DNA from: a virus
Strand: one strand, 5' to 3'
Virus record (IMG/VR): IMGVR_UViG_3300045988_108148
Length of the DNA: 64,000 nucleotides
A program made the position numbers and the translations under genes. The notes below the pieces were generated by a model. That model was not told the origin of the DNA. It made no database searches and saw only the letters and a list, made by a program, of their open reading frames with translations. This document shows, one piece after another, positions 1 through 64,000 of the stretch. Position 1 is the stretch's first letter. Each line of letters opens with the position of its first letter.

Positions 1-242
1 AGTTTCTTTGCTTTCTCTTCTCGCTTCTTTAAAGCTGCCTCTTTACGCTTTTTAGCAGCTTCTGCTTTAAGTTCTTTCTTTCTAGTCTCCCAAGCTTTCT
101 CTTGTTCTTCTTTAGCAATTGCTTTACTAAGAATACGATCAGCAAGTGCATTTGCATTTGCAATAATTTTCTCTTTAAGTGCTTTTACTTTATCTAAAGA
201 GGATATTTTTTTTTCTGTAGATTTGATATCTTTAGTTTTCAT
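1..242 (-). CDS. hypothetical Lys/Glu-rich coiled-coil protein (partial, runs off left edge)
   Basis: Own translation of the reverse strand from the ATG at 242-240 gives MKTKDIKSTEKKISSLDKVKALKEKIIANANALADRILSKAIAKEEQEKAWETRKKELKAEAAKKRKEAALKKREEKAKK, with no stop before position 1. It is absent from the ORF track because no stop lies inside the window. Confidence 0.55.
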   Translation of the reverse strand, partial: MKTKDIKSTEKKISSLDKVKALKEKIIANANALADRILSKAIAKEEQEKAWETRKKELKAEAAKKRKEAALKKREEKAKK

Positions 243-277
243 AAATTTTGATAATTTTAATATTAGTAAATAAGTTT

Positions 278-343
278 TCGAGACTTGTGATTCGTCCGGG
301 ATTCGAACCCGACTTGCCAAACTCTTGTTCCTACTTAAAGGGA
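278..343 (-). ncRNA. tRNA-like element: acceptor stem and T arm present, no foldable anticodon arm
   Basis: The reverse strand reads GATTTGT...TCGGG-TTCGAAT-CCCGG-ACGAATC-A. That gives a 7-bp acceptor pairing (one G-U) and a consensus T-loop. Only 34 nt separate the acceptor from the T arm, and I cannot fold a 5-bp/7-nt anticodon arm. Total length is 66 nt. Confidence 0.3.
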
Positions 344-360
344 GCGACAAATCTTCCTTT

Positions 361-876
361 TTATGCTGCCAAATACATGTATGCTCCGCTAGTATCTAAC
401 TCAGCTGCATCATTAAAATCAGCAAGTTTCTTTTTTAGGCCATTAATCTCCAACTGAAGATTATTACGAAGTTTATTTAGATAATCACGAGTAAGTTCCT
501 CATTCTGCTTAAGATTCTTCTTACCCTTCTTCATCTTTAGGGTAGGATTAATCGTTGACTTCTCGATAATAATACCTAATTGAACAAACTGTTCATTTTT
601 CTCTGATAACTCAAAGATAATAGGATAAATACTATCTTTCGGAAAATCGCTACGTGATTTAAAACCGATATTGATACAAAACTGATCTAGTTTCGTCTGA
701 ATACGGTCTATAGCTTTTTTATTAATATCATCTAACAATGCTTTCATATCATAATGACGCTTGAACCCATTCTCAACTAAGTTCTCTGTTCGAATGATCA
801 TCCAGTTATTAGTGATATCTTTATTTAACTTCTCTAGCTTTGCCTTAATTTCTGTTGATTTAATTTTCATATACAA
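361..876 (-). CDS. hypothetical protein
   Basis: ORF track, 171 aa, Lys/Glu/Asn-rich. Co-oriented with its neighbours. No motif recognised. Confidence 0.7.
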   Translation of the reverse strand: MYMKIKSTEIKAKLEKLNKDITNNWMIIRTENLVENGFKRHYDMKALLDDINKKAIDRIQTKLDQFCINIGFKSRSDFPKDSIYPIIFELSEKNEQFVQLGIIIEKSTINPTLKMKKGKKNLKQNEELTRDYLNKLRNNLQLEINGLKKKLADFNDAAELDTSGAYMYLAA

Positions 877-1032
877 ATTGATTTTAAATTGTTAAACATC
901 TATTTATATACTTGAATTATCAACTACCTGTGAGGGCGTATTCATCATCGATAATGACATCCTCTTCTTATTCTCGAGGCTAGCCAACCCACTTAGCATG
1001 TTATTATACATACCGTATTACGCCCATGTTAT

Positions 1033-1064
1033 GGTAGAGAAATTAACTCATCTCTTTCTCTACC
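1033..1064. repeat. perfect 10-bp inverted repeat hairpin in an intergenic gap
   Basis: GGTAGAGAAA (1033-1042) and TTTCTCTACC (1055-1064) pair around a 12-nt loop. No flanking T-run on either strand. Confidence 0.6.
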
Positions 1065-1144
1065 AGGAAATATCTTGAGTAATGTGTAATATCTATTCAT
1101 CATTCATCACAGAATATAGTTACCATTACTTATGATTTTCGATT

Positions 1145-1684
1145 TTATGGACGACGGAATAATACTTGCGATGGATTTGAAAAATCCACTACAACAGCTT
1201 GACCAGAATTGTCTTTTACTAATACTCCATTTATTAAAACATTTTTTCGATTAGGAACTCCTTTCTCAACTGTAGAGTTCTCTTCAGTCATTGTTTTAAT
1301 ATCTGAAGCTAATACAAAACGATATGCAACAAAAATTGCAGATATAGCCAAACTATAATTTCCATCTTTATAATAATTTGAGAAACGATCACACATATCT
1401 TTATATGCATCATCATTTCGACCACTACCCATACCGGTTATTATCTTAATTAATCTAAGACAAATTGTCTCAGGATTAAGTACATATTCTCCACCAAATA
1501 GGCGATTTAACCATGAAATACTCGTTTTACCAAGTGTTATCGATCCATCTTTATTGACTTTCTTATATTTTGCTACTTGCTTTTCATCTGTAAGTAGCAA
1601 TTGATCTACAAGAATAGGATCACTAAACATGTAAGTTAAATCTCTAAACGCCCACGGACTTATAGTAAATCCCTGCTCGGACAT
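1145..1684 (-). CDS. hypothetical protein
   Basis: ORF track, 179 aa. Starts 5 nt after the stop of the upstream ORF. No motif recognised. Confidence 0.7.
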   Translation of the reverse strand: MSEQGFTISPWAFRDLTYMFSDPILVDQLLLTDEKQVAKYKKVNKDGSITLGKTSISWLNRLFGGEYVLNPETICLRLIKIITGMGSGRNDDAYKDMCDRFSNYYKDGNYSLAISAIFVAYRFVLASDIKTMTEENSTVEKGVPNRKNVLINGVLVKDNSGQAVVVDFSNPSQVLFRRP

Positions 1685-1689
1685 AGTAA

Positions 1690-2226
1690 TTAGATATTAA
1701 CGTCAATACCTAACTCTTTCATCCGAGTCCGACAAGCTGTAGCCTCAAGCTCATTTGCCTCGGCTAAAGTTCCACAGAACTTCATCTGAGCATTCAAGAA
1801 GCTCTGAAGTACGTTCTTCTCATCCCGGTTAAGGGCCATAACTTCCGGTACTAATTTAACATAGTCTACAAAGATAGTAATTTCTTCTTTGTTAGACCGT
1901 TCGTACTTCTCAATTGCTGCTTTAACAGTAGAAGCCGATGGTACCGGAATAACTTTCGTAATGTCGTCAATATTGGCGATATCGAGCCGTAATTTCGGAT
2001 CTTTATTGAACTGAACTTTACGTTCGTTACTCATTGATTCTACTAACTCGACTGAAGTTACCTCTATCGGTCGAATTGAGTATAGATAAATAGGCCGACT
2101 TAAAGTCAATGCACCATTCTTTTTATCTTCTGAATAATTTGTATCTACTGGGTTCCGTTCTACTACTAAAATATATTTACCCAGAGTTGCGCCACATTGT
2201 GCGGCATTAATACGCATATAATCCAT
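1690..2226 (-). CDS. hypothetical protein
   Basis: ORF track frame 1690..2265. I trimmed the start to the first ATG (MDYMRINAAQ...). AAGGAGG (reverse strand, 2242-2236) lies 9 nt upstream of it. Confidence 0.7.
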   Translation of the reverse strand: MDYMRINAAQCGATLGKYILVVERNPVDTNYSEDKKNGALTLSRPIYLYSIRPIEVTSVELVESMSNERKVQFNKDPKLRLDIANIDDITKVIPVPSASTVKAAIEKYERSNKEEITIFVDYVKLVPEVMALNRDEKNVLQSFLNAQMKFCGTLAEANELEATACRTRMKELGIDVNI

Positions 2227-4676
2227 AATTTGTTTCCTCCTTGATTTCGTGGTTGATTCCACCAACGAAACATTTTAAATTGTTTTTAAAAGATCAATGA
2301 ACTCAAATAAAATAAAAGAACTTCTTTACTGGAGTATTTCCTAAATAGGGGATGTTGTTGCCCAGGTGCCTGTTATCTTATCGCCTACGTCAATTCAATG
2401 ACTACTCCTTGAAATTATTCTTTATACTTGATAAGCTTGTTGGATTCTATTTCACTCTGTAATTCTGCTATTGCTATTACTCTAGCACTCCATAGAGACA
2501 CATTTAAGTAGATACTTCCTCTTCTTAAATGACACTTTTTCATCTAGTGCATTATGGAACTAGTCTTACTCTAGAATTATCCAATTATACTTTTCATATT
2601 AACTAATGAAGGTTCGTGTCATGACTAACTGTCCCTTACGCTTGCCCAACATCAGACTAATGAGATCTTACGACATTAATTAATAAGTCACAAGATCAAT
2701 ACGTTTTTACTATCTTCTACCGCTGTATATTGATAGGGATATGCACATGCTACTAGTTCTTTACATTTCTAGGCTTCTCTAGCAAATGTTATATCTTTGT
2801 CAATACAAATATACTATTATTAGTATGTGTGTCTTAAATTGGCTTAAACACACTGATAAGATATAATAAACCATATAGGATTACTTTATCGAATATTCCA
2901 CATATACGGTCGTTTTAGGAACGTTACCAAACCCAACACTTCTAGTCTTTTCACCCTAAAGTGGTTGCCACTCTATTCTTTCATATGCAGTATACTGCCC
3001 ATATGACCTTTTCGAGGATTTTTCTGTTTTACAAGCTCGAATATTGAGGACTTTCACCTACTTTCCATTTACTCTTACTTACAAATAGGTCTATAAGTAT
3101 TAGTTCGCTTTCGGTCACTCTTAAAGATTTATAAGTTTCAATGAAACGCTTTATACCGATCATATAATTTATCATCATACTCTAGTATTCATGCACGAAG
3201 CAATAACGGTTGGCTTGTTGAGGGCGCAGTCAGAAAATGGTTTACCTTATCCTACAAATGATAGGCTTTTCCTAGCGAGGACTTCCTCAAATTTTATTTT
3301 AACTCGGGATTTTGGCCCCTACGGTGTTAAACATGTTAATACTCTCTAATATTCTTTATTTAAGAGGAAATATGACTCTCGGGCCAGTGGTGAATCTTTG
3401 GATTCAGTAGCTCTACGTTAATAGACTTGAACTTAGCCCATTGACTTTACAAAAGCCCTACTTTCGTTATATATTTTAAAGAAAGCATACTAAACTTTGC
3501 AGGTTTCTCGGATATCAACCGACGGACTCTGTTAGCCGACGTCAAAAACTTTGTATTAGGTAAGTCAGACCTGTTTTAGATACATACAGTGTTACCGTAT
3601 TACAATCTTGCCAAGAGTTGTTCTAAAACTTGGATTAACGTTTTGGTACGCTTCACCAAACCTCTGCGTTTCCATTTATTATCGTGATATAACTCATGCA
3701 GTAAACACAATCACGTTGATATTAATAGTTCTATAAAGTATAGGTTTGGCACCTAATCCGGATAATCTGTCATACGTATCCATAGAAAATAAGTCTCGAA
3801 TTCATTTCTATTTCCTAGTATGGATCATAGCCACTCAGCCATATGAATCCTTAGTAATAACACCAACTGTTGACCTTTACTTCTAAGAGTAAAAGTTGTA
3901 GTAATTGATTCTACTTTCTTTAGATTCGTAGCACCTTATAGCACCCTCTATTAAATATCTAATCTCCTTCATAACTACACTTCCCCTATATTCTTTTATA
4001 TAGATGTTTCAGCACTAATGTAGTGAACACTGAGATAGCAAATTTATTTAACCTATCCAAATTAATTAAAGTGGATTCAGTAAGGTAGCTTTGGACACTA
4101 CCCGGAACTTAGTCAGTTCTTTGTTGAGTAATTCTATCACCCTTTGTGATAGTTGCGGTTGCTGTTTAAAGTCCCTTCTTGATTTCAGGATTGGTTTCCT
4201 CCACGGACTTCTAATGAAGTTTACTATTGTCTTTACTCTAAGACTTAATAATTACATTGTCACCTATAATTATTAATAGCTGCTGAAGCAGACTCCATAT
4301 ATCGTTTATCTTCTACGTTTCCCTACTTTATCGGTAAGCGTATTGAAGTGTCTTCTCTTAGTATATTCGCCAGACGGTTCTCAATATCTATAGAATGGAT
4401 TGATATCTACACTATTCCATTTTCTTATTAACTTTTCTAGAGTAAAAGGATATACTCATTAATAAGTTATCATATTACCTTTTGAATTGCGTGTTAGCGC
4501 TATCATATTCTCATATCCTGTTTTCCTTGTCTATATTATGCGATTCGTTGATCAGACTTGTCCAAACATAATATACGCTGTCTTATTGCTTTTTAAGTGT
4601 ACAGCTACAATACCACTCTCCTTCTTCTTACTACGGGTAAGGAGTCGTTTGACCCGACAGCTTTTATCTTTAACTG

Positions 4677-4772
4677 TTATATTATACACCATGCAAAAAG
4701 TAAACACATTATAAAGAAGATAATTAAGCCTACAAATGCTAATTTATCTAATGTATTATTATTTGCTTTCAT
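4677..4772 (-). CDS. 31-aa single-pass membrane miniprotein (below ORF-track threshold)
   Basis: Own translation gives MKANNNTLDKLAFVGLIIFFIMCLLFAWCII. Its ATG overlaps the TGA of ORF 4769..5170 (ATGA coupling). Confidence 0.4.
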   Translation of the reverse strand: MKANNNTLDKLAFVGLIIFFIMCLLFAWCII

Positions 4773-5170
4773 CTCTCTACGCTTTTAGGAATCTGAACAT
4801 CTGGTACGTGAAAGCGAGGAGTAGGTAGAGTAAACATCACTACTTTCTCCAAATATTCAGTTTTTGTTTCATATTCTTTCCTTTCTTTAACTGGTTTCTT
4901 TACTACCTTTTCCACGATTTTCGTGGGGTGATTAATGGTGACATCAATGTTAGCGATCGGCATATCGCTTTTTACATTGGAAACACCTTTATTAAGATCA
5001 ATCTCTAAGGACAAATTGCCCTTAGGATCGAACTTTAATGCGGGCAAGTCAAGTGGTTTTACTTGGTCTGCCCGAACCTCTTCTACTTGAAAGAAGTTCG
5101 TATTATAGGATAATAATATACCTACAATAGCAAATGACACGTATGTAAGTAAATTGCCATGTCTACTCAT
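4769..5170 (-). CDS. N-terminally membrane-anchored hypothetical protein
   Basis: ORF track, 133 aa. Has a hydrophobic segment LLTYVSFAIVGILLSY near the N-terminus. Confidence 0.7.
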   Translation of the reverse strand: MSRHGNLLTYVSFAIVGILLSYNTNFFQVEEVRADQVKPLDLPALKFDPKGNLSLEIDLNKGVSNVKSDMPIANIDVTINHPTKIVEKVVKKPVKERKEYETKTEYLEKVVMFTLPTPRFHVPDVQIPKSVER

Positions 5171-5192
5171 TTTGATAATGATTTATAGTTAT

Positions 5193-6596
5193 TTACTTCT
5201 TCTCTTCCACCGGTTTCTCGTCTTTCTTAGGATCTGCAGTTTCCTCAGATTTCGGAGTTTCCTTAGGATATTCGCTTTCTGTATATAGAGCGAAGGCTGC
5301 ATCCTTGTCTACGTACATATTACGAATTTCGATCATTTTATTCGTTGCATTGAGCATGAACTTCGGATCTGCCATAGGAACTTCAGTCTTATAGGCTTCA
5401 TAGAATTTGTTCATGATCTTCTTGGCGAGTCCTACTTCATATGATTTAGGATCGTCAGTATTAACAACTAATTTACTTAGTTGCGGTACTTGTAAGAAGA
5501 AATCTCGAGTAGGCTCAAGGATTCCATTCTTAACTGCTGTAGTTTCGTCAATTGGCTGTTTAGAATCCGCATTACGAACACGAATAAACGCTTTAATTAA
5601 ATCAACTACTTCATCCTCACTCAGAACCGGAAGATTATATTTCACAGTTGAATGAGCGAAAATTGGATTATGATCTGCTATAAGAGAACTAACAGTTCCC
5701 TGACATAGACCACGTACTAATGCTGTAGATTTATTACCTAACAGGGTAACAGCATCTTCGAATAATGCACCTAATCCAATCTTGTTCCAAGTTTCCTTTT
5801 TTGCTTCGTCTGGTTCTTGATTCTGTCGATATAATCGTACTTTCATCAATGCCTCGCTGAAACGATTTGGAAAAGGGGAGTTCTGCTGTGATAAGATATA
5901 GGATAATCCATTCTTTGCATCATTCTCATCCTTCCACTTAGCAGCATCTAGCTCAGGAACTACAGGAGCTTTTTTCTCTTGTTTAATTTCCTCTTTAGCT
6001 TCTTTCTCTGTTTCTGGAGTAATGTCCTTAAATGCTAAGGTCATTTGTTTACCATCCTCAGATACATGATGCGGCAACATTGTAACACCAATATTATTAA
6101 ATGTATTAATAACATCTTGAACAATGACATCATCATTTGGAACTGCAAGACCTAATTCAAGTTTCTCTTCACGAGCTTGAATAGAAGCCTTAGTCATACC
6201 CCAAGCAAGATTATATGTGAAGGCTTGCTCCATCTTAATCGTTGCTGGTTCACCAGATTTCATTCCGGCTATATGACGCTGAGCTACTTCTAATAGTCGA
6301 GCATAACCATCGCCAGACATTCTCTGATGTGGTTGTAACTTAATGTTGTTTAAGTCGATTTTTGAAGGAATCTCTTCCTTTGGCTCCGGCTTAACCTCTT
6401 CGGTTGCAACTGTTTCTACTGTAGGATCTACAGGTGGTGGAGTTTGTTTTCTCTCCTCTTTTTCTACCTCAGGCTTTTTTACTTCCTTTGGTTTTTGTGG
6501 ATTATTTACTTGAGTTTGTTTTGTACTCTTGTTATCCTTTACTTCAGTATCCTTTACAGGAGCTTGCTGAGTTGTTTTATTTTTCTTATTAGACAT
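5193..6596 (-). CDS. hypothetical protein with Lys/Glu/Pro-rich low-complexity termini
   Basis: ORF track, 467 aa, the longest ORF of the leftward arm. No catalytic motif recognised. Confidence 0.75.
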   Translation of the reverse strand: MSNKKNKTTQQAPVKDTEVKDNKSTKQTQVNNPQKPKEVKKPEVEKEERKQTPPPVDPTVETVATEEVKPEPKEEIPSKIDLNNIKLQPHQRMSGDGYARLLEVAQRHIAGMKSGEPATIKMEQAFTYNLAWGMTKASIQAREEKLELGLAVPNDDVIVQDVINTFNNIGVTMLPHHVSEDGKQMTLAFKDITPETEKEAKEEIKQEKKAPVVPELDAAKWKDENDAKNGLSYILSQQNSPFPNRFSEALMKVRLYRQNQEPDEAKKETWNKIGLGALFEDAVTLLGNKSTALVRGLCQGTVSSLIADHNPIFAHSTVKYNLPVLSEDEVVDLIKAFIRVRNADSKQPIDETTAVKNGILEPTRDFFLQVPQLSKLVVNTDDPKSYEVGLAKKIMNKFYEAYKTEVPMADPKFMLNATNKMIEIRNMYVDKDAAFALYTESEYPKETPKSEETADPKKDEKPVEEKK

Positions 6597-6689
6597 GATT
6601 CAATTGATTTGTTTACTGTCCTTTACAGTTTTAAATTATTAAAATAACTAATGATAGAAATAGTAATGATCCCGAAAATAGTTAGTAAG

Positions 6690-7073
6690 CTAACTTGAAT
6701 CCTCGTGATTTGGTGACGCTCTAGTTCTAGTATGAACTAGAAGATTTTCTCCTTGTTGTTGGTCTCCTTGGTCTCTAATAAACCACATATAAGCCTTACT
6801 TACAGACTCAATTGTTGCAGTAATCATTGGTGTCACTCCAACGATTTGCAAAGCCTGTATGGGCATGTGGTTTACTACAGAGACCTTTTCTATTTGGTCC
6901 TTTTTAGGCTCGATATTACGAGTCTTACTTTGGATACCAAATCCAACAACAATCGCAAATGCTAGTGTCAATATTAAATTGATACCTAGCTTTGGGCTAC
7001 CTTGTACTCTAGCGATTGCTACAATCACTAGAATTAAAGCAACAATCATAGAAATGAAAGTCATTGTTGTCAT
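6690..7073 (-). CDS. two-helix membrane protein immediately downstream of the sigma factor
   Basis: ORF track, 127 aa. Has hydrophobic helices FISMIVALILVIVAIA and INLILTLAFAIVVGFGI. Starts 6 nt after the sigma-factor stop. Confidence 0.6.
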   Translation of the reverse strand: MTTMTFISMIVALILVIVAIARVQGSPKLGINLILTLAFAIVVGFGIQSKTRNIEPKKDQIEKVSVVNHMPIQALQIVGVTPMITATIESVSKAYMWFIRDQGDQQQGENLLVHTRTRASPNHEDSS

Positions 7074-7079
7074 GTTCTG

Positions 7080-7640
7080 TTAATTTTTTGAAAGTTTATG
7101 AAAAATTTCTCTCAACCTACGTTTTGCCTTATTCAAATCGGATTTTACAGTTCCGATAGGAATTCCAAGCTTAACACTCAGTTGATCGTAACTAAGACCT
7201 TGATAGTATCTTAACTCGAGTAAATTTCGATACTTAGATCTTAGGCGAGATAATGCTATTCTTAGAAGTTCAATATTCTCCGTTTTAATCATATCTGACT
7301 CGGGATCTGGAGCTGTCTCTTCTAATTGAATAGTATTTGTCTCATTATCTATGCTGAAGTTCTTACATAAATCCTTTGTGGCTCTTATATGATCAATAGT
7401 AGTATTAACTGCTATTGTCTTAAGCCACGCTTCGAAGCTAATAGGATTTACATAAGAACTGAGTTTACTAAAGGCTTTTATGAATGTATTACTCAATAGA
7501 TCTTGAGTAAGTTCATCATCTTTGACTATATCAAAGATAATATATCTTATCAGTCTATGATACCGTTCATATAACTGATTAAAAGCCTTATCATCACCGT
7601 GTTTTGCTTGTTCAATTAAGATTTTTTCTTCTTCTTTCAT
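7080..7640 (-). CDS. ECF-type (group 4) sigma-70 family RNA polymerase sigma factor
   Basis: 186 aa. The region-2-like part reads FNQLYERYHRLIRYIIFDIV...DLLSNTFIKAF...FEAWLKTIAVNTTIDHIR. The region-4 helix-turn-helix reads LELRYYQGLSYDQLSVKLGIPIGTVKSDLNKAKRRL. Confidence 0.85.
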   Translation of the reverse strand: MKEEEKILIEQAKHGDDKAFNQLYERYHRLIRYIIFDIVKDDELTQDLLSNTFIKAFSKLSSYVNPISFEAWLKTIAVNTTIDHIRATKDLCKNFSIDNETNTIQLEETAPDPESDMIKTENIELLRIALSRLRSKYRNLLELRYYQGLSYDQLSVKLGIPIGTVKSDLNKAKRRLREIFHKLSKN

Positions 7641-7664
7641 ATAACAAGCATTAGTTAGTGGAAA

Positions 7665-7685
7665 CTAGGGGAGTCGAACCCCTAG
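7665..7685 (-). terminator. GC-rich 7-bp hairpin with a T-loop-like loop (possible terminator after ORF 7772..8266)
   Basis: CTAGGGG-AGTCGAA-CCCCTAG. On the reverse strand the loop is TTCGACT, followed by TTTCC. No acceptor or anticodon pairing could be found around it. Confidence 0.35.
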
Positions 7686-7771
7686 AATCCTTTGTTTAGA
7701 ACGCCCTCTGCGACGACACAGCTATCTCGTCTGAAAGTAGGCAAATCTTATTACACTTCCTTATTTCTAAA

Positions 7772-8266
7772 CTAAAATGGAATACCTAATATATATCTAT
7801 AATAATATGTATCATATACATATTTACGTATCCAATAACATTGAATTAAGTTATCAAATATTTCATCAGAATATATTCTAGGTAATTCTATTTTGTCTAA
7901 CATTGCTACAGCAATTCTTAGTCTTACTAAGTCTGTAGTATGTTTGCTCCCTATCATCTTATTAGGATGAAAAAGACGTTGAGATATCCAAGCAATCCAT
8001 TCTTTAATTTTTGCTTTTATCTCAATCCAAGTACGCCAATCCATATTATCTGGACATACTGAACAAAATTTCCCATCTGGAGTTTTAATCCAACCAAAAT
8101 ATTTTTCATATTCTGATCCAATTATTCCCCAATCCATACAATAACCTTCATCTTCTCTAAATACTGGTAAAAATTTTTCATGTGTACTAATATTTTTGAA
8201 AAGATCTTTTATTGTATTACAGAGTTCGCCTCGTTGATCGAAGATTTTATCTCTATTTTTTTCCAT
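7772..8266 (-). CDS. hypothetical protein
   Basis: ORF track, 164 aa, Trp/Tyr-rich. Overlaps the upstream ORF by 58 nt, so the start is uncertain. Confidence 0.65.
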   Translation of the reverse strand: MEKNRDKIFDQRGELCNTIKDLFKNISTHEKFLPVFREDEGYCMDWGIIGSEYEKYFGWIKTPDGKFCSVCPDNMDWRTWIEIKAKIKEWIAWISQRLFHPNKMIGSKHTTDLVRLRIAVAMLDKIELPRIYSDEIFDNLIQCYWIRKYVYDTYYYRYILGIPF

Positions 8267-8694
8267 TTATCTTCGTTTATATACCGAATATTTACTTTAT
8301 TGAATAACTTTTGAGCATCTTCCCAAGAAACATGTAATTTACCTTGGATATCTGCAGTAACAGCTATTTCATTTAGATTCCCATCTGGTTGAATATTCTT
8401 TATACTTACAAATTCTTCATATTGTTCATCAGTATATTGAATACTACTAGATTCTGTGTTTCTTTCTCCTATTTTACTTGATTCAATTTCTTTAGATAGA
8501 AGAGTAAATTCAAATTTAGTAGGATCTTCCAAAATCTGTTCAACTATTTTATGATCTCTTTCAATAAGACCATTAGCAAATGAACTTAGTGAAATACTAT
8601 TTGTGATTCTTATAAATGGTTCCTTACCATTTAAAGACAAAATGTATTTCTGTTCACTGAATAAATCTTTAACAATATATACCCCTGCTTTCAT
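8209..8694 (-). CDS. hypothetical protein
   Basis: ORF track, 161 aa. Its ATG overlaps the TGA of the 59-aa ORF upstream. Confidence 0.65.
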   Translation of the reverse strand: MKAGVYIVKDLFSEQKYILSLNGKEPFIRITNSISLSSFANGLIERDHKIVEQILEDPTKFEFTLLSKEIESSKIGERNTESSSIQYTDEQYEEFVSIKNIQPDGNLNEIAVTADIQGKLHVSWEDAQKLFNKVNIRYINEDKWKKIEIKSSINEANSVIQ

Positions 8695-8870
8695 TTCTTA
8701 ATTGATTTATAATACGTGTCAATAACTCGACTTGCTGTAAGCAAATCAACTCCAAACTCTTCTTGGATTAGACGATTCTTTTCAAAATCATCATATGGTT
8801 CATCCATTATCTTCTTTAATTTCTCCTTTTCACCGGGATTATCAAAGTATATCCAAAATGTTAGCCTCAT
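8691..8870 (-). CDS. 59-aa hypothetical protein (just below ORF-track threshold)
   Basis: Own translation gives MRLTFWIYFDNPGEKEKLKKIMDEPYDDFEKNRLIQEEFGVDLLTASRVIDTYYKSIKK. It starts 1 nt after the stop of 8872..9237 and ends in an ATGA overlap with 8209..8694. Confidence 0.55.
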   Translation of the reverse strand: MRLTFWIYFDNPGEKEKLKKIMDEPYDDFEKNRLIQEEFGVDLLTASRVIDTYYKSIKK

Positions 8871-8871
8871 A

Positions 8872-9237
8872 TTACTCAGGAATTAAGAATGGAATGTTTT
8901 CAAGTTTTAGTATCTCATTATATACTTTATTCCATTGTTTTGGAATATTGTATGTTTTATAAGAACTTCTATGCTTTTTGGGATTGTGGTAATAATCCCA
9001 CCAAGACCTACTTAATACAGTAATTTGAGGAAATTTCTTACTTTTTCCTTCATTCTTAAGTAGTAATACAATGTTCGATTTACTAGTTATTAAACTCTTT
9101 GCAGATGTTGTTTTTGTTACATCTGCTCCTAAGTTCATTAACATTTTAAGGAAACCAATGACGCTTGGTCGTGGTCCTGCTAGTATACATTCTTTATTAA
9201 ATGATACTAATCTTTTTTCAGCTATTTTCTCATCCAT
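8872..9237 (-). CDS. hypothetical basic protein
   Basis: ORF track, 121 aa. No motif recognised. Confidence 0.65.
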   Translation of the reverse strand: MDEKIAEKRLVSFNKECILAGPRPSVIGFLKMLMNLGADVTKTTSAKSLITSKSNIVLLLKNEGKSKKFPQITVLSRSWWDYYHNPKKHRSSYKTYNIPKQWNKVYNEILKLENIPFLIPE

Positions 9238-9265
9238 AAGCTTTTTAAAATAATTAAATAAATTG

Positions 9266-9337
9266 TTATCTAGGTGGGATTCGAACCCACAATCTCCTGA
9301 TAAAATCCAGGGCTTTATCCAGTTAAGCTACTAGACA
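9266..9337 (-). tRNA. tRNA-like gene, Lys(UUU)-like, with a 16-nt (one nt short) anticodon arm
   Basis: The reverse strand (72 nt) reads TGTCTAG-TA-GCTT-AACTGGATA-AAGC-CCTGG-ATTTTA-TCAGG-AGATT-GTGGG-TTCGAAT-CCCAC-CTAGATA-A. It has a 7-bp acceptor (one G-U), a D arm with GG, and a canonical T-loop. The anticodon arm folds only as 5 bp plus a 6-nt loop, or 4 bp plus an 8-nt loop. No CCA is encoded. Confidence 0.5.
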
Positions 9338-9537
9338 CCCTCACTTTCGTAGTTAGCACGTTGATTTACGCTGCTCCTAGAGCAGTGTAATCAGTGACAA
9401 ATGTATTGCCATTTAAATTTTAAATTGAACCTATTTTACCTTTCACTACTAGTCAAACCCGTTCATCCCCGTATATTTAATATCGAAACAGAACATTTCC
9501 ACACATTATTTCGTTAAATAATAAAAAACTTAATATT

Positions 9538-10089
9538 ATGTTAAAATATAAACGAAATAGAAAATTAATTCAGTTAACGTGTGATAACTGTGGAAAACTA
9601 TACGATAAACCAATTACAGAATATAATCGTAATATACGACTAAAAAGACATAATTTTTGTTCTAGATCTTGCGCAATTAAATATTCTAATAAGATAAATA
9701 AAAGAAAAGGTAATCCTCAATATTTAATTGCAGATAATCGTAAAGATGAATTTACACCTTTTAGATATTACTTAAGAAATGTAAGAAATAGATTTAAATT
9801 CTTTAATTTAACTTTAGAATATTTAAAAGAATTATGGGAAGAACAAAAAGGTATTTGTCCATATACTGGATTACAATTACAGTTAGCGACATATACTAAA
9901 AATCATAATAATCCTATTTATACTGCGTCTTTAGATAGAATAGATTCTTCTAAAGGATATGAAATTGGTAATGTTCAATTCATATCTACTGCAATAAATT
10001 ATATGAAAAACACAATGTCTCACGAAGATACTCTTAAGCTATGTAAAATAATAGCTGAAAAGTATAGTGGAGATGGAGGCATACGATAG
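9538..10089 (+). CDS. HNH-family homing endonuclease with an N-terminal Cys4 finger
   Basis: 183 aa with CDNCGKLY...CSRSC and LDRIDSSKGYEIGNVQFISTAINYMKN. It is a paralogue of the ORFs at 31152 and 58236. It is the only plus-strand gene embedded in the minus-strand arm. Confidence 0.75.
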   Translation: MLKYKRNRKLIQLTCDNCGKLYDKPITEYNRNIRLKRHNFCSRSCAIKYSNKINKRKGNPQYLIADNRKDEFTPFRYYLRNVRNRFKFFNLTLEYLKELWEEQKGICPYTGLQLQLATYTKNHNNPIYTASLDRIDSSKGYEIGNVQFISTAINYMKNTMSHEDTLKLCKIIAEKYSGDGGIR

Positions 10090-10717
10090 CCTCGTCCTAA
10101 TAGTTTCCAATAAACCTAATAAGATATATCACAGTTCTTATGATATAAATTTTGAAACAAACATCTTTATGAAAGATAGTAGATAAAGAGAGATCACTCT
10201 CTCTTTACCTTATAAATCTATAACAATAGTAAGAATTCTTTTTTATACGAGTGTATTCCTCTAAGAGTGCGCAATGCGACTTATGTCTTACCTATAATAC
10301 ATGTTTATCTCTTAAAAAGAATGGTCTTAGGCATGTAGCTCTCTACTACTATAGAAAATGCCTTTGATAGATCTACAGAATTTGAAGTTTATCTTGTCAT
10401 CAAAAGATTGTAAGCATCAACTTCGGCATATAGCTCTAATTCTGTGTGTGATTTGATATCATTACTATACTTAACTTACTTACGTAAGCCTATCACTAGG
10501 TCTTGACTCAAGGTTCTAGCGATTCAGCAGTACATGCTCGTACTTTTTCAAGTGATAGTAATGATCTCAGGCACGTGATCAGTGGCTCAGAATTTTCCAC
10601 TCTGGCTCAAGGCTCTTGAGTATCTTGTTAATTCAAGATAATTTTTATTCTACTCCAATTCGAATAATTAAATCGTGGTATTAATCTCTTTCTAGAACTA
10701 AATATACGGAAAGAGAT

Positions 10718-10743
10718 TGGGAGGCCTCTCGGACACTCCCAAC
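10718..10743 (-). terminator. 7-bp hairpin downstream of ORF 10770..11147
   Basis: TTGGGAG-GCCTCTCGGACA-CTCCCAA. On the reverse strand it is followed by TCTCTTTCC. It abuts a second 10-bp inverted repeat, AATCTCTTTC/GAAAGAGATT (10684-10719). Confidence 0.4.
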
Positions 10744-10769
10744 TCTGATTTCGGAGTTAAATTACTGGA

Positions 10770-11147
10770 TTAATATCTCCAATAATCCTCACCGTAGATA
10801 GCACGCTTAGCGTCACTGACGGCTTTATCACGCTTCTCTTCGGCTTCCTCAACGGCTTTATCATATGCACGATAATCTCCGTCGGACTCAAATTTTGTTT
10901 TAGCTGCAGATACAGCTGTCAAAAATGCTTTTTGAGCTTCTTCTTTTTTACGAGCCATACGAAGCTCTTTTAATGCTCGATCTTCTGTAGACTCTGCGTT
11001 TGATAAACGACGTTCAACTTCACGGGTCTCTTGTTCTAACTTCTTTGCAGCGATGTTCTCTTTTGCTTTGTCTACTGCAGAAGTATTTACTTTACCCTGA
11101 TTGTTCTCTTGCTCTTGCATTTTTGCATCTAAATTAAAATCTGCCAT
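10770..11147 (-). CDS. hypothetical coiled-coil protein
   Basis: ORF track, 125 aa, Ala/Glu/Lys-rich. Confidence 0.7.
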   Translation of the reverse strand: MADFNLDAKMQEQENNQGKVNTSAVDKAKENIAAKKLEQETREVERRLSNAESTEDRALKELRMARKKEEAQKAFLTAVSAAKTKFESDGDYRAYDKAVEEAEEKRDKAVSDAKRAIYGEDYWRY

Positions 11148-11205
11148 AATTTTTAAATTTTTGATAAGTTAATAAAATTGATTTTTAAATTAAAATTGTT
11201 ATTAT

Positions 11206-11577
11206 TTACTTTTTAGTATTAACATATAATCCAAACCAATAATCGCTACCTTCTGACGTACTACTCCAGCTAATAGTGCCGTTAATAATCTCTTTATTAC
11301 TATAATTACTATGAGCGATTCTATGTACACATCTAATTAGTTTATCAGTGATATCTCTACTTCGCAATATTTGATTGGTGACATTTTTTACATATCTACC
11401 ATAAGCATTATTCTCTTCAAGAAATTGCTTAAAACTAGGATTCTCACTAATTGCGCTCTTTATTGATCCTTTTATATCTTTTTTACAAAGTGTAGAGGTA
11501 ATAGGTTGTCCTCTAGTAGAAATATTACTAATACTAGCAGTATTAGCTAGATCGATAAATTCATGTTCAAATATCAT
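11206..11577 (-). CDS. hypothetical protein
   Basis: ORF track, 123 aa. Abuts the upstream ORF, sharing base 11577. Confidence 0.7.
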   Translation of the reverse strand: MIFEHEFIDLANTASISNISTRGQPITSTLCKKDIKGSIKSAISENPSFKQFLEENNAYGRYVKNVTNQILRSRDITDKLIRCVHRIAHSNYSNKEIINGTISWSSTSEGSDYWFGLYVNTKK

Positions 11578-12014
11578 TACTTTTTATTTTTTAGTTTTTG
11601 AAACTCTTCTTTAAATATCTCTTTAAAGATGTTGCATTGAGAAGGATACATATTAACAAACTCTTCATCTGTTAATCGCCGGCCTACAGTACTGTTATCA
11701 ATAACAGTCTTTTTGATAACTCTACCCTTTTCTTCTTTGGGTATTTTTATTACGTTATATCTTGTTCCAACTTTTCCATTGGAGCCACAAATTACTTTGT
11801 AGCGAGTAATTTCAGGCATGAAAATTGCTGTTGATTTTCCATCAGCTCCTATCACTTCTTTCTTTACTCCGGTTTTTGTTTGCCCTACAGACAGTATCGC
11901 AAGTATGCGAGTGCTTACGTCTCTATCCTGTGCAAAATACACTACTTTTTCTTTTTTGATTGTAGCATTCGCCTTGCGAATACGTATAGTCTCCATTTTT
12001 CTTTTGCTTCGCAT
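11577..12014 (-). CDS. hypothetical basic protein
   Basis: ORF track, 145 aa. Confidence 0.7.
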   Translation of the reverse strand: MRSKRKMETIRIRKANATIKKEKVVYFAQDRDVSTRILAILSVGQTKTGVKKEVIGADGKSTAIFMPEITRYKVICGSNGKVGTRYNVIKIPKEEKGRVIKKTVIDNSTVGRRLTDEEFVNMYPSQCNIFKEIFKEEFQKLKNKK

Positions 12015-12038
12015 TTTAAATAAAATTGATTTTTATTA

Positions 12039-12383
12039 CTAGATAGTAGAATTGTATATTCTTTGTATTTTATTATATACTTCTTCTACTGATTCAATTA
12101 CTCTTACACTAAAACCGCATTTAAGTAATACACAAGTGTACAACTCTTCTTTTGCTTCATCATTATTACAAGAGGCTAAACCTACTTTCTTAGGTAAATC
12201 CTCTCTTTCTGAAGATGGAGTTATTGCAGCAATTTGTTCTATATCAATTAGTATACGTTCTTCATGGTTTAAGTACGTAATTTTCTTTGATAAAGATTTA
12301 CTAAATGCAGAAAGTTCTATAACATTTTTTGTTTCCATACTTTTAAATAATGAATCGTGGCATAGTCTTTGTTTTCTTATCAT
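12039..12383 (-). CDS. hypothetical protein
   Basis: ORF track, 114 aa. Confidence 0.65.
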   Translation of the reverse strand: MIRKQRLCHDSLFKSMETKNVIELSAFSKSLSKKITYLNHEERILIDIEQIAAITPSSEREDLPKKVGLASCNNDEAKEELYTCVLLKCGFSVRVIESVEEVYNKIQRIYNSTI

Positions 12384-12522
12384 ATGCTGCCCCCTTTACT
12401 TTATTAGCGTACTATGCATCTTCACATAGCTTTGATTTGCTGTAGGACTCTGGGCTTATTCACGATTCGGGGATAACCACCATATTAATAAAAAATTAAA
12501 TTATATGATAACTGGCGAGTAA

Positions 12523-12642
12523 TCAATAAATTTCTTTTTTATTCTTAGTACCCTTTTTATAGGGTTCCATTTTAGGCTTAGGACGTCCTTTTTCAGAACG
12601 TCCTTGTTTTACTGCTTTACTTTCTTTCCACGTTTTAGACAT
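12523..12642 (-). CDS. 39-aa Lys-rich basic miniprotein (below ORF-track threshold)
   Basis: Own translation gives MSKTWKESKAVKQGRSEKGRPKPKMEPYKKGTKNKKEIY. Its ATG overlaps the last codons of ORF 12635..13069. Confidence 0.35.
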   Translation of the reverse strand: MSKTWKESKAVKQGRSEKGRPKPKMEPYKKGTKNKKEIY

Positions 12643-13069
12643 AGCTCTTAAAAACTTTAACAATTTCAGGTAATGCCTCAATGTAGTTAATACAAAGATA
12701 CTCTTTTTCCTCTTTTTTGAGAGGATTGTTAAATAAGAGAACTAAGTCTCTAGTAAAAGTAGGATTACGTAATAAGTAATTCTGTACTTCTACTTGCCAT
12801 GTAAGACCTCCTCCTGTAGATATTGGTGTACCTACATTCTGAAGTAAAACAGAAACTTGCTCGATTAACTTAGAATCGAATTTAGGAAATTGATGTTTCA
12901 GTTCTTCTTCATTTAATGAAGAAAGAAATTCTGGATTATCTTTTTCCTGCATGAAAACAAGAAGTGCTCTTTCAAGCATTTCTTTTGCTTCTTGTTGGGA
13001 CCAAGAAGTTGGAATCTGTACAAGACATAAATTATTTCCTGTAGTTCCAATAAGATGTAACTGTTTCAT
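12635..13069 (-). CDS. hypothetical protein
   Basis: ORF track, 144 aa. Confidence 0.7.
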   Translation of the reverse strand: MKQLHLIGTTGNNLCLVQIPTSWSQQEAKEMLERALLVFMQEKDNPEFLSSLNEEELKHQFPKFDSKLIEQVSVLLQNVGTPISTGGGLTWQVEVQNYLLRNPTFTRDLVLLFNNPLKKEEKEYLCINYIEALPEIVKVFKSYV

Positions 13070-13537
13070 TTTTGATAAATTTAAGTTATAACTTTTGATG
13101 ACGTCTCTGTATGTACAACTACAGAGATAGTTTTGATTGAACGATTGTTGATTAACAACAACTCATATTGTACTATGAGCAACTAATAACAAGTGTCATC
13201 GTAAAGTTTTATGCTTGCAAAATAAATATTAAAAAACTCTTACATAAAACTTCTTATAATCGGCTATCTAACATATTTTACGTTATAGCAGAATTGTATT
13301 GCCAGTACAATTCTTATTAACGACATGATTTTAACGTCCGCACGATCATAGTATTTGCAATTATCAGTACTAATTAGAACAATTGCCATTCTTCTTCTCC
13401 CGCATAAAAATACTACTTACGCCCCACATGCTTGTCATCTTCTGATGATCTAATAATAAAAATATGCACTACCTTCACAGGCAATGCATATAAATGAATT
13501 ATAAGTCAGAAATTCAAAAAAGTTATTGCAATCATGA

Positions 13538-14035
13538 TCATTTAATACTATCTATTACCGTAATTGGTACTTTGACAGCTTTCTCACTTTCTTTTTCCGG
13601 CCTATTTACTTCAGTCTTTATTTCCACTTTAGCATTCTTAGCATCTGGACCTGTTATTCCCGGCATAACTTCCTTTAACTGCATACTAATATAATAGTTT
13701 GTATTACGGAGATACTCTTCAGCAATCTCTTCATACGTTGCAGTTGTACCTATTCTATTAAGAATAGTACGTACGATTTGTTCTGGAAGTTCCATACACA
13801 AATCATACAATTCCATGTCATGCTTTTCAACATTCCAGTCGTTAAGTCTTTCTTCCAAAGTAGGAATAATGACCTCAGTTTTAGTTGATTCTGAAGCTTC
13901 TTTAGCTTCTGTACCATGGTACTTATCGTACCCATACCATAGGATTCCTCCCAATAGTACGATGCAAAGTAGCCCAATCGCTACGTCTCGAAACTTGTTC
14001 ATAGAAATAATTGATTTATTAATAAAACTGTGCAA
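13538..14035 (-). CDS. membrane-anchored hypothetical protein
   Basis: ORF track, 165 aa. Has an N-terminal hydrophobic helix VAIGLLCIVLLGGILWYGY. Confidence 0.7.
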   Translation of the reverse strand: MHSFINKSIISMNKFRDVAIGLLCIVLLGGILWYGYDKYHGTEAKEASESTKTEVIIPTLEERLNDWNVEKHDMELYDLCMELPEQIVRTILNRIGTTATYEEIAEEYLRNTNYYISMQLKEVMPGITGPDAKNAKVEIKTEVNRPEKESEKAVKVPITVIDSIK

Positions 14036-14042
14036 TATTGCC

Positions 14043-14303
14043 TTATTGATTGATGACCATTGCTTGAATATCTAATTCAATTTTAATTGGTTCATTCTTC
14101 CAAGATATCATAGGAATATTTAATTGTATTCTATCTTCTTCAGATATCTGCGTATAATTAAAATTTCCTGCAAACTCATCCTCATTAGGACAGTTTAAAT
14201 TAATCCAGTAATTTGAATCACCTTCAACATATCTTTTTGGCTTACTTGTAAAAAGATATTGTCCTCCATCTTCATCTACTGCGTACCAAACTTCTACTTT
14301 CAT
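14043..14303 (-). CDS. hypothetical protein
   Basis: ORF track, 86 aa. Its start overlaps the stop of the upstream ORF. Confidence 0.65.
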   Translation of the reverse strand: MKVEVWYAVDEDGGQYLFTSKPKRYVEGDSNYWINLNCPNEDEFAGNFNYTQISEEDRIQLNIPMISWKNEPIKIELDIQAMVINQ

Positions 14304-14524
14304 GAATCTTGTTGTTTTTGTTCTTCTTCATATAAATACTTTTCTATTCTCTGAGATTCTTTATTAATTAAAATAAAGAGTAAACCTAGTATAGCACCCA
14401 TACCTAATGAGACTGTTATTAGTTCTCCTATAATAGCTATGGTGTAAATACCCCCAACTATTACTGCCAATAGTAGTAACATATATAAAAGACATTTTAA
14501 TGAAGATTTATTTAAAGGATTCAT
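14300..14524 (-). CDS. small two-helix membrane protein
   Basis: ORF track, 74 aa, with LLYMLLLLAVIVGGIYTIAIIGELITVSLGMGAILGLLFILI. Confidence 0.65.
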   Translation of the reverse strand: MNPLNKSSLKCLLYMLLLLAVIVGGIYTIAIIGELITVSLGMGAILGLLFILINKESQRIEKYLYEEEQKQQDS

Positions 14525-14969
14525 AAGCTTGTAGAAATTGTTTATATGTACCTAACATATCCATTAATAAACCACGACATTTACAAAGATGGTTGTATTC
14601 TTCTTCAGTAAGAATATATACTGAACCCACTTTTACTACATTTGGAGTAATTTCTTGTATATTACGAGAATTATTTGTAGTATTTATATCTTTTGTACTT
14701 TGTGATTCTATTTGTGGTTCTACAACAGACATCACATTTTTGATTTCTTCTTCTGAGAAAAAGGATTCACCTATAGTTCCACATACTTCTGCTACTTTAA
14801 TACAAATAGCTTCATAAGTTTCATTATCTCTGAGTGTGTAGTAAAATTCTCCAGAATCTACAGCAATTTTAGCTGTTTGTAATTCAAGACCAAAAATTAC
14901 CTTTAATGCTTTTAACCAAGCTATTTTAAATTTCGCTTTTTTAAAGTTGAATTTAATTTTTGTTACCAT
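14508..14969 (-). CDS. hypothetical protein
   Basis: ORF track, 153 aa. Confidence 0.7.
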   Translation of the reverse strand: MVTKIKFNFKKAKFKIAWLKALKVIFGLELQTAKIAVDSGEFYYTLRDNETYEAICIKVAEVCGTIGESFFSEEEIKNVMSVVEPQIESQSTKDINTTNNSRNIQEITPNVVKVGSVYILTEEEYNHLCKCRGLLMDMLGTYKQFLQAYESFK

Positions 14970-15004
14970 ATTGATTATATTTAATGTTAATAGTTTTCAT
15001 AAAT

Positions 15005-15066
15005 AATCCTAAGTAGACCATAAGCCACTAGCGCCGCCAAGCTGTTACATGTATCTACTTAGGATT
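15005..15066. repeat. perfect 13-bp inverted repeat enclosing a 36-nt GC-rich loop
   Basis: AATCCTAAGTAGA (15005-15017) pairs with TCTACTTAGGATT (15054-15066). The loop is CCATAAGCCACTAGCGCCGCCAAGCTGTTACATGTA. Confidence 0.7.
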
Positions 15067-15141
15067 TCAATTTAATCAATATGTGTTTCGCAACAGATAT
15101 TGAGAATAGAGTTCTATAATTCAACAAGTTTGTCATTTTTT

Positions 15142-15165
15142 AAAAGGGAGAAATAAATCTCCCTT
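15142..15165 (-). terminator. intrinsic terminator after ORF 15172..15543
   Basis: An 8-bp stem AAGGGAGA/TCTCCCTT with a 6-nt loop. It is followed by TTTT on the reverse strand and lies 7 nt downstream of the stop codon. Confidence 0.65.
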
Positions 15166-15171
15166 ACCTGA

Positions 15172-15543
15172 TTATGGATAGATCTGTAAGAAGTGATCTA
15201 TATAACCGGGTTTTGTTGCAATATATACCCTATATCCTCCACCTAATTTAAATAGGTCAAAGTCTTTTTTGGGTATTTGCATAGCAACAGTTTCTACATC
15301 TTGTTTCCAATTAGTATCGAATAATCGATATAATTGATTATGAAGATTGTCCATGTATGAATACATGCACTGTTGCTTGGATGCGATAGCAGTATTGATT
15401 ACTACACCGTATCCTTTACTTAATTTATAAGCTAACTTAATTGCATCAAGCCAACTTAAATTAAGCTCTTTTTTAAGAGTCACAATTCTCTTATATAGAG
15501 ATGTACTATGACTCTTTTTTTTCTGAATTATTATTCTTATCAT
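15172..15543 (-). CDS. hypothetical protein
   Basis: ORF track, 123 aa. Confidence 0.7.
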   Translation of the reverse strand: MIRIIIQKKKSHSTSLYKRIVTLKKELNLSWLDAIKLAYKLSKGYGVVINTAIASKQQCMYSYMDNLHNQLYRLFDTNWKQDVETVAMQIPKKDFDLFKLGGGYRVYIATKPGYIDHFLQIYP

Positions 15544-15719
15544 ATTATTAAGTATTAATGATTCAGATTTAAAAGACTATTAGCTTCGGTAGCCGTTGGC
15601 ATTCGTTCAGCCCGGCAATTTAAACCTACTAGACCCTAGAACCACTAACTTTGTATATTAACCAAACGCGCATGAAGTATTGTAGTTAGCTACGATGAGG
15701 TTGTCTTTACTCTAGGGAA

Positions 15720-15751
15720 ATTATATGCGTATTTCACAATAGGCATATAAT
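15720..15751. repeat. hairpin A: 9-bp stem with a 14-nt loop GTATTTCACAATAG
   Basis: ATTATATGC-GTATTTCACAATAG-GCATATAAT. Confidence 0.75.
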
Positions 15752-15817
15752 AAGTTGTCAAATCTTTGTTGTCTTTAGAAGGCATATAATATAATGTAAT
15801 TAAGAATCTTCTTAAGT

Positions 15818-15849
15818 AATACACACGTATTTCACAATAGGTGTGTATT
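15818..15849. repeat. hairpin B: 9-bp stem with the identical 14-nt loop GTATTTCACAATAG
   Basis: AATACACAC-GTATTTCACAATAG-GTGTGTATT. Four stem positions differ from hairpin A, and each is compensated on the opposite arm. Confidence 0.75.
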
Positions 15850-15890
15850 TAATGTAGACATTATCTTTATTAACCAAAAGAATAACGTGA

Positions 15891-16085
15891 TTACTTTAAT
15901 TCTCTTCTAACATCATCTAAAATACCATGAAAAACACTAATACTAAGTTTATCCTTAAATTCAATATATGCAAATAATATCACACATATTGGATATAGGA
16001 TGGGATCGTCCAACAGTATTAATAATATTATCATGTAGATAAGTATTCTTAATACTGACCAAATGAATGATATTATCTTTCTCAT
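15891..16085 (-). CDS. small two-helix membrane protein
   Basis: ORF track, 64 aa, strongly hydrophobic. Confidence 0.6.
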   Translation of the reverse strand: MRKIISFIWSVLRILIYMIILLILLDDPILYPICVILFAYIEFKDKLSISVFHGILDDVRRELK

Positions 16086-16099
16086 ATATTAAAAATTTG

Positions 16100-16171
16100 A
16101 TCTCCTAGACAGGGTCGAACTGTCAATCTTCAGATAATAATACTGACGTTTTTCCATTAAACTATAGGAGT
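16100..16171 (-). tRNA. tRNA-like gene, Ile(UAU)-like
   Basis: The reverse strand (72 nt) reads ACTCCTA-TA-GTTT-AATGGAA-AAAC-G-TCAGT-ATTATTA-TCTGA-AGATT-GACAG-TTCGACC-CTGTC-TAGGAGA-T. A cloverleaf fits, with A1-A72 and U31-U39 mismatches. The 7-nt loop places UAU at positions 34-36 but an unusual U at 37. No CCA is encoded. Confidence 0.55.
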
Positions 16172-16573
16172 TTTGTATATCCAGATACTTATTTTTCAGT
16201 TAGTATCAGACTGTCTTACACCATTTTACCCTTTTATGGTTAAACATTTTCGATTGTAAGCTTACTTAGTTACTAATAACACAATAGTGCACCATGCGAA
16301 CCTAACATGCTATTGCAAGGAATATTATCAATTTTGGCCATATTGATAAAGGTTTTAATTCGATTCCTTCTCTGCTATGACTGCTTTTACTATAAACGTT
16401 GTGCATATATTTATAATAAAAGCCTATTTATTTGTATCTAGATCTAGTTGTCATAGTTTGCTAGTACTAGAATTTAACTGACTCTGCATTTACTTAGGCT
16501 TGTCACTAACCGTGGCTGCATTACGTTAAATTAAAAAGAAAGTTGTGTATCACTTCATACACTGGGTGGTTTG

Positions 16574-16741
16574 TTATTCATGTTTAATAACCTTGACACC
16601 AAAATAGATACCAATTAAAGTTGGTATTATGTACAGTAATATATTAGTTACTGCATAACGTGGCTGACTTATTGTTATTACTATATAAAATAATAATACT
16701 AACAATAGTATACCAAATAGAATGTAATTGAGTGCTTTCAT
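16574..16741 (-). CDS. 55-aa two-helix membrane miniprotein (below ORF-track threshold)
   Basis: Own translation gives MKALNYILFGILLLVLLFYIVITISQPRYAVTNILLYIIPTLIGIYFGVKVIKHE. Its ATG overlaps the TGA of ORF 16738..16947. Confidence 0.5.
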   Translation of the reverse strand: MKALNYILFGILLLVLLFYIVITISQPRYAVTNILLYIIPTLIGIYFGVKVIKHE

Positions 16742-16947
16742 TTTCTTCTATATTTATTGTTAAATGTATCTACTGCTTTTTCTCTATTAGGAAAGGTAGT
16801 TATTACTAATTTCCCTTCTTTTTCGAGAATAATAGACCACTCGAAAGCGTGCTTTCCAACTAGGATAACTTTACGTCCTAGTGCATCTTCGACTATTGCT
16901 CTAACTGTGGCATCACAATTTGATTTGTGATATTTTCTCTTACTCAT
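16738..16947 (-). CDS. hypothetical protein
   Basis: ORF track, 69 aa. Confidence 0.6.
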   Translation of the reverse strand: MSKRKYHKSNCDATVRAIVEDALGRKVILVGKHAFEWSIILEKEGKLVITTFPNREKAVDTFNNKYRRK

Positions 16948-16953
16948 AGATTC

Positions 16954-17136
16954 TTATTTATTAAATGAGTTTATTGCTAAAAAACATATTCCAATAAATA
17001 TCCAATAAGCTAATGACCATTCTAATATTATATCTAATATTGCTGAGAATTTCGCTTTTGGATCTAATCCCATTGATAATAGGTATAAACATGACATTAT
17101 GTAAAATCCTATTGTTGCTTTTGTTCCGTTACTCAT
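16954..17136 (-). CDS. small membrane protein
   Basis: ORF track, 60 aa, hydrophobic. Confidence 0.55.
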   Translation of the reverse strand: MSNGTKATIGFYIMSCLYLLSMGLDPKAKFSAILDIILEWSLAYWIFIGICFLAINSFNK

Positions 17137-17169
17137 TTTATTTAATTTATTGATTAATAATCAAATAAA

Positions 17170-17266
17170 CTTACAAATAGGGATTCTCTACTCTGGCGTT
17201 ATGATTCTGAAATCAATGTTGTAGTAGCTAAGTATTTACAAGGATAGTCCTAAACCTATTTGTAAG
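17170..17266. repeat. perfect 12-bp inverted repeat enclosing 73 nt
   Basis: CTTACAAATAGG (17170-17181) pairs with CCTATTTGTAAG (17255-17266). Confidence 0.7.
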
Positions 17267-17449
17267 AAACTAGTGCCAATTTACACCTAAAACTTTAGAT
17301 TAATCTACCTTTATTCGATGATTATTTTCACTTTATGCACATTCTCAGCCTTAAAGTTCTAAAGAAACTGGTGTTCTCAACGTCTTGGAAAGTTATTAGT
17401 TTTTTGAATTTCGCTATATATTATATAAATTACTAATGGGCTTGTTGTG

Positions 17450-17504
17450 AAAAAGAGTGAAAATGAGGGGAGGGAGAACTGTTCTCACTACTCCCTCTCA
17501 CTCT
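17450..17504 (-). terminator. intrinsic terminator after ORF 17589..18188
   Basis: An interrupted stem: AGAGTGA/TCACTCT (17454-17460 with 17498-17504) plus GAGGGAG/CTCCCTC (17470-17476 with 17491-17497). It is followed by a T-run on the reverse strand. Confidence 0.6.
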
Positions 17505-17588
17505 CATTGTTTCATTTGCATGGTAGTCATTTGGTGCTTTATCTCCGATACGGTCAAACATACCCTACGAAGTCCCATGCAATACTCA

Positions 17589-18188
17589 TTACAACTCATC
17601 GTCATCAACTATCTCGCCCTCTAACAATGGATTAGGCTTCTTTTCCTCAGCTGCCTTAGCTGCTTCTTTAGCTGCCTTAGCCTTCTCTTTCTGTATCTTG
17701 TAGTCCTCCATAGTAATAATACGTTTGGAGTTGGTGAACAAGTTCTCACCACGCTTGATGAGACTTGCATCAGACTTGATACATTCACCTTCGTCAGTAC
17801 ACAGTGTATAGATGAAGACAGAGTTATAGATGGAAGCTACTTTTACTTGCTTACCGTCTCTTTCCTTAGTCTCAGTGATGATTTTACCATCATTGTCCTT
17901 ACGAACAAAGTCAGGAAAACCTGCTACTTCAACACGACAGATGGGAAAAACTTCACCAATAGTTTCCTCTATTGCCTTGAAGTACTCATCTTCATGTTCC
18001 TTAGTACTACCATATGCAGCCATTAACTGCATCACAACAGGTCTAGTTTGCTCTTGCAGCACCTTTCTTAGACCTGCTTGTCTGAACTCGCACACTGCAT
18101 AGCGTGCTTTGCCGTCTTTAGAGGTCTTTACCTCTACTTTCGTAAGTTCGTAGTTCTTTACGTCTTTATCCTTGATAGACAAATCCAT
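17589..18188 (-). CDS. hypothetical protein, possible ssDNA-binding protein
   Basis: ORF track, 199 aa. It is the first gene of the leftward arm. The C-terminus is a Lys/Ala-rich linker ending in the acidic tail EGEIVDDDEL, as in phage SSBs. The function is inferred from that feature only. Confidence 0.4.
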   Translation of the reverse strand: MDLSIKDKDVKNYELTKVEVKTSKDGKARYAVCEFRQAGLRKVLQEQTRPVVMQLMAAYGSTKEHEDEYFKAIEETIGEVFPICRVEVAGFPDFVRKDNDGKIITETKERDGKQVKVASIYNSVFIYTLCTDEGECIKSDASLIKRGENLFTNSKRIITMEDYKIQKEKAKAAKEAAKAAEEKKPNPLLEGEIVDDDEL

Positions 18189-18396
18189 AGCATTTTACGG
18201 TTAACCTATACACCATAAGGTTCTATTGACACATTAACTCTTTGACGGGGGATTTCCCCTACTTGTTAGGAGAGGGGACTTGATATTGTACTGGTTCTCG
18301 CTTTCAATTATACCCACAAAAATATTTTTTATAAAAAATTTTTACAACACTTATTATTCATTTTCGTTCTCTAATTAGAATTTAAATAACAGCAAT

Positions 18397-18666
18397 ATGA
18401 TATTTGAACAAGAATTAAAAGATAAAGGATTTGAAATTAAAGATAATCAACTCTATTATGAATTTAGTGACTTTGAGCTATTAAGAGCTAGAGTAAGTGA
18501 ATGGGATTGCGCTGATGGTACTAAAGCTTTGAAAGTATCAGATCTTAGGTTAATGAATCCTATGGAGGAAGGTATGGCTCATATGATGATTTCATATTCA
18601 CTTTACTTTAGGGATATTAACAAATTTTATGAATTATTAACACTTTTAGGTTATAAGATACGTTAA
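18397..18666 (+). CDS. hypothetical protein
   Basis: ORF track, 89 aa. It is the first gene of the rightward arm. Confidence 0.65.
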   Translation: MIFEQELKDKGFEIKDNQLYYEFSDFELLRARVSEWDCADGTKALKVSDLRLMNPMEEGMAHMMISYSLYFRDINKFYELLTLLGYKIR

Positions 18667-18679
18667 AAATAGTTAAATT

Positions 18680-18871
18680 ATGTTAAAAGAATTAACAGTT
18701 AAAGAGGTAGAAGCTATCCTAAGTAAAGATAATAATGCGTATGGTATAGATAGTATTGGTGATCACGTGTATAAAATACCAGGTTTAGGGTATACAGGAC
18801 CTAAAGGAGCTACTAGATTTGTAAATGAATTAAGGCAACAGGTTAATGAATTGTCTACGAAACTCTCGTAG
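18680..18871 (+). CDS. hypothetical protein
   Basis: ORF track, 63 aa. Confidence 0.6.
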   Translation: MLKELTVKEVEAILSKDNNAYGIDSIGDHVYKIPGLGYTGPKGATRFVNELRQQVNELSTKLS

Positions 18872-18901
18872 ATATGTTAAATAATCATAAATAATGTTAA
18901 A

Positions 18902-19129
18902 ATGACACGTTGTGAATGGCTAGAAGAACATGGTTTTATTAATATAAAAGACCATTGGAATGGTAATTGGAACTATAGAACTTATCAGAAAATATATGAA
19001 AATGGTGATCTCATAGAAGTAGACATTGAAATAGATTCAGAAAATGATTTTATGGATGAGTACTTGGTAAATTGTGAGTTATTCTGTAAGAATAAAAATG
19101 GTACTCATGATAGCTTTACTCTAAAATAA
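18902..19129 (+). CDS. hypothetical protein
   Basis: ORF track, 75 aa. Confidence 0.6.
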   Translation: MTRCEWLEEHGFINIKDHWNGNWNYRTYQKIYENGDLIEVDIEIDSENDFMDEYLVNCELFCKNKNGTHDSFTLK

Positions 19130-19289
19130 AAATTTATTATTAAAGAAAATGGAACAAAATTAGATTATAATACGTTCCTACATCCAGAGTAGGATATAAT
19201 AGTAGTTTAAAATGCAATTAGTAGTAATATAAACCATTACTCTTACTCTAGATAACTGCAGTATATAATATATATTATCAAACTATATC

Positions 19290-19496
19290 ATGATGAATGA
19301 ACCAAAATACTTAGAAATGATTAGACAAGGAGTTGTTAACATAAATGGTGACGATTTTAAAATAATCAGAGCATATGATGGATGCAGAGGGTGTTATTTT
19401 AGACAATTTGAAAACTTTAGTGGATGTCTAAACAATGTTGCACAAGGTATTTGTTGTAGTGCTGGTGGTCATATTCTAAGAAAAATTTCAGAGTAA
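19290..19496 (+). CDS. small Cys-rich protein
   Basis: ORF track, 68 aa, with CRGCYF...GCLNNVAQGICCSAGGH. Confidence 0.6.
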   Translation: MMNEPKYLEMIRQGVVNINGDDFKIIRAYDGCRGCYFRQFENFSGCLNNVAQGICCSAGGHILRKISE

Positions 19497-19530
19497 TAGA
19501 ACAAAAATTAATTAAGTACGTTTAGCCAGT

Positions 19531-19923
19531 ATGGAAAATCAACAGGACATATTAAAAACCGTTATAGACGGTTTAGTGTATATCCCTACTAAGGATATGA
19601 TAGTTAAACCCTTAGAGGATGAATACGTAGAGAAAGAAATTATTAAGCCAGTAGAAACTGGTAAAAAGGACGAAAATGGTTATGATATCAATGACACTGA
19701 AACAGTTAAAGAAAAAGTGTTAACTACATTCAGAAAAGGTATTGTGTTACGTCTGCCATCTGGGTATCAATGGCAAGATGAAAACAATCATCCTGAAGTA
19801 GGTGATGTGGTAGCATATCCTAGGAAAGCATCAATTGATTTTGATTTGTTCAAAGATAGTCAATTAATAAATCCTTATAATGTAGTAGCCTTTGTTAAAG
19901 GAGAAAAATATTTTAAAGACTAA
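19531..19923 (+). CDS. hypothetical protein, possible GroES-like co-chaperonin
   Basis: ORF track, 130 aa. MIVKPLEDE...GIVLRLP...VGDVVAYP...VVAFVKGE loosely follows the Cpn10 pattern. The function is tentative. Confidence 0.65.
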   Translation: MENQQDILKTVIDGLVYIPTKDMIVKPLEDEYVEKEIIKPVETGKKDENGYDINDTETVKEKVLTTFRKGIVLRLPSGYQWQDENNHPEVGDVVAYPRKASIDFDLFKDSQLINPYNVVAFVKGEKYFKD

Positions 19924-19962
19924 GCGTAGTCTTAATTAATCGTGGTTGTAGTTGGATGTACT

Positions 19963-19992
19963 AGGGGTTAGCATAAAGTTAACCCCTTTTTT
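19963..19992 (+). terminator. intrinsic terminator
   Basis: GGGGTTA-GCATAAAGT-TAACCCC followed by TTTTTT, about 40 nt after the stop of 19531..19923. Confidence 0.8.
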
Positions 19993-20039
19993 ATTGTATA
20001 AAATTTGCAACTTTTTTTGAATATTTGCGTTATGTGAAT

Positions 20040-20336
20040 ATGATTAAACAAATGATAAATAACATGTTGGGTGAGTACTCAAAGTTCATTCAAATACAAG
20101 ATGATGGTACAGTTAAGGTATTTGTTCCAGAAGACGTTAATAATCCTTCTATGAAAAATGCTACAGAATTAACATTATCTAAGAATGAAGCAATTAGTCT
20201 AATGGGTTTAGTAACCCAACCCAAACAATACGAAGTATGTGATTCTTCAAACAATTGCAGAATCATATCTGAGAAAGATCCTGATTTTGACGTAAACAAG
20301 TGGATTAAATTAGCACTTGGAACTATTAAAAAATAA
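20040..20336 (+). CDS. hypothetical protein
   Basis: ORF track frame 20025..20336, trimmed to the first ATG (MIKQMINN...). Confidence 0.65.
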   Translation: MIKQMINNMLGEYSKFIQIQDDGTVKVFVPEDVNNPSMKNATELTLSKNEAISLMGLVTQPKQYEVCDSSNNCRIISEKDPDFDVNKWIKLALGTIKK

Positions 20337-20341
20337 ATACT

Positions 20342-20536
20342 ATGTCAGATTACCGAGTTACTATTACAACAGTCAGGGAAAAATGCCCATTTGATGCTAA
20401 ACGGAAAAGCAAAGAATACTGCAAAGTGTGTAAAGCTTGGAAAGATCCTTGCTCAGGATTAGGTATAGAAACTACTATTTCTTCAAGAAAGATTGGAGAA
20501 GATAAAATGAAACAAATTTTAAATATTATTAAATAA
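20342..20536 (+). CDS. small zinc-ribbon-like protein
   Basis: ORF track, 64 aa, with CPFD...CKVCKAWKDPC. Confidence 0.6.
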   Translation: MSDYRVTITTVREKCPFDAKRKSKEYCKVCKAWKDPCSGLGIETTISSRKIGEDKMKQILNIIK

Positions 20537-20537
20537 T

Positions 20538-20948
20538 ATGATTACAGAATACAAAGTTATTAAACCTTTTGGTGTATTGAAATCAGGTGATATCCTTACT
20601 TTGGAGGATGGTATGTATACATTCTCTGATGAGAAATCTTCTGACTCAGAAAATTATTATTCTCAAGTAAATGTAGCTGTATCTAGTAATATAATTGAAG
20701 AGTATGCTAAAAGTGGTTTAGTTGAACCAATTGAAAATGCTACTGTTGAATCTAAGGATGAGAGTAAAATCAAACAGATTCGTACTATTATTGCTCAATT
20801 GAAAAATACTTACAATCAACGTAAGAACAATATTGAAAAGAAGTATCAAGAAGGTAAAATTCAAACTTGTGTAAAGGTAGAACACGATACTGTATACTTC
20901 AATATGATGAAATTGTTAAACAAACTCGAAACAATCATAAATGAATAA
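20538..20948 (+). CDS. hypothetical protein
   Basis: ORF track, 136 aa. Confidence 0.7.
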   Translation: MITEYKVIKPFGVLKSGDILTLEDGMYTFSDEKSSDSENYYSQVNVAVSSNIIEEYAKSGLVEPIENATVESKDESKIKQIRTIIAQLKNTYNQRKNNIEKKYQEGKIQTCVKVEHDTVYFNMMKLLNKLETIINE

Positions 20949-21306
20949 ACTTGTAAAATCCGTATCAAATGAAGAATTGATACCAGAGTTTTTACAAGCG
21001 CTTAATGGAATACTTAGGTTAACTGATAGAGAACTTGAATTGATGGCTACACTTATCAAAATGGATATGGAATACGTTAAGGAACCTAATACAAATAAGA
21101 ATGTAGCAAACAGATATAATAGAAAATATATCATTGAGAATTTAGGTATTACTAAGGATAACCTAAGTAGATACATTAAGTCTTTCAAAGAGAAGGGTAT
21201 TTTGATAGCTGGACCTGCTGAAGACGAACTTAGCGTAAATAAGGCTCTGATACCAGTTGTTATTGGAGATCGTTTGCAACTAACGATAATACTGAGAATA
21301 AAATGA
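20941..21306 (+). CDS. putative helix-turn-helix DNA-binding protein
   Basis: ORF track, 121 aa. LTDRELELMATLIKMD...NLGITKDNLSRYIKSFKEKGILI resembles a winged-helix regulator. Confidence 0.6.
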   Translation: MNKLVKSVSNEELIPEFLQALNGILRLTDRELELMATLIKMDMEYVKEPNTNKNVANRYNRKYIIENLGITKDNLSRYIKSFKEKGILIAGPAEDELSVNKALIPVVIGDRLQLTIILRIK

Positions 21307-21707
21307 AATGTTTAGATATAAAATCAGGTTCCATTCTTATCTATAAAAAATATGGTTTACTAAAATGTTGGTGGAATAAATTAATGAGAAAAGAGTTACC
21401 ATTTAATGAGTATACTCTTTACTTTGGAGATTCTTCCATGTTTGTAGAAACCACGAATATCAAAGTAAAAGAAAAAGATAGATATATAATTTTAGAACCT
21501 ATCAAACCATATAGTAAAAAGGAAGAAAAAGCTCTTAAGTTAGAAGTAGTAGAACACGTTATGATGAACAACGATACAAAGGATTTGTTTAGTGTGATAA
21601 ATATAATTAGACCTTCTACAATAGACGTAGAATCATTTACAATCGATGGTTTGCTTAAAAATAAATACTATAGAATAGTATATGATTCAAAAGGAAAAAA
21701 CTTCTAA
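21303..21707 (+). CDS. hypothetical protein
   Basis: ORF track, 134 aa. Confidence 0.7.
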   Translation: MKCLDIKSGSILIYKKYGLLKCWWNKLMRKELPFNEYTLYFGDSSMFVETTNIKVKEKDRYIILEPIKPYSKKEEKALKLEVVEHVMMNNDTKDLFSVINIIRPSTIDVESFTIDGLLKNKYYRIVYDSKGKNF

Positions 21708-21906
21708 TATCTATATACAATTAGCAAATAAATATAATATTCCACATCAAGTAGTAGAAGTAATTTGTAATCACCCGTTTAAATTTGCAAATAGAGTTAT
21801 TTCAAATGATGAAGATACTAAAACAATAATGTTTGGGTATTTATTCAAAATCAAACCAAAAAGAAAGTATGAAAAAACCAGAGAGAATGAAAAACAAAAC
21901 AACTAA
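21682..21906 (+). CDS. hypothetical protein
   Basis: ORF track, 74 aa. Overlaps both neighbours in other frames. Confidence 0.5.
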   Translation: MIQKEKTSNIYIQLANKYNIPHQVVEVICNHPFKFANRVISNDEDTKTIMFGYLFKIKPKRKYEKTRENEKQNN

Positions 21907-22339
21907 AGCTTTTTTATATCAAAATCTATATCCTGTAAATCTTTATGTTACTACTCTGGATGATTGGGAAGATGCTTGTGATTTTTTTGATTTCTTTCTT
22001 ACTACCAAAGAACTTAGAAATGATGAACCAGAAAGAGATCGTCCCAAACTAAGTAGTGTAATGGGAGCTACGTTCTTGGTCAGAGAGAAATATTCTAGAG
22101 CTGTTGGTATATTAATAGTACTAGATGATTTCCATTGTTCTACTTTAGCTCATGAATCAATCCATTATGCAGATGCTGTATATGATTATTTATCAATGAA
22201 TGCAGAAGGATATAATGAAGGAAATGAACAATATGCTTATTTAGTTACTTGGTGTGTGGAACAACTTGAAGATTTTATAGAATGCAAAAGGAAGGAAAAA
22301 AGAATGATAAGAAAGATGACAAAACAAGATGGGAATTAA
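21833..22339 (+). CDS. hypothetical protein with an HExxH motif (possible zinc metallopeptidase)
   Basis: ORF track, 168 aa, with LAHESIHYADAVYDY. The true start is probably an internal ATG (MKKPERMKNK at 21869, or 21887). Confidence 0.6.
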   Translation: MGIYSKSNQKESMKKPERMKNKTTKAFLYQNLYPVNLYVTTLDDWEDACDFFDFFLTTKELRNDEPERDRPKLSSVMGATFLVREKYSRAVGILIVLDDFHCSTLAHESIHYADAVYDYLSMNAEGYNEGNEQYAYLVTWCVEQLEDFIECKRKEKRMIRKMTKQDGN

Positions 22340-23040
22340 TGCCTCTTGATTGTCTTGAAGATATTGCCAGAGTATATACAGAAGGAGCTAAGAAGTATGG
22401 AGAAAATACATGGCAGAATTTAGAGAACGGTTATCAAAGATACAAAGCGGCTTTGTTGCGTCATCTGTGGGAATTCGAAAAAGGAAATGAAATAGATCCA
22501 GAAACAGGTTGCCACCATCTTGCGCAAGTATGTTGGAATAGCATTGCTCTTCTATATCTTTCTAAGCACTCTATGAAGGATATGACCGTAGAAATATGGA
22601 GAACCGCATACAATTTTCCAGATTATGAAGTATCTAATTTTGGTAAAGTACGATCAAAAGATAGAATAATAGAACATTCTAACGGACGTCTACATAAAAC
22701 GATTGGAAAAATTCTAGTTCAACGGCTAGATCACAACGGATATCTAACTGTATCATTACAAAAGAATAAAAGGAATTACAAAGTAAAAGTACATAGATTA
22801 GTATTATCAACATTTTCAGAATGTATTGGAGAACAGGTAAACCATATAGATGAAGATAAAACTAATAACAAATTATTGAATCTAGAATGGTGTACTGCTA
22901 AATACAATGCTAATTATGGTACTAGGAATGCAAGAATTCAAAAAAGGAATGAACACAGAAGAAAAACTGGACAAGATACTACTGAATCAACAAGTGATAC
23001 TACTGTATCTGAGGCAGATCTTACAAGACACAAATCGTAG
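22282..23040 (+). CDS. fusion of a dATP/dGTP-pyrophosphohydrolase-N-like domain and a NUMOD4/HNH_3 homing endonuclease
   Basis: 252 aa. The N-terminal half reads WELMPLDCLEDIARVYTEGAKKYGENTWQNL...RYKAALLRHLWEFEKGNEIDPETGCHHLAQVCWNSIALLYL. The C-terminal half reads NFPDYEVSNFGKVRS...GYLTVSL...VHRLVLSTF...VNHIDEDKTNNKLLNLEWCT. Confidence 0.75.
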   Translation: MQKEGKKNDKKDDKTRWELMPLDCLEDIARVYTEGAKKYGENTWQNLENGYQRYKAALLRHLWEFEKGNEIDPETGCHHLAQVCWNSIALLYLSKHSMKDMTVEIWRTAYNFPDYEVSNFGKVRSKDRIIEHSNGRLHKTIGKILVQRLDHNGYLTVSLQKNKRNYKVKVHRLVLSTFSECIGEQVNHIDEDKTNNKLLNLEWCTAKYNANYGTRNARIQKRNEHRRKTGQDTTESTSDTTVSEADLTRHKS

Positions 23041-23122
23041 TCAATTCCTTGAAGATTATGCTGCAAATTTAGCAGCACAAGCAACAGAAATAATATTAGG
23101 ACACAATATAGTAAGAAAATAA
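22949..23122 (+). CDS. possible small ORF overlapping the low-complexity tail of the HNH fusion
   Basis: ORF track frame 22907..23122, trimmed to MNTEEKLDKILLNQQ... It is unclear which of the two overlapping frames is translated. Confidence 0.3.
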   Translation: MNTEEKLDKILLNQQVILLYLRQILQDTNRSQFLEDYAANLAAQATEIILGHNIVRK

Positions 23123-23123
23123 T

Positions 23124-23630
23124 ATGGAATTAAAATTTAAGAAATTACAAGAAGATGCAGTATTACCTAGTTATGCTAACCCTAATGATGCTGGTTTAGA
23201 TTTAACAGCAATTTCCTTTACTCAGGAATTTGATAAGAGTGGTAAGTTAGTATTGGTATATCATACAGGTTTGTCAGTAGAGATTCCTGAAGGTCATGTG
23301 GGTTTGATCTTTATGAGATCGTCTATTTCTCAGAGATCTATGTCAATGTGTAATGCAGTAGGTGTTATAGATTGCGATTATAAAGGTGAGATTCTTGTTA
23401 AATTCAAGATTACTACAGATGCTCTTCCTACAATCTATCAACCAGGTGAAAAGATTGCTCAGTTAGTAGTAATGCCTTATCCGAAGATGGAGCCTGTAAT
23501 TGTAGAGGAATTAGCAGGCGAAGATCGTGGTGGTGGATTTGGTTCAACTGATAATAAAGAAGAAAATGAGAATGCAGAACAGGGACGAGAAAGCGGAGCA
23601 ACTGAAGGAGATAATCAATCAGTACAGTAA
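23124..23630 (+). CDS. dut: dUTP diphosphatase (dUTPase)
   Basis: 168 aa with dUTPase motifs AGLDL, RSSIS, GVIDCDYKGEI and RGGGFGSTD, plus an acidic C-terminal extension. Confidence 0.9.
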   Translation: MELKFKKLQEDAVLPSYANPNDAGLDLTAISFTQEFDKSGKLVLVYHTGLSVEIPEGHVGLIFMRSSISQRSMSMCNAVGVIDCDYKGEILVKFKITTDALPTIYQPGEKIAQLVVMPYPKMEPVIVEELAGEDRGGGFGSTDNKEENENAEQGRESGATEGDNQSVQ

Positions 23631-23730
23631 AAATCCAGAGTATGTTAATGCATTTTATACTAAACAAGAAGCAGTAGATGCATTGAATAGACATTATAAA
23701 AACAGATACATTAAAATAAATTTAGATTAA
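23566..23730 (+). CDS. possible small protein overlapping the dUTPase tail
   Basis: ORF track frame 23527..23730, trimmed to MRMQNRDEKAEQLKEIINQYSK... It overlaps only the non-conserved tail of dut. Confidence 0.4.
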   Translation: MRMQNRDEKAEQLKEIINQYSKNPEYVNAFYTKQEAVDALNRHYKNRYIKINLD

Positions 23731-23731
23731 T

Positions 23732-24094
23732 ATGAATACGTATATTTATACAGGTGGCAGCTCATTGTTAACAATGAAGGATAACGATATTAAGAATTTT
23801 GATACTATTAGTAATCATTACTTAAATATTGATTGGGCTTGGGTAATTGAGGAAGATGGTACATTTGTAGCTAATGAAAAAGAATATGATGTAAAAGCTG
23901 GTGATGTAATCTTGGTTCTCTATGCTGGTTATAGAGAAAAAGAAGTACCAGTTGAAGATAGAAGAAAAGTTAGAGATTTTGTTATTATAAGAAATGAAGA
24001 TTTTTATAATAATTATAAATTGAATAAAGAATACGACCAAAATCGTAATATGAAGGGTTGCGATTGTTGCGAAGCTTGTGTTAAGGAAGCCTAA
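23732..24094 (+). CDS. hypothetical protein
   Basis: ORF track, 120 aa. Confidence 0.7.
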   Translation: MNTYIYTGGSSLLTMKDNDIKNFDTISNHYLNIDWAWVIEEDGTFVANEKEYDVKAGDVILVLYAGYREKEVPVEDRRKVRDFVIIRNEDFYNNYKLNKEYDQNRNMKGCDCCEACVKEA

Positions 24095-24096
24095 AA

Positions 24097-24633
24097 ATGA
24101 ATTTAGCAGATATAGTTGGTGGACAAGTAGTCATACATCCAGATATGTTGGCTATCCCACCATTCAAAAAACTTTGGGATTCATTCAAAGATAAAGATTT
24201 AGCAACGAAATATTTATGGTACATAGTACTTAAAAACAAATACGATTCTCCTTATGTAGAAACTATGGAGAGAGATCTAATAGAACCTACATTAAAGAAA
24301 GAACTATTTGGAGATGAAAACTACAAATTACCAGAAATAGTAATACAAGCAGAAGATAGTTGGAAAAGTAGAACATATTCCTTACTTGAGTATATGTTAG
24401 ATGGATTACTATTGAAACTTGAAGGTGCTGCTAAATACTATCACTTATCTAAAGATGATGAAATGGATTTAGATTCTATTAAGAAGCTTACGGATGGTGC
24501 TAAGAATATGGCTGGAGTAATAGAATCAATTGTGAAACTTAAATCTCAAGTAAGAGCAGAAGAGATTAAGAATAGCAAAGTTAGAGGCGGTGGAGAAATG
24601 AACCCATTTGAATTACCAAAAAAGAAGTTGTAG
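24097..24633 (+). CDS. hypothetical protein (small-terminase candidate by position only)
   Basis: ORF track, 178 aa. Lies just upstream of the large terminase. Confidence 0.65.
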   Translation: MNLADIVGGQVVIHPDMLAIPPFKKLWDSFKDKDLATKYLWYIVLKNKYDSPYVETMERDLIEPTLKKELFGDENYKLPEIVIQAEDSWKSRTYSLLEYMLDGLLLKLEGAAKYYHLSKDDEMDLDSIKKLTDGAKNMAGVIESIVKLKSQVRAEEIKNSKVRGGGEMNPFELPKKKL

Positions 24634-24698
24634 AAAATACGACACAATAAAAGACATTATAAAAACCTGCCCGTTAAGGGCTTAAAGAAATTGCAATT

Positions 24699-24917
24699 AT
24701 GGCTAAGACTAAAACTAGTAAAAAGAATACTAAACCGACAATGATTATTTTTGATTTTACTGAAGTATATAACAACATGAAAGCAGAGCAAGAAAGAGAT
24801 TTGGCTGAAGCTGCTGCTTATGCTATATCACACATGGATGAAAAAACAGAAAATAATCACACTACTAAAACTAGTTTATGGCAGAAAATTAAGAACCTGT
24901 TTAAACGAAGAAAGTAA
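24699..24917 (+). CDS. small basic protein
   Basis: ORF track, 72 aa. Confidence 0.6.
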   Translation: MAKTKTSKKNTKPTMIIFDFTEVYNNMKAEQERDLAEAAAYAISHMDEKTENNHTTKTSLWQKIKNLFKRRK

Positions 24918-24920
24918 TTT

Positions 24921-26984
24921 ATGATTGATTTCACAAAGAAAATCAAAAATTCTAATAAATTCAGAACCTCGGCTCTAGCTTATATAGAGTCGGGGTCTTA
25001 TTGTTCATATCCCAAAGGTACATCAGAGTATTTCAATTTTTGGGAAACAGAGGCCGATAGATGCATTAATGGTTATACTGCAGATGATGGGGACTACATC
25101 ACTGGGTATAACTATTTTTATTTAAACTATTGCCCAATTCAAAGAATTGTATATAAAAATAAAAAGAATAAACAAGGGCAAGAAGAGTTAATCAAAGTAA
25201 GAGAGTTAGCATTTCCTGACTTTTATGATTATGACTATTACTATTTTCAAGCTATTGAAAGTGCACAAGATCAAGGTAAACACTTATGTGTAGCAAAAGC
25301 TAGACGTAAAGGTTACTCGTATAAAGGTGGTTCTATGCTTTGCCGTAATTTCTTTTTAATACCTGGCTCTAAGTCTTATGTATACGCATCAAACAAACAA
25401 TATCTTACAGATGATGGTATTCTTACTAAGGCTTGGGATTACATGGACTTTATAGATGAAAACACTGCATGGGGTAAAAAACGACAAGCTGTAAACACTA
25501 GCATGCGTCGTAGAGCTTCTATGATTGTAACTGATAACTTTGGTAATAAAATTGAAGTTGGTTACAAATCAGAGATAATAGGTGTATCATTGAAAGATAA
25601 CCCAGATGCTGTACGTGGTAAAGCAGGTATGTTAATACTTTGGGAAGAGGCAGGTACTTTCCCAGAACTTAAAGCAGCATGGCAAATTGCTAGACCATCT
25701 GTAGAACAAGATGGCGTTGCTTTTGGTCTCATGATTATGTTCGGTACTGGTGGTGACGAAGGTCCTGCAGTAATGACATTACGTGAAGCATTTTATAACC
25801 CTAAATCGTACAATTGCATAGGTTTTGAAAATATATGGGATGATGGTATCCAGAGTAAGGAATGTGGGTTCTTTATACCACAACATACTAATTTGGATAT
25901 ACGTGATGAGAATGGTAAGCGATTGTATATGGATGAAGATGGTAATACTCTTCATGAAAAAGCAAGACAGTTTATATTAGATTTACGTGAAGAAGAGTTA
26001 AAAGAAGCCACTAGTTCTCAGCAAATTGATAGATATGTAGCAGAACATTCAGAATCTCCAGCTGAAGCATTTACTGAATTATCTGGTAATATATTCCCAA
26101 AAAAGGAATTACAAAAACAATTAGCAAGGATAAGAACCAACACTAAGTTACAAAATCACAAACAAGTAGGTACACTCACTCTGGTTAATGGAGAGATAAT
26201 TTGGAATATACAGAAAACAGGAGACATAACCGAATTCCCATTACCAAAGAATTCTGATCCTACTGGTAAAATAGTTATATGGGAACACCCAGTTAAAGAT
26301 GCACCATTTGGTTTATATATAGCTGGTATTGACCCATATGATCACGATCAATCAGGTACTAATTCATTAGGTTCTTGTTTTATATATAAACGTTTTCAAG
26401 ACTTTGAATCATATTCAGATATCATTGTAGCAGAATATACAGGTAGGCCAAAAACTGCTGAAGAGTTTTATGAAAATGTTCGTAAGTTACTTATTTACTA
26501 TAATGCAAAAGCAATGGTAGAAAACCAAAATACTGGTTTATTTACTTACTTCAATAATAAACATTGTAGTCATTTACTTGCTGATCAACCAGACATTATT
26601 AAAGACATTGTCAATAATTCTACAGTAAATAGACGAAAAGGATGTCATATGAATAGAGAAATCAAACTTTGGGGAGAAGGTAAGATTAAAGAATGGCTAG
26701 AAGAACTTAGGGATCAAAAACAATTAGGTTTAAATACTGTATTGTCTGAACCATTCCTCGAAGAGCTTATTCAATATAATGATAAAGGAAACTTTGATAG
26801 GGTTATGGCATTTATGCAGGTAATGGTCTATAGAGAGCAATTGTATAATATACAAGTAAAAAAGAAAGAGGATGTTGAAAAGAAAATGAGATTGTTTGAT
26901 AAACCGTTGTTTAAAAATACAGATGATTCATTTACATTCATACCTTTAAATAATAACACAACCACATTTATGTTTACTAATTAA
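24921..26984 (+). CDS. terL: terminase large subunit
   Basis: 687 aa. It has an ATPase-like segment CVAKARRKGYSYKGG, the segment MLILWEEAG, and a nuclease-like IAGIDPYDHDQSG. It sits directly upstream of the portal-sized ORF. Confidence 0.8.
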   Translation: MIDFTKKIKNSNKFRTSALAYIESGSYCSYPKGTSEYFNFWETEADRCINGYTADDGDYITGYNYFYLNYCPIQRIVYKNKKNKQGQEELIKVRELAFPDFYDYDYYYFQAIESAQDQGKHLCVAKARRKGYSYKGGSMLCRNFFLIPGSKSYVYASNKQYLTDDGILTKAWDYMDFIDENTAWGKKRQAVNTSMRRRASMIVTDNFGNKIEVGYKSEIIGVSLKDNPDAVRGKAGMLILWEEAGTFPELKAAWQIARPSVEQDGVAFGLMIMFGTGGDEGPAVMTLREAFYNPKSYNCIGFENIWDDGIQSKECGFFIPQHTNLDIRDENGKRLYMDEDGNTLHEKARQFILDLREEELKEATSSQQIDRYVAEHSESPAEAFTELSGNIFPKKELQKQLARIRTNTKLQNHKQVGTLTLVNGEIIWNIQKTGDITEFPLPKNSDPTGKIVIWEHPVKDAPFGLYIAGIDPYDHDQSGTNSLGSCFIYKRFQDFESYSDIIVAEYTGRPKTAEEFYENVRKLLIYYNAKAMVENQNTGLFTYFNNKHCSHLLADQPDIIKDIVNNSTVNRRKGCHMNREIKLWGEGKIKEWLEELRDQKQLGLNTVLSEPFLEELIQYNDKGNFDRVMAFMQVMVYREQLYNIQVKKKEDVEKKMRLFDKPLFKNTDDSFTFIPLNNNTTTFMFTN

Positions 26985-26985
26985 T

Positions 26986-29550
26986 ATGGAAAGAACAGTC
27001 AACTCATTTCCTATCCAAAGACTACCACTCAGTAAAAAAACCGAAGAATGGCGAAAAGACTGCGTGGATTATATTATTGGAATATCTGGCATAGCTTCAT
27101 CTGAAAGTATACCTGATGAAGAAGAAATGCAAAGCTATTATGATTTATATAATAGCATTTATAATGAAAAAGATCTAAAGTATGTTACAAATCCTTTCAA
27201 TCAAGATGATGGTTTTCCAGCAATGGCACAGGATTATAATATCATACGACCAAAAGTAGACCTATTATTGGGTGAAGAAACAAAGCGTCCATTTAACTTT
27301 AGAGTGTGTCGTACTAGTGATATTGCTAGTAGTGAAGTTCAGGATAAAGCTAAACAGATGTTATTAAATTATATGCAAGCTGCTATGCTTGCTAAATTAA
27401 GTCCAGAGGATCAAGCTAGATTTCAAGAAGGATTACAGACTGGAGAAATTCAAACACCAGAGCAAATACAGAAGTATTTAACAAAGGATTATAAAGATGC
27501 AGCAGAAACAACAGCATATCAAAGCTTATTATTCTTACTTAAGAAAGAAAACATTTCTCATGAATTTATGAAAGGCTTTAAAGATGCACTTGTTGCAGGA
27601 CTTGAAGAGTATTACATAGGAATTAGAAATGGTGAACCAGTTATTAAAAGAATCAATCCTAAAGATTTTAAGTATCCTGCAGAAGAAGGTATTGAATTCA
27701 TTCACGATGCATCTTGGTGTTGTTACAGATCATTAATGTCGTGGAGCCAGATATACGATCAGTTTTATGATAAACTAGATGAAAAGCAATTGAACGAATT
27801 GTTAGAAATAGTAGATCAAAAACCTACATCTGGATTTGGTCCAGACAAAAGTCCAGTAGATGATTTTGTTCATTATAATTTAAAATCATATAATAAATTA
27901 CCAGACCATAATCCTTATGGAGATCCAGATAACATTGTAGTTTATCATGTATGCTGGAAATCACTTAAAAAGATAGGGTTTGTTACAATAATAGATCCTG
28001 AGACAGGTATGCCAGATGAAATACAGGTAGATGAATATTATAAACCTACTGGTGAAGAAATCAATGTTGAATGGAAATGGATTATTGAAGCATGGGAAGG
28101 ATACAGAGCAGGTGATGATCTTTACTTTGGTATGCAACCATTAGAGTACCAATTCCGTAGAGGAGACAATTTAAATAGTGCTAAATTACCATACACTGGT
28201 GCAGCTTATAGTAATACAAATACTAAAGCCAAGTCATTAGTTGCTATTATGAAACCACTACAATACATGTATATCATACTCTGGTATCGTCTTGAAATGG
28301 CAATAGCTAGGGATAAAGGTAAGATACCTGTAATAGATGTTACCCAAATACCTAAGAGTATGGGTATAGATGTAGATAAGTGGATGCATTACTTAGGGGC
28401 ACTTGGCGTAGCATTTGTCAATCCATACGAAGAAGGTTGGGACATTCCTGGTAGAGAGGGTGGTAAACCATCACCATACAATCAGTGGACTTCTATTGAT
28501 GCAAGTATGTCTAATACTATTAATACGTACATTCAATTACTTGCAAAGATTGAAGAAATGGTATCTGAATTGTCCGGAGTAACAAAACAAAGGCAAGGTT
28601 CTATTTCTAGTAATGAGTTAGTGGGTAATGTAGAAAGATCTGTAGTTCAATCTGCTCATATCACTGAACCGTGGTTTTGGTTGCATAATCAGGTTAAGAC
28701 ACATGTGTTGTCTATGCTATTAGACAGTGCTAAGTTTGCATGGAAGGATGATAAAAAGTATTTAAATTATATATTTGATGAGGGTACTAGAACATTCTTG
28801 CAAATGGATGACAATTGGTCATATGAAGACTTTGATATTTTTGTAACTGACAGTACAAAAGAAAGTCAAGCCATTGAACAACTTAAGAGTCTTGTACAGC
28901 CAGCTATGCAAAATGGTGCATCATTATTAGATGCTGCTGAAATATTTACTAGCGACAATTTAAGTGTAATCAAATCCAAATTACAAGACATAGAAAACAA
29001 CAGATTGGAGCAACAACAAGCAATGCAAGAACAAGAAAATCAACAACAGCAACAGCTTGTTGAAATGCAAAATCAAGTTAAGGAAGAAGAGCTGATGCTT
29101 AAAGAAGCTGAACTTGATCTTAATAAATATAAAATTGATCAAGATAATGCTACTAAGATTACTGTGGCTCAGTTGAATGCTTATAGAGGATCTGAGAATA
29201 TGGATCAAGATATGAATGGTATACCAGATGTAATTGAGATTGGTAATCAAGAAATAGCTAGACAAAAAGCTGTATCTGATGCTATGAGCAAACAAATGGA
29301 TTTAGCAAACAAAGCCAGAGCTGAAGAAAATAAGAAAGAACTTGAAAAGCGTAAAATTGCTGCACAAGAAAAAGCTGACAAATTAAAGGCCACCATCGAG
29401 AAAGAGAAAATAGCTCTTGAGAATAGAAAATTACAAGAAGCTAAAAGATTGCAGAAGATGAAAGATGATGCAGCTTATAAGAGAGAACAATTAAAAGCAA
29501 AGACTGCTTTAAAAAATAAAGTAGTTGGTGAATCTAAATCTAAAAAATAG
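26986..29550 (+). CDS. portal protein (by size and position), with a Gln/Lys/Glu-rich coiled-coil C-terminus
   Basis: 854 aa. Starts 1 nt after the terL stop. No motif-level proof. Confidence 0.65.
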   Translation: MERTVNSFPIQRLPLSKKTEEWRKDCVDYIIGISGIASSESIPDEEEMQSYYDLYNSIYNEKDLKYVTNPFNQDDGFPAMAQDYNIIRPKVDLLLGEETKRPFNFRVCRTSDIASSEVQDKAKQMLLNYMQAAMLAKLSPEDQARFQEGLQTGEIQTPEQIQKYLTKDYKDAAETTAYQSLLFLLKKENISHEFMKGFKDALVAGLEEYYIGIRNGEPVIKRINPKDFKYPAEEGIEFIHDASWCCYRSLMSWSQIYDQFYDKLDEKQLNELLEIVDQKPTSGFGPDKSPVDDFVHYNLKSYNKLPDHNPYGDPDNIVVYHVCWKSLKKIGFVTIIDPETGMPDEIQVDEYYKPTGEEINVEWKWIIEAWEGYRAGDDLYFGMQPLEYQFRRGDNLNSAKLPYTGAAYSNTNTKAKSLVAIMKPLQYMYIILWYRLEMAIARDKGKIPVIDVTQIPKSMGIDVDKWMHYLGALGVAFVNPYEEGWDIPGREGGKPSPYNQWTSIDASMSNTINTYIQLLAKIEEMVSELSGVTKQRQGSISSNELVGNVERSVVQSAHITEPWFWLHNQVKTHVLSMLLDSAKFAWKDDKKYLNYIFDEGTRTFLQMDDNWSYEDFDIFVTDSTKESQAIEQLKSLVQPAMQNGASLLDAAEIFTSDNLSVIKSKLQDIENNRLEQQQAMQEQENQQQQQLVEMQNQVKEEELMLKEAELDLNKYKIDQDNATKITVAQLNAYRGSENMDQDMNGIPDVIEIGNQEIARQKAVSDAMSKQMDLANKARAEENKKELEKRKIAAQEKADKLKATIEKEKIALENRKLQEAKRLQKMKDDAAYKREQLKAKTALKNKVVGESKSKK

Positions 29551-29635
29551 GAGGACTAATTATGGCATGTAAAGGAGGCTCTAAAAAGGGCGGAAAAGGT
29601 AAACCAGGTAAGACAGGTAAGTAAATATTACTAGT

Positions 29636-30931
29636 ATGAAATGGAAAGATTTATCTCTTAAAGAGAGAAAACAAATATACGATAGTGTCAGGGTGAATAA
29701 CCCTGATGCTACGTATCTTGATATCAAGCAACAATTTGATTCCATTCCTGCGTATGAAGATGGTAAGGGTAAAACTATAAACAAAGCAGATTTACCACCA
29801 GAATATAGAACCGGTACTCCTGAATACTTTGAAAGACAAAGGAAAATATCAGGTGCAGTTAATACAGTTCAACCAGAAGCTTACATTACTCCAGCTGGAT
29901 ACATTAAAGATGCAGTTAATTTCATTGAAGATTTAGGTAAGGGAGATTATGCTGGTGCAGCTATGGATGCAGTATTGAACTTGATTCCTTGGGGAGTTGG
30001 AAAAGGTATCAAAAAACTAAAATCCAAAGTAGGAAGAATTATAGAAGGTACTGAAATTGATGGAGCTAGTGTTCACAGTTTTGCTCCTACTCAAACCAAA
30101 AAGAAAACTAAAAAGAAAACGGAAGAAGATTATGATTCTGAATTTTCTGAAGTATTAAGAAAGGATAGAAATTCTAAGAAGTACCAACAAGAAATTTCTA
30201 GGACAATAGAACAAGCAATTTTTCCAGATGAAAGAACTCGTGAATTAGTAGAAAATGTAGACAAAACATATGGAACTAACTACAAACGAGCTTATTCTAA
30301 TATTGCATATAAAGACATGACTAAAAGAGGTAGTTATGTCAAATGGGGTAATACGGACAAAGACGGTTATGGGCAAATAAATATAAAAAATATTAAAGAT
30401 AACGTATTACCTACAGATATAAATGATTATAATATAGTATTAGATAATAATATTTATATGCCTGGAACTGCTAATCATGAGTTAGGACATGTGGCAGATG
30501 GTTTAGCAGGATCTAGAAAGATTCAGGATTTTGATAGTGGTAAAGAATATATTACAAACACTTATCTAAATTATTTAGCAAATTCTAACAATACATATAG
30601 TTCTGCGGAGTTAAGAAAAATGGGATTATTTGATGCTGCTGGAAGTAGATCATACTTATTAAATCCTACAGAAGCTAAAAGTCATATGTTAACTCTAAAG
30701 AGATCATTAAAAGATTCTGGTAAAATTACAAACTGGAGTACTCCTGTAGACGAAAAGATGATTTTGGAATATATGAGAAATCCAACATCAAATAAAATGG
30801 TTAAGAATCAATATGATTTGTATAGAAATAAAAACGAGTATATTGATAGACTAAATAAATTAATTCCTATGGAAATTTTAATGCCATTAGGTGGTGCTGG
30901 ATTTATAGGTAATGAACTAAATAAAGAATAA
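29636..30931 (+). CDS. head-module protein with an HExxH zinc-metallopeptidase motif
   Basis: 431 aa, with GTANHELGHVADG. It occupies the post-portal position typical of minor head or morphogenesis proteins. Confidence 0.65.
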   Translation: MKWKDLSLKERKQIYDSVRVNNPDATYLDIKQQFDSIPAYEDGKGKTINKADLPPEYRTGTPEYFERQRKISGAVNTVQPEAYITPAGYIKDAVNFIEDLGKGDYAGAAMDAVLNLIPWGVGKGIKKLKSKVGRIIEGTEIDGASVHSFAPTQTKKKTKKKTEEDYDSEFSEVLRKDRNSKKYQQEISRTIEQAIFPDERTRELVENVDKTYGTNYKRAYSNIAYKDMTKRGSYVKWGNTDKDGYGQINIKNIKDNVLPTDINDYNIVLDNNIYMPGTANHELGHVADGLAGSRKIQDFDSGKEYITNTYLNYLANSNNTYSSAELRKMGLFDAAGSRSYLLNPTEAKSHMLTLKRSLKDSGKITNWSTPVDEKMILEYMRNPTSNKMVKNQYDLYRNKNEYIDRLNKLIPMEILMPLGGAGFIGNELNKE

Positions 30932-30936
30932 TCAAT

Positions 30937-31155
30937 ATGGAAAATTTATACCCAGTATACCCAATTCCCTCTTATAAAGATGGAGGTATACACATCAAGA
31001 AAAAGAATCGTGGTAAGTTTACGGCAGCGGCTAAAAGAGCAGGAATGGGTGTTCAAGCGTATGCCAAAAAAGTATTAAAAGATCCAAATGCAAGCCCAAC
31101 TTTAAAGAAGAGGGCAAATTTTGCTAGAAATTTTGGAGGTAGAAAAAGAAAATGA
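30937..31155 (+). CDS. small basic protein
   Basis: ORF track, 72 aa, ending KKRANFARNFGGRKRK. Confidence 0.6.
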   Translation: MENLYPVYPIPSYKDGGIHIKKKNRGKFTAAAKRAGMGVQAYAKKVLKDPNASPTLKKRANFARNFGGRKRK

Positions 31156-31700
31156 CAAACAGATTGAGAACTAAGTTTATACAATATGATACACACGGTA
31201 ATCTGTATTGTTATAAATGTAAAAAATACAAGTCAGAAACAGAATTTGACGCAAACAATGATAAGTGCAATTGGTTTAGAAACTTTAAAGATAAAAGATG
31301 TAAAGAATGTAAAAAATTACAATATCTAAAAAGAAAACAAACAAACCGAGGTAAAAAGGATTTAGATAGACTTTTATTAGAAAGATGGCATGGTATAATG
31401 GAACGAGCCAAGCGAAAGAATTGGTATTGTGATATTACTTTAAACGATCTAAAAGAATTGTGGAATAAACAAAATGGTTTATGTGCTATCTCTAATATAC
31501 CCATGACTTATACATTCAATAGTGGAAGAATTCCTACAAATGTAAGTGTAGATAGAATAGACTCCAATAAAAGCTATACTAAAAATAATATACAACTAGT
31601 ATGTATGGCGGTGAATCAAATGAAATCAGATTTAGATATGATTACATTTTATCGATTCTGCGAAGCAATATTATTGAATGCTAAAAAATTTAAACATTAA
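31152..31700 (+). CDS. HNH-family homing endonuclease
   Basis: 182 aa, with CYKCKKY...CKECKKL fingers and VDRIDSNKSYTKNNIQLVCMAVNQMKS. It is a paralogue of the ORF at 9538. Confidence 0.75.
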   Translation: MTNRLRTKFIQYDTHGNLYCYKCKKYKSETEFDANNDKCNWFRNFKDKRCKECKKLQYLKRKQTNRGKKDLDRLLLERWHGIMERAKRKNWYCDITLNDLKELWNKQNGLCAISNIPMTYTFNSGRIPTNVSVDRIDSNKSYTKNNIQLVCMAVNQMKSDLDMITFYRFCEAILLNAKKFKH

Positions 31701-31726
31701 CAATTACAATCTAATTATAATTAATT

Positions 31727-32917
31727 ATGGAAAACAATAGTAACGATACACTATTTGGATTTACAGCTATAACTGATATGTTTACTGAACAAGTTGGTAA
31801 CACCATCTCTCAAGATGATGATATTGATGATGAAGAGTTAGAGAGACTGAAACAAGAGTCTGTTAAAGCTAGACCTGCTACTCCTGGATCTAAGAACAAG
31901 AAGACAGAAGAAGAGGAAGAAGTAGAGGAAGAGGAAACTGAAGACATCGAAGAGGAAGAAGTAGAAGAGCCTAAGAAATCTAAAAAAGCTTCTAAGAAAA
32001 AGGATAAAGAAGAGATTGAAGAAGAGGAGACTGAAGAAGAGATTGAAAAAGAATCTGAGGAGGAAACTGAAGAAGATGAGGTTGAATCTAAACAAGTATC
32101 TGCTTTATTTGATGCGATTGCTGAAGAATTAGAATGGGATTTTGATGAAGAAGAGGAAGAAGAAAAACCAAAGACTGTGGAAGAATTGGTTAAGTATTTT
32201 AAAGAAGTAATCGAAGAACAATCTACTCCAGAATATGCAAGCGAAGATGTTGCAAAATTAGATGAATTTGTTCGTAATGGTGGTAAGTTAGAAGATTATT
32301 TCTCTATTACTCCGGACATTGATGTTGACAATGTTGATATTGAAAATGAAAATGAGCAAAAGATAGTATTGAGAGAGTTACTAGCTAGAAAAGGTTACAG
32401 TGACAAACAAATTGCTAAGAAAATCGAAAGATTTGAAGATGCTGGAGTATTAGAGGATGAGGCAAAAGACGCAGTTGAGGAACTTCAAGAGATTGTTGCA
32501 AAAGAGAAAGAAGAGCTATTAGAGCAACAAAGAATCAAAAAGGAGGAAATGGTACAGCGCCAACAAAAGTTTTTTGACGACGTTGTCGGTGAAATAAAGT
32601 CCTTGGACAATATACGTGGTATTAAGATACCAGCTAAGGACAAGAAAGAATTATTGGCTTATATATTTAAAGCCGACGCTAGTGGAAAAACTCAGTACCA
32701 AAAAGACTATTCCAAGAGCGTAAAGAATTTAATAGAGTCAGCTTATTTTACAATGCGAGGTGACACTTTGTTAGATGCTGCCAAAAAACAGGGTACTAGC
32801 TCTGCTATTAAAAATCTGAAAAATAGTCTCAGATCAACAGGCGTTAGTAAAGGTACTAAGAGAATTAATACAAGTTCATCTAACTCTATTTTTAGTCGTG
32901 CAGTACAACTACTTTAA
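31727..32917 (+). CDS. acidic scaffold-like protein
   Basis: 396 aa with a long Glu-rich low-complexity block. Lies immediately upstream of the capsid candidate. Confidence 0.55.
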   Translation: MENNSNDTLFGFTAITDMFTEQVGNTISQDDDIDDEELERLKQESVKARPATPGSKNKKTEEEEEVEEEETEDIEEEEVEEPKKSKKASKKKDKEEIEEEETEEEIEKESEEETEEDEVESKQVSALFDAIAEELEWDFDEEEEEEKPKTVEELVKYFKEVIEEQSTPEYASEDVAKLDEFVRNGGKLEDYFSITPDIDVDNVDIENENEQKIVLRELLARKGYSDKQIAKKIERFEDAGVLEDEAKDAVEELQEIVAKEKEELLEQQRIKKEEMVQRQQKFFDDVVGEIKSLDNIRGIKIPAKDKKELLAYIFKADASGKTQYQKDYSKSVKNLIESAYFTMRGDTLLDAAKKQGTSSAIKNLKNSLRSTGVSKGTKRINTSSSNSIFSRAVQLL

Positions 32918-32942
32918 TTAAAAATAAATTACTAACATTTAT

Positions 32943-34430
32943 ATGGATAACGGAATTTTAAATAATTTACAGATCGGTAGAGGTAAATGGTTCTCAGATC
33001 TTGTTGATGAGAATATGATTTCAAATGCAATGCTTACTAGACCGTATGAAGTAACCCGTGTTATTTCTTATGTATTCGGTTCTAAAGATGATGGTTATAG
33101 CACTTCTTTGGATGCGATTACTGGTGGTCTTGGCAATGTAATGACAATTGACCAAAGAGACTACGAATGGTCTGTAATGATTGATAGCGATAGAGCTGTG
33201 ACAATTCGCTCTGCAAAATGGCAGGGAACAGAAATCACTGCTGCAAATACTAGCACAGTTATGGCAGGTTTGGGTAACACACCTATCATGTTGTGGTTAG
33301 AGGACAAATGGTTTGGTCCTGGTGCAATTTTGGAATTTGATAATAGAGAGTATCAAGTACGTGTTTCTGGTGCTCCTTATCAAGATGGTAATGAATGGGT
33401 TTATACTTGTTTCATTGCAGATGGTCAATCTAACTCTTATATTCCTGGTGAATATTTGTTAGCCGGTCGTCAAGTATCTCGTTTAGCTTCTGCTTACGAA
33501 GAGTACAGTGAAGAGGGTGATATCCTGAATTATAATACTCATTTCAAGATGAGAAACTTCTTGTTTACGACTCGCTTGGATTATGATATTACAGGTACAG
33601 CTTATTCTACAGTACTTTGGATTGCTTTGAAAGATCCTAAAACTGGTAAGACTTCTTACTTGTGGTCTGACTATCAGGAATGGAAGGCAATGCGTGAGTG
33701 GTCTAAGAGATGTGAGAGAATGATGGTTTACTCTAAGTCTAATGTAAATAAAGATGGTTCTACTTCATTGTTAGGTACAAATGGCCGTCCGGTTTACATT
33801 CCTGCAGGTTTGTTGCAACAGATCGCTCCGTCTAACAGACGTTACTATACTGAATTGACTCCGGAATTGTTGGAAGACTTCTTGTTTGACTTGTCTTACA
33901 ATATCTTAGGTACTAACGAACGTAAGTTTGTTGCTTTGACTGGTGAAATGGGTATGAGAGAATTTGACCGTGTATTGAAACAAAAAGCAGCTACAATGAA
34001 CTTGATTGATACGAAGTTTATCAGTGGTTCTGGTCAGGCTTTGGTTTTAGGTGGTCAGTTTGTAACATACAAGATGACAAATGGCATCGAGTTGACATTG
34101 AAACATTTCCCGTTGTATGATGATACTACTTATAATCGTTTATTACATCCGGTATCTGGTAAACCACTGGAATCTTATAGAATGACATTCTTGGATCTTG
34201 GTAGACGTGATGGTCAAGCTAATATCGTTAAGGTTGTTCGTAAGGACCGTGAGATGGTTATCTGGAATACTTCAGGTTCTGTAGCTCCGGGAACTGGTTA
34301 CTCTAAGAATAAATCCACAGTAAGATCTAATGCAAAGGACGGTTACTCTGTTCACTTCTTAGGTGAGATGGGTATTATGCTTCGTGACCCCAGGGCATGT
34401 GGAGAGCTGCTGATGGAGGTCGAAGATTAG
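32943..34430 (+). CDS. major capsid protein candidate
   Basis: 495 aa. The call rests on its position after the scaffold-like gene. No database comparison was possible. Confidence 0.6.
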   Translation: MDNGILNNLQIGRGKWFSDLVDENMISNAMLTRPYEVTRVISYVFGSKDDGYSTSLDAITGGLGNVMTIDQRDYEWSVMIDSDRAVTIRSAKWQGTEITAANTSTVMAGLGNTPIMLWLEDKWFGPGAILEFDNREYQVRVSGAPYQDGNEWVYTCFIADGQSNSYIPGEYLLAGRQVSRLASAYEEYSEEGDILNYNTHFKMRNFLFTTRLDYDITGTAYSTVLWIALKDPKTGKTSYLWSDYQEWKAMREWSKRCERMMVYSKSNVNKDGSTSLLGTNGRPVYIPAGLLQQIAPSNRRYYTELTPELLEDFLFDLSYNILGTNERKFVALTGEMGMREFDRVLKQKAATMNLIDTKFISGSGQALVLGGQFVTYKMTNGIELTLKHFPLYDDTTYNRLLHPVSGKPLESYRMTFLDLGRRDGQANIVKVVRKDREMVIWNTSGSVAPGTGYSKNKSTVRSNAKDGYSVHFLGEMGIMLRDPRACGELLMEVED

Positions 34431-34496
34431 TTCAAAATAATTGGAACTTATTATGGAAGTTGACGTTTATAATAGTGAGTTTAAAAATTTACTATT

Positions 34497-35123
34497 ATGC
34501 GAACATACGAAGTATATAAGATAACCAACAAAGTAACTAATAAAATTTATATAGGAATAACAAATCAGGGCTCCGGTGCTAGATACAGACATCATTGGTA
34601 TGAAGCTCGCATCGGAGAACCTGCTCCTATTCATAAATCCATGGCAAAATATGGAGAAGATAATTTCACATTAGAAGTCATTGACTTTGCAGAAAATGCC
34701 GAGGAGTTAAAAGAAAAAGAAAAATATTACATAAAATTCTTTAACAGCAAAGATAGAAAAATAGGTTATAATTTAACTGACGGAGGTGATGGAACTTTTG
34801 GTAGAAGACATTCTGATGAAACTAAAGAAAAAATGAGACAAAAAGCTTTAGGTAGAAAAGTTTCTGAGGAAGCAAAGAAAAGAATGTCAGAAACACACAA
34901 ATTAAATTATTCTGATGAACACAGAAAAGCGGTTGCTGAAAGTAATGCCAGACGTACAAAGAAAGTATTAATGTTTGATAAAGATTTGAATGTAATTAAA
35001 GAATTTAACAGTTTAAAAGAAGCTGCAGCAGAAACTAAAATTCATTCTACAACTATTAGAAAATCCATAAGAGGAAATAAAATAAGTTATGATTATGTCT
35101 TTAGATTCAAAGATGCAGTATAA
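34497..35123 (+). CDS. GIY-YIG homing endonuclease with NUMOD3-like repeats
   Basis: 208 aa, with VYKITNKVTNKIYIGITN, RYRHHW, EKEKYYI and GYNLTDGGDG. These are followed by GRRHSDETKEKMRQKALGRKVSEEAKKRMSETHK. Confidence 0.85.
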   Translation: MRTYEVYKITNKVTNKIYIGITNQGSGARYRHHWYEARIGEPAPIHKSMAKYGEDNFTLEVIDFAENAEELKEKEKYYIKFFNSKDRKIGYNLTDGGDGTFGRRHSDETKEKMRQKALGRKVSEEAKKRMSETHKLNYSDEHRKAVAESNARRTKKVLMFDKDLNVIKEFNSLKEAAAETKIHSTTIRKSIRGNKISYDYVFRFKDAV

Positions 35124-35135
35124 CAACAAAATACT

Positions 35136-35888
35136 ATGGATATTATATTAAAATTCGCCCGTACAAATCCATGGGCTGGAATAGCTAAGTATAAGAATTG
35201 TAAAGATTATATCAGTACTTACTGGACAAGATCTGGTAATAGATATACTGGTTTAACCCCAGAAGATGCTAGACGTTTGGAGAAAGAAATGGGATATGAA
35301 GAAGGACATTTATCTCCACAAAGTGGATTCTGGAAAACATATGCAATTGGTTTAGGCGCAAGAGATAAAGTTTTACATACTGAAAGACCTGAAGATGAAC
35401 TTGCATATTTATTTTTAAAAGGACACAAAAGAGTAGCGAATGGAATCAATAATCTTAAGCCTACTCATGATTATGTTCTTGTAAATAAAGAAATTGAGGC
35501 TGAAGAAGCTAACAAAAGAAATAAAGCTAAACGTGAGGCATTCTCTGAATTTAATAAGATGTCAATTGAGGAAATGCGCAAATGTTTACGCTTATATGGT
35601 CACAAGACTGATAATATCAGTAATGAGCTAGTTGAAAGTAGTTTATTTGATCTCATTGAAAACAATCCTGATAAGTTCTTCTTGATTTGGGTAAACAACA
35701 AAGTAAGAGATACTCAATACATTATTGAAGCAGCTATTTCAAAGAATGTAATTCGTAAATCTAAAAATATCTATTACTATGGTACTGATATCATTGGTAG
35801 AAGTTTAGAAGATGCTATTGCTTCATTAAATGATAAAAAGAATCAGGATATCAAAATGACTATACTTCAAGAAATCGAATCTAAGTAA
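35136..35888 (+). CDS. hypothetical head-module protein
   Basis: ORF track, 250 aa. Confidence 0.7.
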   Translation: MDIILKFARTNPWAGIAKYKNCKDYISTYWTRSGNRYTGLTPEDARRLEKEMGYEEGHLSPQSGFWKTYAIGLGARDKVLHTERPEDELAYLFLKGHKRVANGINNLKPTHDYVLVNKEIEAEEANKRNKAKREAFSEFNKMSIEEMRKCLRLYGHKTDNISNELVESSLFDLIENNPDKFFLIWVNNKVRDTQYIIEAAISKNVIRKSKNIYYYGTDIIGRSLEDAIASLNDKKNQDIKMTILQEIESK

Positions 35889-35896
35889 AAGTAAAC

Positions 35897-36607
35897 ATGA
35901 CAGTATTAGAAGCACATATAGCGTTTAAGATTGAAGCAGATAAAAATGCCGTTAATATTGGTATATCTGGTTGTCCATCTTTTTTACCTGAGGAAATTGA
36001 TTATTGGTTATATACAGCGTATCTAAGTAAGATAGCTACTAAAGCTACTGGTAACAATACTCTTAGAATACCATTTGAAGGTAATGTAAAAAGAGTAGCA
36101 GACTTAGAAGGTTTAGTAAAAACTGATAAGGGATTGTCTTTACTAAGTGAATCTATAAGTAATAGACTTACTATGAATAATTTCAAATCTAGTATTACTT
36201 ATGGTGATGATACTCAAGATAAGCGTATGTACTTCTTAGAAGGAATTTTACATTTTGGTAGTAATAAAATAGCTACAGTAAAACTTATTAGTCACGAACA
36301 AGCTACTAGATTCTTAGAAACTTATAATAATAAACCTTGGATTGAAGAACCTGTAGCAATACTGGAAGATAATAAGTTAATAGTATTTATAGATAGGGAT
36401 CTTATGGTAGGTCCCTATACTATAGATATTACTTATCTAGCATACCCAAGAAAGATTAATAATCAAGATATTACGTCTACTCTGGATGAAATCCCAGAGT
36501 ATATGCAATATGAAGTAGTTAAATTAGCTGCTGACATGGCAATTGAGAATATTGAATCTCCAAGAACTCAAACACATCCACAGTACGTAGCACAATTATC
36601 AGAGTAA
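35897..36607 (+). CDS. structural-module paralogue 1 (connector or adaptor candidate)
   Basis: 236 aa. It shares its length and a C-terminal motif (IPEYMQYEVVKLAADMAIEN) with the next two ORFs. Confidence 0.7.
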   Translation: MTVLEAHIAFKIEADKNAVNIGISGCPSFLPEEIDYWLYTAYLSKIATKATGNNTLRIPFEGNVKRVADLEGLVKTDKGLSLLSESISNRLTMNNFKSSITYGDDTQDKRMYFLEGILHFGSNKIATVKLISHEQATRFLETYNNKPWIEEPVAILEDNKLIVFIDRDLMVGPYTIDITYLAYPRKINNQDITSTLDEIPEYMQYEVVKLAADMAIENIESPRTQTHPQYVAQLSE

Positions 36608-36608
36608 T

Positions 36609-37307
36609 ATGAGTAGTAAGGAAATGCAAATGGAATTCGAAAGACGAATTCAACTTATTAGCCCAGATCTTATTATAGATGAGAAACCTAACTCTGATCT
36701 TATATTTTCAATACTAAATGAAGCTCAAGATAGGTATGTAATGATGAATTATGTTGGTGATGATCAAATGGAAACTGAAACTAACATACATACTAGAAAT
36801 ACAGACTCTATTAAGAGTTTATTAGTAGAAAAAGAGTTAACCGCAACAGGTACTACTCTTAATGGTTTCACAAGATACAGATTACCATATGTACCTACTG
36901 AAGAATATTTCTTATATGTACATTCTTTTAGTAAAGTAAAAGGTACATATAAACAATACAAAGATTTTGTTAGAGTAGATAATCAATTAGTTAAGTATAG
37001 GGATCTTGGTAAGTTTATTAAAACTGCATACAATACACCTATCATTAGGCAACCTGCTGTTGCATTAGTATCAGATCCTACTACTAAATATAACTATATA
37101 GAAGTAGCAGTAGATGCATATACTACATTAGGTAATGTTACATTAACTTACTATAGAAAACCATTAAGATTTAATACTACTGATGGAGCTAGTAAATGTG
37201 AACTACCAGAATCAATTCATAGTGAAATTGTAGATTTAGCAGTTAATATGTTTATTACTGAAGGTAAATATAGATTACAAGTAAAACAACCAAATAATCA
37301 ACAATAA
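36609..37307 (+). CDS. structural-module paralogue 2
   Basis: 232 aa, with LPESIHSEIVDLAVNMFITE. Confidence 0.7.
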   Translation: MSSKEMQMEFERRIQLISPDLIIDEKPNSDLIFSILNEAQDRYVMMNYVGDDQMETETNIHTRNTDSIKSLLVEKELTATGTTLNGFTRYRLPYVPTEEYFLYVHSFSKVKGTYKQYKDFVRVDNQLVKYRDLGKFIKTAYNTPIIRQPAVALVSDPTTKYNYIEVAVDAYTTLGNVTLTYYRKPLRFNTTDGASKCELPESIHSEIVDLAVNMFITEGKYRLQVKQPNNQQ

Positions 37308-38008
37308 TGAAGTATATTGAATTACAAACAGCATTTGAATTAGAAATAGATCAATTAGATGACAATCTAACAAAACCTACTACTTCAGATATTGAGTATT
37401 GGTTAATGGCTGGATTAGATAAATTTATCAAAACTAGATATTCTGGTATTAATTTCAAGCAAACTGGATTTGAACAAGACCAAAAAAGAATTGATGATCT
37501 TCGTACATTAGTTACTAGAAAATCTTATCAATTTACTACATATCCAGAAGAGTATACAGTTACTCTACCAGATGATTATATGTTTACTGTAGGAGAAACT
37601 GCTGTAATATTTAGTTATGATCATTGTTGGCCTGTGGGTCCAAGTGGTCAACCAAGAACTAAAAATACAGATGTGTTAGAAGCCACAGTAGAAAATATAG
37701 ATAGACAAAGACAAAACACTTTGTCAGAATATAGATTACATGGTAGATCTGCTAGACCATTAAGATTGTATGAAGGAAACGAAATCCATTTATATACAGA
37801 TGGTAATTATAATATAAGAAATTATATTCTCACTTACTTGAGAACTCCTAAAAGGATTAGTCTTACTGATGCTCCATTTGATGAGTATACAGATATGCCA
37901 GCTGCAACTCATAATGAGATAGTTAAGTTAGCGGTAGAGTTGTATTTGGAAAATAAGGCTAATCCAAGATATCAATCGTATATGAACGAAGTTAGTACAA
38001 TGGAATGA
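37307..38008 (+). CDS. structural-module paralogue 3
   Basis: 233 aa, with MPAATHNEIVKLAVELYLEN. Confidence 0.7.
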   Translation: MKYIELQTAFELEIDQLDDNLTKPTTSDIEYWLMAGLDKFIKTRYSGINFKQTGFEQDQKRIDDLRTLVTRKSYQFTTYPEEYTVTLPDDYMFTVGETAVIFSYDHCWPVGPSGQPRTKNTDVLEATVENIDRQRQNTLSEYRLHGRSARPLRLYEGNEIHLYTDGNYNIRNYILTYLRTPKRISLTDAPFDEYTDMPAATHNEIVKLAVELYLENKANPRYQSYMNEVSTME

Positions 38009-38122
38009 TTATACGAAATAGTTTAGTTTGACGAGGAAATCTGAAACACGAAAGTAGAAGAACTAATCAAAATGTTAAGCTAGACGTCTAATTAAAGTTT
38101 AACAAAAATAAAAATAAAAATT

Positions 38123-39100
38123 ATGCTTAATCATGTGAATACGGTACTTATTGGTACTGATGCACCTACATCTTATACGACAGTAGATGCATTGACAGAA
38201 GGTCAGATTGCATTATTTGATCAAAATAGAGCAATTGTAAAAGATGCAGCTGGAGCTAAAGCTGCTAGTTCATTGTACATTGGCGTTTGTGAAGGCAAAG
38301 AAGATGTTTATAATGGAGAAGGAACAAAATCAACTAAATCAGTTATTCGTTTTTCAATGCCTATCATGAAGGGTTCTAAACCTAACATGGTATTTAGTAA
38401 ATATGTAGCTGCAGCTGAAGATAAAATTGTAATCACAGCTACTAATGTTACTCCGGAAGTTGGTCATCGTTATGTATTACGTTTAGTGTACAATGACATC
38501 TATGAGGCACCTGGGCAATTTACTCATACTTATGAAGTAATTGCAAAGAGTACTAATGCAACTGATTTGATTACAGCTTTCAAAAACAAAATCAACAAAC
38601 ACAAAGAAGCCAGAGTAGTAGCAACTAGTGATGCTGCTGTTCTTACATTGAATGCTAAGGAAATGCCGTATAACGAAGGTATTATGTTAGACTCAAATTA
38701 TTCTCAGGTTTCTGTGGAAGCATTTATGGGGAAAACTATTCCTTCCGGTTTGTTGAGTAATGTAATGTATCCTATTGCCAATTTAACGATTGCTAAAACT
38801 CAAGGTACTCCAGGTAAGGGTAATCCGAAAATTGTTCGTGATCGTGAAAATGCAGCTCTTGGTTACAGAGGTATCACACACCGTGCAAATGGTATATATC
38901 CGTGCATTGCTCCTGAGTTGAAAGCCGATTTAAGTGCTACTTACGATACATTGTCTATCGAATGGGATAATAAATATCTTAGTGATGATAATCAATATAT
39001 TAAAACAACTCCATTAGCTTGTGAATTGTATGTAAATGCTGGTGAACTTGATGACTCTGCATTTATGACAGCTTTAAAAGCTTTTGTAGAAGTTGCTTAA
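38123..39100 (+). CDS. abundant-looking virion structural protein (role unresolved)
   Basis: 325 aa. It is preceded by a 114-nt gap and followed by a strong terminator, which suggests a separately and highly expressed structural gene. Confidence 0.7.
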   Translation: MLNHVNTVLIGTDAPTSYTTVDALTEGQIALFDQNRAIVKDAAGAKAASSLYIGVCEGKEDVYNGEGTKSTKSVIRFSMPIMKGSKPNMVFSKYVAAAEDKIVITATNVTPEVGHRYVLRLVYNDIYEAPGQFTHTYEVIAKSTNATDLITAFKNKINKHKEARVVATSDAAVLTLNAKEMPYNEGIMLDSNYSQVSVEAFMGKTIPSGLLSNVMYPIANLTIAKTQGTPGKGNPKIVRDRENAALGYRGITHRANGIYPCIAPELKADLSATYDTLSIEWDNKYLSDDNQYIKTTPLACELYVNAGELDDSAFMTALKAFVEVA

Positions 39101-39123
39101 TCAAAAAATATAATTCAAACCAA

Positions 39124-39165
39124 AAAGGGGATTGGGAGTAATATCCCTTTCCCCTTTTATTTTAT
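39124..39165 (+). terminator. intrinsic terminator
   Basis: AAAGGGGA..GGGA-GTAATA-TCCC..TCCCCTTT is an interrupted hairpin. It is followed by TTTTATTTTAT. Confidence 0.7.
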
Positions 39166-39176
39166 ATACGATTGAT

Positions 39177-39443
39177 ATGGAAATGAATGAATCATTGTAT
39201 TATGCAGAAATAAAACTGCTAACTACGTATTGCCACAACTGCCTAGATAACAAAATGAAGGATAAAATAATGATGTTTCTGTTTAAGAAAACACTTTATG
39301 ATAATGCTACTACTTTGAATCTTGCAGATGATGCAGAACAGTATTATAATGAAATGCTGAATTTACTTGATATGAGAACGTGTAATTGTACTATTGATAA
39401 CTGTAAAAATTGTAAAGATGGATATTGCGAATTATGTAAGTAA
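39177..39443 (+). CDS. small Cys-rich protein
   Basis: ORF track frame 39132..39443, trimmed to the first ATG past the terminator (MEMNESLYY...). The C-terminus reads CNCTIDNCKNCKDGYCELCK. Confidence 0.6.
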   Translation: MEMNESLYYAEIKLLTTYCHNCLDNKMKDKIMMFLFKKTLYDNATTLNLADDAEQYYNEMLNLLDMRTCNCTIDNCKNCKDGYCELCK

Positions 39444-39717
39444 AGTTGGTGAATTAGTTAATCAGTCTACTAAGTACAATACAAAACTGGATAGAACTTC
39501 TATTACTAATTTAGTATTATTGTTACATTTAGACAAATTATCTAGTTGGGCCAGTACTAAATTGGGTGATGAAGATTTTCCCATTACTCAGGAGGATGTA
39601 GATAAAATTATAGGATATATACATTGTTTAAAAAAACAAATTAATTTCTATCCAGAAAAAGATATCGACAATGATTGTATATTGACAGAAATTGAAGAAC
39701 ACATAATCCAAGAGTAA
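39418..39717 (+). CDS. hypothetical protein
   Basis: ORF track frame 39394..39717, trimmed to ATG (MDIANYVSKV...). It overlaps the previous ORF by 26 nt. Confidence 0.6.
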   Translation: MDIANYVSKVGELVNQSTKYNTKLDRTSITNLVLLLHLDKLSSWASTKLGDEDFPITQEDVDKIIGYIHCLKKQINFYPEKDIDNDCILTEIEEHIIQE

Positions 39718-39718
39718 T

Positions 39719-42700
39719 ATGAATAAAAAGATATCACAATTTGAACTAACAACTAAACTGCAAGAGCAAGACCTCATTACCCTTGTACAAGATGGTAGTA
39801 ATAAAAATATTACTAGTGGAAGTTTTACTACATCACTATCAGGTACATTTGCTACTAATGAGAGAGTAGATGCTGTAGAAGAAGATGTTGAGATACTAGA
39901 TACTAAAGTAAATGATAACTATAAAGATCTTAGTAATAAGATAGTAGAAGGAGATACTAGTGTAACTACTAATCTTAATAGTGCTATCACTAGTTACTAT
40001 GATGTATTGAATAATAAGATCATTACTTTAGATACTAAGCATGACACCGATATGTCAGAGATTGGTGGTACTATGCAAGAATGGATAGATGATATTGATA
40101 ATAGATCTACATTACAACAATTACAGGATGCTCTCAATAGACTTACTGTAGCTGAGAATACTATTACAGCATTATCTGAACTTATTGCAAATGGTGGAGG
40201 TAGTGGATCTGCTCCAGGCTATCACACCCAAAGTACTGCTACGATATTTCCTTTATCTGGTTATTATAAAGCAAATGATGCATCTCCATTAACTACTACA
40301 GATACATTAAATCAAGCTTTATCTAAACTTGAAAATCAAGTAGAAGCAGTAGCTAGCAGTTCTGGTTCTTTACCTGTTATAAAAAGAGGGGAAAGTACTC
40401 CACCAAGTGACTATTTTTTATATACCTCTGCAAAAGTAGCAGAAGATTATATTAATAAACACGGCGATGAGGTTGATGGAAGAATAGATTATATAACTGG
40501 TTGGCAAGGTGGTAAAACATTTAGACAAGGTTGGGATGGAGTTGGAGCTAGCTTATATCCTCTTGGATCTAAGTGGAATTTAGAACTGGACAATTTATTT
40601 GTAAGAGGCAACATGACAGTTAATGAACTTACAGTAAATGAAATCAAAGCTGTTGGTGGAGATATTCTCGTTACTGTTGCTGACATGAAGTGTGTCAAAG
40701 TAGAAGAATTAGCAGACTCTTATAAATGTTATTTTGATACAGAAGATGGAACTAAACATAATCAATTTATAGCTAATGATTTAGCAATATGTCAAAAATT
40801 TGATGGACACAATGTAAAGAGATACTGGCGTAAAGTTAATGCTACAGGAACAGACTGTATTTATTTATCTAAAGATGTATGTGAACCTGGTAGTGGAAAA
40901 CCAGAAGCAGATGATGAAATATTGCAATTAGGCCATATGTACGAATCTGATCCAGACTACAATTTACAAATGGATGAGAGACGTAATGCAATCTTTATTA
41001 GTGCTAAAGGTGAAAATGCTCCTAGAATATCATTCTATAAAAATATAGATACATTTTCATTAGCAGATGAAGATGGTCTTACTAGAGAAAGAGTAGTTAT
41101 TGGTGGAAATGAAACTAAATTTATAGGAACTATATCACAAACATCAGGAAATGATATAGTCAGAGTACCTGTATATAAAGGTGTATGGGTAGCCGGGAAT
41201 ACTTATTTTTATTATGATCAAGTAACTCATAAAGGTAGTTTATGGATTTGTATGAATCCTAATGGTACTAAGGACGAACCTAGTGAAACAGATGACGAGT
41301 GGCAGAAACAAGTAGCAAAAGGAGATGATGGTAAGTCTGGAGATGATGTTGCTAAATGGGTAGAAATAGTAGGAGACAGATTGTTTTTATTCCAAACTCC
41401 TGACTTTTCAGGTGTTCCAGAACCTACTAGCATTCACTTAACTGCAAATGTTTATGGCATAGAAGCACCGGTGTATGAGTGGACATATCAAGATGGTTCT
41501 GGTACAATTATATCACATCAAAGTTCGATTGATTTTCCATATACATCAATGCCTACAAGCTCTCGTACTTTAACGTTAAGGTGTACTGTAACACATTCAG
41601 ATGGAACTAAATATTATGACGATGTACAATTAGCAAAATTATCAAATGGTGCTGAGGGTTTAGATGCCTATTATATTGATTTAACTAACGGTACTGTTGC
41701 AATACCTTTTGCATCTGATGGTGTGACGCCATTAGTAGATTTAAGTACTATTAGTACTGCAGTATATGCATATAGAGGTATTAATCAAGTTGCAATTAAG
41801 ACGATAACCACTAATACTTCACAAGGTATAGCAACTGTATCTATTAATGCTAATACAATAACACTTACCTCAATATCTACAGCAAGTGCGGCAATAGATT
41901 TAAATGTTACATTAGAAGATGGTGTCAGTGTAACTAAAACATGGTATATTAATAAGACTTCTAATGGAGAAAATGGATTTAATGGTGAAGATGCTACATA
42001 TGTGACTATGTCAGGAGATCAATTTTTTCATTATAAATCTGGTGCTTTGATACCAGATCCAACTACTATTACTTTAACTACAGATGCATTTAATTTATTA
42101 TCTCCTACTTTTCAATGGTATTGGGCAATAGCAGGTACATACGATTGGCAGTTGCTACAAAATGAAACAAAAAATACATTAGTAGTTTCATATAATGGTG
42201 TTTATTTTACTAGTACAGGAAAAGATGAAATAACTTTCAAATGTGAAGTTAGTGGTTCTGGAACAGTATACTCAGACTTTATGACTATTAATAATGTAAG
42301 AGACGGTGAAAATGTATACAGAGGTATACTTACTAACGAAAATGCATCTGTTCCTGCTGATTCTGCTGGTGTAGTGTCTAGTTATAATACTGCTACTACT
42401 CAAGCAAGGTTAAAATATGGTTCACAAGAAATAACTGATTTTAAACTAATAACTACATTACAAACCGGTACTGGTACACTATCTTATACACAAAGTACAC
42501 AAACTATTAAATGTACTCAACTTGGTACTGATTACGCATTATGGAGAGTTGATTTTGTTACTCCAGCAACAGGTGGTACGGTTGTAGATTCAGTTGATTT
42601 TGTACTAACAAAAGCTAAATCTGGTACAGATGGTAATCCTGGTACAAGTCCAATACCTATATATTGTAATACTACTGGAAATAAACCTTCTAGACCAACA

Positions 42701-43912
42701 TTCACATCTAGGCCAACTGCTTCTGGGTCAAATAGTGGAGGTAATACATGGTATCCAGATGCTACATATAGTGCATCAGCTACTACTTGGATAAGTACCG
42801 GTAGTTATGATACAGTAACTAAACAGATTGTATATGATGAAAGTATTGGTGGTTATTGGACAGATCCTATAAAATTCTCTGGAAAAGATGGTGAGAAAGG
42901 TGATAAAGGAGACAAAGGTGATAAAGGAAATACTGGAGCACCTGGTTCAGATGGATGGAATGGTCCATCTTTAAGTTATCGTGGAGACTTTGATTATAAT
43001 AAATATTATGCATGGACAGTAAATCCAGATGTAAGAGACACCGTTAAATATAACGGAAAATATTACATGGTCGCAGATTCTAGAAGAAATTGGGGTTCGT
43101 TTCATAATGTTTATCCTACTAATGAAAGTTATTGGACAGTATTTGGAGCTAGTTTTGAATCTGTCGCAACTGGATTGTTATTTGCAGAAAAAGCAACTAT
43201 AGCTGGAATGGATTTTTATAATAATTGTATTCAAGCTCAAACTGGTAGATTTTTTATAGATGGGCGTTCAGCTTCTGATCTTGCTGGTTTGCCAATTATG
43301 TCATTTGGTGAAAATGCTTCTAAAGATGGAGTTCCGAGTTCTACTGCTGCAATAAAAATCTATGGTGGGGGTACTATTACTGTTGGTAATGGAACGGTAT
43401 CATCAAATGCTGGAATAACTGGACAAAATTATCCAACTGGAAATCCAGTTAGATTTTGGGCTGGAAATACTTTTGAAAGTAGAGAAAATGCTCCATTTAT
43501 TGTATATCAAAACGGTAGTATAAAAGCAACTAATGCAAATTTAACTGGAAGTTTTCAAACAACAAGCAGTGGTAATAAAGTAGTTATTAGTAATAGTAAC
43601 TCTATTTCTATGTACAACTCTGGTGGTCAACTTACATTATCAACTGGATTTTCTAGTTATGCATCAGGTTATGATATTGGTAATTTATCTTTTTACGCTA
43701 GAAATACATCAGGAAATGTATTAGGGCAAATTACAATGAATGCAGTGGGTATAACTATTGGAGGTGCTTCGAACGTTTTCCGTTTAGGTTTGTATTCTGC
43801 TGGATATATGAGAATGAATCATACTTCCATGCCTAATGATGGTACTTTATCTTCGTATCCATCGGGTACTATTTATAGAACATCTGATAATTACTTAAAA
43901 ATAAAACCATAA
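39719..43912 (+). CDS. tail fibre or spike protein with a collagen-like segment
   Basis: 1397 aa, Thr/Ser/Gly-rich and beta-type in composition. It has GKDGEKGDKGDKGDKGNTGAPGSDG (about 42881-42955). Confidence 0.75.
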   Translation: MNKKISQFELTTKLQEQDLITLVQDGSNKNITSGSFTTSLSGTFATNERVDAVEEDVEILDTKVNDNYKDLSNKIVEGDTSVTTNLNSAITSYYDVLNNKIITLDTKHDTDMSEIGGTMQEWIDDIDNRSTLQQLQDALNRLTVAENTITALSELIANGGGSGSAPGYHTQSTATIFPLSGYYKANDASPLTTTDTLNQALSKLENQVEAVASSSGSLPVIKRGESTPPSDYFLYTSAKVAEDYINKHGDEVDGRIDYITGWQGGKTFRQGWDGVGASLYPLGSKWNLELDNLFVRGNMTVNELTVNEIKAVGGDILVTVADMKCVKVEELADSYKCYFDTEDGTKHNQFIANDLAICQKFDGHNVKRYWRKVNATGTDCIYLSKDVCEPGSGKPEADDEILQLGHMYESDPDYNLQMDERRNAIFISAKGENAPRISFYKNIDTFSLADEDGLTRERVVIGGNETKFIGTISQTSGNDIVRVPVYKGVWVAGNTYFYYDQVTHKGSLWICMNPNGTKDEPSETDDEWQKQVAKGDDGKSGDDVAKWVEIVGDRLFLFQTPDFSGVPEPTSIHLTANVYGIEAPVYEWTYQDGSGTIISHQSSIDFPYTSMPTSSRTLTLRCTVTHSDGTKYYDDVQLAKLSNGAEGLDAYYIDLTNGTVAIPFASDGVTPLVDLSTISTAVYAYRGINQVAIKTITTNTSQGIATVSINANTITLTSISTASAAIDLNVTLEDGVSVTKTWYINKTSNGENGFNGEDATYVTMSGDQFFHYKSGALIPDPTTITLTTDAFNLLSPTFQWYWAIAGTYDWQLLQNETKNTLVVSYNGVYFTSTGKDEITFKCEVSGSGTVYSDFMTINNVRDGENVYRGILTNENASVPADSAGVVSSYNTATTQARLKYGSQEITDFKLITTLQTGTGTLSYTQSTQTIKCTQLGTDYALWRVDFVTPATGGTVVDSVDFVLTKAKSGTDGNPGTSPIPIYCNTTGNKPSRPTFTSRPTASGSNSGGNTWYPDATYSASATTWISTGSYDTVTKQIVYDESIGGYWTDPIKFSGKDGEKGDKGDKGDKGNTGAPGSDGWNGPSLSYRGDFDYNKYYAWTVNPDVRDTVKYNGKYYMVADSRRNWGSFHNVYPTNESYWTVFGASFESVATGLLFAEKATIAGMDFYNNCIQAQTGRFFIDGRSASDLAGLPIMSFGENASKDGVPSSTAAIKIYGGGTITVGNGTVSSNAGITGQNYPTGNPVRFWAGNTFESRENAPFIVYQNGSIKATNANLTGSFQTTSSGNKVVISNSNSISMYNSGGQLTLSTGFSSYASGYDIGNLSFYARNTSGNVLGQITMNAVGITIGGASNVFRLGLYSAGYMRMNHTSMPNDGTLSSYPSGTIYRTSDNYLKIKP

Positions 43913-43913
43913 T

Positions 43914-44252
43914 ATGAAATTATCTTTAGTAGATAGAGTTATAATAATAAATTCTATATTGCCAACCACTGGCACAATTGAACAAATTAGAACAATTCTA
44001 TCAATAAAAAACAAAATAAAATTAACAGAGCAAGAAAATGCATCTTTAAAAATAACAGTACCATATAATAATATTATCCAAATTGATAATATTACAGATA
44101 CAATGTTGTTAAGAGATACAGTATATAGTTTTTCTGTAGCTGAAATAGAATTATTAAAGTTGTTCTCTAATTCCATTAATTCAAATGGATGGGTAACTGA
44201 ATCTAGTTTAAGTACAGTAGAATATTTAATCAATTATACAATTGAAGAATAA
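43914..44252 (+). CDS. small protein between the two giant fibre genes
   Basis: ORF track, 112 aa. Abuts both neighbours. Confidence 0.6.
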   Translation: MKLSLVDRVIIINSILPTTGTIEQIRTILSIKNKIKLTEQENASLKITVPYNNIIQIDNITDTMLLRDTVYSFSVAEIELLKLFSNSINSNGWVTESSLSTVEYLINYTIEE

Positions 44253-47200
44253 TGATTAAGAATAATGTATATTATGAGTGGTTTGCAAGTATAACCGTAC
44301 CCAATCCAGATCAGGTTGGGTACTGGGTTGACTTGGGAGCAGATTCAAAAGGTAGAATAATTAAAGTTTACAATCGTGATATAGAAAAATGGATTGTACT
44401 CTTTGATGTAAGTAAAGATGACTATGTACCACCATTTATTGGTTCTAATGGCAACTGGTGGGTAGACAATAGAGATACTGGGGTAAAAGCTACTGCAGAG
44501 ACTCCATATATAGGTGAGAATGATCATTGGTTTACTTATGATCCTATCAACAAAGTATATGTAGATACAGGTATAGAAGCTCGTGGTCTTAGTGCTTACG
44601 ATATTGCAGTTAAATTAGGTTTCAAAGGTAGTGAACAAGATTGGATTGATAGTTTAAGTAAAGCATCTGAAGATGCTGCTGTTGCTGCACTAGATGCAGC
44701 TAACAAAGCAAATGAAGCTGCAGATAAAGCTAATCAAGCTGTAACAGATATTGAAGGTATAGTTGATGATGCTATCGCTGCTACTGATAAAGCTGAAGAA
44801 ATTGCTAGTAATCCACCAAAGATCGTAGATAATGATTGGTGGATTTATGACTACGATACTAAACAATATGTTAATACTGGTATAGCTGCTATTGGTGATG
44901 CTTTCACTTACAAGAAGGAATATCCTTCAGTAGAAGCAATGGAAGCTGATTGGGGTACTGCTGATGTAAAGTTAGGTGAGTATGTACTTATTAATACTAA
45001 TAATGTAGAAGATCCTGATGATGCTAAAGTTTACTTAAAGACTCAAGAAGGCTGGAAGTTTATTGTTGACTTATCTGGTATGCAAGGTATTCAAGGTTGG
45101 TCAGCATATGAACTTGCAGTAAAACATGGTTTTGTAGGTACTGAAGAAGAGTGGGTTCAATCATTAAAACAACCTGCATTAGATGCAGCAGCAGAAGCAT
45201 TAGAAGCTAAAGCTCAAGTAGAAGCTACTGAAAAAGCTGTTAAAGAAGCAGAAGCATTACGTGTTACTGCGGAACAAGGTAGAGTCAATGCTGAAAATAC
45301 CAGAGTAAGCAATGAGAATACACGCATCTCTAATGAAGATAACAGGAAAGCAGAAGAGTCTAAAAGGGTAACTGCTGAGAATGCTCGTATTGCTGCTGAA
45401 ACTTCTAGAAAAGAAGCAGAGTCTAGTAGGGTTAATGCAGAGTCAGATCGTGTAGAAGCTGAAGGTGCAAGAGCAGCAGCAGAGCAATTAAGGGCAAATT
45501 CTGAAAGTGAACGTAACACTAAGGAAAAAGAACGTATAGCTAATGAAGCAATTAGAGTTGCATCTGAAAGTGAAAGAGTAACTGCTGAGACTTCTAGAAA
45601 GGAGGAAGAAGCTAAGCGTGTAGAAGCAGAAACAGCTCGTGATACAGCAGAACAGGAAAGGGAATCAAATGAAGCCACTAGACAGGCAAATGAGGCGATT
45701 AGAGAGACTCAAGAGGCTGCAAGGGAAAAGAATACAGCTGATGCTATAACTGCCGTAAATGAGGCTAAAACAGCTGCACAACAAGCTACTACAAATGCAA
45801 CTACTGCTGCTAATAATGCTAACACTCAAGCAGCGAGAGCTAAAGAATATGCAGACAATCCTCCCAAAGTAGGAGAAGATGGTTATTGGTATCTTTGGGA
45901 TGAAGTTGATGATGTATATGTAAATACCGGTTGGCCATCTTCAGGTATTATTTTAAAAGGTAGACTTAACAGTCCAGAGGAACTAGGTGATATAGTAGAT
46001 CCGCAACTTAGTGATTCTTATATTGTTGGTACAGACTTATACTTTTGGAATGGTACAGAGTGGGTTAACATGGGTAGATTCCAAGGACCTCAAGGAGAAC
46101 CCGGTAAAGATGCTGAACTTAGTAAAGCAGCTATTGAAGCTGTATTAGTAGGTGAAGTAACTACTCATACTCATGATACTAGGTATTATACTAAGGATCA
46201 AACTGATGCTAATATAAAGGTAGTAGCAGATGATCTTGCTAACAACTACTATAATAAATCCCAAGTAGATAGTAAATTTACTTCTGTGTACATCTTTAAG
46301 GGATCTGTAGATAGTGTAGAAGATTTACCTACTGAAGGTAATGTGATTGGTGATGTATGGAATGTTCGTAAGAACGATACTAACTATGCATGGACAAGTG
46401 AAGGTTGGGATGCATTAGGAGGTACTGCTGAATTATCTTCATTAACTGCTAATGGTTTGATGTCCAAAGAAGATTTTGCAAAGTTACAAGGTATTGAAGC
46501 AGGTGCACAAGTCAATAAGATTGAAACCATTACTAAAAGAGTACTTTTGAATGTTGTAGATAAAAATGTAACTATACCAGAAGATATCGCAATTAGTCCA
46601 GATGAACCTACCAACAATGAAATCATCTGGATGGATACTGATGAAGATTATGACTTTACATTTGATGGGTATAGTAAAGTAGATGCTGATGCAAGATTTG
46701 TTCATCAAGTAGAGGGAAAAGATTTATCTACTAATGACTACAGTAATGCTGACAAAAATAAAGTAGATAATCTTAATAGTTACGTAACTAGTGGTAGTTT
46801 TGTACAAGATGCAAATAATGCTGCTATTACGTTGAATATTAAAGATCCTGTTACAGATAATAATTCCAATCAAGTACTCACTATTAACAAAGCTACCAGT
46901 ACTACTGCAGGTGTAATGTCTGCTGCTGATAAGACTAAGCTTGATGGGTTGAGTAATTACGATGATTCTACAATTACTCAGGACATTACCAACATAAAAG
47001 CAAACAAACTTGAGACAATTGAAGTAACTGGTACAGGTAATGTAATTACTACAGCTACTAAGAATGGTACTAAGATTGCATTTGCTAAAGGTATTACTGC
47101 AATGACTCAAGATGCTAGCGATGCCAGATATGTCAAAAAGGCAGGAGATACCATGACAGGTGCTCTTAATATAACGGCTGCTGGATACAATACTGAAGTT

Positions 47201-49033
47201 TCTTTAGATGGATTAAAATTAGAGACTTCTAAAACCAGTGCTAATGCAAAAGGTTTATTTTTTAGAAACTTTGATAAAACTGGTTATATTGGTGGAATTG
47301 GAATGTTTTCTACTGGAAACGGATCTATATATAGAGCTTATAATGCTTATGTAGGATGGGATAATAGTCCTTGGGATAGTGCTAATAATCTTACTGTATC
47401 TAAAGATGCATTTACTTATAAGAATAATAAAATATGGCATGCTGGTAATGATGGTTCAGGTAGTGGTTTGGATGCTGATTTGTTAGATGGATACCATGCT
47501 GGATATAAAAATGGTGATCTTGCATTATATATTAATCTTCCAAAAATAACTGATTTAATAAGTCAGGGTTTATTAAGATCAGATTATGAGACAGTTGGCT
47601 ATCCGACAGAGGATTTTTTGATTGCATTATGTAAATGGGCAATAAACAATTATATTGGTGAAACTTCCCATGTATTGCTACAAGGAGAGATTACTCCTGC
47701 TGTCTCGGGGTGGTGTGTTTTGGGTCTTTATGCTAATGATGGAAAAGATAACGCAACAGGATTACCAAAATATTGTTCAGGTCAAGTAAACTTAATTAAT
47801 AAAAGCTCCATATTATTCGGTTCTTATAATGGAACCTGGTATTATAAAACATTAGTAGATACTTCTAATCTAGAAGATACTCTAGCATACTGGTATGAAA
47901 ATGATGAAAACAATTCATCCACAACATGTGCAACAGGTGGTAATAGAAATGTAATTGAATCATTAAGAAGTAAGTTTAAGAGATGCATCGCTATGCCTAG
48001 TGGTGATGATGCTGCATTAATTAGTTATTGTAATGAAGAGGATAGTTCTAAATGGCCAGATAGTACAAACATTACAATTATGAACAACCATCAAAATAGA
48101 ATGGTTTATTTTCCAAAATACTATCACAAAACTATAGAGAGAAGCCCTGGCATTTGGAGAACCTATATATCTGAACAGCAAATAGATAGTAATTACATTG
48201 AAGAACCTGAAATGTTATTAGCTTCATTTGAAGGAGCGATAAACATAGAAGGTATGTTGATAAGTACAGCTTCACAGACAAGTGCAGCTTCAAAAACAAT
48301 GGCTGAGTTTGTTACAGCAGCTAAAACACATGGATCTTTATGGGGTATTGGTGATTATAGATCTCATGCAACTATAGCTAGAATGTTTTGTGCTTACTAT
48401 AAGACTACTAACATTAGTACAAGTAATAGTGCTATTCCATGTTCTGGAGGTACTAAGAGATATGACTACGGTAAGACTGGTGGGACAATAGCTCTTGGTA
48501 ATAAAGACGGTAAAGCTGCAGTTGTAGAAGATACAGGATATTACTCAACTAACTTCTTAGGACTTGAAGACTGCTATTACAGTAAGTGGGAGTTTGTACA
48601 AGGAATAAACATTTTAAAAGGTAAATACGTTGTATATGACGGAGGTTCATTCCCAGATAAGGATGTAGCAGAGCTTGAAGCAGCAGGTGCTACTAATATC
48701 AGAGTTGTGGGATATGAACCTAATCCAGCTGCAACAGCAGCATATAATGGATGGACTAAAGCCGTAGCTCAAGGCAAATATGGTGATGTAGTTCCTACAG
48801 CACATGGTGGATCTGAAACTACTTACTATTCCGATTATAGCTGGTTTAATCCAACAGGAAATAGAATCTTTCTACGGTCGGGTCGTTCGGCTAATGGTTC
48901 TCGGTGCGGGGTCTTCGTGGCTAGTGCTGGTAATGCTTCCTCGCTGTCGTGGGCGAATCTCGGTGCAAGATTAGCCTTTTATGGTAAGATCGTTGTAGTT
49001 GATTCAGATACATTTAAGAAAATGCAGGCATAG
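44252..49033 (+). CDS. tail fibre protein, target of the DGR (variable C-terminal lectin-like domain)
   Basis: 1593 aa. It has an Ala/Glu/Arg repeat coiled coil (about 45240-45720) and fibre repeats of the form LSTNDYSNADKNKVDNL. The C-terminus reads GSRCGVFVASAGNASSLSWANLGARLAFYG and coincides with the VR. Confidence 0.85.
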   Translation: MIKNNVYYEWFASITVPNPDQVGYWVDLGADSKGRIIKVYNRDIEKWIVLFDVSKDDYVPPFIGSNGNWWVDNRDTGVKATAETPYIGENDHWFTYDPINKVYVDTGIEARGLSAYDIAVKLGFKGSEQDWIDSLSKASEDAAVAALDAANKANEAADKANQAVTDIEGIVDDAIAATDKAEEIASNPPKIVDNDWWIYDYDTKQYVNTGIAAIGDAFTYKKEYPSVEAMEADWGTADVKLGEYVLINTNNVEDPDDAKVYLKTQEGWKFIVDLSGMQGIQGWSAYELAVKHGFVGTEEEWVQSLKQPALDAAAEALEAKAQVEATEKAVKEAEALRVTAEQGRVNAENTRVSNENTRISNEDNRKAEESKRVTAENARIAAETSRKEAESSRVNAESDRVEAEGARAAAEQLRANSESERNTKEKERIANEAIRVASESERVTAETSRKEEEAKRVEAETARDTAEQERESNEATRQANEAIRETQEAAREKNTADAITAVNEAKTAAQQATTNATTAANNANTQAARAKEYADNPPKVGEDGYWYLWDEVDDVYVNTGWPSSGIILKGRLNSPEELGDIVDPQLSDSYIVGTDLYFWNGTEWVNMGRFQGPQGEPGKDAELSKAAIEAVLVGEVTTHTHDTRYYTKDQTDANIKVVADDLANNYYNKSQVDSKFTSVYIFKGSVDSVEDLPTEGNVIGDVWNVRKNDTNYAWTSEGWDALGGTAELSSLTANGLMSKEDFAKLQGIEAGAQVNKIETITKRVLLNVVDKNVTIPEDIAISPDEPTNNEIIWMDTDEDYDFTFDGYSKVDADARFVHQVEGKDLSTNDYSNADKNKVDNLNSYVTSGSFVQDANNAAITLNIKDPVTDNNSNQVLTINKATSTTAGVMSAADKTKLDGLSNYDDSTITQDITNIKANKLETIEVTGTGNVITTATKNGTKIAFAKGITAMTQDASDARYVKKAGDTMTGALNITAAGYNTEVSLDGLKLETSKTSANAKGLFFRNFDKTGYIGGIGMFSTGNGSIYRAYNAYVGWDNSPWDSANNLTVSKDAFTYKNNKIWHAGNDGSGSGLDADLLDGYHAGYKNGDLALYINLPKITDLISQGLLRSDYETVGYPTEDFLIALCKWAINNYIGETSHVLLQGEITPAVSGWCVLGLYANDGKDNATGLPKYCSGQVNLINKSSILFGSYNGTWYYKTLVDTSNLEDTLAYWYENDENNSSTTCATGGNRNVIESLRSKFKRCIAMPSGDDAALISYCNEEDSSKWPDSTNITIMNNHQNRMVYFPKYYHKTIERSPGIWRTYISEQQIDSNYIEEPEMLLASFEGAINIEGMLISTASQTSAASKTMAEFVTAAKTHGSLWGIGDYRSHATIARMFCAYYKTTNISTSNSAIPCSGGTKRYDYGKTGGTIALGNKDGKAAVVEDTGYYSTNFLGLEDCYYSKWEFVQGINILKGKYVVYDGGSFPDKDVAELEAAGATNIRVVGYEPNPAATAAYNGWTKAVAQGKYGDVVPTAHGGSETTYYSDYSWFNPTGNRIFLRSGRSANGSRCGVFVASAGNASSLSWANLGARLAFYGKIVVVDSDTFKKMQA
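48874..48968 (+). repeat. DGR variable repeat (VR)
   Basis: 71/95 identical to 49145-49239 at a fixed offset of 271 nt. 23 of the 24 mismatches lie at template adenines. The segment is locally A-poor and GC-rich. Confidence 0.9.
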
Positions 49034-49144
49034 TCCTGAGTAATATAGATAATTAAATATTAATAACAAGGGCGGGATCTAAAAGAATTACTATGAGATG
49101 ACTTTATAGTAAGACTGCTGTCACATTATTTCATACTTGAAAAA

Positions 49145-49239
49145 ACAGTCAGGTAATTCAGATAATGGTTCTCGATGCAGAGTCTTCATAGCTAATGCTA
49201 ATAATGCATCCTCGAATTCATAGACGAATATCAGTGAAA
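49145..49239 (+). repeat. DGR template repeat (TR), non-coding
   Basis: It contains 33 A, of which 23 are substituted in the VR. In the VR frame it has AAT at most diversified codons and an in-frame TAG (49221-49223). No ORF covers it. Confidence 0.9.
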
Positions 49240-49335
49240 TTTTGGAACTAACAGATACTTTCAGATAATTACAAAAATGTTTGTTGAACTTAGATCAGCC
49301 TTACCTCTAGGTAAAAGATAACAGGTGCTTTGAAG

Positions 49336-49365
49336 AGACCCTAGTAGTATTGTGCGAACGGGTCT
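49336..49365 (+). other. stem-loop in the TR-RT spacer
   Basis: AGACCC (49336-49341) pairs with GGGTCT (49360-49365) around an 18-nt loop. It may be part of the DGR RNA. Confidence 0.35.
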
Positions 49366-49382
49366 TACCACCAAAATAGCTT

Positions 49383-50423
49383 ATGAAAAGAATAGGCAAT
49401 TTATTTAACAGGATAATATCATATGAAAATCTGGTCCGGGCTGAAAAGAAGGCTAGGCTAGGTAAAACTAAAAGATACGGCGTTAAGAAATTTGACAGGA
49501 ATCCACATGAAAATCTGGTCCGGTTACAAAAGGCATTAATAGAAGATACTTATCGTACTTCGGAATACTGCGTATATACAATCATCGCCGATCGTGGTAA
49601 CAAAGAAAGAGAAATATATAGGCTACCGTATTATCCAGACAGAATAGTCCATCATGCTATAATGAATGTTATAGAACCTTACCTTGTTAGTAGATTTACT
49701 GCAGATACCTTTAACTGTTTAAAAGGAAGAGGTATTCATTATGGAGTAAAGAGATTAAAAAGAGATTTAAAAGCTGATAAAGAAGGCACAAAATATTGTT
49801 TAAAATTAGATATTAAAAAGTTCTTTCCTTCTATAGATCAAGATGTGTTATATTCACAATTTGAAAAGGTATTTAAGGATAAGAAACTATTAAGATTATT
49901 ACATCATGTAGTTTATTCTACACCAAAAGGTTTTCCAATTGGAAATTACATATCTCAATTTGCAGCAAATTTGAATTTGACTTGGTTCGATAGGTGGATT
50001 AAACAAGTATTAAAAATAAAATATTATTACAGGTATTGTGATGATATTGTTATATTACACCCAGATAAAGATTACTTAAGATATTGCTTACAAGAGATTG
50101 AAAAATATCTAGCTGATAACTTGAAATTAAAAATAAAACGTAATTGGCAGATATTTCCTGTAGAAGTAAGAGGTATAGATTTTATTGGTTATGTATTTTA
50201 CCACGGTCATACTTTACTCAGGAAAGATATCAAAAAGAAGTTTATTCATAAATTAAGTTATAAAAGTAATAATAAGAGGCTAGCATCACTAGCAGCTTAT
50301 TGGGGATGGTGTAAATATGGAAGCTGTCATAATTTATGGTATCGCTTTACGAGATCTTATAATTTTAAAGATTATAGACAAAAATTATTAAGTGATGATG
50401 GAATTAAAAAAAGTACAGGGTGA
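49383..50423 (+). CDS. DGR reverse transcriptase
   Basis: 346 aa, with LDIKKFFPSI, the DGR-typical PIGNYISQ, the YxDD box RYCDDIVIL, and IDFIGY. Confidence 0.9.
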   Translation: MKRIGNLFNRIISYENLVRAEKKARLGKTKRYGVKKFDRNPHENLVRLQKALIEDTYRTSEYCVYTIIADRGNKEREIYRLPYYPDRIVHHAIMNVIEPYLVSRFTADTFNCLKGRGIHYGVKRLKRDLKADKEGTKYCLKLDIKKFFPSIDQDVLYSQFEKVFKDKKLLRLLHHVVYSTPKGFPIGNYISQFAANLNLTWFDRWIKQVLKIKYYYRYCDDIVILHPDKDYLRYCLQEIEKYLADNLKLKIKRNWQIFPVEVRGIDFIGYVFYHGHTLLRKDIKKKFIHKLSYKSNNKRLASLAAYWGWCKYGSCHNLWYRFTRSYNFKDYRQKLLSDDGIKKSTG

Positions 50424-50742
50424 TAATATACCTAAAGTAATAGAATACCTAGGAATGAATGAATGGGCAGTTAGATGGGATATTGAAGAAGTTAATTCTG
50501 AAGATATACATGGTTATGCTTATTATGAATTAAAATTCAATGAAGAACCAACCTACGATTCTTTTGTAAGTAAAATCATTAGAACAAAGTATAGTGCAGA
50601 TGAGGAAGCAGCATTAAAATCTAATATGGTTGAACAATTCATGAATGGAGAAATAATGCGTAGTCGTTTTGAAGAATGGCAAGCATTCCAAAATTGTAGA
50701 GACAATGCCAAATCTGTTGGTAGACAAATATTTAATATCTAA
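50395..50742 (+). CDS. small acidic protein downstream of the RT
   Basis: ORF track frame 50392..50742. The first ATG is at 50395, and the ORF overlaps the RT 3' end by 29 nt. It is Asp/Glu-rich, unlike Avd proteins. Confidence 0.6.
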   Translation: MMELKKVQGDNIPKVIEYLGMNEWAVRWDIEEVNSEDIHGYAYYELKFNEEPTYDSFVSKIIRTKYSADEEAALKSNMVEQFMNGEIMRSRFEEWQAFQNCRDNAKSVGRQIFNI

Positions 50743-50744
50743 TT

Positions 50745-52508
50745 ATGGTAATTAAAGTAAAAAATAATGGGGAATGGGTTAAGATACCATACCTGAGCTC
50801 GGATAACAATCCAATAATTCCAGAAGCTCCATTAGACGGTAAACAATATGCTAGACAAAGTGGTGAGTGGACAGTAGTCAACATACCAGAAGTAGATTTT
50901 ACTGAAATAAATAAAAAAATATCTCAAAACACTGCTGCTATTGCTGCTAATACTACAGCTATCCAAAGTAAAGTAGATAAGGTAGATGGATTTGGACTTA
51001 GTTCTAACGACTACACCTCTCAGGAGAAAACTAAGTTAGCAGGTTTAAGCAATTACACGTTGCCTACAGCTTCAGACACAGTTAAAGGTGGTATTAAAGT
51101 TGGTACAGGTTTAACCATGAATGGGGAAGTACTTAGTGCAACTGGTGGTGGTATGGCAGATTCAGTTGAATGGGATAATGTATTAAGTAAACCAGAATTT
51201 GCTACAGTTGCTACAAGTGGTGCATATAATGACTTAACTGGTAGACCAAGTTTAGCTACAGTTGCCACTTCTGGTAGTTATGCAGACCTTAGTAATAAAC
51301 CAACTATACCTACTGTGGATGTAACAAAGTCTTATGTAGATACACAATTAGCTACTAAAGCTAATGTAAGTAATGTATATACAAAAGCTGAAGTAGATAG
51401 TAAAGTTAGTAGTGTTTATAGAGTAAAAGGGTCTGTTGCTAGTTACGCTAACTTACCTACTGTGGATGTAACAATAGGCGATGTTTATAATGTTAATGAT
51501 ACTGGTGCAAACTATGTGGCTACATCTACTACACCAACATGGGATAAACTCAGTGAAACTGTAGATTTATCTGGTTATGCAACTACTGCTGCAATGAACT
51601 CAGCATTAGGTAACAAGGTTGATAAAGTATCAGGGAAATCCCTTAGTACAAATGATTATACTACAGCTGAAAAAAATAAGTTAGCTGGTATTGCAGCTAG
51701 TGCAAATAATTACAGTTTGCCTGCAGCTACTTCATCTGTGTTAGGAGGTGTTAAAACTAGTACTGGTATTACTAACTCATCTGGTACAATTAGTGTAACA
51801 TATGGTACTGCAGCTGGAACTGCTTGTCAAGGAAATGATTCGAGACTAAGTAATTCTCGTCCAGCATCTGATGTTAGTGCTTGGGCTAAAGCTAGTACAA
51901 AACCAACTTATGCTTGGACTGAAATTACAAGTAAACCTAGCTGGATTGGTTCATCTAAGCCCACCTATACAGCATCTGAAGTTGGTGCGTTAGCTAGTGG
52001 AGGTACTGCAGTAAATGCATCGAAAGTTGCCAATTCATTTATATTTAAAGTAGCAGGAGGAAGTACAGAAGGTACAAATTTGTATACCTTTAATGGATCT
52101 GCAGCTAAAACAATTAATGTAGTAGCTGGTAGTAATGTAACCCTTACTCCTACTGCAGGACAATTAAGTATATCTGCTAAAGATACCACATATGCAGTTG
52201 CTACCACATCCGCTAACGGTCTAATGAGTTCTGCAATGGTAACCAAATTAAATGGTGTAGCCACTAATGCTAATAATTATTCATTACCAACAGCAACCAG
52301 TTCTGTATTGGGTGGAGTAAAAACTGGAAGTAACATTACAAATTCTTCTGGAACTATTTCTTTAAGCAGTGGTAATGTAACTAGCGCACTAGGCTACACA
52401 CCTGTTAAAAATGAATCTGGTGTAGCAAGCATTAGGGTTATGACTCAATCTGCATATGATGCATTATCAAGTAAATCAGCAACAACGTTATATATAATTA
52501 CAGGTTAA
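50745..52508 (+). CDS. tail fibre protein with internal repeats
   Basis: 587 aa. The motif (S/T)xNDYTxxEKxKLAG recurs. Two near-identical blocks are present: NNYSLPAATSSVLGGVKTSTGITNSSGTIS and NNYSLPTATSSVLGGVKTGSNITNSSGTIS. Confidence 0.8.
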   Translation: MVIKVKNNGEWVKIPYLSSDNNPIIPEAPLDGKQYARQSGEWTVVNIPEVDFTEINKKISQNTAAIAANTTAIQSKVDKVDGFGLSSNDYTSQEKTKLAGLSNYTLPTASDTVKGGIKVGTGLTMNGEVLSATGGGMADSVEWDNVLSKPEFATVATSGAYNDLTGRPSLATVATSGSYADLSNKPTIPTVDVTKSYVDTQLATKANVSNVYTKAEVDSKVSSVYRVKGSVASYANLPTVDVTIGDVYNVNDTGANYVATSTTPTWDKLSETVDLSGYATTAAMNSALGNKVDKVSGKSLSTNDYTTAEKNKLAGIAASANNYSLPAATSSVLGGVKTSTGITNSSGTISVTYGTAAGTACQGNDSRLSNSRPASDVSAWAKASTKPTYAWTEITSKPSWIGSSKPTYTASEVGALASGGTAVNASKVANSFIFKVAGGSTEGTNLYTFNGSAAKTINVVAGSNVTLTPTAGQLSISAKDTTYAVATTSANGLMSSAMVTKLNGVATNANNYSLPTATSSVLGGVKTGSNITNSSGTISLSSGNVTSALGYTPVKNESGVASIRVMTQSAYDALSSKSATTLYIITG

Positions 52509-52509
52509 T

Positions 52510-53187
52510 ATGATAAAGTTAGGAAGTACAGATATAACAAATGTAATGTTGGGAACAACTAAGGTGGACGCAATATTTCTTGGCAATACGAAAGTGTATC
52601 CAAATCCACCTGTAGTAGAAGGAGTATATGTATATCACGTGGATAAGAAATTTTATACTTTTCCTGAATTTCAAAAATTATCCAATACTGCTATATCACA
52701 AGTTCTTGGATTTGCTATTATAGATAATCAAGGTTCGTTTTTATTGCCACCTAGAGTAAATCTATCTAATGGCTACAGGTGGTGTCCTGAAAATTTTGAT
52801 ACTTTCCTAGTACCAGATGTTGGAATTGGTGTTGATGATATTAATGGTAGACAAAATACAGAAATAATGCACGATACCTTTCAAAATGTTGCTGGATCAA
52901 ATGAGTATGCTGCTGGATATGCATATCGTTTTACTCCTGTACCGATTGGTACTAATTGGTATTTACCATCTATTGGTGAACTTATTATAATTTACATGTA
53001 TATGTCAGAATTGAATGATTGGGTATTTGATACATTTGGCTTTTCTTATTTTGGTTATAAAGCTCTTTGGTCTTCCACACAACAAGATGCTACTACAGCT
53101 TGGCAATTAGATATTTCTGGTAGTGCATACAATACAGTAGCAAAGAGAACCCTCAACGCAGCACTCCCAGTAATTAAATTAGGTTAA
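52510..53187 (+). CDS. DUF1566-like (Lcl C-terminal-type) putative carbohydrate-binding protein
   Basis: 225 aa. NWYLPSIGELIIIYMY...ALWSSTQQDATTAWQLD...RTLNAALPVIKL matches the W-LPS--EL / WSST / AW pattern I associate with DUF1566. Confidence 0.6.
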   Translation: MIKLGSTDITNVMLGTTKVDAIFLGNTKVYPNPPVVEGVYVYHVDKKFYTFPEFQKLSNTAISQVLGFAIIDNQGSFLLPPRVNLSNGYRWCPENFDTFLVPDVGIGVDDINGRQNTEIMHDTFQNVAGSNEYAAGYAYRFTPVPIGTNWYLPSIGELIIIYMYMSELNDWVFDTFGFSYFGYKALWSSTQQDATTAWQLDISGSAYNTVAKRTLNAALPVIKLG

Positions 53188-53282
53188 CAATAACCGCTAT
53201 TACTTAGGATAGTGTCAATTTGTAAATAAAGAACTTTTAAACCTTATTGACGTTTACTAAATAAACTGTCAAAAGATATCAG

Positions 53283-53321
53283 AACGCTAGCTAATCTTGT
53301 ATTGGTTAGCGTTTTGTTTTT
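53283..53321 (+). terminator. intrinsic terminator
   Basis: AACGCTA (53283-53289) pairs with TAGCGTT (53307-53313), followed by TTGTTTTT. It overlaps the TTG-initiated start given in the ORF track for the next gene. Confidence 0.65.
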
Positions 53322-53347
53322 CAATCATCCTCTTTCAAATTGTTGTA

Positions 53348-53893
53348 ATGTTACAAAGACTAAATAATATTATATTAACGGCTCAAAGTGTAGCTACAGT
53401 GAATTACTTTAAAGAATTAGTTAATGATGGACCAATTAAATTTATTGCCTGTTTACTTTCTGGCATAATGGGTTGGTTATCTACATTCTTTGCTCCCATA
53501 TATGCAGTAATAATTGTAGTATGTGTATTTATATTATTAGACGCAATTCTTGGTACGAAGGTATCAATTACTCATGGTGGTAAGTTTGAGTCTAGAAGAT
53601 TGTGGTCTACTTTAAAGAAATTCGGAAATTGTGCAATGATAATTTCTTGTTGTCATCTTATGGACACGGAGATATTAAAGTCGATAGACATGCATTTGGT
53701 AGAAGGATTTTCAGGAATTGTTTGTGGAGTTGAGTTGTGGTCAATGATCGAAAATCTCCAAGCAATTGACCCCACTGGACCATGGAAGATCTTCAGTAAG
53801 TTCATACGGAGCAAAGGAGAAAAGTATTTGGATATTACAATAGAAAAAGATGATTTACCAAAGATAAAGAAACTTGTAAAAAAGATAAAATGA
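53348..53893 (+). CDS. holin-like multi-pass membrane protein
   Basis: ORF track frame 53297..53893, trimmed to the ATG past the terminator (MLQRLNN...). It has 3-4 hydrophobic helices and a DAILGTKV motif as in phage holin family 4. Confidence 0.6.
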   Translation: MLQRLNNIILTAQSVATVNYFKELVNDGPIKFIACLLSGIMGWLSTFFAPIYAVIIVVCVFILLDAILGTKVSITHGGKFESRRLWSTLKKFGNCAMIISCCHLMDTEILKSIDMHLVEGFSGIVCGVELWSMIENLQAIDPTGPWKIFSKFIRSKGEKYLDITIEKDDLPKIKKLVKKIK

Positions 53894-54498
53894 TATTTTC
53901 CAAAGTAAAGATAGCTATTGCTGTTATTTTTAGTTTACTATTGTTTAATAATGTCAGACTTGCTAAGAAAGTAAATGACTTAGATAAACAAGTAGGAATT
54001 GCAATGAATAATGCTCAAGTGTGGGCAGATATTGCAAATCAAAATAGAAATGAGGCAAGATTATTGGAATTAACAGTAAATGATTTTAAAAATTCTAATG
54101 ACAGTCTAATAAAGGTCGCCAGGGATCAACAGAAGAAGCTAAATATCAAAGATAAGCAACTACGTCAAGTAGCATCCACTGAGACCGTAATTAGAGATAC
54201 CACAGTAAGAATAATCCCTTCAAAAGAAAAGGATTTCTGTGTAGAGCTAAAACCAAATCAATTGACAACCATCACGGTGGCTAGAAAAGATAGCGTGTTC
54301 ACACATACTATGGAAATACTAAATCATCAAGATTTATTTGTATACGAAGATAAAGTCTATAGAAGACGTTATAAGAATTGGTTTCAAAGATTAATTCACT
54401 TCGATTTTAAAAAAGATAAAATCAGTAAATATCAAATTATAAACTCTAATGATTTAATTCAAGTATTAGATACTAGAGTAATACATATATCAGAATAA
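53890..54498 (+). CDS. N-terminally anchored coiled-coil protein (spanin-like lysis accessory candidate)
   Basis: 202 aa. Has a transmembrane helix IAIAVIFSLLLF followed by a coiled coil. Its start overlaps the holin stop. Confidence 0.5.
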   Translation: MIFSKVKIAIAVIFSLLLFNNVRLAKKVNDLDKQVGIAMNNAQVWADIANQNRNEARLLELTVNDFKNSNDSLIKVARDQQKKLNIKDKQLRQVASTETVIRDTTVRIIPSKEKDFCVELKPNQLTTITVARKDSVFTHTMEILNHQDLFVYEDKVYRRRYKNWFQRLIHFDFKKDKISKYQIINSNDLIQVLDTRVIHISE

Positions 54499-54545
54499 TT
54501 GCAATACATTTCAATTTAGTGTTAATCAATAAATAAATTGAAACT

Positions 54546-55307
54546 ATGCATTTGAACAAATTATTAGAACAAATTAAACGCCATCAATCCCCTACAGAAG
54601 CTATAGATAAGTTGGCAACAGCTTTAGAGAAGCATGAAGGTAGCCTGTTGGAGAAAGGCTTCACTATTTTAAAGTCAGAATTGGCTGCAAATATGTATGA
54701 AGCTATAAATGGCCCTCATTTTGATGAGGAACATGCTCATTACGCAGTAGAGGGTATGGAAAATGAGGATGGTACAAAAGGACCTCACTGGACGGTTGAA
54801 GAGACAACGTCCGTTGCCAATCAAATGGGCATAAACTTAAAATCAGAGAAACATAACAAGTGGGACTGGTTTGTTGCTATGAATATGATATATTCAGACT
54901 TTTATAAAGCAGTAGTAGCAATGACTGGTAGCGCAAATACCAAATATTTCGCAGAATTAGCTAAAGCTTGGCTTTGTGACAAAGACATTTCAGAAGGCAA
55001 GATGTGGCACTACTATGTGTACATTATGTGTGACGACGAAGAAAACGATTATAAAGCATACGAACGTATGCACAGAGATCGTGAAGAAGAATATGGTCGT
55101 TATGCAAGACGTTCTGGTAGAATGGAATACGCAAATAAAGAAAACGATTACCGATATCCTTACTCTAAATATTATGACGAGTATGAAAGACCTGGTCGTA
55201 ATAGATATTATGAGTTAGATTATGATCGTGAAGATCGTGAAAAAGAAATGCGTGACCGTGATAAAGAATCCAGAGATAGACGTAACACATCTGTTAGATA
55301 TTTCTAA
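54546..55307 (+). CDS. hypothetical protein with an Arg/Asp/Glu/Tyr-rich tail
   Basis: ORF track, 253 aa. Confidence 0.7.
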   Translation: MHLNKLLEQIKRHQSPTEAIDKLATALEKHEGSLLEKGFTILKSELAANMYEAINGPHFDEEHAHYAVEGMENEDGTKGPHWTVEETTSVANQMGINLKSEKHNKWDWFVAMNMIYSDFYKAVVAMTGSANTKYFAELAKAWLCDKDISEGKMWHYYVYIMCDDEENDYKAYERMHRDREEEYGRYARRSGRMEYANKENDYRYPYSKYYDEYERPGRNRYYELDYDREDREKEMRDRDKESRDRRNTSVRYF

Positions 55308-55347
55308 TTATCAAATTATATATAAATCAATTAAATTATAAATCATT

Positions 55348-56292
55348 ATGTTAGAAAACGAAAGAATTATTGTACAAGACCGTGGTGGTATTGATGCTGG
55401 TATCGCTGCGTTAATGCAGAATGCTAATAAAGGTTTTGACCCCGCTGCTTTAATGGCCATGATGAACAATGGTAATGGCATGTTCGGTGGTAACGGTGGT
55501 TGGTGGTGGATCTTCATCATCGTGCTCTTCTGGATGTGGGGCGGATGGGGTGGAAATGGCTTCGGTCGTGGAAACCAAGCAGAAACAAATTCGGATTTCG
55601 CTCGTTTAGCTGCTATGGGTAATCAAAACAACAATACAGACTTATTGATGCAAGCAATCAATGGTAATAAAGATGCAATCAATACATTATCTACTAATCT
55701 GAACTGCGACGTTAAGTCAATTGACAACGCTTTGTGTTCTATCCAGAATGCAATTGGTAAAGTTGGCGGTGAAGTAGGTTTCTCTGCAGAAAGAGTAATT
55801 AATGCAGTTAACGCAGGTGACTGCAATGTTATCAAAGCTATTAGTGACTGTTGCTGCACAACTCAACGTTCAATTGATTCAGTTAATTTGAATCTGACTC
55901 AGATGAATGCTGATAACAGATTGTCTATCTGTCAGCAAACTAATACTTTGCAGAACGCTATTACTTCAGGTTTCAATACCTTGTCTAGTGAAAATGCTAC
56001 AAGATTCAACATTCTTGGTGCTAAGATAGATGCTCAGACTCAAATGATAAATGACAAGTTCTGTCAATTAGAGATGAGAGAAATGCAGAATAAGATCGAC
56101 ACATTACGTGACGAAAAGAATGCATTGCAATCTTCTGCATTGCTACAACAACAGACTTCTAATATCGTTAGTCAAATTAGACCTTGTCCGGTTCCTGCTT
56201 ACTTAACATGTAATCCTTATGGATGCAATGGTGGGTTGAATGGATACGGTTATGGTTATCCTTATGGATACGGCGATAGCTGTTGCGCTTAA
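55348..56292 (+). CDS. membrane protein with a Gly/Trp-rich helix and a Gly/Tyr/Cys-rich C-terminus
   Basis: 314 aa, with FGGNGGWWWIFIIVLFWMWGGWGGNGFGRG and CNPYGCNGGLNGYGYGYPYGYGDSCCA. Confidence 0.7.
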   Translation: MLENERIIVQDRGGIDAGIAALMQNANKGFDPAALMAMMNNGNGMFGGNGGWWWIFIIVLFWMWGGWGGNGFGRGNQAETNSDFARLAAMGNQNNNTDLLMQAINGNKDAINTLSTNLNCDVKSIDNALCSIQNAIGKVGGEVGFSAERVINAVNAGDCNVIKAISDCCCTTQRSIDSVNLNLTQMNADNRLSICQQTNTLQNAITSGFNTLSSENATRFNILGAKIDAQTQMINDKFCQLEMREMQNKIDTLRDEKNALQSSALLQQQTSNIVSQIRPCPVPAYLTCNPYGCNGGLNGYGYGYPYGYGDSCCA

Positions 56293-56309
56293 TAAGAAAG
56301 GAGGCGATT

Positions 56310-56708
56310 ATGTATCCTTTCGTATTTAATCCATTTGGTAGAAATAACACCGTAAATATTTTAGATCTAGTAATACCTAAAGTAAAAACTATAGCAATAG
56401 GTGAATCCACTGAAAATGTAGTATTAGGTATCTGCCCTAAAGTATGGTGTAGATTACCCAAAGAAGGTGTAATTGTTTTGGAAGTTAGACACACAGCAGA
56501 AGCTTCAGGAGCTAGTCTACCTGTATTTATCTCGGTTTCTGGTTCTGTAAGTACTGCTTCAAATACTCGCAATATACCTTTAGTAAATGCTTCAAGTGAG
56601 CCAATTACTGGTTCACAAGTTAGTGCTGGGAACAGATACATCGCATATTTTAATAAATGTGACAATGTAATACAGTTGATGAATTATACTCCTGCACCAG
56701 CTGCCTAA
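56310..56708 (+). CDS. hypothetical protein
   Basis: ORF track frame 56283..56708, trimmed to the ATG (MYPFVFNPF...). AAGGAGG precedes it, ending 6 nt upstream of the ATG. Confidence 0.65.
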   Translation: MYPFVFNPFGRNNTVNILDLVIPKVKTIAIGESTENVVLGICPKVWCRLPKEGVIVLEVRHTAEASGASLPVFISVSGSVSTASNTRNIPLVNASSEPITGSQVSAGNRYIAYFNKCDNVIQLMNYTPAPAA

Positions 56709-56722
56709 ATATTAATCAAGAT

Positions 56723-56760
56723 ATATGGGCAGCTATGAGAGTTGCCCATATTCTTTAAAT
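56723..56760 (+). terminator. intrinsic terminator
   Basis: ATATGGGCA (56723-56731) pairs with TGCCCATAT (56743-56751), followed by TCTTTAAATTT. Confidence 0.65.
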
Positions 56761-56770
56761 TTATAAAGAT

Positions 56771-57364
56771 ATGACATTCTCTCAGTTAACGTCGGGTACT
56801 AGAATACACGTACTCGAAATAACAGGTACTTTTAAAAAGAACACAACGTACAGTTTAGGAACGGTAGTCAGTGTATCAAAACCCTATGACGAACCAGTGC
56901 CACCGACACAATTTCCGATGCCTATGCAAAATAGACGTAAGCTCGTGGATCTAGTGATTTCGTGTGATGGTGAACAAAGAAAACTGTCAGTATCTGAAGA
57001 TAAAACAATGATGACCGATTCATCCATCGGTCTTACTATAGCCACAGAAAAATCACAAATTGTTAACATGGTTAGACAATCTCTTGATGATTGTAGAATT
57101 AAGAAAGAAAGCTTAAGTAAGATTGATGAGGAGATGAGGAGATGTGAAGACATCTTAAAAATACTTAATGTAAATTCGGACATAACAACCAATGTGACAA
57201 AAGATTTCAAAGAACTTGATGACTTAAAAGCTGAAGTGAAAGAGCTTAAACAACTTTTACAAAACGTATCTGCTGTTCGTCCGGAAGTAATAAAAAATAC
57301 TCCACCTAATTCTACTGAAGACAAAAAAGTAGAACCAGAAGGAGAAATAAAAAAAGAAATCTAA
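56771..57364 (+). CDS. hypothetical protein
   Basis: ORF track, 197 aa, with a coiled-coil C-terminal half. Confidence 0.7.
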   Translation: MTFSQLTSGTRIHVLEITGTFKKNTTYSLGTVVSVSKPYDEPVPPTQFPMPMQNRRKLVDLVISCDGEQRKLSVSEDKTMMTDSSIGLTIATEKSQIVNMVRQSLDDCRIKKESLSKIDEEMRRCEDILKILNVNSDITTNVTKDFKELDDLKAEVKELKQLLQNVSAVRPEVIKNTPPNSTEDKKVEPEGEIKKEI

Positions 57365-57369
57365 AACAC

Positions 57370-57404
57370 AAAGGTTGGCTATTTAGTCAACCTTTTTTAT
57401 TTTA
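57370..57404 (+). terminator. intrinsic terminator
   Basis: AAAGGTTG (57370-57377) pairs with CAACCTTT (57388-57395), followed by TTTATTTT. Confidence 0.75.
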
Positions 57405-57410
57405 AATAAT

Positions 57411-57824
57411 ATGAGCACATTATACAATAACAAATATGATATCCTAGCTAGTACAATCCAACCTAATCCTGCTTCTGTTAAATATTGGGCAGATTTATCA
57501 TCTAACCCAAATGGTGGTGATTTGAAATATTTTAATGGTAATACATGGGTGCTGGTTAATAACAAAGCCACTGAAGACATCAGTACGTTAAAACAAGATG
57601 TTGAAGATTTAAAAACTAATAAAGTTGACAAAGTAGAAGATAAACAGTTATCGACTGAAGACTATACTACTGCAGAAAAAAACAAGTTAAAAGGATTGTC
57701 TAATTACAATGATGCCGAAGTAAGAGAATTAATCTCAGCTTTAGCTCTTAGAGTGGGAACATTAGAAACTGACTATGAAGCATTAGAAGCTAGAGTTGCT
57801 GCATTAGAAACGCCAGCTGCATAA
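57411..57824 (+). CDS. short fibre-like protein
   Basis: 137 aa. It carries the same LSTEDYTTAEKNKLKGLSNY repeat as the large fibres, then a coiled coil LETDYEALEARVAALE. Confidence 0.7.
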   Translation: MSTLYNNKYDILASTIQPNPASVKYWADLSSNPNGGDLKYFNGNTWVLVNNKATEDISTLKQDVEDLKTNKVDKVEDKQLSTEDYTTAEKNKLKGLSNYNDAEVRELISALALRVGTLETDYEALEARVAALETPAA

Positions 57825-57825
57825 A

Positions 57826-58257
57826 ATGGAATTAAAATTAAATAGAATCTTTCTAGGTAGTTCTGCAACCATTGGAGAATTGTATGTTGATGGGGAACAC
57901 ATAGCAGACACTCTTGAAGATAGAGTGAGACCAGAAGGAGAAAAAGTTTATGGTAAAACTGCAATATCCGAAGGTACTTATGAAGTTAAATTAACTTATT
58001 CACCAAGATTCAAGAAAATATTACCAGAAATACTTAACGTACCTAATTTTAGTGGGATTAGAATTCATAGTTTAAATAAAGCTGAAGAGAGTGAAGGATG
58101 TATTGGGGTTGGTGAATGGAATGGCAAAGACACGAATTGGATTTCTAATTCTAGGAAAACATTTAATAAATTGTTTGCATTACTAGAAGAAGCAAACAAC
58201 AATAAAGAAAAAATCACAATAACTATAAATAACTCATGGAAAGCTGTAAAGAACTAA
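57826..58257 (+). CDS. DUF5675-like protein with a YkuD-like H...SxGC motif (candidate cell-wall enzyme)
   Basis: 143 aa. IRIHSLNKAEESEGCIGVG resembles the His/Cys active-site spacing of L,D-transpeptidase-fold proteins. The function is tentative. Confidence 0.5.
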   Translation: MELKLNRIFLGSSATIGELYVDGEHIADTLEDRVRPEGEKVYGKTAISEGTYEVKLTYSPRFKKILPEILNVPNFSGIRIHSLNKAEESEGCIGVGEWNGKDTNWISNSRKTFNKLFALLEEANNNKEKITITINNSWKAVKN

Positions 58258-58976
58258 GAGAAAATAACCCATATCTTTTTAATTCTTGGAGAGCTATTCT
58301 CTATACAGAGAAAGGAAGGAAAGCAGGAGTTGTTAATGACTGGAGAAAATTTCCTGTCTTCTATGAAGATGTGCATAAAAGTTATAAAAAAGGTCTCAGA
58401 TTGAGTAGGAAAGATAAAAATAAACCGTTTGGACCGGATAACTTTGAATGGGTAACTAACTTAGAACTTGCACAAACAAATACACACACAATAAGACTTA
58501 CTTACAATGGAGAAACTAAAACTTTGCGTGAGTGGTCAGAAGAATACGGAATGTCTTATAATGGTTTGTTAATAAGATATTTAAAGAATAAGAATTACAC
58601 AATTGAAGAAATCTTGTTTGGAAAGAAATACAAATCTAAAGGAAAGCCTAGAGAATACAATTTGTATACAAGAGCTTCTAAATTACTATCTGCATACAAA
58701 CTAAAAGATTGGAAAGCTGATAGAGAATTTAATTTAGATAGAGACTGGTTTGTAAAAAATATTCTTAAATCTCAATGTATATACTGCGGAAGCAAAGAAA
58801 AACTAGGTTGCGATAGAATAGATAATTCCAAAGGTCACACTTACGACAATGTAGTGCCATGTTGCTACGTTTGTAATTGTGCTAGAAATAACAATTTTTC
58901 ATTTGATGAAATGAAGATTCTAGGTAAGACAATTAAAAAAATAATGGAGGACAGACTAAGTGGAAATGGTAATTAA
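58236..58976 (+). CDS. HNH-family homing endonuclease
   Basis: 246 aa, with CIYCGSKEKLGCDRIDNSKGHTYDNVVPCCYVCNCARN. Confidence 0.8.
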   Translation: MESCKELRENNPYLFNSWRAILYTEKGRKAGVVNDWRKFPVFYEDVHKSYKKGLRLSRKDKNKPFGPDNFEWVTNLELAQTNTHTIRLTYNGETKTLREWSEEYGMSYNGLLIRYLKNKNYTIEEILFGKKYKSKGKPREYNLYTRASKLLSAYKLKDWKADREFNLDRDWFVKNILKSQCIYCGSKEKLGCDRIDNSKGHTYDNVVPCCYVCNCARNNNFSFDEMKILGKTIKKIMEDRLSGNGN

Positions 58977-59044
58977 TACTAAAAGACATTCGGAGCTTAT
59001 GAACATATTAGATAGTTCGGAATGGGTTAATAAAGAAGATTATT

Positions 59045-59689
59045 ATGACATTTAATTCACTAAACGCAATTATAGACGACATTTATAACATCTTAAGAGA
59101 TAATAATGTGTCAGAAAGTGAAAATCTAAGTCGTATACAGGTAGAACAATGGATTCATCAATACAGAGCTTATCTAATCAAACAAGATTTGGATAAAGGT
59201 AGAGATATAAATGAGTCGTATGTTCAAACAATAGGACCATTGCATATTTCTAAAGTACGCAATTGCCCTACGGATGGATACAATTATAAATCTGACGAGG
59301 AATTACCAAAGTTTATAGATTTACATTTTGGATCTGGGTTAATTTGTGTAAAAGATTTAGATGGTAATTTGATTCAAGTTGGAACTGAAACCAAAGCAAA
59401 GTATCAAATTAATAGAAAATATACATGCAATGATTATATTGCATATCTTAAAGGAAATCATTTGTACATAGTGGGACCAGAACATCTAGAGTATGTAAAA
59501 ATAGATGGGATTCTAGAAGATCCAACGTCAATTGGTGAATGTTTTGATAGGGATGATACACCATATCCTGTTCCTGCAAATATGATACCTACGATTAAAG
59601 ATATGATCTTTAGTAAAGAATTAAATTTGATGTTACAAATGCCAAATGATACTACTAACAATAGTACAAATGATGTAAAAGTTCAATAA
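59045..59689 (+). CDS. hypothetical tail-module protein
   Basis: ORF track, 214 aa. Confidence 0.7.
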   Translation: MTFNSLNAIIDDIYNILRDNNVSESENLSRIQVEQWIHQYRAYLIKQDLDKGRDINESYVQTIGPLHISKVRNCPTDGYNYKSDEELPKFIDLHFGSGLICVKDLDGNLIQVGTETKAKYQINRKYTCNDYIAYLKGNHLYIVGPEHLEYVKIDGILEDPTSIGECFDRDDTPYPVPANMIPTIKDMIFSKELNLMLQMPNDTTNNSTNDVKVQ

Positions 59690-60132
59690 TGGAGACGAAA
59701 GCTTATACAGGACACAATTTTTATGATTCATACTCTGAGTATGTGGAAGATAATCCACTATATCAAGTTGAATATAGAGTATTTAGAGACATAATAAACG
59801 ATTACTTTAAATATCTTAGAGATGAGTTAATAGAAAACGGAAAAGAGGTTAAGTTACCTTGTAGAATGGGAACCATTCAAATAGTAAAACACAAACCTAA
59901 AGAGTATACTGGGAAGAGTCTTCGAATTGATTATGCTGAGAGTAAGAAAGCTGGTAAAATTATTTATCATTTAAATGAACATTCCAATTTCTATAAATAT
60001 AGAGTATATTGGAATAAACAAAATATGATAACCCCAAATAAAACTAAATATCAATTAGTAATGACGAGGGATAATAAAAGGCATCTTGCTCAGATTATCA
60101 AAAATCATATTAGAGATTATAGAGAATTATGA
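59689..60132 (+). CDS. hypothetical tail-module protein
   Basis: ORF track, 147 aa. Abuts both neighbours. Confidence 0.7.
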   Translation: METKAYTGHNFYDSYSEYVEDNPLYQVEYRVFRDIINDYFKYLRDELIENGKEVKLPCRMGTIQIVKHKPKEYTGKSLRIDYAESKKAGKIIYHLNEHSNFYKYRVYWNKQNMITPNKTKYQLVMTRDNKRHLAQIIKNHIRDYREL

Positions 60133-61112
60133 TTACAAAATTAACTTCAATTAAAACGGTAATTGCTAAGATAATTGCTGATCTAGATTTGAAAGAAGAT
60201 GACATGAGAATAAGTGACATCAGATCTTGGTGTGGAGAAGCAATTGAAAAGATTGGTGCTGTTACACAATTTATTCCAAAAGTATCTGGTCAAGATGGTA
60301 CTCCAATTACTAAATTGTGTGGGTATCAAGCATCATTACCATGTGATCTTCATCAATTGCATCAAGTTGCATACTCTTTTAATTGTGATGGACCTTGGTT
60401 TCCTATGAGGAAAGCTACAGGTTCATTTGCTGTTTGGGGACATGGCAAATGCTGTTGCAACTGTGACTGTTATGATGAACTTGGACACAAAAAGGAATGT
60501 AGGCACAACAATTGTTGTGAACATTGCGATCCAAATATGATTGTACAAGAAGATACAATGGTAAATTTAGTAGTAGATATGATTGGTAATATTGATAAAA
60601 CAGAGGCTTTAGAATTGTTAAACACTAATCAAAATTTACGTACAATCATTTCAAATCTTATAAATGAACGAACATACAATGATGGATTTAATACTGCAAA
60701 TCCTAGTGGAGGGCTACAATATAGTATTAAACCTGGATTTATAATGTGTAATGTTCCATCAGGTTACTTAAAACTATCCTATAGTGCAATACCTACTGAT
60801 GAAGATGGATATACTTTAATACCAGATTTAACTTCCTATACTGAAGCTATATACTGGTATGTTACAATGAAACTGAAATACCCTGAGTATTTGAATGGTA
60901 AATTAAATAGAGAAGTATACTATGATATTAAAAGATCTTGGAATTTTTATAGAAACCAAGCATATGCTGAAGCATTAATGCCAAATGAAGATGGCATGGA
61001 GTCTATTAAAAATAACTGGAATAAAATTGTTCCAGAATTTAGAGATCATAATACTTTTTATTCACATACTGGGGAAAGACAAATAATTTATAACGCAAAT
61101 GAACGCTACTAG
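60129..61112 (+). CDS. tail-module protein with a Cys-rich insert
   Basis: 327 aa, with GHGKCCCNCDCYDELGHKKECRHNNCCEHCD. Confidence 0.7.
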   Translation: MITKLTSIKTVIAKIIADLDLKEDDMRISDIRSWCGEAIEKIGAVTQFIPKVSGQDGTPITKLCGYQASLPCDLHQLHQVAYSFNCDGPWFPMRKATGSFAVWGHGKCCCNCDCYDELGHKKECRHNNCCEHCDPNMIVQEDTMVNLVVDMIGNIDKTEALELLNTNQNLRTIISNLINERTYNDGFNTANPSGGLQYSIKPGFIMCNVPSGYLKLSYSAIPTDEDGYTLIPDLTSYTEAIYWYVTMKLKYPEYLNGKLNREVYYDIKRSWNFYRNQAYAEALMPNEDGMESIKNNWNKIVPEFRDHNTFYSHTGERQIIYNANERY

Positions 61113-64000
61113 ACAAACAAACACATTTGCTGGTGGACTTAACATGGATGTAGACTATTCTGTGTTAAAAGACAACCAGTACATATATGCAGAGAACATT
61201 CGGATATTGACGAATGAAGGATCTTCTTTTGCAGCAATGCAGAATATAGAAGGGTTCTTAGCGTGTAGACCTTCTTCAAATTTGTCTGGTGAAACTATTA
61301 TACACGTTACCACAGTAAGAGATTGGGCGATTGTTTTTACTAAGGTTAATGGTACAAATAACAACAATGTCTATAGAATTGATTTTTCTAGATCCCAAGA
61401 GGAACCAATTGTAACAAAAGTAGTAACTAATAGACCTTTAGATATAGAAGTATCATCTAGTAATGTAGCTGCAATTAGCAGTGTATGTAGATGGGAGTCT
61501 GTAGATAATGTCAAAGTATATTGGGCAGATGGGCATGCTCAAATCAAAGTAATTAACGTAGATGATAGCCATATAAAAAGTAATGAGAATATTACTTCAG
61601 ATAATATAGTAATGTTACCAAAAGCTACATTAGCACCATTTGAATTTAATGGATTTGGGACAGGTAGTTTAGAATCTGGAATGATACAATATTGCTATCA
61701 ATTGTTTAAAGTGAGAGGTACAGAATCTGCAATATCCCCACTTACTCCTCTTTATCATTTAAGTGACGGAGATCAGAAAACAAATTATAATGCTGTAAAA
61801 GGAAGTTCTAAAGGACAGAATACTGGTAAGTCTATAAAGTTGCAAGTAAGAAATAATAGCACTGGATTTGATAGACTTAGAATAATCTCTTTATTCTACA
61901 AGGCAAAGAATGAAGTACCTGTAATATCTATAGTAGATGATATAGTTATTGGCACTGGTTCTGTAATAAACTATGAAGATAAAGGTGGTAGTTTAGTATC
62001 AGAATTAAGTATTGATGAATTTAATTCATTAGCTAATTATACGTTTATACCTGAAGTAATAGAATCTAAAGATAACAGATTATTTGCTGCTAATCTTACT
62101 GAGGAAACATGGGATGTAGAATATGATGCTAGAGCATTTAGAGCTAATTCTTCTGGTAATGTATTATTGTTATCTAACTCTGGTTCTTCGTTAAACTTTG
62201 CTCTATCAGCATTAACTACTACAAACATACCTAAAGACCACGATTGTATATGCCCATTTAATGTAGATGGTAGTGCATACAAGTATACTACTTCTCCAAC
62301 AGGAGGATACATACAGGGTGGTAAAGGCAAGAATGTATCATATAGGTTTATTACTACAGATTTACTAGAAGATGCATCTACTACATCTAGAGGAATGATA
62401 AACGAAGAATTTACATTCAATGCTTCTTCAAGATCACTTACTAGTTTAGGTATTAACTATGAAGGTAATGATAAATCAAATACAATAAGTTTATCATCTG
62501 GTAACAAAATACCAAACTATTCTAATGCCGAAATAGAGTCCAAAGTAAAAGGATATATGAGGGATGAGATTTATAGATTTGGTATAGTATTGTATAATAA
62601 GCAAGGTTTGGCATCACCGGTACATTGGATAGGTGATATAAGAATGCCATCTAATAAAGATTCTGGTTATAAGTTTTTTACTTCCAATGAGGCTAGTGAT
62701 TATGGATCTAATTTATCAGTTGTTACTAAACCTCTTGGTATTGAATTTGAAGTAAAGAATTTACCATCAGACGTAGTAAGATATGAGATAGTTAGATGCG
62801 AAAGAACTCTATCTGATAGAACTATATTAGCTCAAGGAGTAGTAAGTTGCATTACAAATTATGATAGAGATTCTAATATCTTAACACCATTCCCATATCT
62901 AGCTTATTCAAATAAGCATGGTTACTATGCAAAGACTCACAACAATGGAGATTTCCAATATACCTTTAACTTGTCAGATACACAATCTAACAATTATTTC
63001 ATGTTTGTATCTCCAGAGATAGCAATTAACAGAGAAAATGCAGATGCATTAATTGATAAGTTTCAAACAGTTGAAAAGGTAGGGATTATGACATCTCCTA
63101 TTACTGCAGATGGTGATTGGGGAATAACGAATGGATCTCTAAAAGTATTAGCAAATGCCAAATCTATAAAGTATGATGGTACTACAATAAAACCAACCAA
63201 AACATTAGGAGGTCAGTCTAGTAATGGTTATGTTGCTAATGGAGCAATAGTAATAAATAATGATGATTTCTATTCAGCGTTACTTGCTAAATACTATGGT
63301 TTATATGTTGAAAATGGTGTTCAATCTGCTGCAGTAGAGAGTGCAAAATATGCAGGGCCAAGCAGTCCTTGGTTAACAAATGGTGATCAACCTTGGTATA
63401 ATGCCGAAGCAATTACTATTGGTGATAAAGTATATTATAACTGGGTATGGGATAATATTAGAACCGCAGGAGATGGTGAAGTAGATAAGACTGATGCAAA
63501 CAATGTTAGAAAATATGGTCCTCATGGAATATGTTCCATATTTAAGAGCAACAACATGATTGCTAACATACCATTAGCTGTAAGTACTTCTAGTTACAGA
63601 TATGTTAATTCAGTTGCTTTGTGTAACATGAAGCAAAGTGTAAATGCATATGGTGGTAATTCTTACTCTGCTGTACAGAATTCTGTGTATATTACTACAG
63701 GGGCTAGTGCCGAATCTAGTATTTCCACAGTACTATGTTATGGTGGAGATACTTATCTAAACATATTTGATTATAATAACTGTATGTTTAGTTATAATAC
63801 AGATGATTATTATAACAATAAAGCCAATAGATTATTCTTAGGTGCTCTTATACCATGTGAATCAAGTGTAAACCTAGCATTAACTCATGCTGATTCATCT
63901 ATAAATAGAACTTATCAAGCCGGTAATGGATATGCTAATCATTTTGTAGAAGATGATATAATTACTGTTGGTGATTTATATACTCAGAATACTCCATCAT
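61099..64000 (+). CDS. large tail structural protein (partial, runs off right edge)
   Basis: Own translation from the ATG at 61099 (MNATRQTNTFAGGLNMDVDYSVLKDNQYIYAENIR...) stays open for all 967 codons to 64000. It is absent from the ORF track because no stop lies in the window. Its start overlaps the previous stop by 14 nt. Confidence 0.8.
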   Translation, partial: MNATRQTNTFAGGLNMDVDYSVLKDNQYIYAENIRILTNEGSSFAAMQNIEGFLACRPSSNLSGETIIHVTTVRDWAIVFTKVNGTNNNNVYRIDFSRSQEEPIVTKVVTNRPLDIEVSSSNVAAISSVCRWESVDNVKVYWADGHAQIKVINVDDSHIKSNENITSDNIVMLPKATLAPFEFNGFGTGSLESGMIQYCYQLFKVRGTESAISPLTPLYHLSDGDQKTNYNAVKGSSKGQNTGKSIKLQVRNNSTGFDRLRIISLFYKAKNEVPVISIVDDIVIGTGSVINYEDKGGSLVSELSIDEFNSLANYTFIPEVIESKDNRLFAANLTEETWDVEYDARAFRANSSGNVLLLSNSGSSLNFALSALTTTNIPKDHDCICPFNVDGSAYKYTTSPTGGYIQGGKGKNVSYRFITTDLLEDASTTSRGMINEEFTFNASSRSLTSLGINYEGNDKSNTISLSSGNKIPNYSNAEIESKVKGYMRDEIYRFGIVLYNKQGLASPVHWIGDIRMPSNKDSGYKFFTSNEASDYGSNLSVVTKPLGIEFEVKNLPSDVVRYEIVRCERTLSDRTILAQGVVSCITNYDRDSNILTPFPYLAYSNKHGYYAKTHNNGDFQYTFNLSDTQSNNYFMFVSPEIAINRENADALIDKFQTVEKVGIMTSPITADGDWGITNGSLKVLANAKSIKYDGTTIKPTKTLGGQSSNGYVANGAIVINNDDFYSALLAKYYGLYVENGVQSAAVESAKYAGPSSPWLTNGDQPWYNAEAITIGDKVYYNWVWDNIRTAGDGEVDKTDANNVRKYGPHGICSIFKSNNMIANIPLAVSTSSYRYVNSVALCNMKQSVNAYGGNSYSAVQNSVYITTGASAESSISTVLCYGGDTYLNIFDYNNCMFSYNTDDYYNNKANRLFLGALIPCESSVNLALTHADSSINRTYQAGNGYANHFVEDDIITVGDLYTQNTPS

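Follow-up and report, generated by a model that had tools for sequence, protein, structure and literature searches.

What does a 2.4-kb stretch without a supportable open reading frame (ORF) do inside the gene arm of a phage? The window, i.e., the whole stretch of DNA that was analyzed (64,000 nucleotides), belongs to a crAss-like phage (Suoliviridae, Boorivirinae), whose closest relative is cr50_1. Crassvirales are the most abundant human-gut viruses, and the Delta group (Suoliviridae) is their largest branch (PMC7886860). The original prediction, made without database searches, left three candidates for the stretch: a large structured noncoding RNA or several of them, a decayed large gene, or a replication or regulatory region. 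The same gene arm also carries RAGATH-22, a Hatchet ribozyme, and tRNAs. The gap and the small ORF at its border are as follows:

2227..4676, minus strand: the whole conserved noncoding element, spanning from the stop codon of a small membrane-peptide ORF to the start codon of gene 2226-1690.
4677..4772, minus strand: the flanking small ORF (31 aa, hydrophobic), which sets the 5′ boundary and lies outside the RNA.

Our best reading is that the gap encodes a new class of giant multi-domain noncoding RNA, probably co-transcribed with its neighbors; whether it is one RNA or several remains unresolved.

The gap had been described as free of minus-strand ORFs of 60 aa or more between 1690-2226 and 4677-4772, and this holds, the longest one being 51 aa. 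The three plus-strand ORFs of 61 to 75 aa exist as had been listed, and the stop codons, noted earlier in sampled segments, amount to 42 to 72 per frame over the six frames of 2266-4676. No frame of the gap has fewer than 13 TAG or 22 TAA codons. TGA occurs 4 to 18 times, plus frame 1 (4 times) being the only case in which a stop type is not frequent. With all three stop types this common in nearly all frames, reassignment of one stop codon cannot open any of them. The longest open stretch in the gap (74 aa) lies below the mean for shuffled sequences (89 aa). In other words, the ORF content of the gap is that of noncoding DNA with the same composition. ORFs of at least 60 aa make up 84% of the whole window, and 2266-4768 is its largest ORF-free stretch at an 80-aa threshold. 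Other apparent ORF-free stretches at 61 to 64 kb are artefacts of ORF definition, being open frames that lack a listed start or run off the window end.

Among eight related genomes, substitutions follow a strong 3-nt periodicity in both genes beside the gap (spectral power 13x and 83x the median), whereas the gap itself lacks it (2.5x). Comparison of small ORFs across clusters revealed no conservation and no conserved peptide in the gap, the only matches being between nearly identical nucleotide sequences. The 31-aa ORF, whose start overlaps the stop codon of the preceding gene (ATGA), has a codon-like periodicity of 7.8x and is found in most clusters with diverged sequence. The pyrimidine skew of the plus strand noted earlier is present as negative GC and AT skew, and the GC content of the gap (0.34 overall, 0.32 to 0.38 in parts) is equal to or above that of the surroundings.

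An ORF-free gap occupies the syntenic position in all five Suoliviridae subfamilies (Boori-, Louti-, Uncou-, Beari-, and Oafivirinae; 1.9 to 2.76 kb), and these phages come from human, macaque, pig, and water deer. Its length is 2392 to 2764 nt in 143 Boorivirinae-type copies and 1920 to 2223 nt in the four other subfamilies. It is ORF-free in 16 lineages of the five subfamilies, with longest open stretches of 62 to 151 aa and at least 27 stops per frame. The sequence identity of the gap equals that of the flanking genes; between genera, a 467-aa neighbor protein is down to 25 to 38% amino-acid identity, and the RNA blocks retain 70 to 80% nucleotide identity. Homology along the element is collinear, with chains that begin at the 5′ core and extend as far as the 3′ motif, and sequence-profile E-values across lineages range from 7e-40 to 3e-11. 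Copies are present in at least 120 IMG/VR contigs and at least 80 metagenome contigs, and more than 200 can be identified at present. No cellular copy was found, the only matches in genome collections being phage-sized contigs in MAGs of inconsistent taxa. A region unconserved in relatives would have refuted the original prediction; the outcome was the opposite, with position, length, and blocks kept across the family. A cr10_1-type genome seems to carry a recombination breakpoint near the 5′ end of the gap.

The conserved sequence covaries as a folded RNA would. In the segment 4685-4361, 96% of the cells were paired, and 28 of the 54 pairs showed changes on both sides. Over the covariation domains, 96 to 99% of the cells were paired vs 29 to 54% when slid, with 19 to 28 both-sided pairs vs 1 to 13. 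The alifold energy was −388 kcal/mol vs −90 to −115 in column-shuffled alignments. RNAalifold with this slide control on 300-nt tiles is not discriminating alone, coding controls reaching 80 to 93% paired cells and 7 to 30 “compensatory” pairs. Therefore, it was replaced by a prediction-free comparison of antiparallel and parallel covarying stacks, which yielded 15 antiparallel vs 3 parallel stacks in 1435 columns and 10 vs 6 in 4184 coding columns. Furthermore, A·C cells are far fewer than G·U pairs (G·U to A·C of 61:0, 52:9, and 109:12 in the three best tiles). This excess of G·U fixes the strand as minus and supports the minus-strand transcription that had been proposed. Judged from these sequence comparisons, structure is demonstrated over about 1.65 kb of the minus strand (4680-3030), in the form of local helices and multi-helix domains upheld by compensatory substitutions, with invariant sequence blocks occupying loops and junctions. 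The folding energy of the single sequence is ordinary (z = −0.23 for 3300-3024), the z-scores being not significant on either strand. Retention of single-sequence minimum-free-energy helices in relatives had no power, failing even on an unambiguously covarying domain, and was discarded.

From 5′ to 3′, the parts of the element, apart from a repeated motif given below, are:

4634..4677, minus strand: two 5′-terminal hairpins, 4677-4657 and 4656-4634 (5 bp each; 4 and 2 compensatory pairs).
4532..4616, minus strand: two hairpins, 4616-4577 and 4575-4532 (11 and 10 to 12 bp; 2 and 6 to 8 compensatory pairs).
4360..4539, minus strand: the family-wide core domain, model R1 (four to five helices; covariance model of 175 positions).
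3735..4095, minus strand: the middle domain, with several covarying helices, e.g., 3896-3873, 3822-3771, and 3755-3741.
3683..3715, minus strand: a 6-bp hairpin with 4 compensatory pairs and 0 of 72 cells unpaired.
3300..3488, minus strand: a domain with the invariant blocks CACUGGCCCGAGAGU (3389-3375) and UAACAUGUUUAAC (3338-3326; 31 predicted pairs, 11 compensatory).
3024..3300, minus strand: the best-defined multi-helix domain, with hairpin 3290-3218 and a closing helix 3217-3213/3036-3032 around a junction.
2300..3023, minus strand: the 3′ variable part, noncoding, its length conserved within Boorivirinae, with a T-rich tract at 2320-2302.

The 5′-terminal hairpins were seen in Boorivirinae and directly follow the small ORF's stop codon; the distance from the upstream gene to the core domain is shorter in some of the other subfamilies. 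The core contains the invariant blocks ACAG.AU, AUGAUA.CUUA, AAGAAAAUGG, and GAGAACCG..UGG (4382-4370). Of its cells, 95.9% are paired. Both partners vary in 24 of its 29 pairs, and none of 500 shuffles reached any of five measures. The core covariance model scored 56 to 181 bits in 17 lineages from all five subfamilies, including four lineages outside the training set (56 to 87 bits), and has a single strong match in the 64-kb window. In the middle domain, helix 3896-3873 (9 bp) has 3 compensatory pairs and 0 of 81 cells unpaired, and helix 3755-3741 (5 bp) has 3 compensatory pairs and 0 of 60. The alifold energy of its tile was −14.8 kcal/mol per 100 columns vs −1.5 to −7.4 in five of six coding controls.

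In the domain 3300-3488, insertions are lineage specific and located between helices, and CACUGGCCCGAGAGU and UAACAUGUUUAAC used as exact patterns recover the clade. Block UAACAUGUUUAAC is conserved family-wide. Its central hexamer, ACAUGU (3336-3331), is palindromic (self-complementary); it is replaced by AAUAUU or CAAUUG in some lineages and is not self-complementary in others. The neighboring domain 3024-3300 contains AGGUGAAAGUCCUC (3059-3046) and 44 pairs, with 99.2% of the cells paired vs 31 to 49% when slid and 19 both-sided pairs vs 1 to 3. None of 500 shuffles reached four of the five measures, and G·U to A·C was 61:0 in the tile analysis. This domain is found at the collinear offset in 25 of 25 further clusters, where its outer helices are retained via new compensatory changes. 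The Boorivirinae structure of 3300-3024 projected on the other subfamilies left only 67.8% of the cells paired, because the inner helices are lineage specific or misaligned.

The 3′ variable part differs from all this. Its mean pairwise identity is 0.55 to 0.64 without codon periodicity, and the 3′ ~750 nt showed no structure above the coding background in the prediction-free scan (1 covarying stack in 554 columns). Outside Boorivirinae, the sequence profile did not detect the variable part, the terminal motif excepted; matches to the 3′ end of the element were obtained in cr6_1 (E 1e-11) and cr4_1.

Thus, of the candidates named at the outset, a large structured noncoding RNA, or several, is the one supported by the conserved covarying minus-strand structure of about 1.65 kb. 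We consider it rather probable that a very large structured noncoding RNA with multiple domains is encoded here, on the minus strand and Suoliviridae-wide, transcription and RNA ends being inferred. The RNA would measure ~2.4 kb here and 1.9 to 2.8 kb across the family. Judged by its sequence, the element resembles a large ornate phage noncoding RNA, in that it is phage-encoded, longer than 500 nt, and noncoding, with covarying multi-domain structure and invariant unpaired blocks.

No Rfam family accounts for it. None of the 4227 families of Rfam 15 reached its gathering score in 2266-4676, and permissive filters (E up to 10) gave only three chance-level matches to unrelated families. The models for GOLLD, ROOL, HEARO, and group I/II introns, by which the original prediction proposed to check the region, did not match, and neither did OLE or raiA. 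A group I/II intron was further rejected since no ORF lies inside the gap and, in every lineage, the genes on its two sides are complete, unrelated, and separate. ARAGORN found no tRNA in the gap, and Rfam no tRNA, tmRNA, RNase P, or rRNA. Two segments, GAGGAAGUCC and GGUGAAAGUCC, bear what we take to be a resemblance to conserved region I of RNase P; RNase P was nevertheless rejected, as their order does not fit and the Rfam models are unmatched. We found no published description of the RNA in the searchable literature, from which most subscription journals are missing, so this absence is not proof.

No more than a handful of large “ornate” RNAs are known, and their study has paid off in each case; GOLLD and ROOL were found to form RNA-only cages. 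Like the element, GOLLD (RF01998) and ROOL (RF03087), which occur in phages and prophages, are phage-encoded, very large, and of unknown function, with many covarying local domains, highly conserved unpaired nucleotides, and a well-conserved part besides a less conserved part or linker (PMC12286853). Another likeness is the presence of tRNA genes and other small RNAs in the genome arm of the element. On the other hand, the element matches neither of them in sequence or structure, even at E up to 10, and its structured part is two to three times longer (~1.65 kb, within 1.9 to 2.8 kb in total, vs ~660 nt for ROOL and >800 nt for GOLLD). It resides in Bacteroidota phages of the order Crassvirales, at a fixed syntenic arm position and not beside a tRNA island. 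For oligomerization of the GOLLD/ROOL kind, the only hint is the partly maintained palindrome in the invariant block, and there are no assembly data. By analogy with these two RNAs, the most likely mode of action would be that of a folded scaffold binding protein, ribosome, or itself during infection; a role as an antisense regulator appears unlikely. Only tentatively, we would go further and suppose that the whole element is a single RNA of ~1.7 to 2.5 kb in every member of Suoliviridae, the human-gut crAss-like phage family richest in species, acting as a self-assembling or protein-/ribosome-binding machine (cage, scaffold, or ribozyme) needed at the switch to genome replication. If so, it would be the largest known structured noncoding RNA class in bacteria or their viruses besides ribosomal RNA.

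OLE, raiA, and HEARO (IS605 omega RNA) are likewise large conserved structured RNAs that were detected comparatively before their function; the element differs in lacking an Rfam match, in residing in phages and not cells, and in having no nuclease or transposase gene nearby. Kilobase stretches without real genes in crAss-like genomes were remarked on by Yutin et al., mainly in the Zeta group, where predicted peptides of close genomes do not match, and were left unexplained. In contrast, the present region belongs to the Delta group (Suoliviridae), is conserved family-wide, and shows RNA structure. Fremin et al. 2023 used the same source (IMG/VR) and the same method (covariation in intergenic DNA), reporting 8,495 DNA-virus candidates of 67 nt on average, with no mention of crAss phages (PMC10690425). 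Individual hairpins of the element may be among these 8,495 candidates, but a kilobase-scale unit is not described (PMC10690425).

The range of the helices bears on whether there is one RNA. Under strict criteria, 12 antiparallel vs 1 parallel stacks were found at spans up to 100 nt. At spans >500 nt, where a long-range helix linking domains would appear, there were 1 antiparallel vs 2 parallel stacks. With no such helix, “one RNA” is not shown. A tandem array of ~5 to 8 independent noncoding RNAs (100 to 350 nt each), co-transcribed, cut apart, and serving separate functions, has to be weighed. It would account for the fact that all strictly supported helices are local, with none convincing above 500 nt, for the variable, indel-rich linkers between domains, and for the company of separate small RNAs in the arm (RAGATH-22, Hatchet ribozyme, tRNAs). 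However, the domains are collinear throughout the family, with conserved order, number, and spacing, the total length is tightly constrained within Boorivirinae, and the gap contains neither internal minus-strand terminator-like sites nor ribozyme or tRNA punctuation. Besides, GOLLD and ROOL too consist of local domains connected by disordered linkers (PMC12286853). We hold such an array to be unlikely, though not to be dismissed.

The position of the element within the arm is compatible with a long transcript. In cr6_1, the core domain begins 16 nt past the upstream stop codon, and in cr273_1 57 nt past it. Since this leaves no space for an own promoter in some lineages, the RNA is probably part of the long transcript of the gene arm. 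The order in this transcript would be sigma factor, RNA, and then replication genes, the RNA either staying within the transcript or being cut out. A scan for minus-strand intrinsic terminators found none, which is weak evidence against internal termination. Sigma-70 promoter-like sites were barely above the shuffled expectation, and this consensus is inapplicable to Bacteroidota or phage RNA polymerases. Searches of the flanking proteins against PHROGs, Pfam, and PDB sequences gave nothing except an ECF sigma factor. Close homologues of the downstream 178-aa protein number only 21; its AlphaFold model is moderate (pLDDT 67.7), and Foldseek returned no match for it (all E at least 1).

A link to the downstream gene is suggested by a hairpin motif that occurs twice:

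4174..4205, minus strand: the internal motif copy, in which GAAAUCAAGAAGG comes after a hairpin with a covarying stem and an AAUCAA-type loop; there is no ORF behind it.
2236..2267, minus strand: the 3′ motif copy, hairpin GUGG-AAUCAA-CCAC followed by GAAAUCAAGGAGG, overlapping the ribosome-binding site of gene 2226-1690.

The stem of the internal copy is AGGA/UCCU, GUAC/GUAC, GCAC/GUGC, or GAGG/CCUC, depending on the lineage. This copy is present in most lineages and was not found in Oafivirinae, cr118_1, cr52_1, L004, L062, and L094. Each subfamily sampled has one or more representatives with the 3′ copy, the stem of which also covaries (GUGG/CCAC, AAGA/UCUU, GUUU/AAAC, or GUU/AAC); with the pattern used, this copy was not found at its position in L002, L047, L004, L062, L094, L202, and cr118_1. 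The two copies form a direct repeat, which the repeat search uncovered. That the AAUCAA hairpin followed by GAAAUCAAGAAGG recurs within the RNA and on the ribosome-binding site of the gene that follows suggests one shared factor, which would bind both copies and couple the RNA to translation of the downstream replication-arm genes. This suggestion rests on analogy and one repeated motif, no binding protein being known. In phage translational operators, hairpins on ribosome-binding sites are bound by T4 RegA, gp32, or MS2 coat protein. The 3′ hairpin resembles them in overlapping the ribosome-binding site of the next gene; here, however, a second copy lies within a long noncoding RNA with no ORF after it, and the likeness covers only ~32 nt.

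The same motif could be taken to mean that the element is merely a cis-acting structured intercistronic region of mRNA, controlling the downstream replication genes (timing, stability, anti-termination, or translation) without any function as a free RNA. A location between blocks of genes read from its own strand, where there is little room for a promoter and a terminator is lacking, would fit, as would the 3′ hairpin on the next ribosome-binding site in at least one representative per subfamily sampled. Yet ~1.65 kb of covarying domains with invariant loops and junctions far exceeds known leaders, the best-conserved domains lie 1 to 2 kb upstream of the start codon to be regulated, and the internal motif copy has no ORF after it. 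We therefore give a purely cis-acting role little credence.

An element acting at the DNA level (replication origin, packaging site, or recombination region), with the RNA structure incidental, is very improbable. The gap does lie just upstream of the replication gene block, its 3′ ~750 nt lack RNA structure, and the apparent breakpoint in the cr10_1-type genome is near its 5′ end. However, there are no iterons or repeat arrays and no repeat families beyond two-copy matches, the GC content (0.34) is not below the surroundings, AT-richness is absent, and the cumulative GC skew is monotonic through the gap, with no turning point. Moreover, the compensatory changes keep G·U but not A·C, as expected of single-stranded RNA and not of duplex DNA. 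For the structured part, the lack of iterons and AT-richness and the many G·U pairs thus speak against the proposed replication or regulatory region; for the 3′ ~750 nt, such a region cannot be excluded.

A protein gene in decayed or disguised form (pseudogene, alternative genetic code, or interruption by introns) is practically ruled out. Reassignment of TAG or TGA and numerous introns do occur in some crAss-like phages (PMC7886860). In the gap, however, TAA and TAG abound in all six frames and TGA in five of them, codon periodicity and a conserved peptide are absent, the 16 ORF-free lineages (at least 27 stops per frame) keep length, position, and blocks, no Rfam group I/II intron matches, and the genes on either side are complete and separate in every lineage. 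The decayed large gene once proposed is thereby refuted, as no relative in the five subfamilies has an ORF in the gap and the sequence is under constraint. Reassigned stops (TAG to Gln, TGA to Trp) were rejected on the stop counts per frame and the missing 3-nt periodicity.

With a structured noncoding RNA as the preferred reading, ~2% of each Suoliviridae genome would be a conserved folded RNA absent from annotations. Several RefSeq records cover the element with short CDS calls, which are probably spurious, and annotators have here a reason against forcing ORFs into such gaps. The element is two to three times larger than GOLLD/ROOL, with >100 natural variants in public data for structure inference, and its fixed place between phage regulatory and replication genes poses a concrete question for experiments. 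The core covariance model (175 positions), with its one strong match in the 64-kb window, marks the family specifically.

The window represents a crAss-like phage genome, and its positions 2266-4676 match cr50_1 (Cohcovirus, Boorivirinae, Suoliviridae, Crassvirales) with 81% identity over the whole length of the region. Three more Boorivirinae genomes match it partly, and next to no annotation lies beneath the matches in these genomes or in cr50_1. The original prediction of an ORF-free gap was confirmed. The ORF table holds no minus-strand ORF longer than 51 aa and, as previously listed, three plus-strand ORFs of 61-75 aa; stop codons number 42-72 per frame in all six frames, TAA and TAG being frequent in all of them and TGA in five. 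The longest open stretch (74 aa) falls below the mean of shuffled sequence (89 aa), and at an 80-aa threshold the largest ORF-free stretch of the window is 2266-4768. Small ORFs in the gap are not conserved from one cluster of gap homologues to another. Some crAss-like phages use single stop-codon reassignment (PMC7886860). A gene in such a code was considered and rejected: since stops are abundant in every frame of the gap, reading any one stop codon as sense opens no frame.

The gap is also well conserved within Boorivirinae. Through the upstream flanking protein, 63 IMG/VR loci were fetched, and the flanking genes are 2418-2549 nt apart in all 64 loci holding both (window included); a metagenome scan raised the collection to 143 full-length copies (94 distinct, 2392-2764 nt). 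Mean pairwise identity along the gap (0.5-0.7) is the same as that of flanking coding sequence, with conserved blocks alternating with indel-rich ones. Between genera, identity is only 25-38% for the neighbouring 467-aa protein, whereas blocks of the gap retain 70-80% nucleotide identity. The 3-nt periodicity of substitutions reaches 13 and 83 times the median spectral power in the flanking genes vs 2.5 times, i.e., none, in the gap. Judged from these alignments, the gap is non-coding yet under selection. The proposal of a decayed large gene is thus refuted by the lack of codon periodicity, the conservation and the stops in all frames.

Compensatory changes in the conserved blocks are detectable by eye. 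Domains were tested for covariation on 12 representative sequences, the controls being pairing partners slid by 1-3 columns and 500 shuffles. In domain 3300-3024 (44 predicted pairs), 99.2% of cells paired vs 31-49% when slid, and 19 pairs had changed on both sides vs 1-3. The corresponding values for domain 4685-4361 (54 predicted pairs) were 96.1% vs 29-50%, and 28 pairs vs 2-10. In either domain, none of the 500 shuffles reached the observed value on four of five measures. Within 3488-3300, 11 of the 31 predicted pairs were compensatory. The alifold energy of the whole gap was -388 kcal/mol, compared to -90 to -115 for column-shuffled alignments. Because RNAalifold rewards covariation, and coding controls appeared 'structured' too, we adopted a prediction-free scan for stacks, defined as runs of four or more adjacent column pairs that are canonical in every sequence and include two or more compensatory pairs; parallel stacks serve as the internal null. 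Antiparallel and parallel stacks numbered 15 vs 3 in 4700-3020 (1435 aligned columns), 10 vs 6 in flanking coding DNA (4184 columns) and 1 vs 0 in 3020-2270 (554 columns). Therefore, the demonstrated RNA structure spans ~1.65 kb of the gap and leaves out the 3′ ~750 nt. G·U pairs far exceed A·C cells, by 61:0, 52:9, and 109:12 in the best three tiles; the RNA strand is therefore the minus strand. This covarying structure supports the earlier reading of one or more large structured non-coding RNAs, and we hold with high confidence that the region encodes a conserved structured RNA. Single-sequence folding energy was unremarkable (z = -0.23); hence, the case for structure depends on covariation. 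No long-range closing helix was supported under strict criteria, and the supported helices are all local.

A replication origin or regulatory region, the remaining suggestion, is still possible for the 3′ third only and is not supported for the rest. No iterons or repeat arrays were found in the gap, which is not poor in GC and which the cumulative GC skew passes straight through.

The 5′ boundary of the element is the stop codon of a 31-aa hydrophobic ORF (4772-4677, minus strand; MKANNNTLDKLAFVGLIIFFIMCLLFAWCII), which has an ATGA overlap with the stop of the upstream gene. Its substitutions have a codon-like periodicity, and most clusters contain a diverged version of it. The ORF probably encodes a genuine small membrane peptide, left without annotation in the RefSeq relatives. 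The parts of the RNA, in 5′ to 3′ order, are as follows.

Features of the element (all on the minus strand)
5′ end of the RNA: two hairpins
Between the 5′ hairpins and the core: two longer hairpins
4539-4360: family-wide core, covered by a covariance model
4205-4174: hairpin with AAUCAA loop, then GAAAUCAAGAAGG; internal copy of a repeated motif
Between this hairpin and the invariant-block domain: middle domain
5′ of the multi-helix domain: domain with invariant blocks CACUGGCCCGAGAGU and UAACAUGUUUAAC
3300-3024: multi-helix domain, supported by covariation
3′ of the multi-helix domain: variable part with a T-rich tract
2267-2236: 3′ copy of the motif with the AAUCAA loop, overlapping the ribosome-binding site of the following gene

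Both copies of the AAUCAA motif have a covarying stem followed by GAAAUCAAG(A/G)AGG. The internal copy has no ORF downstream; the 3′ copy, whose stem covaries, was found in all Suoliviridae subfamilies, in one or more members of each. Predicted to be unpaired, block UAACAUGUUUAAC (3338-3326) does not vary within Boorivirinae and is also conserved across the family. The hexamer at its centre (ACAUGU) is self-complementary; other palindromes, AAUAUU or CAAUUG, replace it in some lineages, and in others the hexamer is non-self-complementary. The block may be a kissing-loop or intermolecular pairing site, though the evidence amounts to a hint at most. In the locus of the cr10_1 type (L004), near-identity to window 4772-4630 covers the small ORF and ~100 nt at the start of the element but the remaining element is only ~58% identical, which suggests a recombination breakpoint within the 5′ part between the two types.

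All three Boorivirinae genera carry the element, and an ECF-type sigma factor lies ~2.4 kb upstream, conserved across Suoliviridae. Every other subfamily sampled, namely Loutivirinae (cr52_1, cr4_1), Uncouvirinae (cr115_1, cr118_1), Bearivirinae (cr6_1) and Oafivirinae (cr131_1 from macaque, cr7_1 and cr273_1 from pig), has an unannotated gap of 1.9-2.2 kb in the same gene order (sigma factor, small gene, ~470-aa gene, ~130-aa gene, gap, two ~180-200-aa genes, DNA polymerase), with at least 27 stops per frame. A profile built from Boorivirinae sequences of the element matched inside the gaps of cr115_1 (7e-40), cr52_1 (2e-16), cr4_1 (5e-15), and cr6_1 (3e-11). In cr4_1, cr6_1, and cr52_1, the matches form chains that begin at the 5′ core and extend to the 3′ end; only one piece is out of order, namely the 3′ end of cr52_1, which was matched by the profile of the internal repeated motif of the window. 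The covariance model of the core (175 positions) found full-length matches in four lineages outside its training set: cr273_1 (87 bits, E 2e-19), cr118_1 (69 bits, 7e-15), cr131_1 (66 bits, 5e-14), and cr7_1 (56.5 bits, 1e-11), all on the sense strand and in the 5′ part of their gaps. Exactly one strong match occurs in the 64-kb window. In the 17-lineage alignment of the core, 95.9% of cells pair vs 32-54% after sliding, both sides have changed in 24 of 29 pairs, and on each of the five measures none of 500 shuffles attains the observed value. One of these measures is the pair-type count, for which the tool gives a low false-positive rating. A weak second match (20 bits, E 0.014) at the cr115_1 locus (L217, 3892-4059, plus strand) lies upstream of a tRNA-Leu gene, where nothing is annotated, and may be chance.

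More than 120 IMG/VR contigs among the matches listed, mostly 95-105 kb, have the family-wide block pattern, and the contigs listed gave 25 further clusters (90% identity). Iterated profiles placed a homologue of domain 3300-3024 at a collinear offset in all 25. When the Boorivirinae-derived structure was projected on these out-of-sample sequences, 67.8% of cells paired vs 35-47% slid. The domain-closing helices are retained by new compensatory changes (C-G to A-U in 24/25, A-U to G-C or C-G in 23/25, A-U to U-A in 24/25); the inner helices were not alignable. Among 185,579 species-representative cellular genomes of the GTDB collection, the element occurs on six contigs only (40-101 kb; L326-L331), whose MAG labels are inconsistent (Lachnospiraceae, Sphaerochaeta, Bacteroidaceae, Segatella copri, 'bacterium'; one from the caecum of a water deer). 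Mis-binning of crAss-like phage contigs is the probable explanation. Some RefSeq 'hypothetical protein' calls fall within or reach into the conserved RNA, namely cr10_1 gp22 (L004 7372-7557), cr7_1 gp52 (L221 10379-10861, antisense), and the 3′ end of cr131_1 gp30 (L220 ~10006-10061); they are probably spurious or over-extended.

The conserved core begins 16 nt past the upstream stop codon in cr6_1 and 57 nt in cr273_1, and in cr131_1 the annotated upstream CDS extends into it. As the core lies this close to the upstream gene in these genomes and a scan found no terminator-like site on the minus strand, the RNA is inferred to be co-transcribed with its neighbouring genes and possibly then processed. 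By analogy with GOLLD and ROOL, its most likely mode of action, with function not shown, would be as a folded scaffold or assembly. That a single giant RNA acts as a scaffold ranges from doubtful to slightly favoured, depending on how much of this statement is required. Since the AAUCAA hairpin is duplicated, inside the RNA and on a ribosome-binding site, one factor might act on both the RNA and the site where translation of the downstream replication-arm gene begins. The flanking proteins gave no functional clue.

No Rfam 15 family matches the element; specifically, the scan returned no GOLLD, ROOL, OLE, HEARO, raiA, group I/II intron, RNase P or tmRNA match, and ARAGORN called nothing in the gap. 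GOLLD and ROOL are phage-encoded RNAs of local domains and linkers that assemble partly via palindromic kissing loops (PMC12286853). The element resembles them in its local domains and in being phage-encoded; however, it has no covariance-model match to them. Candidates in the IMG/VR survey of Fremin et al. 2023 average 67 nt, and crAss phages are unmentioned there (PMC10690425). Yutin et al. noted kilobase-long stretches lacking real genes in crAss-like genomes, mainly of the Zeta group, and offered no explanation for them. Literature searches, by phage family name and for large phage RNAs, turned up no account of the element; as subscription journals were mostly uncovered, a prior description cannot be excluded. 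We regard the element as a new class within the known kind of large ornate phage non-coding RNA, unusual in its size, fixed syntenic position and presence in every lineage sampled of Suoliviridae, a dominant family of gut phages.

The same gene arm has full-length Rfam matches to RAGATH-22 RNA (10576-10742, minus strand, 191 bits) and the Hatchet self-cleaving ribozyme (13323-13449, minus strand, 98.9 bits), which explain two other ORF-free stretches (10090-10769 and 13070-13537). A tRNA-like gene at 9265-9337 (minus strand; Rfam tRNA, 47.6 bits) has an anticodon that ARAGORN could not assign ('tt' at position 34). At a roughly syntenic place, upstream of regulator and sigma-factor genes, many relatives have an annotated 'tmRNA' of 360-500 nt (e.g., L001 13012-13507, L004 12761-13146, L215 8180-8560); ARAGORN called none in the window. 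A second ORF-poor stretch of ~2 kb (15544-17588, GC 0.305), with stops in all six frames and ORFs of only 60-69 aa, holds a tRNA-Ile(TAT) at 16099-16171.

Follow-up and report, generated by a model that had tools for sequence, protein, structure and literature searches.

A probable diversity-generating retroelement at the tail-fibre tip of a crAss-like phage close to cr10_1 and cr50_1, with a proposed mechanism

The prototype diversity-generating retroelement (DGR), that of BPP-1, is laid out as mtd-avd-TR-brt. Its reverse transcriptase (RT), bRT, is inactive without Avd. A hairpin after the IMH enhances homing in BPP-1, and such hairpins are not universal among DGRs. Avd is present in most DGRs, with about a quarter lacking it (PMC7290462). 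A target-VR-TR-spacer-RT layout without Avd has already been published for other crAss-like phages, so the locus described here belongs to a known kind.

We examined a 64,000-nt stretch of viral DNA, here called the window (IMG/VR record IMGVR_UViG_3300045988_108148), and conclude, with a probability of roughly 93%, that it carries a DGR of a crAss-like gut phage of the Suoliviridae, close to cr10_1 and cr50_1, for which we propose a mechanism. The element is real but ordinary, in that an RT and an untranslated template copy that rewrite a tail-fibre tip form a well-known type of system. In a nucleotide comparison of this segment only, it matched cr10_1 (Canhaevirus) at 93% identity over 89% of 6.2 kb and cr50_1 (Cohcovirus) at 90% identity, which by nucleotide similarity places the segment in Crassvirales, Suoliviridae (Delta crAss-like phages). 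The cassette has the anatomy of a DGR and reads, in order, target gene, VR, about 110 nt, TR, a 143-nt spacer and RT, with no avd gene:

44252-49033, + strand: target gene, an ORF for a 1593-aa tail-fibre-like protein with PHROG tail protein and tail fibre matches
48874-48968, + strand: variable repeat (VR), 71/95 identical to the TR, with 23 of 24 mismatches at TR adenines
49145-49239, + strand: non-coding template repeat (TR) containing seven AAT codons and a TAG, all in frame; nearly invariant among relatives
49383-50423, + strand: DGR-type RT of 346 aa, recognised by RVT_1, phrog_1423, homology to bRT and its motifs

The original prediction aligned the two repeats at a fixed offset of 271 nt and read them as bearing the adenine-specific signature of a DGR; our computed alignment reproduces all of its figures. 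The 24 mismatches include 23 at adenines of the TR (23 of its 33 A; 16 A>G, 5 A>C and 2 A>T), and 61 of the 62 non-A positions agree, all but T49217 against G48946. Given 33 A in 95 positions, the chance of at least 23 of 24 mismatches falling on A is 4.4e-10 (binomial). Read in the VR frame, AAT codons of the template change to CGT, AGT, GGT and CTG as had been described, and the VR is indeed A-poor, with 10.5% A vs 35% in the TR, the target ORF and the whole window. Elsewhere in the window, on either strand, a rival copy of the TR agrees at 33 of the 62 non-A positions at most. Neither the window nor the complete cr10_1 genome contains another VR, which points to a single target.

The same pattern recurs across related phages. 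Among about 40 related genomes the TR is invariant, and the VR takes all four bases almost only at columns where the TR has an adenine. Among 39 distinct relatives, the VR has a nucleotide diversity of 0.42 at these columns and of 0.021 at its others, the TR one of 0.009, and 860 of the 883 mismatches in their TR/VR pairs lie at adenines. The VR is thus adenine-specifically hypervariable across genomes, where an invariant VR would have spoken against a DGR. The hypervariable core spans 48884-48959 (target residues 1545-1570); outside it, the TR/VR differences (48876, 48880, 48962 and 48966) do not vary from genome to genome. Genomes that are otherwise almost identical diverge chiefly in the VR: relatives L040 and L042 differ at 14 positions over 3066 nt of flank and at 16 in the 95-nt VR, and for the window and relative L019 the counts are 53 (flanks) and 21 (VR). 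In five independent assemblies, the break falls inside the VR or at most about 50 nt from it. Taken together, these between-genome comparisons suggest that the cassette is active as a DGR.

The 3' edge of the hypervariable core is abrupt, and the segment that follows has a putative boundary role:

48960-48974, + strand: IMH-like 3' boundary segment TCGGTGCAAGATTAG; hypervariability ends sharply at 48959

Of its 15 nt, 10 agree with the TR, and the differences (48962 G, 48966 C and others further on) are constant in 41 of 41 genomes. It is not GC-rich; by analogy, it may function like an IMH. A DNA fold of 48955-49070 gave no hairpin or inverted repeat after the VR better than shuffles (z = -1.36), and further downstream of the VR there are only AT-rich palindromes.

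The predicted RT, which starts 143 nt past the TR and carries PIGNYISQ and YCDD, is likewise as described. It matches Pfam RVT_1 at E = 2.3e-16 and phrog_1423 at E = 3.5e-107. Its best solved relative is PDB 8ub7_A (E = 7.6e-44 over residues 2-326), which we recognised from its sequence as the Bordetella phage bRT; the next best, the group II intron RT 6ar1 (E = 2.5e-15), lies 28 orders of magnitude behind. The RT carries the motifs IGNYISQ (of the [I/V/L]GxxxSQ type) and YCDD (the YxDD box), and conservation extends to the residues that align with bRT K29, R74 and I76. These homology scores and motifs, rather than a tree, assign the RT to the DGR clade. One could still suppose that the repeat is an ordinary decayed duplication beside an unrelated retron, group II intron or defence RT, as might be taken from the GenBank label "Retron-type reverse transcriptase" on the cr10_1 and cr50_1 homologues and from the generic RT models of a defence library that match it. 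PADLOC, however, returned generic RT matches only, and the RT falls far under the NCBIfam cut-offs for retron (62 vs 235), group II intron (103 vs 300) and DRT (67 vs 200) enzymes. It has no maturase or endonuclease extension, and an Rfam search found no retron or group II intron RNA. The adenine restriction (P = 4e-10 here), recurring in the 39 distinct TR/VR pairs of relatives, refutes this explanation, to which we give practically no weight.

The target ORF is flanked by other tail-fibre-like ORFs (39719-43912 and 50745-52508). Its protein has PHROG matches (phrog_5302, E = 5e-43 on residues 1252-1576; also phrog_3904 and phrog_15437) and no Pfam match. The original prediction likened the VR peptide to the lectin-type DGR scaffold, and we modelled the part of the protein that bears it:

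47999-49030, + strand: C-terminal receptor-binding module bearing the VR, with a C-type-lectin/FGE-like fold (AlphaFold2 and Foldseek)

AlphaFold2, given a 75-sequence alignment, modelled these C-terminal 344 aa with a pLDDT of 93.3 and a pTM of 0.92. The best Foldseek match in the PDB is TaqVP (5vf4; E = 1.8e-11, probability 1.0), followed by TvpA (2y3c; E = 0.012) and then Mtd (1yu0-4) and EgtB, so that the solved DGR variable proteins TaqVP, TvpA and Mtd stand among the top eight PDB matches, alongside FGE-like/EgtB chains. Against BFVD, the module matched many phage "tail collar fiber" proteins, some from further crAss-like phages among them (TM 0.64-0.77). Its family, with 4400 representatives at 50% clustering, has no Pfam model. 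The model thus bears out the predicted likeness, giving the VR-bearing domain a C-type-lectin/FGE-like fold.

We next consider the RNA on either side of the TR, in which folding and comparison of loci predict the following elements:

49070-49082, + strand: 5' strand of a TR-bracketing long-range helix, pairing with 49290-49301 (RNAduplex, -14.1 kcal/mol)
49290-49301, + strand: 3' strand of the long-range helix, pairing with 49070-49082
49302-49322, + strand: short hairpin UACC-UCUA-GGUA, then an A-rich run; corresponds to P1 of Rfam RT-17
49324-49372, + strand: second stem-loop (MFE fold), a little upstream of the start codon of the RT, core 49335-49341 with 49360-49366; P2 of Rfam RT-17
49297-49386, + strand: sub-threshold match to the Rfam RT-17 RNA (RF03020), 26.3 bits

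Only 1 of 200 control windows gave a long-range helix as good by RNAduplex. The same helix recurs at this position in 12 loci, with 10 of its 13 pairs changed on both sides. Across these loci, 94% of pairing cells are paired vs 71% in shuffles and 34-45% in slid controls, and the 12 pairs with both sides changed were reached by 0 of 500 shuffles, pairing counts that are favoured by the register having been picked for each sequence by RNAduplex. The short hairpin is kept in 13 of 13 loci, with compensatory stem changes (UACC/GGUA, UGCC/GGCA and UAGC/GCUA), and in one relative (L048) the second stem-loop has A49336:U49365 changed to G:C and G49337:C49364 to G:U. Covariation thus supports the predicted helices, and together with the RNAduplex controls it points to a spacer RNA structured as in DGRs, with a helix to sequence 5' of the TR, a stem-loop and adenosines. 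Over its full length, the RF03020 model matches the spacer at 26.3 bits (E = 0.0064), below the gathering score of 40.4; RT-17 at the equivalent position in eight distant DGR loci scores 41.9-50.7 bits, above it. The spacer of the window is best described as a diverged relative of the RT-17 RNA.

With these elements in place, the cassette can also be weighed as a fossil, a past diversifier that no longer works in this genome and whose VR is frozen. Decayed relatives do exist, one having kept the RT and lost the TR (L015) and another having a corrupted TR (L035), and published crAss-like DGRs are often incomplete (PMC7290462, PMC11054128). In the window, however, the RT ORF is complete, can be aligned with bRT from end to end and has retained its catalytic motifs; the TR equals the family consensus save for about one position, 49174; and all of the RNA elements are intact. 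Between genomes, flanks diverge by 0.5-1.7% and VRs by 17-22%, and assemblies break at the VR. We therefore regard a fossil as improbable and continue with a working DGR.

A predicted primer site for such a DGR follows by analogy with BPP-1 (bioRxiv 10.1101/2023.10.23.563531):

49231-49238, + strand: predicted template strand of a template:primer duplex, UCAGUGAA, within the IMH*-like segment 49231-49245 (manual base-pairing)
49280-49287, + strand: predicted primer strand, UUUGUUGA, with candidate priming adenosine A49287

Paired by hand, in a register that no tool computed, the two strands would form 8 pairs, 3 of them G-U. In this register A49230 would be the first copied base, equivalent to the last hypervariable VR position, 48959. 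Past A49287 come two unpaired nucleotides and then the long-range helix, the same arrangement as that of Sp A56 in BPP-1, which makes A49287 a candidate for the priming adenosine. The MFE fold favours another register in the primer region (49223-49231 with 49277-49285), which we rejected on the sole ground that it leaves hypervariable positions uncopied.

The TR adenines do not all behave alike. At least 90% of VRs carry G at those that precede a G, synonymous sites included. At synonymous-type sites, A before G became G in 116 of 125 cases and A before U in 53 of 118 (Fisher P = 8e-17), and in 12 distant DGR loci such sites are G in 40 of 42 cases, some of them near TR edges and possibly never copied. 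Being nearly always read out as G, a TR adenine before G encodes a fixed residue, and this conversion explains the in-frame TAG of the TR, which is a TGG Trp codon in the VR. One tentative reading, to which we give clearly less than even odds, is that the lineage is a minimal, Avd-independent DGR that has kept the RNA logic of BPP-1 (TR-bracketing stop helix, hairpin, A-run and cis-priming) and dropped the Avd-binding arm, with an RT that reads adenines in two ways: A before A, U or C would be randomised, and A before G would almost always become G, probably by re-use of the just-copied G as template. If so, the TR would carry a two-letter code, "vary here" and "fix here"; TRs of AT-rich genomes could drift from G to A at fixed positions harmlessly; and the constant appearance of the in-frame TAG as Trp in the VR would be accounted for.

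A rival account keeps the DGR but makes its RT non-autonomous: an unrecognised accessory protein, with its gene in another part of the phage genome or in the host, would replace Avd. The dependence of bRT on Avd and the occurrence of Avd-like proteins in most DGRs speak for such a protein, as do the lack of a known function for most ORFs and the extent of the search, which covered the 64 kb of the window in a genome of roughly 100 kb (about 36 kb lie outside). Within the window, no Avd (PF05635) signal was found among 41 small ORFs, and the ORFs flanking the cassette hold nothing relevant. A 116-aa ORF that overlaps the RT end matched nothing known in database searches and is absent from distant DGR loci that share the RT and RNA type. 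Where BPP-1 carries its Avd-binding stem-loop, distant relatives keep only a few nucleotides, and an avd-less layout has been reported in other crAss-like DGRs (PMC7290462). We consider such an accessory protein less likely than not.

The mechanism itself is our inference as regards transcription, the site of priming, an RT independent of Avd, integration and the effect on host range. An RNA of roughly 49070-49380 would be transcribed, probably within the late tail-gene transcript. The long-range helix would close the TR into a loop and, with the hairpin and A-run of 49302-49322, act like the "cPRT Stop" of BPP-1. The RT would bind the spacer and prime cDNA in cis, probably from A49287 paired next to the TR at 49231-49238, and would copy the TR leftwards from A49230, misincorporating opposite adenines. 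The cDNA would then replace VR 48884-48959, rewriting a stretch of about 26 codons and re-randomising up to about 20 codons on the predicted C-type-lectin-like receptor-binding surface at the fibre tip, and host-receptor specificity may change as a result.

How does this element compare with those already described? Like BPP-1, it has an RT homologous over its full length (E = 7.6e-44) in which the IGxxxSQ and YxDD motifs occur, a tail-fibre gene coding for a C-type-lectin fold, whose 3' end bears an adenine-specific TR/VR pair, and a TR-RT spacer of about 140 nt. Also shared are a predicted helix joining TR-upstream sequence to the spacer, then a short stem-loop and adenosines, and a candidate priming A two nucleotides before that helix. 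Unlike BPP-1, it has no avd, and distant relatives have no counterpart of the Avd-binding stem-loop; it has neither a GC-rich IMH nor a post-VR hairpin; and its template codons are AAT, where those of BPP-1 are AAC. Lacking Avd and the post-VR hairpin, it is not a full copy of the prototype. Because the TR comes directly after the target gene, the upstream strand of the helix lies between genes here and inside avd in BPP-1. The BPP-1 spacer is Rfam RT-10, and the spacer here is RT-17-like; that RT motifs other than RT-10 serve DGRs was speculation only by the authors of those motifs (Weinberg et al. 2017, PMC5737381). With RT-17, the spacer shares two elements, a hairpin (CCUURCC-NNNN-GGYAAAA) and a stem-loop (UGGUAG...CGAA), as well as its position directly upstream of the RT start; it differs in about 45 extra nt between the TR and the motif, and the Rfam model does not include the long-range partner strand upstream of the TR.

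TaqVP (PDB 5VF4), the Thermus aquaticus DGR variable protein, is the best structural match of the C-terminal 344 aa at only 15% identity (TM 0.43-0.47), and is a free-standing protein where the target here is the tip of a 1593-aa fibre; it is also reported as the best match for the target of the Epsilon crAss-like DGR (PMC11054128). Compared by layout, the DGRs of crAssphage LMMB and other genus I Alpha crAss-like phages share with this one a crAss-like host genome, the order TG-VR(IMH)-TR(IMH*)-RT without avd (the IMH and IMH* being putative here), a tail (collar) fibre target with the VR within the last 35 or so codons, and complete and decayed cassettes side by side among relatives (PMC7290462). 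LMMB differs in belonging to the Intestiviridae, where the phage of the window belongs to the Suoliviridae/Boorivirinae, and in having a target of 486 aa, where that of the window has 1593 aa.

The original prediction placed a diversity-generating retroelement (DGR) at 48869-50423, aimed at the C terminus of a tail-fibre-like protein. Its parts, with the small open reading frame (ORF) that follows them, are these:

44252-49033, target ORF, 1593 aa
48874-48968, variable repeat (VR), at the end of the target ORF
49145-49239, template repeat (TR), non-coding
49383-50423, reverse transcriptase (RT) ORF, 346 aa
50392-50742 (+), 116-aa ORF, overlapping the RT 3' end by 32 nt

Aligning the two repeats anew at a fixed offset of 271 nt gave the 71 identities in 95 positions that had been claimed, with the same restriction to adenine. 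Of the 24 mismatches, 23 fall at adenines of the downstream copy, the TR, whose adenines are changed at 23 of 33 positions. By comparison, 61 of the 62 non-adenine positions are the same in VR, the sole exception being T49217 against G48946. The adenine changes comprise 16 A>G, 5 A>C, and 2 A>T, and at least 23 of 24 mismatches would fall on A by chance with a binomial P of 4.4e-10 (A = 33/95). Further details of the prediction also held: the TR carries AAT codons when read in the VR frame (seven were counted), the codon changes quoted were correct, and the VR is poor in A (10.5%, versus a background of 35%). The hypervariable codons correspond to target residues 1545-1570. An adenine-masked scan of both strands identified no other repeat in the window with more than 33 of 62 non-A matches. 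The segment at the VR 3' end that resembles the IMH is not GC-rich, and a hairpin or cruciform 3' of VR received no significant support.

Over 89% of its length, a 6.2-kb segment shares 93% identity with the crAss-like phage cr10_1 (Suoliviridae, Boorivirinae, Canhaevirus); identity to cr50_1 (Cohcovirus) is 90%. Both phages are of human faecal origin. The records of these two phages label the RT "Reverse transcriptase ... Retron-type" and the target "hypothetical protein," and neither carries a TR/VR annotation. No second target was found by the adenine-masked scan within the window, nor in the complete cr10_1 genome; in both, the element has one target only. The RT has 572 relatives in IMG/VR, and the best 80 of these were taken for comparison. 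About 55 of the 80 are close (83-99% identity) and have the locus in common, and the rest (50-56% identity) belong to other phage DGRs.

A gap-free alignment of 41 distinct close sequences shows a near-invariant TR and a VR in which most of the columns opposite TR adenines between 48884 and 48959 contain all four bases. Nucleotide diversity among 39 distinct sequences is 0.42 at VR columns opposite TR adenines, 0.021 at other VR columns, 0.009 in the TR, and 0.005 in the intergenic stretch 49034-49144. Comparing each of the 39 genomes' own TR with its own VR, 860 of 883 mismatches lie on adenines (586 A>G, 172 A>C, and 102 A>T). Genomes that are near-identical elsewhere differ mainly in the VR: two related loci, L040 and L042, have 14 differences in 3066 flanking nt and 16 in the 95-nt VR, and the window and locus L019 have 53 and 21, respectively. 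Five independent assemblies (L006, L043, L047, L056, and cr50_1) break off in the VR itself or at most about 50 nt from it. This is the outcome expected from within-sample heterogeneity, and the breaks suggest that the VR was heterogeneous within those samples. Taken together, these patterns in the sequences are good evidence for recent DGR activity at the level of the lineage, though not direct evidence for the source sample.

Several smaller features of these relatives deserve mention. The fifth of the broken assemblies, L026/cr50_1 (NC_055868), has a 55-nt terminal overlap ending where the VR begins. T>G accounts for 13 of the 23 non-adenine TR/VR mismatches among the relatives and mostly affects a T directly after one or two adenines. 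The sites lie at third positions of AAT-derived codons (VR 48892-48958), the window's own 48946 among them, and the cause could be an effect of the RT or selection favouring codons for Lys, Gln, Glu, Met, Trp, or Leu. The fibre body 5' of the VR (48274-48873) has a diversity of 0.11, versus 0.005-0.017 from the VR end through the TR and spacer (48969-49382); the cassette may be conserved or exchanged on its own, apart from the fibre body.

Decay was also seen among the relatives, one lacking the TR and another having a TR with an adenine-mutagenised 5' half. In the former (L015; IMGVR_UViG_3300045988_059899), a deletion of about 140 nt, equivalent to about 49094-49234, takes the whole TR and keeps the RT ORF and spacer; the cassette is disabled and its VR frozen. 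The latter (L035; IMGVR_UViG_3300045988_037015) carries 13 A>N substitutions, equivalent to 49160-49208. They include A>G, A>C, and A>T and are unlike L035's own VR, as if the template had been partly overwritten by mutagenised cDNA or an older VR.

The RT was found as predicted, starting 143 nt past the TR and containing PIGNYISQ and a YCDD box. It matches RVT_1 in Pfam (E = 2.3e-16) and PHROG 1423 (E = 3.5e-107). Against all PDB sequences the top match is 8ub7_A (E = 7.6e-44, residues 2-326), which its sequence identifies as bRT, the RT of the Bordetella phage prototype BPP-1. The runner-up is the group II intron RT 6ar1 (2.5e-15), followed by retron-type and DRT enzymes. In the alignment with bRT, conservation extends to the residues opposite K29, R74, and I76, to the IGxxxSQ motif, and to the YxDD box. 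The group II, retron, and DRT models of NCBIfam reach only 62-103 bits on this RT, against cut-offs of 200-300, and PADLOC returned generic RT matches only. These comparisons place the enzyme with the DGR RTs.

BPP-1 also encodes the accessory protein Avd. A Pfam scan of concatenated ORFs identified no Avd among the 41 small ORFs of the window; the "Serglycin" matches in that scan were artefacts of the GS linkers. The 116-aa ORF has no match in Pfam, NCBIfam, PHROGs, PDB, or PADLOC. It is present in all close relatives at 68-100% identity and missing from the distant DGR loci, and because it is thus confined to the close phage family we rejected it as a DGR accessory. ORF 43914-44252 likewise has no match in Pfam, NCBIfam, or PHROGs. 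Four other ORFs with Pfam matches were met during the search:

7080-7640 (-), ECF-type sigma-70 factor
23124-23630 (+), dUTPase
53297-53893 (+), holin
57826-58257 (+), DUF5675 protein

The target matches PHROG tail-protein and tail-fibre families, and its neighbours are similar fibre-like ORFs. It has no match in Pfam or NCBIfam, and neither single-sequence nor profile searches of its C terminus against the PDB returned anything meaningful; the last 344 aa are without a Pfam or PDB sequence match. A second profile search returned only close relatives among the matches listed. The 344-aa domain is part of a very large family, with 4400 representatives at 50% clustering, and fusions of it to fimbrillin-like, T7-tail-fibre, or Mtd_N domains occur in other members. 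An initial AlphaFold model built on a shallow alignment of 39 close sequences was poor (pLDDT 49.6) and was dropped from the fold search. A model from 75 diverse sequences reached a pLDDT of 93.3 and a pTM of 0.92. With this model, the best Foldseek match in the PDB is the DGR variable protein TaqVP (5vf4; E = 1.8e-11, probability 1.0). It is followed by TvpA (2y3c; E = 0.012), Mtd (1yu0-4; E = 0.04-0.13), and EgtB-IV (8vih, 8vil, and 8vii; E = 0.03-1.0), with further EgtB-, OvoA-, and SenA-type sulfoxide synthases lower in the list. Separately, a 225-aa ORF two genes 3' of the RT (52510-53187, +) matches phrog_4245 and, weakly and below the cut-off, Lcl_C (DUF1566-type, C-lectin-like; E = 2.8e-4); no VR for the TR was found within it.

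The minimum free energy (MFE) fold of the whole TR-spacer is no better than shuffles (z = -0.36), and structure emerged by comparative analysis only. The elements of the presumed DGR RNA are as follows:

49070-49082, upstream strand of a long-range helix
49088-49112 (+), 7-bp perfect inverted repeat TTACTAT ... ATAGTAA with an 11-nt loop, between the upstream helix strand and the TR
49231-49238, TR strand of the proposed priming duplex, UCAGUGAA
49280-49287, proposed primer strand, UUUGUUGA
49290-49301, spacer strand of the long-range helix
49302-49322, 4-bp hairpin with a tetraloop, then an A-run

The spacer at 49297-49386 aligns with the Rfam motif RT-17 over the full model length (26.3 bits, E = 0.0064), short of the gathering score of 40.4, and eight distant DGR loci exceed that threshold at the equivalent position. 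Weinberg et al. (PMC5737381) had raised a DGR role for the RT motifs beyond RT-10 as speculation only. The hairpin and A-run are common to all loci compared, and the 12-13 nt right before the hairpin pair with a segment 5' of the TR. In the window this helix has an energy of -14.1 kcal/mol, equalled in 1 of 200 control windows. Its variable part covaries between loci (UUAGAUC/GAUCUAA, ACAUCACA/UGUGAUGU, GCAGUACA/UGUACUGC, AAGGGAG/CUCCCUU, and others). In a gap-free alignment of 12 sequences, 94.1% of cells are paired, versus 71% in shuffles and 34-45% in slid controls, and twelve pairs are changed on both sides, matched by 0 of 500 shuffles; the register was picked for each sequence by RNAduplex, which favours structure in such counts. 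The arrangement of a helix joining sequence 5' of the TR to the spacer, then a short stem-loop and adenosines, is the "cPRT Stop" of BPP-1 described from the bRT-Avd-RNA cryo-EM structure (bioRxiv 10.1101/2023.10.23.563531).

The BPP-1 priming adenosine lies two nucleotides ahead of the spacer strand of the stop helix (bioRxiv 10.1101/2023.10.23.563531), and by analogy we infer A49287 as the candidate priming adenosine. Paired by hand, the proposed primer strand can form eight pairs with the TR, three of them G-U. With this pairing the first copied base would be A49230, the counterpart of 48959, the last hypervariable VR position; the VR counterparts of the adenines within the duplex (49233, 49237, and 49238) never vary. 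The MFE-preferred register (49223-49231 with 49277-49285) was rejected as a priming duplex because it would leave hypervariable VR positions uncopied. Between the TR end and the primer strand, distant relatives have only a few nucleotides, too few for an Avd-binding stem-loop; this agrees with the lack of an Avd. A promoter and terminator scan performed at chance level and was uninformative for this host.

The adenines do not all vary alike. At each TR adenine with G as its 3' neighbour (49147, 49151, 49160, 49179, 49181, 49190, 49222, and 49233), between 38 and 42 of the 42 distinct VRs have G. In the hypervariable zone, adenines before G become G in 94% of VRs and stay A in 3%, and those before A, C, or U become G in 30-38% and stay A in 34-52%. 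The bias also holds at synonymous-type positions, where three sites with G next have G in 116 of 125 cases, versus 53 of 118 at three comparable sites with U next (Fisher P = 8e-17); protein-level selection alone therefore cannot explain the pattern. Twelve distant DGR loci, whose TRs are different, show G at 40 of 42 such adenines, although some of these sites lie near TR edges and were possibly not copied. For bRT, a study from 2026 identified the 3' neighbour as the dominant influence on the error spectrum and proposed a slippage model, shown for NAC contexts, in which the preceding template base is transiently re-used (PMC12875486). The model predicts C incorporation (A>G) in NAG contexts, and the A-before-G bias fits it. 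An enzymatic cause, perhaps RT slippage, is likely but unproven.

This rule allows the TR to tolerate an in-frame TAG (49221-49223), a faithful copy of which would shorten the fibre by 27 codons; in none of the 42 VRs is the counterpart TAG, and in 40 it is TGG (Trp). Recoding of TAG by a suppressor tRNA was considered and rejected, because the target ORF itself stops at TAG and the search for tRNAs revealed no suppressor.

Other RNAs lie elsewhere in the window, the first two well over their gathering scores and situated among the early or middle genes of the phage:

13323-13449 (-), Hatchet ribozyme (RF02678, 98.9 bits)
10576-10742 (-), RAGATH-22 RNA (RF03098, 191 bits)
9265-9337 (-) and 16099-16171 (-), tRNA genes

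One of the tRNAs is tRNA-Ile(TAT). The anticodon arm of the other is odd, with what looks like a 6-nt loop, AUUUUA, and ARAGORN assigns this tRNA no identity.

DGRs are extremely common in gut phages, with tens of thousands catalogued (PMC8241571), and about a quarter reportedly lack an accessory gene (PMC7290462). DGR cassettes in crAss-like families including Suoliviridae have been mentioned in passing, citing Yutin 2021 (PMC11054128). The main text of that paper mentions neither DGRs nor RTs, so this lineage's DGR appears to have been thinly described so far. In this abundant uncultured phage group, the element marks which of several huge fibre genes bears the receptor-binding surface and pins the 26 codons that would matter for host range. 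Comparative evidence that the "cPRT Stop" architecture survives without a recognisable Avd may interest DGR specialists; it links the orphan motif RT-17 to DGR function and offers a small natural system for asking whether Avd is dispensable. The strong 3'-neighbour effect at adenines, seen in natural sequences, may interest them as well; it bears on synthetic TR design and on prediction of the accessible repertoire.

As a DGR, the element is routine. Its avd-less target-VR-TR-RT order, reported for crAss-like DGRs (PMC7290462), is the layout of published Alpha, Epsilon, and most Zeta crAss-like DGRs (PMC7290462, PMC11054128, PMC12386605). Compared with BPP-1, the optional features Avd and the hairpin after the VR were not found in the window, whereas the core features are present: an RT of the DGR clade, adenine-specific TR/VR differences, a C-type-lectin fold bearing the hypervariable VR, and a spacer with RNA structure. 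The element probably works like the BPP-1 DGR.
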